IMG/VR virus record: IMGVR_UViG_3300020045_004256
Coordinates: 1 to 24,205 of that record
Source: a virus
Taxonomy: Duplodnaviria > Caudoviricetes
Strand: one strand, 5' to 3'
Length of the DNA stretch: 24,205 nt
In this document: positions 1 through 24,205 of the stretch, one piece after another
Layout: every line of letters begins with the position of its first letter
Position numbering within the stretch: the stretch's first letter is position 1
The notes under the pieces: model-generated
Told to the model about the DNA's origin: nothing
The model's database searches: none
Seen by the model: only the letters and a program-made list of their open reading frames with translations
Program-made: the position numbers and the translations under genes

Positions 1-126
1 TGGTTAAAGAAAAGGTGGGTGGGGCTCTTAGCCCCTGGGGATTAATCCAAGCACCACCGGCCCAAGAAAAGGCCGCAGAATGGCCACGCTGGCAAAGCGG
101 AAATTTACTCATCAAGTGAGGATCGC

Positions 127-1056
127 ATGGTTTTGAACGCAGAGCAGTTAGCAGAGATTGGCAGCATTGAAGTGATTGACCAGGAAACTCCTGGGAACGC
201 CGAAGAAGTTCAGACGGGCCAGGCACCCGCCGTTTCATCCACCTCGGAAGAGGGGGCTTCACCCGCACCTGTTGAAGAGGGCGCAACCGGCGCCGCTCCA
301 GATGCAAACCTTACTGCCACAGAGCAGGTAGAAGTTGACACCGCGCACGACCAGTTCGAGAAGACCGGCACTTGGCCAGAAGACACCCCGAAATGGGTAC
401 AGAAGGCAGTGAACCGAGCGACTCGGCAGAAGCATGAGGAGAAGCAACGGGCCGATATCGCCCTGGCTGAGAATGCGGGACTTAAAGCGGAGATTGCCGC
501 CCTCAAGGCCGCACCAGTACAGGTGGCCGATACCCCTGAACCTTCAATAGACGACTTCGAGACTGAGAAAGAATATTTTCTCGCCCTCTCTAACTGGAAT
601 TACGACAAGCGCGACCGAGAGCGGGCGGCTGTCTCGTCTGAATCCTCCAGAGTTTCCCAGAACGAAGAAACAGACGCCGACTTTGAAGGACGACGAGCTA
701 AAACCTTCGATGCTGGGGTTTCCAAATATCCTGATTACGCAGCGGCAATCGGATCAGTACCGGGCGGGATATTCACAAGGGAGCTTGTGGACGCCTTAAC
801 ACTGACCGACAACGCTGCGGACGTTTCCTACCACTTGGCCAAGAACCTACCGGAAGCCGAGCGCATTGCAAGCATGACCGGGCCAAAGAAGGCAATCGCA
901 TTGGGCGAATTGTCTGCGAAGTTGAGTCTCCCGGTCACTAAACGATTGTCCAATTCTCCTGACCCCATAACTCCGGTCGGCGGGAATATCGTCAACAACG
1001 GCACAGGCGCCGGTGATGATATGAGTTCTCTCGAAAGGATTCTGGGGCGGAAATAA
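127..1056 (+). CDS. Capsid scaffolding protein
   Basis: 309 aa with an acidic, low-complexity N-terminus and a coiled coil (VQKAVNRATRQKHEEKQRAD...LKAEIAALKA), plus a PEPSIDDF motif. Lies directly upstream of the coat gene. GAGG RBS at 118-121. Confidence 0.8.
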   Translation: MVLNAEQLAEIGSIEVIDQETPGNAEEVQTGQAPAVSSTSEEGASPAPVEEGATGAAPDANLTATEQVEVDTAHDQFEKTGTWPEDTPKWVQKAVNRATRQKHEEKQRADIALAENAGLKAEIAALKAAPVQVADTPEPSIDDFETEKEYFLALSNWNYDKRDRERAAVSSESSRVSQNEETDADFEGRRAKTFDAGVSKYPDYAAAIGSVPGGIFTRELVDALTLTDNAADVSYHLAKNLPEAERIASMTGPKKAIALGELSAKLSLPVTKRLSNSPDPITPVGGNIVNNGTGAGDDMSSLERILGRK

Positions 1057-1074
1057 CCCCAAAGAGGTTTTATC

Positions 1075-2292
1075 ATGGCTGGAAATACTTTTAAAACGGC
1101 AAAGAAGATCCTCCAGATCGCAGCCGTTGAGCTTTACAACAACTGCAAATTCGCCGATGTCGTCACGATGTACGGCGAGAAAGAATTCAAGGCTCCTGCA
1201 ATGGGTGCCATTGGGCCAACTGTTGATGTCCCGATGCCCATTCGCTACCTGGCCAAGACTGGCCCGAACTTCCAGGGCCAGTCGATCACCGAGCGCACCG
1301 TTCCGGTTACTCTCGACCAGGACATGCACGTTGGCCTTGATATGTCCGTTTTCGACGCCACCCTGAACACCGAAGCCAGTATCCTTGACGCCTCCAGCAA
1401 GTTCATCAAGCCTGCCATTATGACCCTGGCCGACGCTTTCGATGATTACGTCGCTGGTTTGGGTGCCAAGTTGGCCCAGACCGCAGGCGTAGCCGGGACT
1501 ACTCCTGGATCTGGCACCGCTGCCGCTACCCAGCAGGCCATCGCTGACGCGGCTATGATCATGGCTGAAAACGGTGTTCCTGATTCCACCGTCAAGAACA
1601 TGATCCTGAGCCCGAAGGCCGCCGGTTATATCCCCACCGCCCTTTCCGCCCTGTTCGTTAAGGAAGCGCAGGAGTCGGTGCGGACTGGTCGCCTTGGTCA
1701 TTTGATGGACTTCGATATGTATAAGTCCAACAACATCCGTAAGCATACCGCTGGAACCTTGGGCGCAGGTGCTCAGGTTAATGCAACCGGCACCGCTGGC
1801 GGCGCTCTGGTTCTCAAGGGCTTGACCTCTGGCGATAGTGTTGCCGTTGGCGATACCATCACCATAGCCGGCGTCTATGCCGTCAACCCGGTGAACAAGC
1901 GCACGGTGTCCAGTGACCGACTTATGCAGTTCGTCGTCACTACCGCCGCTGCCGAAGCTGGCAACGCTCTTACCACCACTATCTCCCCGGAAATCATCAC
2001 TTCCGGAGCCTACCAGAATTGCAGCGCCGCCCCGGTTGACACTGCTGCTGTTACTATTAAGGCAGATCATGTCTGCAATATGGTCATCACCAAAGACACC
2101 CTTGTTATGGCGACCATGCCGTTCAAGGCCCCTAAGTCTGCGACTGTCGCCGAGGTTGTCACCTACAAGGGCTTGTCCCTGATGTTGACCGCCCAGTACG
2201 ACATCGCAACCCGCTCTGAAACCGCCCGGCTTGATATTCTGTTCGGCGGTCGTGAGCTTTACCCGGAAACAGGCGTCAGATTACTTGGGTAG
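1075..2292 (+). CDS. Major capsid protein, P22 gp5 coat family (HK97 fold) with beta-rich insertion domain
   Basis: 405 aa. The N-terminal N-T-F...L-x-N-N, IGxTVxVxxPxRY and C-terminal YDI...RLDILFG...YPE motifs are typical of P22-type coat proteins. GAGG RBS upstream. Confidence 0.9.
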   Translation: MAGNTFKTAKKILQIAAVELYNNCKFADVVTMYGEKEFKAPAMGAIGPTVDVPMPIRYLAKTGPNFQGQSITERTVPVTLDQDMHVGLDMSVFDATLNTEASILDASSKFIKPAIMTLADAFDDYVAGLGAKLAQTAGVAGTTPGSGTAAATQQAIADAAMIMAENGVPDSTVKNMILSPKAAGYIPTALSALFVKEAQESVRTGRLGHLMDFDMYKSNNIRKHTAGTLGAGAQVNATGTAGGALVLKGLTSGDSVAVGDTITIAGVYAVNPVNKRTVSSDRLMQFVVTTAAAEAGNALTTTISPEIITSGAYQNCSAAPVDTAAVTIKADHVCNMVITKDTLVMATMPFKAPKSATVAEVVTYKGLSLMLTAQYDIATRSETARLDILFGGRELYPETGVRLLG

Positions 2293-2314
2293 CAGTTAAC
2301 CATCAACCCGTTAT

Positions 2315-2347
2315 CCCTGCCGGTATGGCCTTTGGCTACCGGCAGGG
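2315..2347 (+). terminator. Strong hairpin after the coat gene, lacking a U-tract (attenuator or mRNA-stabilising stem)
   Basis: CCCTGCCGGTA (2315-2325) pairs perfectly with TACCGGCAGGG (2337-2347). It is followed by CTCAACC rather than poly-U. Confidence 0.55.
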
Positions 2348-2384
2348 CTCAACCTAAAAAAGTAGCACCATAAGAGGCAATAAG

Positions 2385-3539
2385 ATGAAGAAGATTCTCG
2401 CGGCAACCCTGGCCATCCTGCTTTTCGCAGGTTCGGCCCATGCCATCACTGACCGATTGGGGGCCAAGTATTCCTTGGACTTCAACCAGACCAAAACCCT
2501 TTCCAAAACCACTGCCTATACGGTCACCACTACTGACGGTGGCGCACTGATCAACGGCGACACCACCTCTGCCGGGTTTACAGTTACTCTGCCCTTGTTG
2601 TCAACCGTCGCGGCCAGCGGCCAGAGCATGAGCGTCAAGATTGTTAAGACTGACGCAAGTGTAAATGTGCTGACCATCGCACCGGCAACCGGCAATACCA
2701 TCGGCGGTGAAAGCGCCCGGAAGATCATCAACCAGAACGGCTTTGTAATCCTGACCTCTCAGGGAAAAGACTGGTCGGTTGACTTTGAAAGCCCCTATGT
2801 AGTTGAAGACCATGAGGCCGGAACCGCCAACATCGGCACCCAGAGCTACGGAGCATCCATCGTTTTCGAAGGGGCTTCTGCTGATGCCTACGAAACTACC
2901 CTGGCCGTCACTGATCCTACCGCAGATGTAACCTACCAACTCCCTACTGGTGGCGCTGGCACTGTATATGTGATGTCTTCCAGCCTGGCCACAAACTTTG
3001 CTGACATCGCAAATTCAGTAACCGGCGCCTCTAATGGCATGTTGTTCGAGGGGGCCACTGCTGACGCCTATGAAACTACCCTAACTGTTACCGACGCGAC
3101 CGCTGACCGCACTGTTACCATGCCTGACGCTACTGGAACCGTAGCGCTGACCGCTGGCCTTGGATCTCGGGTGACCGTAACCGCAGGCTCAGGGACGACC
3201 ACCGTAACCACCGCGCATTGTGGTGGAGTTTTGACCGCCGCCGCTGACGCTGACGGTGTTTTCAATCTTCCCGCCACTTCTGCAGGTTGTCTACTGCGGT
3301 TTGTCAATATCGGCGCCGCCGCCAATAACCTGCTGACCATCAACCCTGATAATGCTGATCAGATTTTCGGCACCGTTACCCTGGCCTCATCAGTTGTGGC
3401 GATTGCCGGTAGTGCTGGTGATGCAGTGTCAAACACCAAAGGCACCAGTATCCGGGGGGACAGCATGACGCTCCTCGGCGACGGAGTGGACGGTTGGTAC
3501 ATCGTGTCATCCACCGGCATTTGGGCTGACATTAACTAG
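2385..3539 (+). CDS. Thr/Ala/Gly-rich beta-structured virion accessory protein (head fibre/decoration-like) with N-terminal signal peptide-like segment
   Basis: 384 aa starting MKKILAATLAILLFAGSAHA. Two related beta modules (TVTLP...LTIAP...TIGG...DW and VFNLP...LTINP...QIFG...GW) flank a duplicated FEGAxADAYETTLxVTD motif of the kind seen in phage fibre proteins. Confidence 0.65.
   Translation: MKKILAATLAILLFAGSAHAITDRLGAKYSLDFNQTKTLSKTTAYTVTTTDGGALINGDTTSAGFTVTLPLLSTVAASGQSMSVKIVKTDASVNVLTIAPATGNTIGGESARKIINQNGFVILTSQGKDWSVDFESPYVVEDHEAGTANIGTQSYGASIVFEGASADAYETTLAVTDPTADVTYQLPTGGAGTVYVMSSSLATNFADIANSVTGASNGMLFEGATADAYETTLTVTDATADRTVTMPDATGTVALTAGLGSRVTVTAGSGTTTVTTAHCGGVLTAAADADGVFNLPATSAGCLLRFVNIGAAANNLLTINPDNADQIFGTVTLASSVVAIAGSAGDAVSNTKGTSIRGDSMTLLGDGVDGWYIVSSTGIWADIN
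2865..3125 (+). repeat. Intragenic duplication, two 27-codon copies 180 nt apart
   Basis: FEGASADAYETTLAVTDPTADVTYQLP (2865-2945) versus FEGATADAYETTLTVTDATADRTVTMP (3045-3125). Confidence 0.9.
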
Positions 3540-3556
3540 GCTACACCTACCTGAAT

Positions 3557-3584
3557 AGGGGCCGGGTAAAACCGGCCCTTTTCT
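3557..3584 (+). terminator. Rho-independent terminator
   Basis: GGGCCGG (3559-3565) pairs with CCGGCCC (3572-3578) around a GTAAAA loop, followed by TTTTCT. Confidence 0.7.
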
Positions 3585-3596
3585 GAGGATGAGAAA

Positions 3597-4001
3597 ATGA
3601 GCAACAACGCACAGGCAGAAAAAGAAACCTTGGCCGCAGAGGCGAAAGCCCTTGGTGTTAAGGGGTATCACTTGATGGGCATTGACACCCTCAAGGACGC
3701 AATCGCCGCTGCAAAATCGGATTCCGAGAAAGCCGCCAAGGAAAAGGCTGAAGAGATAAAGAAGGCCGAGGAAAAGTTTGAGGCCGAGCGGGTGGCTGCG
3801 GAGAAGGCTGAAGCTGACCGCCTCGAATTAGAGAAGGCTGAAACTACTACCGCGACCCAAACCACCTGGCAATACCACAAGACCGAGCAACCCCGAGTAT
3901 TTCAGCCTGGCGATATTATCCCCGCTGGCTGGAGTAGCGATAACCGCAAGCTCTGGAATTTCTCTGACTATGGAGTATGGGAATTAAATGCCAACGCTTA
4001 A
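3597..4001 (+). CDS. Small phage protein: HeH/Rho-N-like N-terminus, A/E/K coiled coil, C-terminal WxYHKTE...GW module
   Basis: EKETLAAEAKALGVKGYHLMGIDTLKDAI resembles a helix-extension-helix motif. GAGG RBS upstream. Overlaps the next gene by 14 nt. Confidence 0.7.
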   Translation: MSNNAQAEKETLAAEAKALGVKGYHLMGIDTLKDAIAAAKSDSEKAAKEKAEEIKKAEEKFEAERVAAEKAEADRLELEKAETTTATQTTWQYHKTEQPRVFQPGDIIPAGWSSDNRKLWNFSDYGVWELNANA

Positions 4002-4689
4002 CAGTGTCTTAATGGGCGCATTGAAGCTGGCCGGGGTCGTTGGGGAAGGACAAACCCCAGCGGCCTACGTTATCGCCGACGCTCTGCACTCCCTGAATTT
4101 GATGACTGACCTCTGGTCAAGCCAAGGCGTTTTCTTCCCAACCCGGGAGACGCTGGCGGTCACCAGTGGAGTCTCAAGCTATACCATCGGAACCGGTGGA
4201 GTGTTTAATACCTCCCGGCCCGTATCGGTAAGAGATTCGCACATCCTTATTGGCACCCAGGAATATCCGGTGAAGGCCATTACGCACAGCCAGTATGAGG
4301 GCATCGGCAATAAGGCTCTTACCGGCCGGCCTTACCTTATGCACATGCTCCCGACAATGCCGACCGGGACAATCAAGCTGTTTCCCGTTCCTGATGCTAA
4401 CTACTCGCTGATTCTGGTGTCGCTGAAACCTATTCCTACATACACCACCGCAAGTTTGCCAGCGGCCACCGGCCTGCCGCCCGGGTTTGATATGGCCATT
4501 GAGTATGGCCTGGCTATGATCGTCGCCGCGCAGAAGGGCCGAACCTTGTCTCAGCCTGTTTATTCAATAGCCGATTCCGCTTACAACAATATTGTCAACC
4601 AGTGCGCGGCCTACCGGCTCAAGAACATGACCGGCCTTGATCCCACCGGAAAGAGCGGTAATGATTTCCCTGTCGGGTGGCTTGGATGA
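3988..4689 (+). CDS. Head-to-tail adaptor, P22 gp4-like
   Basis: N-terminal ALKLAGVVGEGQTP...DALHSLNLMTDLWS and a later LPPGFDMAIEYGLA helix. Lies upstream of the gp10-like gene. Confidence 0.8.
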   Translation: MPTLNSVLMGALKLAGVVGEGQTPAAYVIADALHSLNLMTDLWSSQGVFFPTRETLAVTSGVSSYTIGTGGVFNTSRPVSVRDSHILIGTQEYPVKAITHSQYEGIGNKALTGRPYLMHMLPTMPTGTIKLFPVPDANYSLILVSLKPIPTYTTASLPAATGLPPGFDMAIEYGLAMIVAAQKGRTLSQPVYSIADSAYNNIVNQCAAYRLKNMTGLDPTGKSGNDFPVGWLG

Positions 4690-6110
4690 TCCCGCTTTCG
4701 CTTGGCTTAACACAAGGCCGGTCGCCTGCAATCAGCGCCGGGCAAGATGTTAACGTATTCCCCGTTATTAATCGGGAAGACGCCAAGAGCCCTGTTACCC
4801 TTTCCGAGCGCCCTGGCTTAAAGCGCCTGGTCTGCCCTGTTGCTGGCGAAGTCCGCTGTATGCTCAAGCGCGGCAGGACTTTATATGCGCTGGTTGGCGG
4901 CGGGTTTTACGAAATCAACCTGGACACCCTAGCCTATTCGCTGATTTTTACCATGTCCACCACGACCGGAAAGGCATGGATTGAAAAGAATGCCAACAGT
5001 CAAATCCTGGTTGTCGCCTCCAACGAGGGGTGGGTGTTTAACTGGACGACCAACCTTTTTGGAGTGATTGCAGATGTAGACTTCCCCGGTGCCATTTCCC
5101 TGGCCTTTACCCAACAATACGCGGTCACCGTCGATCCTGACTCTGGCCGGCTTCGCAACTGCGAGTTAAACAACTTCGAGTTGTGGGATGGGACAGCCTT
5201 TGTCTCTGCCGAATCTGCGCCCGACAACCTGCTGTCAATCATTGCTGATCACAAGGAAATAGTCGCCTTCGGTGAAGCCACTGCCGAGATATACCGATCC
5301 ACCAGTGATGTTGACGCCGTGTTCCAGCCACTCGAAGGCGGGTTTATGGAGATTGGCATAAACGCCCCTGCTTCGGTTGCCAAGGTATCAAGCGTCGTCC
5401 TCTTCCTCGATAATTCCCTACAAGTCAGGATGATGGAAGCCTACTCGCCCAGGATCATCTCGAATGACGCCCTTATGTTCAAGATATGCCAGATGGCCAA
5501 GACCGACGACGCGGTTGGAATGGCCTATACCTGGCGGGGCCACAGTTTCTATCTTCTGACCTTCCCAACTGCCAATAAGACATTCGCCTACGACCTGACC
5601 TCTTCCGGGTTGGCCGGGCGCGATATTTGGCATGAGGTGAGAAGTTACCCGGTTGCAGGCGAAAACCGCTGGCGCGGGCAATGTGTCCTTCAGGATGGCG
5701 TGAATGTCTATGTTGGAGATTACGAGAACGGCTGGATTTACACCCTGGACGAAGCCACTCACACCGATAACCTTGAGCCCCTTCAGAGAATATGGACATG
5801 CTCCGAGATTGTTGACAGCCAGCAGCGCCGCACCATGTATCACAACGAGCTTGAATTAGAGGTTGAAATGGGAGTGGCCACGGATGCGGTTGAAGATCCT
5901 CAAGTGGCGCTGACCTATTCCGACGACAACGGCCGGACATGGAGTAGTGAGTTGTGGAATTCGCTCGGCCGGGTTGGCGAGTACAAGAACCGCGCCCGGT
6001 GGTTTGGGTTGGGCTCCAGTAAATGCAGGCTCTACCGCTTTATGGTTTCCGACGATGTGAAGCTAGAGGTCGTCGGGGTTTATCTTCGCGCTGAAATGGG
6101 AGACTGGTGA
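4686..6110 (+). CDS. Tail hub / packaged DNA stabilisation protein, P22 gp10-like
   Basis: About 474 aa beta-propeller-like protein with RPGL, AESAPDNL, GHSFYLLTFPTANKTFAYD and YSDDNGRTWS...LGRVGEYKNRARWFGLG motifs. ATG 4686 forms an ATGA overlap with the gp4 stop, so it is preferred over GTG 4677. Confidence 0.88.
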   Translation: MIPLSLGLTQGRSPAISAGQDVNVFPVINREDAKSPVTLSERPGLKRLVCPVAGEVRCMLKRGRTLYALVGGGFYEINLDTLAYSLIFTMSTTTGKAWIEKNANSQILVVASNEGWVFNWTTNLFGVIADVDFPGAISLAFTQQYAVTVDPDSGRLRNCELNNFELWDGTAFVSAESAPDNLLSIIADHKEIVAFGEATAEIYRSTSDVDAVFQPLEGGFMEIGINAPASVAKVSSVVLFLDNSLQVRMMEAYSPRIISNDALMFKICQMAKTDDAVGMAYTWRGHSFYLLTFPTANKTFAYDLTSSGLAGRDIWHEVRSYPVAGENRWRGQCVLQDGVNVYVGDYENGWIYTLDEATHTDNLEPLQRIWTCSEIVDSQQRRTMYHNELELEVEMGVATDAVEDPQVALTYSDDNGRTWSSELWNSLGRVGEYKNRARWFGLGSSKCRLYRFMVSDDVKLEVVGVYLRAEMGDW

Positions 6111-6111
6111 T

Positions 6112-6678
6112 ATGGGCTTTTTTGAAAGTGTGATGAATTATGCCGACCCTATCAGCGCATCTATTTTGACAGACCAGGGCCAGGCTATTGGGGTTGATAT
6201 GCCTGACTCTCATGCCGCTATTGATCTTTACGGGCGGCCAGAACCTTACAAATCTGATCGGACGGGAACGGAGTTTGACGTTAACGATCCGGCCAAGGCC
6301 GAGGCGGCTAAACGTCTTGATGCACAGATGGCGCTCTGGAGAAGCAAGCAGAAGCCCCAGGTAAAGAAGAAAGACGACCCTCGGCATAAAGACTTCTGGC
6401 CGGTGATGAATAAGTACGAGGCCGACTGGAAGCAGGGCCAAGTTCCCGCAAATACCAAGCAGACGCCGGCCGCTGCCGACAATGCTCTTTCGGTAGGCAC
6501 CCGCAACCCTGACTTTCCACAGAACGGCGGGATTAATCCGAATGGAATGTATTCAGGCGGCAATTCCTTGTCCACTCCGGCTCCCCAGCAGCAGGCCGGC
6601 GCCTATGATTCTCCTGAAGTTCAAAGCCAAGTCCTCAACCGGTATTACGGCGGGGCTGATTACGGGATGTTTAAATAA
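6112..6678 (+). CDS. Hypothetical protein, Q/N/P/G-rich, possibly an internal virion protein
   Basis: 188 aa. Starts 1 nt after the gp10 stop, and its stop overlaps the next start (TAATG). No recognisable domain. Confidence 0.7.
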   Translation: MGFFESVMNYADPISASILTDQGQAIGVDMPDSHAAIDLYGRPEPYKSDRTGTEFDVNDPAKAEAAKRLDAQMALWRSKQKPQVKKKDDPRHKDFWPVMNKYEADWKQGQVPANTKQTPAAADNALSVGTRNPDFPQNGGINPNGMYSGGNSLSTPAPQQQAGAYDSPEVQSQVLNRYYGGADYGMFK

Positions 6679-7667
6679 TGGAAACCGTCTCTCTTTGTCC
6701 AGAGTGTTACGCAAGCATCCCGGCTGTGATCTACGAGCGCGACGGGGCGGCCTGGATGACGAAGGTTTGTCTTGAGCACGGCACATTTGATGCGATGGTG
6801 GAGCGTGATTATGGGTGGTGGCTTTACAGCCAGACACATGCGGGGAAGGGCATTTATGACGGGTACATCGTTGATGCGACCACCCGATGCAATCTTAATT
6901 GCCACCACTGTTTCCATTCAAAAGGGGGCGCCGATCGGTCTATTCCTGATATTGCCTTAGAGCTTCGGTCAAGGTCGCTCCCCGGCGACGCACCGGTTAT
7001 CCTTTTCGGTGGAGAGCCGACAATACATTCAGAATTTTTTCAACTTGCCAGAGAAATACGGGATGAGTTCGGTTTGTTGTCAATGGTCACCAATGGAACA
7101 ATGACCGCCGACCCTTCCTTTTTCGAGAAAGCGCTTCCGTTCTTTATGCTGAGAGGAAGAGATACCACCATCAATGTTTCAACCCATAAGGAAAGCAACG
7201 GGGCGGATATAGCCACACTTGAAAACGCCCGCGATGCAGGGGTGACAATCTACTCGGTTTTATACTTGGTGGACGATATCGGCCAAGTTGAACACGCCGT
7301 AAAATTGGCAGATCGCTACTCCGATGTTGTCCAGAATGTCAGAATACGGGCAGCCGGTAATATTTGGGCCGAGAGCGAAGACCCGGACAGGCTGTTCGTG
7401 TCAGATATCATTAAAGAGTTGGCCCGCTTAGGAAGGGTTGAATTAATTGCTGGTGCCAAACATGTAACCGGGTTTGCCAACATAAAGTTCAATGGGAATC
7501 TCCACCTGATCCCCGCCGCCTTTCCCGATGTTTTCCGTGTTGACCTTCAAGAAATTGATTGCGCCCCTTGGTATCGGGCAAAAGATGGAAGTGTTAACAA
7601 TATCTTAACGTCTCTTCTGATCAACGAGGGAATCGACAAGGGCTTCTACCAGGGGCGCCCGGTATGA
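6678..7667 (+). CDS. Radical SAM protein with N-terminal rubredoxin-like metal site (Tes/GDGT-MAS/MJ0619-like, compact)
   Basis: N-terminal SLCPEC...KVCLEHGTF (C7, C10, C31, H34), CNLNCHHC cluster motif, GGEPT and VTNG motifs. Confidence 0.88.
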   Translation: METVSLCPECYASIPAVIYERDGAAWMTKVCLEHGTFDAMVERDYGWWLYSQTHAGKGIYDGYIVDATTRCNLNCHHCFHSKGGADRSIPDIALELRSRSLPGDAPVILFGGEPTIHSEFFQLAREIRDEFGLLSMVTNGTMTADPSFFEKALPFFMLRGRDTTINVSTHKESNGADIATLENARDAGVTIYSVLYLVDDIGQVEHAVKLADRYSDVVQNVRIRAAGNIWAESEDPDRLFVSDIIKELARLGRVELIAGAKHVTGFANIKFNGNLHLIPAAFPDVFRVDLQEIDCAPWYRAKDGSVNNILTSLLINEGIDKGFYQGRPV

Positions 7668-8746
7668 ATATCCTCATGGTTCTCCATAAATATGGCGTCC
7701 GCCTCGACGACCCTTGCTGTTTTCCCCTTGGCTACATGACAATCTCTTCTGTGCTCAAGCAAAATGGCCACAATGTAACCATAAATAACCAGAACTTGCA
7801 CGACGCGGTGCCACTTGAAGGATATGACGCCGTGCTCTTCACCGGGTTTGAAGACTTCCTGCCGCTGATTAAGCGCGACGCTGCCATCTGTCGGGCAAAT
7901 GGGGTCAAGACCGTACTTGGCGGCGCCCTGGCCACGTTTAAGCCTGAAGCTATGGCGCAGGTCGTAGATACGGTGGTGGTTGGAGAAGGAGAGGATGTTG
8001 TCTGTAGAGCACTGAATGAGCACGGCATCATCCAAGGCACCAAGCCAGATATCAACGCCCTTCCCTGGCCTGACTATGAGGGGTTCGGGGTTGACGAATA
8101 CCATCAGCGCAACGGCCGCAAACATATCGGAGTCTTGACCTCCCGTGGCTGCCCGTTCTCCTGCCGCTTTTGCGCCCAGACCTGCAAAACCCAACAGCGC
8201 GACGTTGATCAGGTGATGGCCGAGGTGGAGAGCTACGGGGAGGTAGACATCATCTTTAACGACAACACCTTTAACCTGAGCAAATCCCGCTTTATTGACA
8301 TTGCCGGCCGGATGCGGCGGCCCTGGTCGGCGGCGATTCGGGTTGACAAGTTCGATGACGACATGGCCCAGGCCGCCAAGGATGGAGGCTGCCAATACTT
8401 TGTGGTTGGTATTGAGTCTTTTCGGCAAGACAAGCTAGACCGGATGAACAAGCGGATTAAGGTTGAGCAGATAACCACCTGCCTAGACCTCCTGCATAAA
8501 TATGGAATCAGATACCACGGCAACATCCTTACCGGACTCCCTGGCGAATCTACCGAGGATATTCTTGACGAGTTAAGGGAGATTCCAGGCGGCTACAATG
8601 TATTTCCTGTGCTGGTTCAGCCTTTCGTCGGCACCGAATACAAGACACGCAGTATTTCCCCGGAAGATGCCGCGTCGTTTAAGGCACTCTACGCAGATAT
8701 CGCCGCCAGCCGTGGCATGAGCATGTACCCAACGCAAAATGATTAG
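7664..8746 (+). CDS. Cobalamin(B12)-binding radical SAM protein
   Basis: PLGYMTISSVLKQNGHNV, VLGGALAT and VVVGEGED (B12-binding Rossmann part), followed by TSRGCPFSCRFC, FNDNTF, GIES and GLPGES (radical SAM barrel). ATGA overlap with the previous gene. Confidence 0.9.
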   Translation: MNILMVLHKYGVRLDDPCCFPLGYMTISSVLKQNGHNVTINNQNLHDAVPLEGYDAVLFTGFEDFLPLIKRDAAICRANGVKTVLGGALATFKPEAMAQVVDTVVVGEGEDVVCRALNEHGIIQGTKPDINALPWPDYEGFGVDEYHQRNGRKHIGVLTSRGCPFSCRFCAQTCKTQQRDVDQVMAEVESYGEVDIIFNDNTFNLSKSRFIDIAGRMRRPWSAAIRVDKFDDDMAQAAKDGGCQYFVVGIESFRQDKLDRMNKRIKVEQITTCLDLLHKYGIRYHGNILTGLPGESTEDILDELREIPGGYNVFPVLVQPFVGTEYKTRSISPEDAASFKALYADIAASRGMSMYPTQND

Positions 8747-9176
8747 AGAAGCCGCTTATTCCGACATTTATGACGTAGGGGTGATGGCCAAGAACTTCGA
8801 GAACCATACTGTCCATGTGAAGGTTGACCCTGGATATACCGCCCTGGTGTATTGGCGCCATATTCTCAAGGGAACCGGGGTTGTTTTTGTAATTGAGAGG
8901 GAAGGCCAAATAGTTGGCGGGCTTGGCGGAATCAAGGGGCCAGACCTCCACTACCCAAGAATTATCGCCGTCGAGACATTCTGGTTCGTCCTTCCAGAAC
9001 ACAGGGGCGAAGGGTTGAAGCTGATGGAGAAATTTGAGCAGTGGGCAGTTGACCAAAAATGCGACGCCGTGGCGATGGTTCACTTATCTGACAGCCAGCC
9101 AAAGGTTTTAGAAAAGATTTACGCACGGAAAGGCTACAGCCTGGTGGAAAAACATTATTTAAAGGTGCTGATATGA
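8739..9176 (+). CDS. GNAT family acetyltransferase (slot of P22 gp14)
   Basis: MIREA...D start, WFVLPEHRGEGLKL acetyl-CoA motif A, and IYARKGY. Confidence 0.88.
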   Translation: MIREAAYSDIYDVGVMAKNFENHTVHVKVDPGYTALVYWRHILKGTGVVFVIEREGQIVGGLGGIKGPDLHYPRIIAVETFWFVLPEHRGEGLKLMEKFEQWAVDQKCDAVAMVHLSDSQPKVLEKIYARKGYSLVEKHYLKVLI

Positions 9177-9862
9177 GTGTGGTTTCTGGAGTTATGGGCG
9201 CCAACGCCGCCGAAGACGCGGCAGGGATGCAAGCCGAATCAGCAGCGCAAGCCAACGAAACACAGTGGAAAATGTACGAGCAGTCTCGGAAAGATCAAAT
9301 GCCGTGGCTCGTCGCCGGTGAAGAAAACCTGGGCAACCTGAACGCAATGGTAGCGGACGGCCCGGGCTCCTTCAAGGACAGCGAGTATTACGACCAGGGG
9401 CTTGAGGAAGCCAACCGGGCCACCGACACCTATCTTGCCTCTCGCGGCCTGTACGGCTCAGGGAAGGCGGCAAAAGACCTCCAGAAAACCGCCGTGTCAA
9501 TTAATACCCAGAACCGGGGAAATTGGTTGAATGAGTGGATCGCCACCAAGCTCAATCCGACTCAATCGCTTGCCGGGGTCGGCCAGTCTGCGGCGGCGGG
9601 GATGGCTGGTAATGCCTTAAATACCGGGAATATTATTGGCAATAACTTGATGTCTGCCGGTAACGCCCGTGCCAACGGGATGATTGGAGCGGCCAATGCC
9701 AGAACGCAGGGGGCGCAGGGGGTAGCCAACGCGGTGGCGTCGTATTATGGGAACTCGGGTGCAGCGGCAGGAGGTGGAGCGGCTAGTGGGGCAAGCAACG
9801 ATTGGGTTGGCACAAGCGCAGGCGGAACGGCGGGAACCACAGCGGGAAGCGAAGGTTGGTAA
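9173..9862 (+). CDS. DNA transfer/ejection protein, P22 gp7-like
   Basis: GANAAEDAAGMQAESAAQANETQWKMYEQSRKDQMPW, RGLYGSG and G/A/N-rich AGNARANG motifs. Follows the GNAT with an ATGA overlap. Confidence 0.8.
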   Translation: MSVVSGVMGANAAEDAAGMQAESAAQANETQWKMYEQSRKDQMPWLVAGEENLGNLNAMVADGPGSFKDSEYYDQGLEEANRATDTYLASRGLYGSGKAAKDLQKTAVSINTQNRGNWLNEWIATKLNPTQSLAGVGQSAAAGMAGNALNTGNIIGNNLMSAGNARANGMIGAANARTQGAQGVANAVASYYGNSGAAAGGGAASGASNDWVGTSAGGTAGTTAGSEGW

Positions 9863-9887
9863 CCGGTAATATTAAGGAGATATTGAA

Positions 9888-10898
9888 ATGTTAACTCAGC
9901 TACCAGAAGTAAAGGTGTTCGACGCTTCCCAGCCAATGCAAAACTATTTGATGGGCAAGGAGAACCAGCGGCAACAGGCCCGCCAAGCAACATCAGACAA
10001 GCAGAACGCCTTGCTCTTCAGCCAGGGGCAAGCAAACTTCGCCAATCAGCAGGCCGACAGGATAACAGACAGGACTGATAAAGACCTGGCCAGGGCGAAT
10101 GCCGCCACGGATCGCACAAACGCCCTGGCGCAACAGGATCTTACCCAGAACGACCAGGCCAATGCGCGAGAGCAACTTTACGCTAGACAGGTCGCCGAAG
10201 AATTTCACAACAACATCTTGAAACTTAACCCAGAACTTCCGCCCGCAGAATGGGAGGCCCAGACCAATGAGTTCATGGACGGCTGGGTTCGCATGGTGGA
10301 TGGCTTCAGGTTGCCACCAGATACGGCGCGTAATTTATCTCGGCGCGGGTTTAACGCCATATCTAAGGAGAATGTGCTGCGGGTTCAGAATGAATACAAA
10401 GCCAAGCTGGCAAAAGAGAACCAAGTAACCCTTTCCCCAGAGCAGCGCATTGTTAACGGCGCCACAGGAGCCGAGGTGGTTGCCGCAGCGGGCAAGCCTG
10501 TGACCAGCAAAGTGGAAGAGCGACAGAAGGGAAACAAAACTGTTTATGTCAAAGTTTATTCAGATGGAAAGGAGGAGGTCGTTCCTGGCTATGGCGGGGA
10601 TAAGTGGAACGCCAAAGACAAGGACAAGGTAACCGAGTCCGACCTGAAGGCGGAAGCCTGGGGCAGAATTTATGCCGGCAAGGCGGTCGATGCTGACCTG
10701 TCCCTGCTCGGCCTCGATAAAGACCCCGCAATGGCGACGGCGGCTAAGATGGTGGCCGACGACTTCAAGATGATGAACAAGACCACCGATGAAAAGATTG
10801 CCGAAGCCACAAGGATTGCCGAAACATTGAGAGGGACGGGCTCATCTGGAAAGAAGTATTTGGCGGCAATGAAGCCTGATCCTCTGGGGCTCAGGTAG
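9888..10898 (+). CDS. Ejection protein, gp20-like by position
   Basis: 336 aa with a Q/A/N-rich helical N-terminus, a TLSPEQRIVNGATGAEV motif and a C-terminal DPLGLR. Strong AAGGAG RBS at 9874-9879. Confidence 0.7.
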   Translation: MLTQLPEVKVFDASQPMQNYLMGKENQRQQARQATSDKQNALLFSQGQANFANQQADRITDRTDKDLARANAATDRTNALAQQDLTQNDQANAREQLYARQVAEEFHNNILKLNPELPPAEWEAQTNEFMDGWVRMVDGFRLPPDTARNLSRRGFNAISKENVLRVQNEYKAKLAKENQVTLSPEQRIVNGATGAEVVAAAGKPVTSKVEERQKGNKTVYVKVYSDGKEEVVPGYGGDKWNAKDKDKVTESDLKAEAWGRIYAGKAVDADLSLLGLDKDPAMATAAKMVADDFKMMNKTTDEKIAEATRIAETLRGTGSSGKKYLAAMKPDPLGLR

Positions 10899-10906
10899 GG
10901 CTTTCC

Positions 10907-10953
10907 CGGGGTTATCCAAATTCACTGAACTTTAACGGGGTTATTGAAATTCA
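10907..10953 (+). repeat. 18-nt imperfect direct repeat upstream of the giant gene
   Basis: CGGGGTTATCCAAATTCA (10907-10924) versus CGGGGTTATTGAAATTCA (10936-10953), 16/18 identical. Confidence 0.75.
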
Positions 10954-13900
10954 TGCAAATCGCAGATATCCGCCAGAAGTACCCGGAGTACAGTGATCTA
11001 TCAGACGGAGAACTTGTTTCTGGCCTGCACAAGAAATTCTACTCAGATATACCCATTGTTGAGTTTTCTAAGAAACTTGGGCTCACAGCGCCCACCGACA
11101 CAATCCAGCCACCAACGGTAACCGGTGAACTAGCGAATGCCGCAAAGAATTATCTTTCAACCCCGTCAACCCCGTCAGCCTTCAAGGATGTTGCCGCGCT
11201 TCCCCAGGTAAAGGCAACCGTTTACCCAGCCCCGGCGCAATTCCCTGTGGAGATGTCGCCATCCCACCAGACATCGAGCGTCGCCATTCCTGCGCCAGTG
11301 AACACCAACGCCTTCAACCCAACTCGTATTGATTCTGGCAAGGTTGATGCTCTTGGGAAGATTGCGAGTGGTGTTTCAGGAGCGGTTGGCAACCTTGGCT
11401 TTGCGGCTACCACTGGTTTAGCAAAAGTATCTGGCGAGTTGGCCAATCTTTCTGTTGGTAATGAGTCGTCGCCACACGGATCAGAGGGCTATCTTAACCG
11501 GGAAACCTTTAAGGAAGCGGAAGACCAGCTTAAAAGACTTTCCCTTTATTGGGAGAAGGGAGCGCAAGACACCACCCTGCCGCAGCAGATTGTTGGCGAT
11601 CTATTCGGCGGGGCTATCCCGGGAATGGTTAGCTTCACGCTCATGCCAGCCCTAGCGGCACGGAAATTATCAGAGGGTGATTTCCTTGGCGCAGCAAAAG
11701 AGGCCGGGGAATATGCCGTAGCCAAGACCATGCTGCACCATATCAACCGGCTGACCCCGGCCCCACGCTTAATGCTGGCCGGAATGTTCGGCGCCGGCCA
11801 GGCCGCTATTGCGGGTGGCGATGCGCGAGACATGGCCAGGGGTGCGGCCACTATGGCTGGGTTTGGGGTCTTGGCTGGTAAGGGCGGCAAGTCTCTCAAG
11901 GATGCAGGCGCAGAATATTTTGCCAAGTTCACTGACTTCAAGGCCCGCCGCGCCGCTCGGAAGATGTGGGAGAATGCACCGGATAGCATGAAGGTTCCGG
12001 CCATTATCGCGCTTGATCAGATGATGGCGAACAACCCTAATATGTCAGAGGGAGAAATAATCAGGCGGTGGCCTCAGTTTATGGATGAGGCGATCGGAAA
12101 AAGAAATTCCGGCGAAAACCAAGGGAAACCAGTCTCTACCGATGGCGCTAATCCTTTAGGGGATGTGATCAACGGGAAGATATCACCCGAGATTCCCCCT
12201 GCTTCCCCTAAGCCTCCACCGACTTCAGGAGAAGGGCCAGGAGTAGGCATCAACGACCTTTCCCGCCCCACCCCCACGACCGGCCCGCAGATTGAGGCAA
12301 CCCGGCAGGCTCCCGCATTCCCAGGTGTCGCCCCGGCAATGATCCCGCCAGCGGCACCGGTTAACGCTCTGGCTTCACCGCAGGCAACCCCGGCCCTTCC
12401 TGCCTATCCCGGCACACCTCCAGCCTTTGAATTACCGAAGCAGGCCGCAGAGGAGCGCAACCTGGACACACAGGGCAATCGAATCGACCGGCGCCAGAAC
12501 CACCCGAGCAACCCGCACGGTATCGAGATGCTGGCCGAGCGCAATAAGCCGCTTGAAAGAGTTCTTGACCGGGCAATGGTGAATCATGCCGATTACGAGA
12601 GATTGAAGGCAACTGATCCCGAGTTGGCAGAGAGGTATAAACGCGCAACAACTGACGAGCTGCTTGGTAGTTATGGGGTTACTAGCTTCGCAGATATAAG
12701 GGAAGTGGCGGGAAGTTTTGATAAACAGAATATCCCGTATGTTATTGAGCGGGCGGACGGGGGCAATCTGGGCGGGGCCAACGATAAACATGGCGGCAAC
12801 CACGAAGGCGCCAATAGGGATATCCGTCAAGTATGGGGTGATGTTTATGTCCGCAGAGTGCGAGAGCACGGCGGCTTAGTGTCTCGCGATCAGGGCGATG
12901 AGATTTTAACGATCTGGCCTAACTACACCCTGGCCGAAGTTGAGACTATCCGCGCCGAGATTGAAAACGAAGTACGCGCCAAGCGGGACGAGTTGGGATA
13001 TTCAGACACCTTCCATCCCAAGAAAGGTCTTCCAACTGGCGCCCTGCATATCAATTACGGCCTGGCGGAAGGAGTGCCAGGGAAGTTCGCCGAACAAGAG
13101 AAGGTCGCAGAGTTTGGGCAGCACAACCAGAAAAAGAAAGAAATAGCTACCATTGCAGAGAAGAATGGTTATATTCTTAACCAGGAGACAAAGAAATATG
13201 AGCCAAGAAAGCTGGAACATACGCCAGGGGCTCCCGGCGAACGCGACCGACCAGGAATCGCTGATACACTCGGCGCAGTTCGCCCCGACGCAGGACTTGC
13301 GGCAGCAGGCACACGAAATCCTGGTGGACGCAGAGAAGAAGGGAATTTTCCCGCCGAGGGAAACAGTGGTCAAGTAGCCAAACATCTCGGGGAAACCCTA
13401 TCCGCCGACACGGAATCTGGCCAGCACATCCCGCTTCAGTACGGTCTAGCTGAAGCGCAAGACCTCGTTACATCCCACGACGACCAACTCCAAGTAAACC
13501 CCGAATATCCCGCAGAACTACAACCCCGGAACCGCGACCGCGCCGCCTATGCCCTCCAGGTTGCCAAGATTGCCAATGAGATTAAACCGTCCTGGCTTGT
13601 CAATAATTACAAGGTCAATGAAGGCGCCCCGGTTGTCAGCGGTCAGGGAGAAGTTGAGAGCGGCAATGGCCGGACAATCGGCATTCGTCAAGCATACGCC
13701 ACCGGAAAGGCTGCCGAGTACAAAAAATATCTGGCCAACAACGCCGAGAAGTTTGGGCTTACTGCTGATCAGGTGAACAGTATGACCGCCCCTGTCTTGG
13801 TGCGGATCAGAACAGGGAGCATGTCCGCCGAAGAGCGCATCGCCTTCGCCCAAGAGGCCAACGTCAGCGGAGTTACCAAAGTTTCCACTGTTGAGCAGGC

Positions 13901-16900
13901 CAAGATTGACGCGGCAAAACTCGAATCTCTTGACCAGTTTGTACCGAATGAGTCTGGTGAGGTAAAGGACGCGGCCAACCGGGGCTTTATCCGCTACTTT
14001 ATTGAAAGGGTTGTGCCGGCTGCCGAGCGCAATTCCATGATGGATAGCGACGGCAATCTTTCACAAGAAGGAGAGCGCCGGGTAAAGGCCGCTATCTTCG
14101 CCAAGGCTTACGATAATCAGAAAGTTCTTTCCCGCCTCCTAGAGTCCACCGATTCAAATGTGAAGAATATCACCGGGGCCATGCTTAACGCCGCCCCGGG
14201 TGTTGCCGCCTTGCGCCAAGGCATGAAGGCCGGCAACCTTTACGATCTGGATGCCACCGCCGACATCGGCACAGCAGTCGAGAAATTCGCCGAGATTAAA
14301 TCTAAGGGCGACAGTGTTAAAGCCTTCCTTCAGCAGACCAATATGTTTGGTGGCGGGATGCCCGAAAGCCAGAAAGCCATTCTTGGCTATCTTGACGGCG
14401 CCTCTCGCTCACGCAAGCAAGTTCAAGCCTTTATTCAGTCATACGTCGATGTGGTTAACGGCCTGGGTAACCCAAACCAGTTATCTCTATTGGGCGGCAG
14501 CAAGGAAGTGCCAACCCTGCCCGCAGTTCTTGACCGGGCCATAAGCCGGGCCAACGAGAAGAGCGACAAGGGGCAGACCCTTTTTAGTAACGTCAAAACC
14601 CCGCCTGCTATTGATTTGACGCCAGAGACACCAGTCGCCCCCGCAGCAATCACAACCCCGGACGCCTCTACTTCTACCCCGGCAGAAGCAAGCGCCACGC
14701 ATGGGGGCAAGAGAACCGCCACCATAACACAAGGAGATGTCGGGCAATGGACGGTATCATTCCTTGAAGATGGGCAGGAGGTGTCATCGTCTAATCCGCA
14801 AAGCGAGGCTGCTGCAATAGCGAAGAAAATTAATTGGGAGAAAGGGCGAAAGGCAGGGCCAGTCCCCATCCACAGCCAAGAGGCGGAAATAGATCGAGCC
14901 GCCACTGCCGGGTACGAGTTCGCCAAAAATAATGGGCCGGGAGTTCGATTGGCTCCGCCTGCGTGGGTAGAACAAGACGACTTCACCTCGCTTGCGTTTA
15001 AAATCGGCGCCAGAAGATATTTTGACGAGAACCCATCCGGGGTTACTTCCGAAATAAAGAAAGGCGAGATTGGCGGCAAGATGTCAGAGGGCGAAACAGT
15101 CCTGACCTCTTCCGGTCGAACCACCACCCCTTTCCCGAAAATTGACACCACGACCAACACCAAGACCATCTTTACCGTCAAGCGCGGAACGGCCTGGTTA
15201 ATGGATAATGCCATTGCCGAGGCCCAGGCCAGGGGGGATAGCTTCAACCTGCGCCAGTTCGAGTCGAATAAGGCCAAGCCAAGCCAAGCGGACAAGGATA
15301 GCGCCGAGTTGTACTTGTTTGGTGAGCAACCTGCCGTCAAGCCAAGCATTTTGAAGGACCTGACCCCGAAGGCTCCAGTCCCACGGCCGGCCGCTCTTAC
15401 CGAAAGAGACGCCACCACCGAAGAGCGGATCATCAGCGAGAAGGCACCGGCAGTCCTCGACCTGGCCAACAAGCCAACGGGATGGAAACAGCTTGTCGGC
15501 GAAAACCGTGATTCCGTCACACTGGTCACCATTGACGGGAAAAAGGCGATAGCGTTTACCAACCCCGACGCCAAGAGCGGGGCGGAAGCAATGCGAATGA
15601 TGGCTAAAGCCCACGCCTACGCCATTGACAACCCCTATTCGATTCCAGAATCGTCTCCTGGTGAGCTTGTTGTTAAGCCCCTGGTCGGCCAATCGGCACC
15701 AGCCAAATCAGGGAAGCATGTCTCTAGTCTAGGGATGTCCTACGAGGCCGCAGTTGAAAAGAACCTGATCCACATGGGAACGCCCCGGGCGCAATGGTCG
15801 GCGGTCAAGGTATCAGGAGCCGAGGATGACGGCGCCGGACACCTTATGCCTATTTTTGATTTTCCTAAAGGGTACACCGACGCCCCGACGCTATTCCCGA
15901 TTTCTGGCTCTGACTCTAATTGTGAGCTTTGTGGAAATGGGATTAAGATTATTTATCACCTCCAGAACGACACAAGGAAATGGAATCTGAAGGTTGGTAG
16001 CGAATGTGTTACGCACTTCACTGAAGGAGTAGCCGGTGAGCAACTTACTAAACAGGCTGTTTGGGAAATCAACAGGGCTCTCGCCCGTAAAGTGATAGCG
16101 GCAAGGAAAAAATTATGGGAAGTCTTCGCCACTCCAAGCACAGGTAGTTATGGCCGGCAGGGCAGAGCGATCAATAACCAGATAGCCGCTGGTACGCACG
16201 GTAGGATCAAAGAGCTGACAAAGAATATCTTGGCTGACAAGCCCAAGTTAAGCGGCATGGAGGCCACAGCAGACGGAGCGATAACTAGATGGGTGGCGGT
16301 AAACAAGGATGAGCTCTCGGCGCTTATTGATAAGGCTGCTGACCTTATTGAGAAAAAAACCGGAATCCGCCCGACCTTCGAGGAGGCCAGTGTTGTTCAA
16401 TCTGAAGTAACGACAAATACCACTCCCGCCCCTCTTCCCGAAGGCGTCCATAAAGATGTAGTTGAACGCCTGGAGATGGAACTTGCCACCGCTCAAGATC
16501 GAGCCGCCAGAGAGCAGGCCGCGTCGAAACGGTTGCATGAGTCAGACAATATCCCCGGCTCTTTCGTTACCGGGCGCAGCAATCAGCACAAGGGCTTGCA
16601 GAAGAAACGCGGGGCCATGAATGAACGGCTCATGCGCCAGCACGACAAACTCCAAGCCGCCGAAAAGAGCTTGGCCGAAGCCGAGCGGCGCCTGGCTGGT
16701 TACCGGTCGGGAGAATTCCACGAAAACGGCCAACCCCGGGCCGCCTCGCCGTCCCGCCTGGCTGCCGCTAAAACGGTTGGAACTTATGCCGACTACATCA
16801 GGGCCAGGGTAAGCAAGGGCGATACGGTTACCTTCCTGCCTAATCCTCGCGCGGGAGGTGTGGAGGTTAAGCGCCTCAACGTCAAGACCGTGACGCTATC

Positions 16901-19900
16901 CACCGGGACGAATTGGACATACGACAATATCGCTCCCATGAAAGACGGCCGGGAGATGACCCGGGAGGAGTTGAAGGCGGATATTAAGGCATGGCACCAG
17001 ACCGATCAGGCTGTGCCGGTTGAGAGCTCACCATCCAAAGAAGTTACAGCCAAAAAATCTCTTACCGAAATGGTTGACGAAGCTCTTGCAGGAAGAGCTG
17101 TTGGGAATAAGGCCGACGCCCTTCGGAAACAAGCCGACAAGCTCACCAGCGAAGCTATGTCTATGCTTGATCGGATTCCGCCAGGGCAGCCAGTAGGATC
17201 GCCAAGAGACAGGAATCTTCGGGATAAGTCAGCAGAGAAAATGCGCCAAGCCGGAGAGCTGAATAAACAGGCGGAAGAAATAGAACTAAAGCCAGCCAGA
17301 CCTCAGCCGGTTGAGAAGGCGACACCCCCCTCTGCACAGGTTGAGTGGACACCAGAGCAGCAAGTCAAGATTTCCGCCGACACCCTCAACGAATTGCGGC
17401 CCGACGATGTTTACCGGGTTCTTGAATCAACCCCGGCAGAACACCGGGACGCGATGAAATGGGCGATCATTAAGGAGCATTCCAGCAATCAGCGGATTCA
17501 AGACGAAGTGCGCTCGGCGATGGACGAACTGGCCGCTGAGAAGTTGGGCGAAAAGATTCCACCCAGCCCTGCCAAGTCCGAGAAGCCCAAGGTTATCTCC
17601 TGGGAGAAGCCAGACCAAAAGCAGCTCGAGGAAGAATGGAAAACTGAACAGCTTGATTCACTTTTCTTCACCGGCTACCCGAAACCAGAACAGGCCAGAG
17701 CCTACAAGCAACAGTGGTTTGCCGCCCTGGACGACTTCAGCGCACCCGAAAAGGTTGATCCTCAAGACTTCAAAGCCGACCTTTATATCGCCGAGTCCGA
17801 CGAGAAGCTGGCCGAAAATATCAAGCACATGAACAAGAATGTTCCTGGCGTCAGGGCCATGCTTGATAGTGGAAAGGCTCCAATGCCGGTCGTTATCCGC
17901 AAGGAAGGCAAGCTGAAGATTCTGGCCGGACGCACCCGGATGAGCCTGGCGGCGATGTCTGGCCAGGAAGTTGAGGCGCTGGTAATCGACGACAAAAAGA
18001 TGCGCGAAGCCTTCTACCCTATGCGCCGGGCCGAGTTCCTCGATCACGGATGGGGAATCTTTGGATTTAGCCCGAAACCCAGCTATCCCAAGATCATTGA
18101 CTACATTGAGGGCCGAACAGAAGAGCTTCCAGTTCTCGGGGTTGACCCGAATGCTACCCCTGAGAAAGTGAAAAAAGAGGTAGAGCGCCTGATGAAGCAC
18201 CTGGGCGCCACCAGTAGGGAAAACGCAAAAGCAATGTCTCCAGGGCCGGCCAGCACCGAAGCGCCCGCCGAATCATCCTTGCCCGCCACAAGCCAGCAAG
18301 ATGCCATTGCAACGCCCAGCAAGATTGATCAGGCCACCAGGGAAAATCCCGATATCAAAACAACCCTGGCTTTCCACAATGAAACGATTGAGCGCCTGGC
18401 CAACGGTGAAGCCACCCTGGCCGAATACAAAGCCGGGTTCACTCGCCTCCTGAACAGCCAGGCAGAATTGACCGCCGAGTTCTCCAAGATGAGCAAGCAG
18501 GCCATTATGGATGAGATTGGCGGCCATACTGCCGACCGGATGAGGGGAGACAAGAAGGATGTGGCTGTGCGAAGTGCCGTCGATGCGCTGGTAAATGATT
18601 ATTTCATCAGCAAAGAAGGCGGGATGGGCAGTATTAGTTATGAGATTGGCGGGGATTATCGCACCTCTCGCAACGCCGCTATTCAGAAGAAGATTGACGA
18701 CTTTACCGAAGAAGACTTGAAAGCATACGCCGCCAGGGTGAAGGCGAACCGGGAAAAGTACGCCGCCCGGCAGGAGCAGGCCGAAGAGGCCGTAAAAGAC
18801 CCGAAGACCCTGAGCGACTTCAAGGATTATTTCCGCGCCAAGATGAGCCCGACCGTTTCCTTCAAGGAGGTTTACCGAGGGCTCACACCTGAACAGCAGG
18901 CCGCTTTTGATAGCCACTCGGCAGGCGAGAGCCGCCCGGCCAGGATCGCCGCCCTGGAGAAACGCCGCACCTCTGTTCGTGTTGCAGACCAGACAACCGG
19001 CGCCGTTGTTGTTCCGGGGATGCACAAGAAACATAATGTCCCGATTTGGACTGTCCAGCTTGGTGAAAAGGTTGACCGGGCCAGCTACGAGGCTCTGCTT
19101 GGCACCGCTAAACAGATGGGCGGCACCTACGTCAACAGAATGAAAGCTCGGATGTATAACACCGATGACGGCTTCCAGTTCCGCGACCAGGCCAAGGCCG
19201 ACGCCTTTGTTAAACTGGTGGCCGGCGATAAGACCGAGGCCGAGCAGGTAGTCAAGGAGCGCCGCGATTCCTTCAAGGACGACCGCAGCCAAAGCGCCGT
19301 CGAGCGCCTTAACGAGATGGCCGACAAGCTCGACGAGCGGGCCGGCGAATCTCTTGGACGGGATCGGAAAGAGAATACCTCCAGGCGGGCAGACCAGTCG
19401 GCCCGGGCCGAAGCCACAGCCAATGCCGAAAAGGCTATGGCCACCACCATGCGGAATATTGCCAACGCGATTGAATCGGGCTCGGCAGAACTTCTTGATC
19501 AGGTGCGCCAGAAGGTTCAGGTTGAAACCCTTCAGAAGTTCCTGAACAATGCCCGCAACGGCGAGTACCCGAATTACAGCGATTGGGAAAAACACCGCTA
19601 CGACCCGCCAACAACCAAGACCGCTGGCTTTGTTGAGTACCCGCAATATACCGCTTTCCGGTCGGATTGGGCCAGACTCGGGCGCCAGTTGCGCGAGATT
19701 GACGGAACCAAGAAACTCGGCGCCGGAATCCTGAAGGTTGCCGATGATGTGACCGCAGCCTACGAGAAGTTTGCCAAGGACAATATTAAGTCAACGCACG
19801 GTTTTAGCGAGAAGTCTGTTGCCCGCTTCAGGACAACCAGCGGCGGCCAGGCAACTTTCAAATCAAAGACCCTGGCGGAAGATTCTATCGACCGCTCAGG

Positions 19901-22900
19901 ATATCGCGGGAAAGCTATCGCCCTCAAGATCAAGAATGGCGAATACCAGATTATAATGAGCCCCGAGTCCGCAAGAGAGGCTGGCATCTGGGAAGGCGAC
20001 AGCGACAAGCGCATTACGATGGCCCCGGATGTAGGCGCCGAGATTGTGGCCAAGGTTAAGGCGATGAGCCGTAGCCAGCGCGTCGATATGCCTTGGATGT
20101 TTGAGGTGGTGCGCGATGACCGCGCCCGGCTGGCGGCGATGGGCTTTGAAACCCCGGCTGAGCTTCGAGCCGCCCTGCGTGAGTTTATTAATCTCAGAGA
20201 AGCCCCGAAACAGGCCGACAAGATTAAGCAGATGGAACGCGAGATGATTGGCCGGGCCAAGGACGGGCTTGACTTCTTCCCCACCCCGAAAGCCACCGCC
20301 CAGGAGATGATCGACGCGGCCGGGATCACCGAGGGTATGAAGGTGCTGGAGCCGTCTGCCGGGATGGGACATATTGCCGAGCAAGTGCGAGAGTCAGGAG
20401 CCGAGCCCGATGTGGTCGAGATGTCAAACGACCGGCGCGAGTTGCTGGAGGCCAAGGGCTTCAATGTGGTTGGCCGAGACTTCATGGATATGAAATCGGC
20501 TCCCGAACCAATATGGAAGTATGAGGAATACACCCCGTTTTCACGACAACTAGCCAAAGATTACACCCGGTCAGAACTGGAGTCGCAGCGCGATAAGTAC
20601 GACGCAAATCGAAGTGGTTTGGCTGCCAGCCACGAAAGAGCAATATCCGCCACCTCTTCAATGACAAGCAATAGCGCCCGCCGTGCTGGCTCTAGAAATT
20701 CGATGACCGGGAATTATGAAGATTTTCAGAACAGAGTTAACGCTCTCGAAATCTATGATAACTACCCAGAGAAGACCAAGGAAGGGGGAAATGTCCAGGC
20801 TGGTGGTTATGACCGAATCATAATGAACCCGCCGTTCTCTGACCGCCGTGACGCGCAGCACGTTCAACATGCCTTCACCCTCCTTAAACCGGGTGGCCGG
20901 GTGGTGGCTATCATGGGAGAGGGCGTGTTCTTCGGCCAGGACAAGAAGGCCGTCGCTTTCAGAGAATGGCTTGATGAGGTTGGCGGAACCGCCGAAAAGC
21001 TGGAGTCTGGGACATTCCTTGACCCATCCCTACCGGTTAACACCGGAGTTTCTGCCCGTATGGTTGTTATTGATAAACCGGGCGGGCAGATGGTTACCAG
21101 TGAACCGGCCGCCCCTTACGCGGCGGAATATGATAGTGTTGCCGAAGGAGATATTGAAAGCGAAAGCGTGATTACTCGGGCGGTTGATACCGAGTCGCCA
21201 GAGTTCAAACAGTTCTTCGGCCCCTCTGTTGTCACCATCGACGGCGAGGCCGGTAGCGCCCCGCTGGTGGTCTATAAGGGGATGCTCAAGCATGACTGGA
21301 AGACCGGCAGGGAAATCACCTCTATCGACTCACCAAATGGCCCTTGGGCTGGTTTCTTCACCGACTCCGCCGATGTGGCCGACAAGTTCCAAAAAGCCTT
21401 TGCCACAATGGGCGAAGCCAGGACAATCCAGGTTTATTTGAATATCCGCAACCCCTATGTCATTGACGCCAAGGGTGGCCGAGCCAAAGACTTCATGTTT
21501 GATGATGCCGTGTTTGGGAAAGACCCAACTAACCCGGGCGCCGCTGCCGCCTTCCGGCAAGGCCATGATGGTGTGATCATTAAGAACACAGCAGACGAAG
21601 GAGCGGTTTATATCCCGGCCCGGCCCACTCAGATCAAATCAGCCACCTCCAACACCGGGGAGTTTTCCCTCACTAACCCGAATATCACCAGAGAGCCCAC
21701 GGCCGAGTATCAAACCACCGTCATCGAGCCAGCCAAAGCCTTCTATTCCAAGCTGAAAGATGTCTCGGTTGGGAAGTTTATAGGCATGAAGGCCCAGAGC
21801 GTCGAGCCCTACCTGCTCAAGCAAGGCGTGAAGAAAGCAGAGATTGAGGCCACCGGGCTGCGTGAATGGCTGGCCGCCAAGAAGCCAACCGACAAGGTGA
21901 CCCAGGCCGAGCTTGAGAACTTCGTCAAGGCGAATACCGTTGAGCTTGAGGATGTGGTGTTGGGGAAGAACAAGACAACCGGCGTTCACGATACAGACCA
22001 TGGGTGGCGCAACGCCATAGACATTGCCTTTGATGCAGGCAGAGAGGCCGAGGCTGACAGGCTCACGGCGGGGTATGACTCGTGGAGAGCATCAGGGGGC
22101 GCGACAGACACCCACTTCTCCCAATACACCGAACCCGGCGCGGTTGAGGGCAGCTACCGGGAGATGTTTGTTACGGCTCCAGGTGTCAACGTACCTACCG
22201 AAAACGGGCGCCTCTGGCGTGACGGTCACTCTCAGTACGGAGAAGTAGAGAACCCTGTTGTCCGTATCCGGTTCAACGCGGTCGAGGCCGACGGCAAGCG
22301 CGTTTTAAGAATTGAAGAGATGCAGGGACCGAACCCCGACAACCAAGCCAAGATGCCCGCCTACCTCAAGGAGAACATCTACCAGCTTGGCGTGAAGCGC
22401 ATCCTGGCCTATGCGAAGGCGAACGGCTTTGACGGGGTGGCGCTGGCGACCAAGCCAGGACGGACTGCGGGCGAGACTCAGGCGGATCGGTACTCGCTGG
22501 AGAAGCAGGTTGACAAAATATCAGTGGATAAGACTGCCAGCGGAACGTACCGGTTGCAGGTCTGGGGGCCAGAAAACAACTCCATATATTCCAACAAGAA
22601 CGGTAAGGCAATTACCGCCGACGGACTTGTGCCGATTGTTGGCAAGGAGCTGGCGCAGAAAATATCCGAGCAAGAACCTCTGAGTGGGAAGACCTATTCT
22701 GGGGTTGACCTCAAGGTAGGCGGCGAAGGCCTGAAGAAACTCTACGACACCGACCTCCCCCGCATGTTCGAGGCCTACGGCAAGGGAAAGATGGGGGCGG
22801 TGGAAACACCAGAGACTAAGGATATCCATATGCGATATTCTCCAGACCGTTACGAATGGAACGGGCCAGTTCCTACTCTGGAAGATGTCAAAACAATGAT

Positions 22901-24205
22901 GGAGATATCCGAAAAATCCGGCCCTCCTATTTTTGACAATCCTTTCACCGGCCAGCGCCAGGACTTCGCAATAAATACTGTTGGAACTCACCGGTCACTC
23001 AAGGAAGTCTATCGGGATGTTTCCAGCGGCGAATATGATATGAAGGAAGCTCTTATAGCGAAAGGGGCAACCACCGTATTCGGGGCCAATGTTATCCCTA
23101 TCGCCTCCGGTTCGACCATACCCTACATCCCCATCACCCAGAACACCCCGACCAGCTTCGCTACTTTCGAGCCCCGCCAGATGAGCTTCGGCTACGCCAA
23201 GCGACCCGAAACCCTCACGCCAGCGCAGAAGGACAACGAGGCCAAAGCTATCGCAGGGGCAACCGCACAAATCAAGGGATTGCCTGGGACTGTACTCGCA
23301 AACAAAATAGCCAAGGACTTCAAAGATAACAGTAAAACCAATATCTTAGGGCAACAAGTTAATGGGATAGATGACATGGCTGTAATCGGTCAAATATTCC
23401 GCAACCCTCACTTTGAAACCAACCGCTATGTGTTTGTGAAGGATGGAAAGATTGTCAATATCACCGGCGTAACCTCCCGCCTTCCTGGTTCGGCTGCGGC
23501 CTTTATTGGTAGAAATACCGACGCGGCTAAGGGCGCCACCCAGATTCAAGGGATGATTGATCAATCCGGGGCTAATGGCTTCTACCTGCTCCATAATCAC
23601 CCGAGCGGCAACCCACGGCCAAGCGGACTTGATATTGAATTCACCAAGTTCATCGAACACAAGTTTGCCGACCAGTTCCAGGGCCATGTTGTGATCAACC
23701 ACGACAGCTACGCAACCATCAAGGGCGGGAGTATTGAAGTCAAGCCCCTCTCAATGGCTACCCAAGAGCCCGGCCGGTACGGTGCGGCCAGCGGAATAAC
23801 CACCCCCCACCCTCTTATCGGAACGCTGATAAATAGTTCACGCACCCTGGCAGCTTCGGCGGCGAAGTTGCAGGCCGACGAGAGTACCTTTCAAATAATC
23901 GGCACCAGCGGTTCGTCTGGCACGGTGGCGGGGATTATGGATATCCCTGTAAGTGCGGTGAACAAGGCGAAGGGGTTGCGACTGGTGGCCATGCTTCGGC
24001 AGTTTGCCCGGGCAACAGGATCAGCGCAGGTGTTCGCCGTGAACATTCCAGACAAGGCCGGTATCGACTTTGAGCGGGCGATAAAGAACGGAGTGCTAGT
24101 CGATGCGCACTATTCGTCCTACGGTTCTTTGTCCGACGCAGGAATTCACCCGGAAGGAGATGTTGACTTCGGACGCAGTGGAATCAAGGGGTTAAAGGTC
24201 AGTGA
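10953..24205 (+). CDS. Giant polyvalent (multi-effector) ejection/internal virion protein, at least 4417 aa, 3'-truncated by the window
   Basis: Manual translation of frame +3 from ATG 10953 (MQIADIRQKYPEYSDLSDGELVSGLHKKFYSDIP) found no stop up to the window end (...GLKVS). Many enzyme motifs occur in this frame. It occupies the P22 gp16 position. Confidence 0.93.
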   Translation, partial: MQIADIRQKYPEYSDLSDGELVSGLHKKFYSDIPIVEFSKKLGLTAPTDTIQPPTVTGELANAAKNYLSTPSTPSAFKDVAALPQVKATVYPAPAQFPVEMSPSHQTSSVAIPAPVNTNAFNPTRIDSGKVDALGKIASGVSGAVGNLGFAATTGLAKVSGELANLSVGNESSPHGSEGYLNRETFKEAEDQLKRLSLYWEKGAQDTTLPQQIVGDLFGGAIPGMVSFTLMPALAARKLSEGDFLGAAKEAGEYAVAKTMLHHINRLTPAPRLMLAGMFGAGQAAIAGGDARDMARGAATMAGFGVLAGKGGKSLKDAGAEYFAKFTDFKARRAARKMWENAPDSMKVPAIIALDQMMANNPNMSEGEIIRRWPQFMDEAIGKRNSGENQGKPVSTDGANPLGDVINGKISPEIPPASPKPPPTSGEGPGVGINDLSRPTPTTGPQIEATRQAPAFPGVAPAMIPPAAPVNALASPQATPALPAYPGTPPAFELPKQAAEERNLDTQGNRIDRRQNHPSNPHGIEMLAERNKPLERVLDRAMVNHADYERLKATDPELAERYKRATTDELLGSYGVTSFADIREVAGSFDKQNIPYVIERADGGNLGGANDKHGGNHEGANRDIRQVWGDVYVRRVREHGGLVSRDQGDEILTIWPNYTLAEVETIRAEIENEVRAKRDELGYSDTFHPKKGLPTGALHINYGLAEGVPGKFAEQEKVAEFGQHNQKKKEIATIAEKNGYILNQETKKYEPRKLEHTPGAPGERDRPGIADTLGAVRPDAGLAAAGTRNPGGRREEGNFPAEGNSGQVAKHLGETLSADTESGQHIPLQYGLAEAQDLVTSHDDQLQVNPEYPAELQPRNRDRAAYALQVAKIANEIKPSWLVNNYKVNEGAPVVSGQGEVESGNGRTIGIRQAYATGKAAEYKKYLANNAEKFGLTADQVNSMTAPVLVRIRTGSMSAEERIAFAQEANVSGVTKVSTVEQAKIDAAKLESLDQFVPNESGEVKDAANRGFIRYFIERVVPAAERNSMMDSDGNLSQEGERRVKAAIFAKAYDNQKVLSRLLESTDSNVKNITGAMLNAAPGVAALRQGMKAGNLYDLDATADIGTAVEKFAEIKSKGDSVKAFLQQTNMFGGGMPESQKAILGYLDGASRSRKQVQAFIQSYVDVVNGLGNPNQLSLLGGSKEVPTLPAVLDRAISRANEKSDKGQTLFSNVKTPPAIDLTPETPVAPAAITTPDASTSTPAEASATHGGKRTATITQGDVGQWTVSFLEDGQEVSSSNPQSEAAAIAKKINWEKGRKAGPVPIHSQEAEIDRAATAGYEFAKNNGPGVRLAPPAWVEQDDFTSLAFKIGARRYFDENPSGVTSEIKKGEIGGKMSEGETVLTSSGRTTTPFPKIDTTTNTKTIFTVKRGTAWLMDNAIAEAQARGDSFNLRQFESNKAKPSQADKDSAELYLFGEQPAVKPSILKDLTPKAPVPRPAALTERDATTEERIISEKAPAVLDLANKPTGWKQLVGENRDSVTLVTIDGKKAIAFTNPDAKSGAEAMRMMAKAHAYAIDNPYSIPESSPGELVVKPLVGQSAPAKSGKHVSSLGMSYEAAVEKNLIHMGTPRAQWSAVKVSGAEDDGAGHLMPIFDFPKGYTDAPTLFPISGSDSNCELCGNGIKIIYHLQNDTRKWNLKVGSECVTHFTEGVAGEQLTKQAVWEINRALARKVIAARKKLWEVFATPSTGSYGRQGRAINNQIAAGTHGRIKELTKNILADKPKLSGMEATADGAITRWVAVNKDELSALIDKAADLIEKKTGIRPTFEEASVVQSEVTTNTTPAPLPEGVHKDVVERLEMELATAQDRAAREQAASKRLHESDNIPGSFVTGRSNQHKGLQKKRGAMNERLMRQHDKLQAAEKSLAEAERRLAGYRSGEFHENGQPRAASPSRLAAAKTVGTYADYIRARVSKGDTVTFLPNPRAGGVEVKRLNVKTVTLSTGTNWTYDNIAPMKDGREMTREELKADIKAWHQTDQAVPVESSPSKEVTAKKSLTEMVDEALAGRAVGNKADALRKQADKLTSEAMSMLDRIPPGQPVGSPRDRNLRDKSAEKMRQAGELNKQAEEIELKPARPQPVEKATPPSAQVEWTPEQQVKISADTLNELRPDDVYRVLESTPAEHRDAMKWAIIKEHSSNQRIQDEVRSAMDELAAEKLGEKIPPSPAKSEKPKVISWEKPDQKQLEEEWKTEQLDSLFFTGYPKPEQARAYKQQWFAALDDFSAPEKVDPQDFKADLYIAESDEKLAENIKHMNKNVPGVRAMLDSGKAPMPVVIRKEGKLKILAGRTRMSLAAMSGQEVEALVIDDKKMREAFYPMRRAEFLDHGWGIFGFSPKPSYPKIIDYIEGRTEELPVLGVDPNATPEKVKKEVERLMKHLGATSRENAKAMSPGPASTEAPAESSLPATSQQDAIATPSKIDQATRENPDIKTTLAFHNETIERLANGEATLAEYKAGFTRLLNSQAELTAEFSKMSKQAIMDEIGGHTADRMRGDKKDVAVRSAVDALVNDYFISKEGGMGSISYEIGGDYRTSRNAAIQKKIDDFTEEDLKAYAARVKANREKYAARQEQAEEAVKDPKTLSDFKDYFRAKMSPTVSFKEVYRGLTPEQQAAFDSHSAGESRPARIAALEKRRTSVRVADQTTGAVVVPGMHKKHNVPIWTVQLGEKVDRASYEALLGTAKQMGGTYVNRMKARMYNTDDGFQFRDQAKADAFVKLVAGDKTEAEQVVKERRDSFKDDRSQSAVERLNEMADKLDERAGESLGRDRKENTSRRADQSARAEATANAEKAMATTMRNIANAIESGSAELLDQVRQKVQVETLQKFLNNARNGEYPNYSDWEKHRYDPPTTKTAGFVEYPQYTAFRSDWARLGRQLREIDGTKKLGAGILKVADDVTAAYEKFAKDNIKSTHGFSEKSVARFRTTSGGQATFKSKTLAEDSIDRSGYRGKAIALKIKNGEYQIIMSPESAREAGIWEGDSDKRITMAPDVGAEIVAKVKAMSRSQRVDMPWMFEVVRDDRARLAAMGFETPAELRAALREFINLREAPKQADKIKQMEREMIGRAKDGLDFFPTPKATAQEMIDAAGITEGMKVLEPSAGMGHIAEQVRESGAEPDVVEMSNDRRELLEAKGFNVVGRDFMDMKSAPEPIWKYEEYTPFSRQLAKDYTRSELESQRDKYDANRSGLAASHERAISATSSMTSNSARRAGSRNSMTGNYEDFQNRVNALEIYDNYPEKTKEGGNVQAGGYDRIIMNPPFSDRRDAQHVQHAFTLLKPGGRVVAIMGEGVFFGQDKKAVAFREWLDEVGGTAEKLESGTFLDPSLPVNTGVSARMVVIDKPGGQMVTSEPAAPYAAEYDSVAEGDIESESVITRAVDTESPEFKQFFGPSVVTIDGEAGSAPLVVYKGMLKHDWKTGREITSIDSPNGPWAGFFTDSADVADKFQKAFATMGEARTIQVYLNIRNPYVIDAKGGRAKDFMFDDAVFGKDPTNPGAAAAFRQGHDGVIIKNTADEGAVYIPARPTQIKSATSNTGEFSLTNPNITREPTAEYQTTVIEPAKAFYSKLKDVSVGKFIGMKAQSVEPYLLKQGVKKAEIEATGLREWLAAKKPTDKVTQAELENFVKANTVELEDVVLGKNKTTGVHDTDHGWRNAIDIAFDAGREAEADRLTAGYDSWRASGGATDTHFSQYTEPGAVEGSYREMFVTAPGVNVPTENGRLWRDGHSQYGEVENPVVRIRFNAVEADGKRVLRIEEMQGPNPDNQAKMPAYLKENIYQLGVKRILAYAKANGFDGVALATKPGRTAGETQADRYSLEKQVDKISVDKTASGTYRLQVWGPENNSIYSNKNGKAITADGLVPIVGKELAQKISEQEPLSGKTYSGVDLKVGGEGLKKLYDTDLPRMFEAYGKGKMGAVETPETKDIHMRYSPDRYEWNGPVPTLEDVKTMMEISEKSGPPIFDNPFTGQRQDFAINTVGTHRSLKEVYRDVSSGEYDMKEALIAKGATTVFGANVIPIASGSTIPYIPITQNTPTSFATFEPRQMSFGYAKRPETLTPAQKDNEAKAIAGATAQIKGLPGTVLANKIAKDFKDNSKTNILGQQVNGIDDMAVIGQIFRNPHFETNRYVFVKDGKIVNITGVTSRLPGSAAAFIGRNTDAAKGATQIQGMIDQSGANGFYLLHNHPSGNPRPSGLDIEFTKFIEHKFADQFQGHVVINHDSYATIKGGSIEVKPLSMATQEPGRYGAASGITTPHPLIGTLINSSRTLAASAAKLQADESTFQIIGTSGSSGTVAGIMDIPVSAVNKAKGLRLVAMLRQFARATGSAQVFAVNIPDKAGIDFERAIKNGVLVDAHYSSYGSLSDAGIHPEGDVDFGRSGIKGLKVS
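12642..13139 (+). other. Divergent GGDEF-like (nucleotide cyclase palm) domain within the giant ORF
   Basis: RATTDELLG...PYVIERADGGNLGGANDKHGGNHEGANRDIRQV...LVSRDQGDEILTIWP...LHINYGLA...AEFGQHNQKK is colinear with the GGDEF consensus TDxLTG...DLDxFKxINDxxGHxxGD...VARxGGDEFxILLP...SIGIA...ADxALYxAK. Confidence 0.72.
13198..13377 (+). CDS. Nested out-of-frame small ORF (59 aa) inside the giant gene, candidate partner or inhibitor of the GGDEF-like domain
   Basis: AGGAG at 13183-13187, ATG at 13198, TAG at 13375-13377. Product MSQESWNIRQGLPANATDQESLIHSAQFAPTQDLRQQAHEILVDAEKKGIFPPRETVVK. The host frame here is a G/R/P-rich linker. Confidence 0.55.
   Translation: MSQESWNIRQGLPANATDQESLIHSAQFAPTQDLRQQAHEILVDAEKKGIFPPRETVVK
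13395..14460 (+). other. DdrB-like ParB domain plus trailing helical region
   Basis: YGLAEAQDLVTSH...NPEYPAELQPRNRDR...GAPVV...VESGNGRT...PVLVR is the signature of the phage P1 DdrB-like ParB family. Boundaries are approximate. Confidence 0.85.
15921..16019 (+). other. Small Zn-binding module
   Basis: CELCGNGIKIIYHLQND...LKVGSECVTHF, with CxxC plus distal His/Cys ligands. Confidence 0.6.
17601..17990 (+). other. Second ParB/sulfiredoxin-fold domain
   Basis: AMLDSGKAPMPVVIRKEGKLKILAGRTRMSLAAMSGQEVEALVID fits the P-h-h-h...h-h-x-G-x-x-R-h-x-x-A...G...V-x-h-h-h-D ParB core. Confidence 0.65.
20271..21080 (+). other. N6-adenine DNA methyltransferase domain (class I SAM-dependent) with internal insertion
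   Basis: DFFPTP (motif X), VLEPSAGMG (motif I, 20343-20369), YDRIIMNPPF (motif IV, 20808-20837) and LLKPGGRVVAIM. Confidence 0.9.
21186..21686 (+). other. ADP-ribosyltransferase-like domain (ART-PolyVal type), variant active site
   Basis: SPEFKQFFGPSVV...PLVVYKG...GFFTD...VYLNIRNP...GHDGVII...PTQIKSATSNTGEFS..NPNI. Confidence 0.8.
21738..22790 (+). other. Recurrent polyvalent-protein domain of uncertain activity (possibly GNAT-like fold)
   Basis: FYSKL...GVKKAEIEATGLREWL...FSQYTEPG..SYRE...GKRVLRIEEMQG...KRILAYAKANGFDGVAL...GGEGLKKLYD. Confidence 0.55.
23343..23720 (+). other. RadC-like JAB/MPN metallo-domain
   Basis: Glu at 23415 (FET), HNHPSGNPRPSGLD at 23592-23633 (HxH-x7-S-x2-D), and GHVVIN. 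Confidence 0.88.

Follow-up and report, generated by a model that had tools for sequence, protein, structure and literature searches.

Genetic context of the giant ORF

The window, meaning the whole stretch of 24,205 nucleotides analysed here, contains a giant ORF that sits among late virion genes, in the order head closure, acetyltransferase, DNA ejection gene, one ORF without family and giant ORF. The preliminary description of this DNA had regarded the domain of interest as virion-delivered; the giant ORF does lie among ejection-protein genes, with a DNA ejection protein gene two genes upstream. The main features are as follows.

9173..9862, + strand: DNA ejection protein gene (phrog_598), two genes upstream of the giant ORF
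9888..10898, + strand: 336-aa ORF matching no family; judging by gene order, it occupies the place where a second ejection protein would be expected
10944..24203, + strand: giant polyvalent protein ORF of >4,420 aa, which is still open at the 3' limit of the record; the ATG at 10953 is an alternative start
12534..13220, + strand: divergent GGDEF module (aa 531-759), delimited by AlphaFold, fold searches and conservation
13416..13811, + strand: ddrB-like ParB domain (PF18763, E 7.9e-34)
20283..20912, + strand: probable adenine methyltransferase (weak Pfam match below the cut-off, strong match to a PHROG named DNA methyltransferase)
21258..21665, + strand: ART-PolyVal domain (PF18760, E 1.1e-12)
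23562..23666, + strand: core of a RadC-like JAB domain (PF04002)

The ddrB-ParB, ART-PolyVal, RadC and methyltransferase domains share one large chain, as is characteristic of polyvalent proteins, and polyvalent-type domains were also present in 11 of the 24 homologues scanned. By analogy with other phages, the giant protein is likely injected into the host: purified JC1 virions are reported to contain a 4,515-aa DarB-like protein (PMC9144972), and P22 is reported to inject about 12 copies of gp16 (PMC8402733).

Fold and extent of the GGDEF module

The region 12642-13139 had been described as a GGDEF-like cyclase, and the residues on which that assignment was based are all present at their positions, in frame within the giant ORF. 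This region does belong to a GGDEF unit, but the conserved unit is larger (approximately 12534-13220) and comprises an N-terminal two-helix extension, the palm, a long C-terminal helix and a short beta-hairpin in the AlphaFold model. The N-terminal extension is as follows.

12534..12653, + strand: two predicted helices ahead of the wide-turn Asp (12654), at the place of the dimerising helix in cellular cyclases; this stretch is also the start of four short homologues that stand alone

The domain was modelled with a pLDDT of 93.1-93.8 and a GGDEF topology, including the features that define the superfamily (PF00990): a palm, two helices between beta1 and the beta2-beta3 hairpin, and a wide-turn Asp ahead. 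With Foldseek against the PDB, all 35 of the matches listed were GGDEF-domain proteins (DgcB, E 3.5e-9), and the top 32 matches of the VIA fold search were likewise all GGDEFs (Z 12.5-16.4), the best one having a Z of 16.4 and an rmsd of 2.2 over 148 aligned residues. The top VIA entry was the GGDEF of FimX, which is non-catalytic, tied with active enzymes. DgcR, PleD, WspR and DgcB scored 15.2-15.6 and GacA 15.3, far above the palms of mCpol OptS (9.3) and of the Cas10 protein Cmr2 (8.8). Thg1 was absent among the 50 VIA matches listed; separately, one viral tRNA-His guanylyltransferase appeared at E 0.24. The stretch is thus a divergent domain of predicted GGDEF fold inside a polyvalent protein, and a Cas10, mCpol or adenylate-cyclase identity is rejected on the basis of the lower VIA Z.

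At the sequence level, the domain of the window has no Pfam match, as it does not reach the gathering cut-off for PF00990, and it was also missed by the NCBIfam, PHROGs, PADLOC and PDB sequence searches. In a Pfam scan of 24 homologues, 16 matched at E<=0.01 and eight exceeded the cut-off, two of these being canonical GGDEF proteins; the homologue sequences shade gradually into canonical GGDEFs. The Atlas model of the closest relative (57% identity) also gave GGDEF matches. GGDEF clusters were also indicated by ESM Atlas features, but the counts of shared features were low, which makes this a lead only.

Sixty hits were collected, of which P0048 and P0049 lacked the domain on re-search and P0044 and P0059 were removed by eye as false. 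P0056 and P0061, with four canonical GGDEF domains, were excluded from the family counts and retained in the tree, from which four short fragments were omitted. The conservation counts cover up to 55 homologous domains, with denominators that differ by site, and the comparison set consists of 30 host GGDEFs. The word-index protein search found no match with the single domain, and two already-known matches and one bacterial GGDEF with the alignment. The subfamily was absent from the 50,697 phage records searched, so that no cultured phage there has it, and the viral scans found no relative. The plasmid search gave one weak match, with a stand-alone homologue as query. Two samples of 401 genomes were searched, one drawn from the phylum of G001 and the other from the order of G002, and in each the seed genome alone matched at E<=1e-20. 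A search for sequencing runs listed none. Among the relatives, one lies as a prophage within a contig of 4.26 Mb. Five further loci were discarded: L001-L003 are chance matches, none of which scores with the family profile (the L002 match lies within a carboxylesterase-like ORF), and the matches of L004 and L005 fall elsewhere in P0002, these two loci likewise failing to score with the profile. An upstream [ED]RR motif was rejected as a family feature, being present in 5/43 only.

Predicted catalytic site

The residues of the predicted catalytic site and dimer face are located as follows.

12687..12689, + strand: Phe at the cross-dimer Arg site (DgcR R147, GacA Y304)
12756..12815, + strand: metal Asp (12756), Gly at the catalytic-Lys site (12771), Asn (12780), His (12801) and Asn at the guanine-reading site (12813)
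12885..12905, + strand: R-D-Q-G-D-E-I loop (GGDEF motif), with the middle Asp at 12897
13014..13040, + strand: family-specific hairpin insertion H-x-K...G-L-P-T-G
13110..13133, + strand: C-terminal helix, with Glu at DgcR D282, His at Y286 and a conserved Lys (13131)

The metal Asp, sugar-edge Asn, (D/E)E loop and C-terminal Lys of canonical cyclases are all present. As anticipated, the acidic catalytic residues are conserved in the family (metal Asp 52/53, loop Asp and loop Glu 53/54 each), along with the Asn (53/53), the C-terminal Lys (43/50) and the loop Arg (Arg in 46/54, Lys in 6/54). Other canonical features are absent from the window, namely the guanine-reading Asp, the cross-dimer Lys179 and Arg147 and the GG(D/E)EF motif, which are replaced by Asn, Gly, Phe and Q-G-D-E-I. 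The absence of an I-site and of a sensor domain was also confirmed: the RxxD I-site occurs in 0/55 family domains versus 27/30 host GGDEFs, the window having E-H-G-G there, and Rec, PAS and GAF domains had no match in the giant protein or in the 24 homologues scanned.

Further differences from host GGDEFs concern residues placed at the productive dimer face in the DgcR model (PMC8041772). Lys179 is found in 14/53 family domains versus 30/30 host GGDEFs, Asp183 in 8/53 versus 30/30, and Tyr286 in 2/51 versus 29/30, while the cross-dimer Arg147 site carries Phe in 20/53 and Arg in 6/53 family domains versus Arg in 28/30 host GGDEFs. Because of these losses, cyclisation may be slow or absent. The module could then be an effector with a single palm that binds or consumes NTPs, e.g. 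a pyrophosphatase-like, linear-product or nucleotidyl-transfer enzyme or a binder of GTP or cyclic nucleotides, for which the peptide encoded by a small nested gene described below would be the immunity protein. The joint loss of the four residues while the metal and triphosphate residues stay, the gain of a hairpin with a conserved Lys or Arg (50/52 family domains, missing from the 30 host GGDEFs) and the position of FimX in the VIA search are consistent with this reading. We nevertheless consider it unlikely, as His187 (46/53) and Asp/Glu282 (49/51), which form a cross-dimer pair in the DgcR model, are kept, and so is the fourth-position Glu (53/54), whose proposed role is that of a cross-dimer base or second-metal ligand.

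The absence of a Pfam match, the Ile in place of Phe in the motif and the Glu in place of Asp282 could also suggest that the domain of the window is a decayed, inactive relic. This is very improbable, since all family-invariant residues are present, the frame is open, the identity to the closest relative is still 57%, and the nested ORF and its ribosome-binding site are intact.

Asp/Asn interchange at the guanine-reading site

The Asn at the guanine-reading site had been proposed to switch the product in the manner of Hypr GGDEFs. In the family, this site is occupied by Asp in 30/53, Asn in 21/53 and Glu in 2/53 domains, and by Ser or Thr in none (0/53), whereas host GGDEFs exhibit Asp in 30/30 and Asn in 0/30. 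As Asp, Asn and Glu are the sole residues seen among 53 domains, the site is constrained. Asn is not a family hallmark, since Asp is commoner, the two residues interchange 11 times on the family tree and Asp is kept in the three closest relatives. Hypr membership is likewise rejected, as Hypr enzymes exhibit Ser or Thr at this position (PMC6456294). The proposed Hypr-like switch is therefore not supported, and under the model we favour this Asn would be a substitution that is tolerated or has a tuning effect, rather than a fixed product switch. In the same study, the change of the base reader from Asp to Ser alone abolished activity in 4/5 canonical GGDEFs, and a non-Asp reader required Asp rather than Glu in the middle of the motif (PMC6456294). 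We found no test of an Asn variant at the guanine-reading site in the literature.

The product switch of the preliminary description seems rather improbable. On that reading, owing to the Asp-to-Asn change and the remodelled pocket, the enzyme would mainly make a non-canonical signal, either cGAMP or some different mixed or 2'-linked dinucleotide, by which nucleotide-based defence is jammed or decoyed. Such a switch would agree with the presence of Asn in the family and not in host GGDEFs, with a cross-dimer Arg that is replaced (by Phe in the window), which is also the case in Hypr enzymes that favour cGAMP, and with the middle motif residue, which is Asp in 53/54 domains and never Glu, matching the need of a non-Asp reader. 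The recurrent Asp/Asn changes could be diversifying; however, this is a one-base change that may be nearly neutral, Asp is the majority state, also in the three closest relatives, and what marks Hypr enzymes is Ser/Thr, not Asn. The product ratio of mCpol is inverted when Ser and Asn are swapped at a base contact, a site that may not correspond to this one, but there Asn favoured the guanine-containing product (PMC12657218). Synthesis of cGAMP could also set off the host defence instead of jamming it.

A nested ORF behind the module

Directly adjoining the GGDEF domain is a small ORF in the +1 frame, which was overlooked in the preliminary description.

13183..13187, + strand: AGGAG motif resembling a ribosome-binding site, 10 nt upstream of the nested ATG
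13198..13377, + strand: nested +1-frame ORF of 59 codons (59 aa), whose product has an R-x-G-L motif and may inhibit the GGDEF module or act as its partner

The nested ORF with its Shine-Dalgarno-like motif is present in 7/7 testable family loci, versus 0.05-0.14 expected per 420 nt, and the third-position identity of the main frame is 60% in the overlap versus 37% in the domain core. At the level of sequence comparison, this establishes that the nested ORF is under selection in its own frame. The Arg and the Gly are invariant in the 7/7 peptides; the N-A-T part of the motif is not family-wide, with an imprint in 6/50 versus 109/2,319 background windows. The peptide of the window matches no family, and the word-index protein search of the nested peptides gave no match.

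A small gene located right behind an effector domain usually encodes its immunity protein, and such a gene is conserved here in all seven testable loci. The nested ORF likely encodes an off-switch, i.e. an inhibitor, of the GGDEF module. The module had been regarded as unregulated, which is probably wrong given that this conserved small gene follows it. An activator role of the peptide fits the genetics equally well: it could be a scaffold that dimerises the palms, or supply its invariant Arg for the cross-dimer Arg and Lys missing from the family, the cyclase working only with both partners, late in infection or in a lysogen, in line with the prophage relative. Taken as a whole, this scenario appears quite unlikely, as the injected enzyme would be silent on entry unless the separately made peptide were co-packaged, and as effector-immunity pairing is the usual logic.

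Proposed function

The model we favour, which seems plausible although somewhat short of an even chance, is that of a nucleotide cyclase without sensor, which the nested peptide would keep off in the cell that produces the virions and which would act once delivered. The giant protein would be packaged and ejected in several copies. Two palms would pair head to head, the residues His187 and Asp282 of the dimer modelled for DgcR being retained, and condense two purine NTPs; GTP would most likely still be used, with a selectivity that is possibly relaxed. As the peptide would remain in the producing cell, the enzyme would act solely in a cell just infected, and its pulse of signal would there disturb functions of the host controlled by c-di-GMP or cGAMP. 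A bolder version, which we regard as decidedly unlikely, is a phage-delivered synthase-immunity module whose Asp/Asn-retuned, non-canonical cyclic dinucleotide jams or pacifies the nucleotide-based defence of the host and whose overprinted peptide disarms the enzyme in the producing cell.

Comparison with known systems and significance

GGDEF domains in polyvalent proteins of phages and prophages were catalogued in 2017 by Iyer, Burroughs, Anand, de Souza and Aravind, who proposed an interference by means of cyclic nucleotides (PMC5512222). As in the proteins described there, a single giant protein encoded among the late genes combines the GGDEF with ddrB-ParB, ART, RadC and methyltransferase domains. 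In contrast to that set, the present subfamily lies mostly below the Pfam cut-off and exhibits a remodelled dimer face, the Asp/Asn toggle, the Lys hairpin and the nested +1-frame gene, which a word search of the main text of PMC5512222 did not find mentioned.

With the canonical diguanylate cyclases DgcR, PleD, WspR and DgcB, the module shares the predicted fold, the metal Asp, the Asn, the loop Asp-Glu, the His and the C-terminal Lys, but it has Gln for the first Gly of the motif and Asn for Asp191, and lacks Lys179, Arg147, Tyr286, the I-site and an input domain. Like the Hypr enzyme GacA (PMC6456294), it has a non-Asp base reader, the mid-motif Asp (12897) and an aromatic residue (Phe 12687) at the cross-dimer Arg site; unlike GacA, it has Asn instead of Ser/Thr and no Rec domain, and it is phage-borne. 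The mCpol OptS of Panoptes, with a Cas10-like palm, is also sensor-less, acts constitutively to make cyclic nucleotides, and has its products altered by Asn at a base contact (PMC12657218), Asn being likewise found at the base-reading site of the module. OptS, however, is host-encoded and paired with a membrane effector, and the fold of the module is clearly more distant and has no PADLOC match. The small gene right behind the enzymatic domain recalls the effector-immunity pairs of polymorphic toxins, but the nested peptide has no family match and its inhibitor role is a candidate one.

The value of the finding is tempered by the earlier cataloguing of this class and by the lack of a cultured phage among the records searched; in the literature, we found no experimental test of the phage-supplied synthase proposed in 2017. 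The module constitutes a compact 229-aa construct, and a natural Asp/Asn pair exists among close relatives. The 59-aa candidate inhibitor would allow the cloning of an enzyme that may be toxic; it would also represent a peptide that naturally regulates a GGDEF domain. Phage counter-measures listed in a review destroy, soak up or block the nucleotide signals of the host (PMC13712596). In contrast to these tools, which degrade, sequester or block signals, the retuned synthase-immunity module, if real, would be a signal maker used by a phage as counter-defence.

Phage setting and the polyvalent protein

The record is a virus contig of 24,205 bases whose late genes follow a P22-like order on the + strand of the window. 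The features concerned, in gene order, are:

(+), head scaffold
(+), major head protein
(+), head-tail adaptor
(+), head closure Hc3
6678-8746 (+), two radical SAM genes, one with an HMPTM zinc ribbon (PF23545), the other B12-binding
(+), acetyltransferase
(+), DNA ejection gene (phrog_598, E 1.8e-22)
(+), 336-aa ORF without assignment
10944-24203 (+), giant ORF of 4,420 codons, still open at the record end
12486-12494 (+), D-R-R motif upstream of the module, of a type present in only 5/43 homologues
12534-13220 (+), GGDEF module, aa 531-759
13014-13040 (+), family-specific hairpin, H-x-K...G-L-P-T-G
13198-13377 (+), nested ORF in the +1 frame
~15900-16100 (+), aa ~1650-1720, C-x-x-C and later C-x-x-H, possibly zinc-binding, with no relevant Pfam match
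~17800-18050 (+), aa ~2290-2370, P-V-V-I and I-L-A-G-R-T-R motifs, with no Pfam match
20283-20912 (+), probable methyltransferase in which a ~100-residue insertion separates the SAM-binding part from the NPPF motif

Within the virion module, the genes for head closure and DNA ejection enclose the radical SAM pair and a 188-aa ORF without assignment (6112-6678). The motifs at aa ~2290-2370 presumably recall a second ParB/Srx-type domain. Since the giant ORF comprises ddrB-ParB, ART-PolyVal, RadC/JAB, DUF3560 and a probable adenine methyltransferase, its product is a polyvalent protein as defined by Iyer et al. 2017 (PMC5512222).

Identity of the GGDEF module

The module sequence has no match in Pfam, NCBIfam, PHROG, PADLOC or PDB sequences. 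With phmmer, 1.84 billion representatives yielded 60 matches, 42 of them with E<=1e-10. Four were dropped, two lacking the domain on re-search and two being false by eye, which left 59 domains in 56 proteins; setting aside four canonical GGDEF domains gave a family set of 55 domains in 54 proteins, 42 of which are at least 1,000 aa long. Among the 24 of the 60 homologues that were scanned, PF00990 was matched at E<=0.01 in 16 and passed the Pfam gathering cut-off in eight, polyvalent-type domains were present in 11, and Rec, PAS or GAF domains in none.

An AlphaFold model built with 48 sequences (pLDDT 93.8) has DgcB as its best PDB match in Foldseek (E 3.5e-9), all 35 matches listed being GGDEF proteins. 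In VIA (48,161 chains), ranks 1-32 are all GGDEF entries (Z 16.4-12.5), including PleD (15.6) and GacA (15.3), followed by GTP cyclohydrolase III (10.8), adenylate cyclases (at most 10.1), mCpol OptS (9.3) and Cmr2 (8.8). A GGDEF palm is predicted, as the preliminary description had supposed. The residues that it named are all found where it placed them, but the span proposed (aa 567-732, in frame within the giant ORF) is too short. The conserved unit (~12534-13220) also includes a C-terminal hairpin and, at the N-terminus, two helices that form the start of four stand-alone homologues.

Catalytic site and dimer face

The family was aligned with the best 30 of the 48 GGDEF matches in G001, a genome with a prophage relative. 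The DgcR numbering (PMC8041772) was mapped through motif spacing in the alignment rather than by superposition.

Sites differing between the family and the host control (window residue and position in brackets)
Site; family domains; hosts
Arg147 (Phe, 12687); 6/53, Phe in 20; 28/30
Lys179 (Gly, 12771); 14/53; 30/30
Asp183; 8/53; 30/30
Asp191 (Asn, 12813); Asp 30, Asn 21, Glu 2 of 53; Asp 30/30
Acidic loop residue; Asp 53/54, never Glu; Glu 20, Asp 10
Tyr286; 2/51; 29/30
Hairpin H-x-K/R; Lys or Arg 50/52; hairpin absent

The family retains the metal Asp (52/53), Asn182 (53/53), His187 (46/53), Glu218 (53/54), Asp/Glu282 (49/51) and a C-terminal Lys (43/50). Of the two cross-dimer pairs modelled, His187-Asp282 persists, whereas Asp183-Tyr286 is lost, as are Lys179 and Arg147. 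RxxD, which occurs in 27/30 hosts, is present in 0/55 family domains, in agreement with the missing I-site noted for the window. Such conservation indicates that the metal and triphosphate half-site is strongly selected; its retention, together with the lost dimer-face residues, argues for a functional palm that uses NTPs and whose dimer face has been rebuilt, without proving cyclisation. A non-cyclase NTP effector would fit the joint loss of these residues beside a conserved half-site, but the retained pair His187-Asp282 speaks against it; we consider this reading rather unlikely. The catalytic acidic residues, whose conservation in homologues had been in question, are nearly invariant, and a dead relic is very improbable. 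In L043, one of the related DNA loci, ~30 residues are inserted between the base-pocket Asn and His (L043:1500-2250).

Asn at the guanine-reading site

The Asn at position 191 had been interpreted as a Hypr-like product switch yielding a decoy signal. Hypr enzymes exhibit Ser/Thr at the base-reading site, and Asp-to-Ser inactivated four of five canonical GGDEF enzymes (PMC6456294); Ser or Thr occurs there in 0/53 family domains. A maximum-likelihood tree with 56 rows (Asp 32, Asn 23 including the query, Glu 1), whose bootstrap is not fully settled, requires 11 changes of the label, 8 of these being forced by well-supported branches, and the query clusters (support 97/86) with the homologues P0002, P0003 and P0007, all with Asp. 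These data do not support a Hypr-like product switch, and the decoy is quite unlikely. In mCpol, Asn at a base contact, which may or may not correspond to this site, favoured the guanine-containing product (PMC12657218); literature searches found no experimental test of an Asn variant. As the toggle is confined to Asp/Asn, the site matters, and the swap may be neutral or tuning.

Nested reading frame

The 59-codon +1 ORF opens with an ATG at 13198, which lies within the codons for Tyr-Glu of the main frame and follows AGGAG at a distance of 10 nt. This arrangement recurs in each of the six relatives whose DNA extends past the domain (L006, L008, L042, L043, L061 and L062, of which L042 and L043 were placed in the family by eye via the hairpin), with ORFs of 39-90 aa, an R-x-G-L/W motif and a Shine-Dalgarno-like motif; L007, whose sequence stops within the domain, is outside this count. 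The chance expectation, from three giant ORFs, is 0.05-0.14 per 420 nt. Over 42 codons, the window, L006 and L008 share, pair by pair, 14-17 residues in the nested frame and 6-9 in the main frame. Third-position identity in the main frame reaches 60% in the overlap compared with 37% in the domain core. The nested frame is under selection. A control set of 17 viral GGDEF loci that lack the hairpin, imperfect because several main frames end early, contains one nested ORF in an open main frame, without the motif. In protein-only homologues, Tyr-Glu stands near the domain end in 19/50 versus 170/3,116 background windows, whereas the N-A-T motif imprint is weak (6/50 versus 109/2,319). The nested peptides gave no protein match in a word-index search, and no family scored above its threshold; a word search of the PMC5512222 main text did not find a nested gene.

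Relatives and distribution

P0005 matches the 2,839-aa ORF of L006, a complete 55.7-kb phage. P0008 matches the 2,907-aa ORF of L008, where a gene block resembling a prophage sits within a 4.26-Mb contig from a Desulfovibrionaceae MAG. A Desulfurivibrionaceae MAG contributes P0007, with 57% identity to the window domain, from a contig of 1.3 kb. These sources hint at hosts of the sulfate-reducer type with many GGDEF genes, of which G001 has 48 matches. No further match came from two samples of 401 related genomes, and 50,697 GenBank phage records gave none to the module.

Four short family members stand alone (P0035, P0053, P0055 and P0057; 313-384 aa), three with G-M-D/E-L/I tails and one with L-G-M, a tail like that of proteins from conjugative elements; with P0058 as query, plasmids yielded a single weak match. 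The large proteins P0056 and P0061 each exhibit two canonical GGDEF domains, P0056 also a poly(A) polymerase head domain. Viral GGDEFs in long frames at L048-L051, L055, L056, L059 and L060 lack the Lys hairpin, most of them have a W-I/V-N-D motif, and they apparently constitute a second phage subfamily.

Discussion

The giant protein would be packaged and ejected in several copies. Its ORF stands where the P22 gene order has the third ejection gene. P22 injects ~12 copies of gp16 (PMC8402733), and JC1 virions contain a 4,515-aa DarB-like protein (PMC9144972). A pair of such palms would then produce a purine cyclic dinucleotide, free of feedback. With neither sensor nor I-site, such an enzyme would harm the producing cell; the nested small gene, if co-expressed from directly behind the domain, would be the simplest safety catch. 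We propose this ejected synthase with its catch tentatively, as a possibility somewhat short of probable. An activating role for the nested peptide seems to us distinctly unlikely.

A phage G gene has been annotated as a probable diguanylate cyclase (PMC12484599), a phage peptide is known to bind a host cyclase and raise c-di-GMP (PMC11461919), and further related work exists (PMC7824862, PMC13712596); literature searches found no experiment that tests a GGDEF delivered by a phage. Polyvalent proteins with GGDEF domains were described, and interference was suggested, in 2017 (PMC5512222), and the module described here is a variant with a nested partner and a natural Asp/Asn pair. Both render the 2017 prediction directly testable.

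Follow-up and report, generated by a model that had tools for sequence, protein, structure and literature searches.

A conserved small gene hidden out of frame behind the GGDEF-like domain of a phage polyvalent protein, possibly encoding an inhibitor of that domain

Polyvalent proteins, as passages of their description present them (PMC5512222), are multi-domain, virion-linked proteins that carry DdrB-ParB, methyltransferase, ART and RadC modules. GGDEF domains are noted there, and nucleotide signalling in conflict is proposed. Those passages describe neither nested genes nor partners of the domains, the word "overlapping" occurring 0 times, and listings of the open-licence literature brought up no account of partner genes nested in such proteins. 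Small partners of larger genes are documented elsewhere. In MuF pairs of temperate phages (PMC5576092, in part), a phage head-associated effector domain is immediately followed by a small ORF that is taken to be an immunity gene; such ORFs follow 89% of the MuF toxin genes, the toxin being C-terminal and the small ORF a separate downstream gene. RpnS and RpnL (bioRxiv 10.1101/2023.05.02.539157, in part) form a gene within a gene, with an internal promoter and start. RpnS is in frame, being itself the C-terminal tail of the host anti-phage nuclease RpnL, and blocks the enzyme of this long product. In phage lambda, according to sections of PMC5295617, Rz1 is a small +1 gene wholly embedded in a mutationally silent part of Rz. 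The two products are partners, but they are cooperating membrane lysis proteins rather than an enzyme and its regulator, and the pair is known without any cassette exchange in a polyprotein.

The locus described here lies in a window of 24,205 nucleotides (the whole stretch of DNA that was analysed), a 24-kb virus record with a P22-like virion module of scaffold, coat, head-tail adaptor, head closure and DNA ejection genes. Its last gene has at least 4420 codons and runs off the contig end; the product carries ddrB-ParB (residues 825-956), DNA methyltransferase, ART-PolyVal and RadC/JAB domains. As in polyvalent proteins, several unrelated conflict domains are thus united in one polypeptide in the context of virion genes. 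The features of this region are:

9173..9862, + strand: DNA ejection protein gene (phrog_598), two genes 5' of the giant gene
10944..24203, + strand: giant polyvalent protein gene, closing the P22-like virion module
12546..13208, + strand: GGDEF-like domain, main-frame residues ~535-755 (profile, structure-model and alignment evidence)
12756-12758, + strand: first metal Asp of the GGDEF-like domain (family alignment)
12891-12905, + strand: QGDEI, replacing the GGDEF signature (family alignment)
13416..13811, + strand: ddrB-like ParB domain, the giant protein's following module (Pfam match)

With the ejection gene in this position, the giant gene belongs to the ejection-protein block; judged from this neighbourhood only, the giant protein would be packaged in the virion and enter the cell along with the DNA. 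For the giant gene the ORF finder gives a start at TTG 10944; an alternative ATG lies at 10953, and a strong Shine-Dalgarno sequence precedes neither. Between the head closure and ejection genes (6112-9176) lie a GNAT acetyltransferase gene and two genes for radical SAM proteins, of which one has an HMPTM zinc ribbon and the other a B12-binding domain; modification of virion proteins is possible.

The domain upstream of the ParB module had been called GGDEF-like in an earlier note made from the sequence alone. This assignment is borne out by a comparison of the domain profile with diguanylate cyclases of the PDB (E 1e-13). In a comparison with a single-sequence structure model, itself of low confidence, GGDEF structures come out on top (best E 4e-3), so that a GGDEF fold is indicated by the profile and by this tentative model. 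A Pfam GGDEF match is obtained for 24 of 34 family members (E<=0.1); the window's own copy gives none. The domain carries N- and C-terminal helices of its own, with a helix-plus-hairpin extension at the C-terminus. Among 1.84 billion representatives, 62 homologues were detected at E<=0.001, most of them in proteins of >1000 aa. The family alignment has 43 rows, namely 42 of the 62 and the window; the 20 omitted are fragments, partial, near-duplicate or weak matches. All 43 rows have the first Asp, the guanine Asn and the DE of the signature; a His is present in 39/43 and an Arg or Lys in 41/43, the catalytic roles being those we presume from PleD. The three invariant elements and the fold, with the R of the signature, are shared with diguanylate cyclases (GGDEF, PF00990). 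Unlike the latter, the family lacks a sensor domain and mostly has [QGK]GDE as its signature; Gly often takes the place of the Lys that follows the first Asp, and 16/43 rows have Asn for the second guanine-binding Asp. The window belongs to these 16 and, with QGDEI and Gly for Lys, departs from both the canonical GG(D/E)EF signature and the full catalytic residue set. The domain nevertheless looks like a live enzyme of a non-canonical family. Because the metal- and base-binding residues are intact, it would be expected to synthesize a guanine-containing dinucleotide. No match to the domain was found by a word-index search among longer proteins or by tblastn of the window domain against annotated phage and plasmid collections; a scan with P0027 was negative too. 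Samples of 401 genomes around G001 and around G002, which largely coincide, yielded the centre genome only. One candidate, L034, was dropped from the family as an ordinary diguanylate cyclase.

A second reading frame opens at the end of this domain. Its elements in the window are:

13147..13175, + strand: weak sigma70-like promoter, CTACCA-17-TATATT, predicted by consensus match (8 of 12)
13183..13187, + strand: Shine-Dalgarno AGGAG, 10 nt before ATG 13198; main-frame reading Q-E
13198..13377, + strand: nested +1-frame gene, 59 aa (ORF list, +1 coding score, AlphaFold)
13222..13233, + strand: R-x-G-hydrophobic motif of the peptide (R9-Q-G-L), from the end of helix 1 into a loop

These agree with the earlier description of the AGGAG and its distance to the ATG, of the 59-aa product and its quoted sequence, and of a stop just before the DdrB-ParB domain: the nested stop falls at main-frame residue 812, and the Pfam match starts at 825. 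As ParB homology in the window begins at residues 812-826, the nested gene occupies the linker as far as the following module. AlphaFold models the peptide as three helices (3-10, 18-28 and 32-48; mean pLDDT 83).

The pattern in the window is weak on its own and not significant (P about 0.09-0.19). When the 4420-codon gene is shuffled synonymously, 19% of the shuffles contain an ATG ORF of at least 59 aa behind an AGGAG (P ~0.19), and the three features coincide in 9% of local recodings. The +1 coding score at the nested ORF (0.11) is the highest in the giant gene and is reached by 0/184 other stop-free windows (mean -0.41, sd 0.13); it is unremarkable in the related loci L001 and L004. A second AGGAG-plus-ATG ORF in the +1 frame of the window (15826-15990, 54 aa) lies within a Cys-containing main-frame segment (CELCG at residue 1660) and is probably due to chance.

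The same could be asked of the gene behind the GGDEF-like domain. A Tyr-Glu pair in a hairpin and K/E-rich codons might mimic ATG and AGGAG; indeed, AlphaFold places a hairpin over these residues. Related loci bear directly on this. First scans yielded six (L001-L006), five of which extend past the domain while L005 stops inside it. Patterns drawn from the domain of another subfamily led to two more distant loci, L038 and L039. Of 15 loci picked up by DNA pattern scans, one repeated L001, two were distant GGDEFs (L023, L028) and 12, lacking a domain match, were dropped. A similar ORF behind homologous domains was what the earlier note had proposed to look for, and a Shine-Dalgarno-like site, an ATG and an uninterrupted +1 ORF stand at the equivalent place in 7/7 related loci with DNA behind the domain. 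The ORFs have 44-90 codons in the five first loci, 39 in L038 and 43 in L039. Given the main-frame proteins and codon usage, the joint probability under synonymous recoding of the seven loci is 6e-8.

The nested start leaves a footprint in the proteins as well. A dipeptide compatible with ATG (Y, D, N or H, then E/V/G/A/D) occupies the site in 39/42 homologous proteins, four of which come from the fetched loci, against a background of 0.38. Tyr is the commonest first residue (23/39), but D, N or H replaces it in 16/39. A clear footprint is absent in P0001, P0006, P0034 and P0059. When 38 rows outside the peptide profile were scored for compatibility with it, 16 exceeded the 95th percentile and 8 the 99th. 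Together with the conservation of the +1 protein, but not of the main frame, this makes the chance explanation, already largely refuted by the joint null, next to negligible.

What is conserved is indeed the +1 product. The peptides of the window, L001, L003, L004 and L006 resemble one another (z 2-19, with 8/10 pairs >5), while the main-frame linkers, aligned on their own, reach z <=3.8 over 15 pairs. The L002 peptide is an outlier in pairwise comparison (z -1 to 1.5 against the others, not significant), and L038 and L039 match the peptide profile with E 0.03 and 0.42 only. In an alignment built on the +1 peptides, core identity is 32% in the +1 frame and 18% in the main frame, and residue-preserving codon changes number 61 (+1) against 18 (main frame). 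In this +1-based alignment the main-frame wobble position turns from the most variable one in the domain (0.68) to the least variable over the nested core (0.47). Ser2 is shared by 7/8 peptides, encoded by AGC in four loci and by TCN in three. A motif R-x-G/D-[LIW], which matches 2% of stop-free 13-mers, occurs in 8/8 peptides. It was defined post hoc on five of them, and the L002, L038 and L039 peptides were then found to contain it. Its Arg is residue 9 in six peptides and residue 14 in two, and is specified by four codons (CGC, CGG, AGA, AGG). No stand-alone homologue of the peptide was found among 68 candidates of 24-158 aa, and matches in Pfam and PDB are weak and inconsistent, with no homologue of known function among them; the best Atlas score, 0.85, is a lead only. 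Conserved RNA structure was not detected at the start sites (z -1.5 to 1.5).

The pattern is non-random, being conserved in relatives and having the top +1 coding score of the gene. It appears that the nested ORF, wholly inside the giant gene, in a second frame, with start signals of its own and under selection, is almost certainly a real, conserved hidden gene. The term "overprinted", by which the small gene had been introduced, probably has the order backwards. Since it is the +1 frame that is under selection, the main-frame linker being unconstrained, the linker rather than the small gene looks like the secondary reading.

The ORF starts exactly at the domain end and an internal Shine-Dalgarno sequence can stimulate +1 shifts, as in prfB. 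A programmed +1 frameshift, yielding a shorter protein that ends in GGDEF-plus-peptide, might therefore be considered. This is very improbable: the ATG is kept in 8/8 loci, window included, at a Shine-Dalgarno spacing of roughly 6-12 nt, Ser2 follows it in most of them, promoters lie upstream, and the main frames have no slippery or stop codon in common.

The predicted promoters are hidden in the last codons of the domain. As had been remarked of the TATATT at 13170-13175, the window lacks a convincing -35: the best one, at a 17-nt spacing, is CTACCA (3/6), and 25/231 windows of the giant gene match the consensus as well as this 8/12 site. Matches are likewise weak in L001 (8), L003 (6) and L038 (6). 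L004, in contrast, has TTGACA-17-TATAAT, the sole 12/12 site of its 6.6 kb. Sites of 10/12 are found in L002 (TTGAAA-17-TATACT), L039 (TTGACG-17-TATATT) and L006 (TTGCCG-17-TATAAT), the last one shifted ~30 nt further upstream. The synonymous null for strong promoters is only ~0.05 per locus; 12/42 homologous proteins could encode at least 11/12 in the promoter stretch, against 1.4% of other windows. A sigma70-type promoter of its own is thus predicted for the small gene in 4/7 relatives (L002, L004, L006 and L039), and would presumably be active there.

The small gene is tied to the domain. Eight viral relatives of P0005 share its backbone, with DNA on both sides, but are devoid of the domain; several are near-identical, leaving ~five independent. 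None of the eight (0/8) has a nested ORF with Shine-Dalgarno and ATG at the site, nor does any match the peptide profile. Adjacency and co-inheritance, as between a toxin and its immunity gene, hold in 7/7 loci with the domain and in 0/8 without it. Backbone homology restarts at P0005 residue ~734, which corresponds to the end of the L001 match (L001:3798), the nested stop of L001 lying at 3790. The same peptide family follows the same domain across differing backbones and downstream modules. One of the loci, L006, is a prophage, since head, portal and closure genes surround it in a bacterial contig of 4.3 Mb. Domain and small gene are gained and lost together as a cassette, and to this extent the earlier proposal of a cassette stands. 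The insertion site (P0005 residues ~290-733, L010:569-1014) is hypervariable: P0005 holds an ART-PolyVal-like segment, recognized by eye, along with the GGDEF cassette, L010 has a different insert, and L008 and L011 have almost nothing.

The footprint is also present, mid-protein, in stand-alone GGDEF-like proteins of 313-393 aa (P0052, P0053, P0056 and P0070-P0073), where Y, H or N alternate before E or V among close relatives. Column-wise +1 compatibility in these stand-alone proteins is 7/27, against 4/39 and 3/20. They end in a short GM(D/E)(I/L)-like tail, which we take to resemble the tails of conjugative transfer substrates; they are possibly plasmid-delivered versions of the cassette. 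A non-overlapping, stand-alone ancestor pair was not seen in the DNA examined.

Could the small gene merely hitch-hike with the module? An independent early or lysogenic gene, for superinfection exclusion or host take-over, might settle in an unconstrained linker; its own promoter and Shine-Dalgarno sequence and the basic, amphipathic character of the peptides would be in keeping with this. Promoter-bearing nested ORFs with Shine-Dalgarno sequences do occur away from GGDEF domains. One, in L038 (4904-5251), is a second nested +1 ORF of 115 aa in the same giant gene, protein-like, behind TTGACG-16-TATACT (-10 at 4878) and a strong Shine-Dalgarno. Another, in L033 (2951 onward), follows TTGACA-17-TAGATT and runs off the locus. 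L038 also has a third ORF with Shine-Dalgarno and ATG (2600-2755). However, the small gene is missing where the domain is missing, one peptide family stays behind one domain across backbones and modules, and the footprint extends to the stand-alone proteins. Moreover, in L001-L004 the nested gene is the only nested ATG ORF of the long frame with a strong Shine-Dalgarno. In 28 long ORFs (32,880 aa) ten such ORFs were counted; six are the nested gene and one lies by another GGDEF. An independent gene is accordingly unlikely.

In more distant GGDEF clades, nested peptides unrelated to the present family are found in L023 and L033, as expected of cognate immunity proteins, while none is evident in L028. 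That of L023 (1748-1960) is a 70-aa +1 ORF, or 47 aa from a later ATG, which overlaps the end of the domain and has no close relative that could be found. That of L033 (1931-2155) is a 74-aa ORF behind TTGACA-17-TACCTT.

A small gene that lies behind a delivered enzyme, is exchanged with it, separately transcribed and clade-specific follows the pattern of toxin and immunity genes (PMC5576092, in part), and for this reason a cognate inhibitor is favoured. From position and co-occurrence, by analogy with such pairs, we lean towards the view that the peptide binds and inhibits the GGDEF-like domain and so represents the antitoxin half of an enzyme-inhibitor cassette. In this scheme the giant protein, judging from its gene context, would be made late, packed in the head and injected with the DNA, and in the new host its GGDEF-like domain would produce a dinucleotide, cyclic or linear, that contains guanine. 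The peptide would be translated from the ribosome-binding site observed upstream, and its gene, in many relatives, transcribed from the predicted host-type promoter that the last codons of the domain contain. In the producing cell and in lysogens the peptide would keep the enzyme silent, without entering the virion itself, and in the new cell it would end the enzyme pulse once the phage DNA is transcribed. The earlier idea that the newly infected cell receives only the effector could thus hold for the first minutes but not later, because near-consensus sigma70 promoters in several relatives would allow a lysogen or a newly infected cell to make the peptide without late phage transcription.

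Synthesis of c-di-GMP is not usually lethal, and the need for an inhibitor is for that reason an assumption. GGDEF domains require two protomers to join two GTPs, which leaves room for a partner of the opposite sign: a dimerizing cofactor, an activator or a folding chaperone of the domain, in which case the enzyme would be active solely where the small gene is expressed, such as in the lysogen. Co-occurrence and conservation would be equally expected. There is a likeness between the peptide motif and a conserved E-L-G-L segment of the domain itself (G in 40/43), which could serve to complete a dimer or to block it; mimicry of the enzyme on this basis is possibly at work, but this is an idea only. 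An enzyme injected to act before any gene is expressed would gain little from a partner made later, however, the domain has terminal helices of its own, and other GGDEF clades are followed by unrelated peptides. We regard a positive partner as rather unlikely. The peptide might instead neutralize or sense the product, as a nucleotide sponge or receptor. Phage nucleotide sponges are small proteins, and the conserved Arg and the basic N-terminus of most members would suit nucleotide binding. Yet the motif contains a single invariant residue, lengths vary from 39 to 90 aa and the peptides differ between GGDEF clades, so that a sponge or receptor seems quite improbable.

The pair has the architecture of Rz1 within Rz. 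If the peptide is indeed an inhibitor, it would act in the manner of RpnS towards RpnL or of the MuF immunity genes, yet the pair is a member of none of these. As far as the cited sources go, the antitoxins of Rpn are encoded in frame and the immunity genes of MuF stand apart from the toxin gene, and the present pair therefore belongs to neither class. RpnS shares its sequence with the long product, whereas the window peptide is read in the +1 frame, is unrelated to the linker sequence and stands on the phage side; acting alike, it would block the enzyme of its long product. In MuF pairs the effector is terminal, whereas the window has an internal effector, a main frame that continues across the small gene, and a promoter embedded in coding sequence. 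Such an arrangement likely arose when an enzyme gene and its downstream immunity gene were inserted mid-polyprotein: because of this location the small gene must be read through, and the main frame would have been opened across it as a linker.

An inhibitory role, if true, would fill a gap in the polyvalent-protein model, by explaining how a phage can build and package a signalling enzyme that is active yet leaves the producing cell undisturbed. The 221-aa domain and the 59-aa peptide are a ready pair to probe which nucleotide injected phage enzymes make, and the peptides may represent a new class of small GGDEF inhibitors. A broader conjecture, which we hold to be conceivable though somewhat doubtful, is that a polyvalent protein consists of exchangeable enzyme-plus-inhibitor cassettes strung together, with each antitoxin being a hidden unit of promoter, Shine-Dalgarno and gene in a domain's last codons and "linker". 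Were this true, it would provide for timed post-injection activity and immunity to sibling phages, in phages and conjugative elements alike, and in the GGDEF peptides a phage-delivered dinucleotide cyclase would have its first natural protein inhibitors, which may act through E-L-G-L mimicry. The "low-complexity linkers" of polyvalent proteins can be unannotated genes, recognizable from protein sequence alone.
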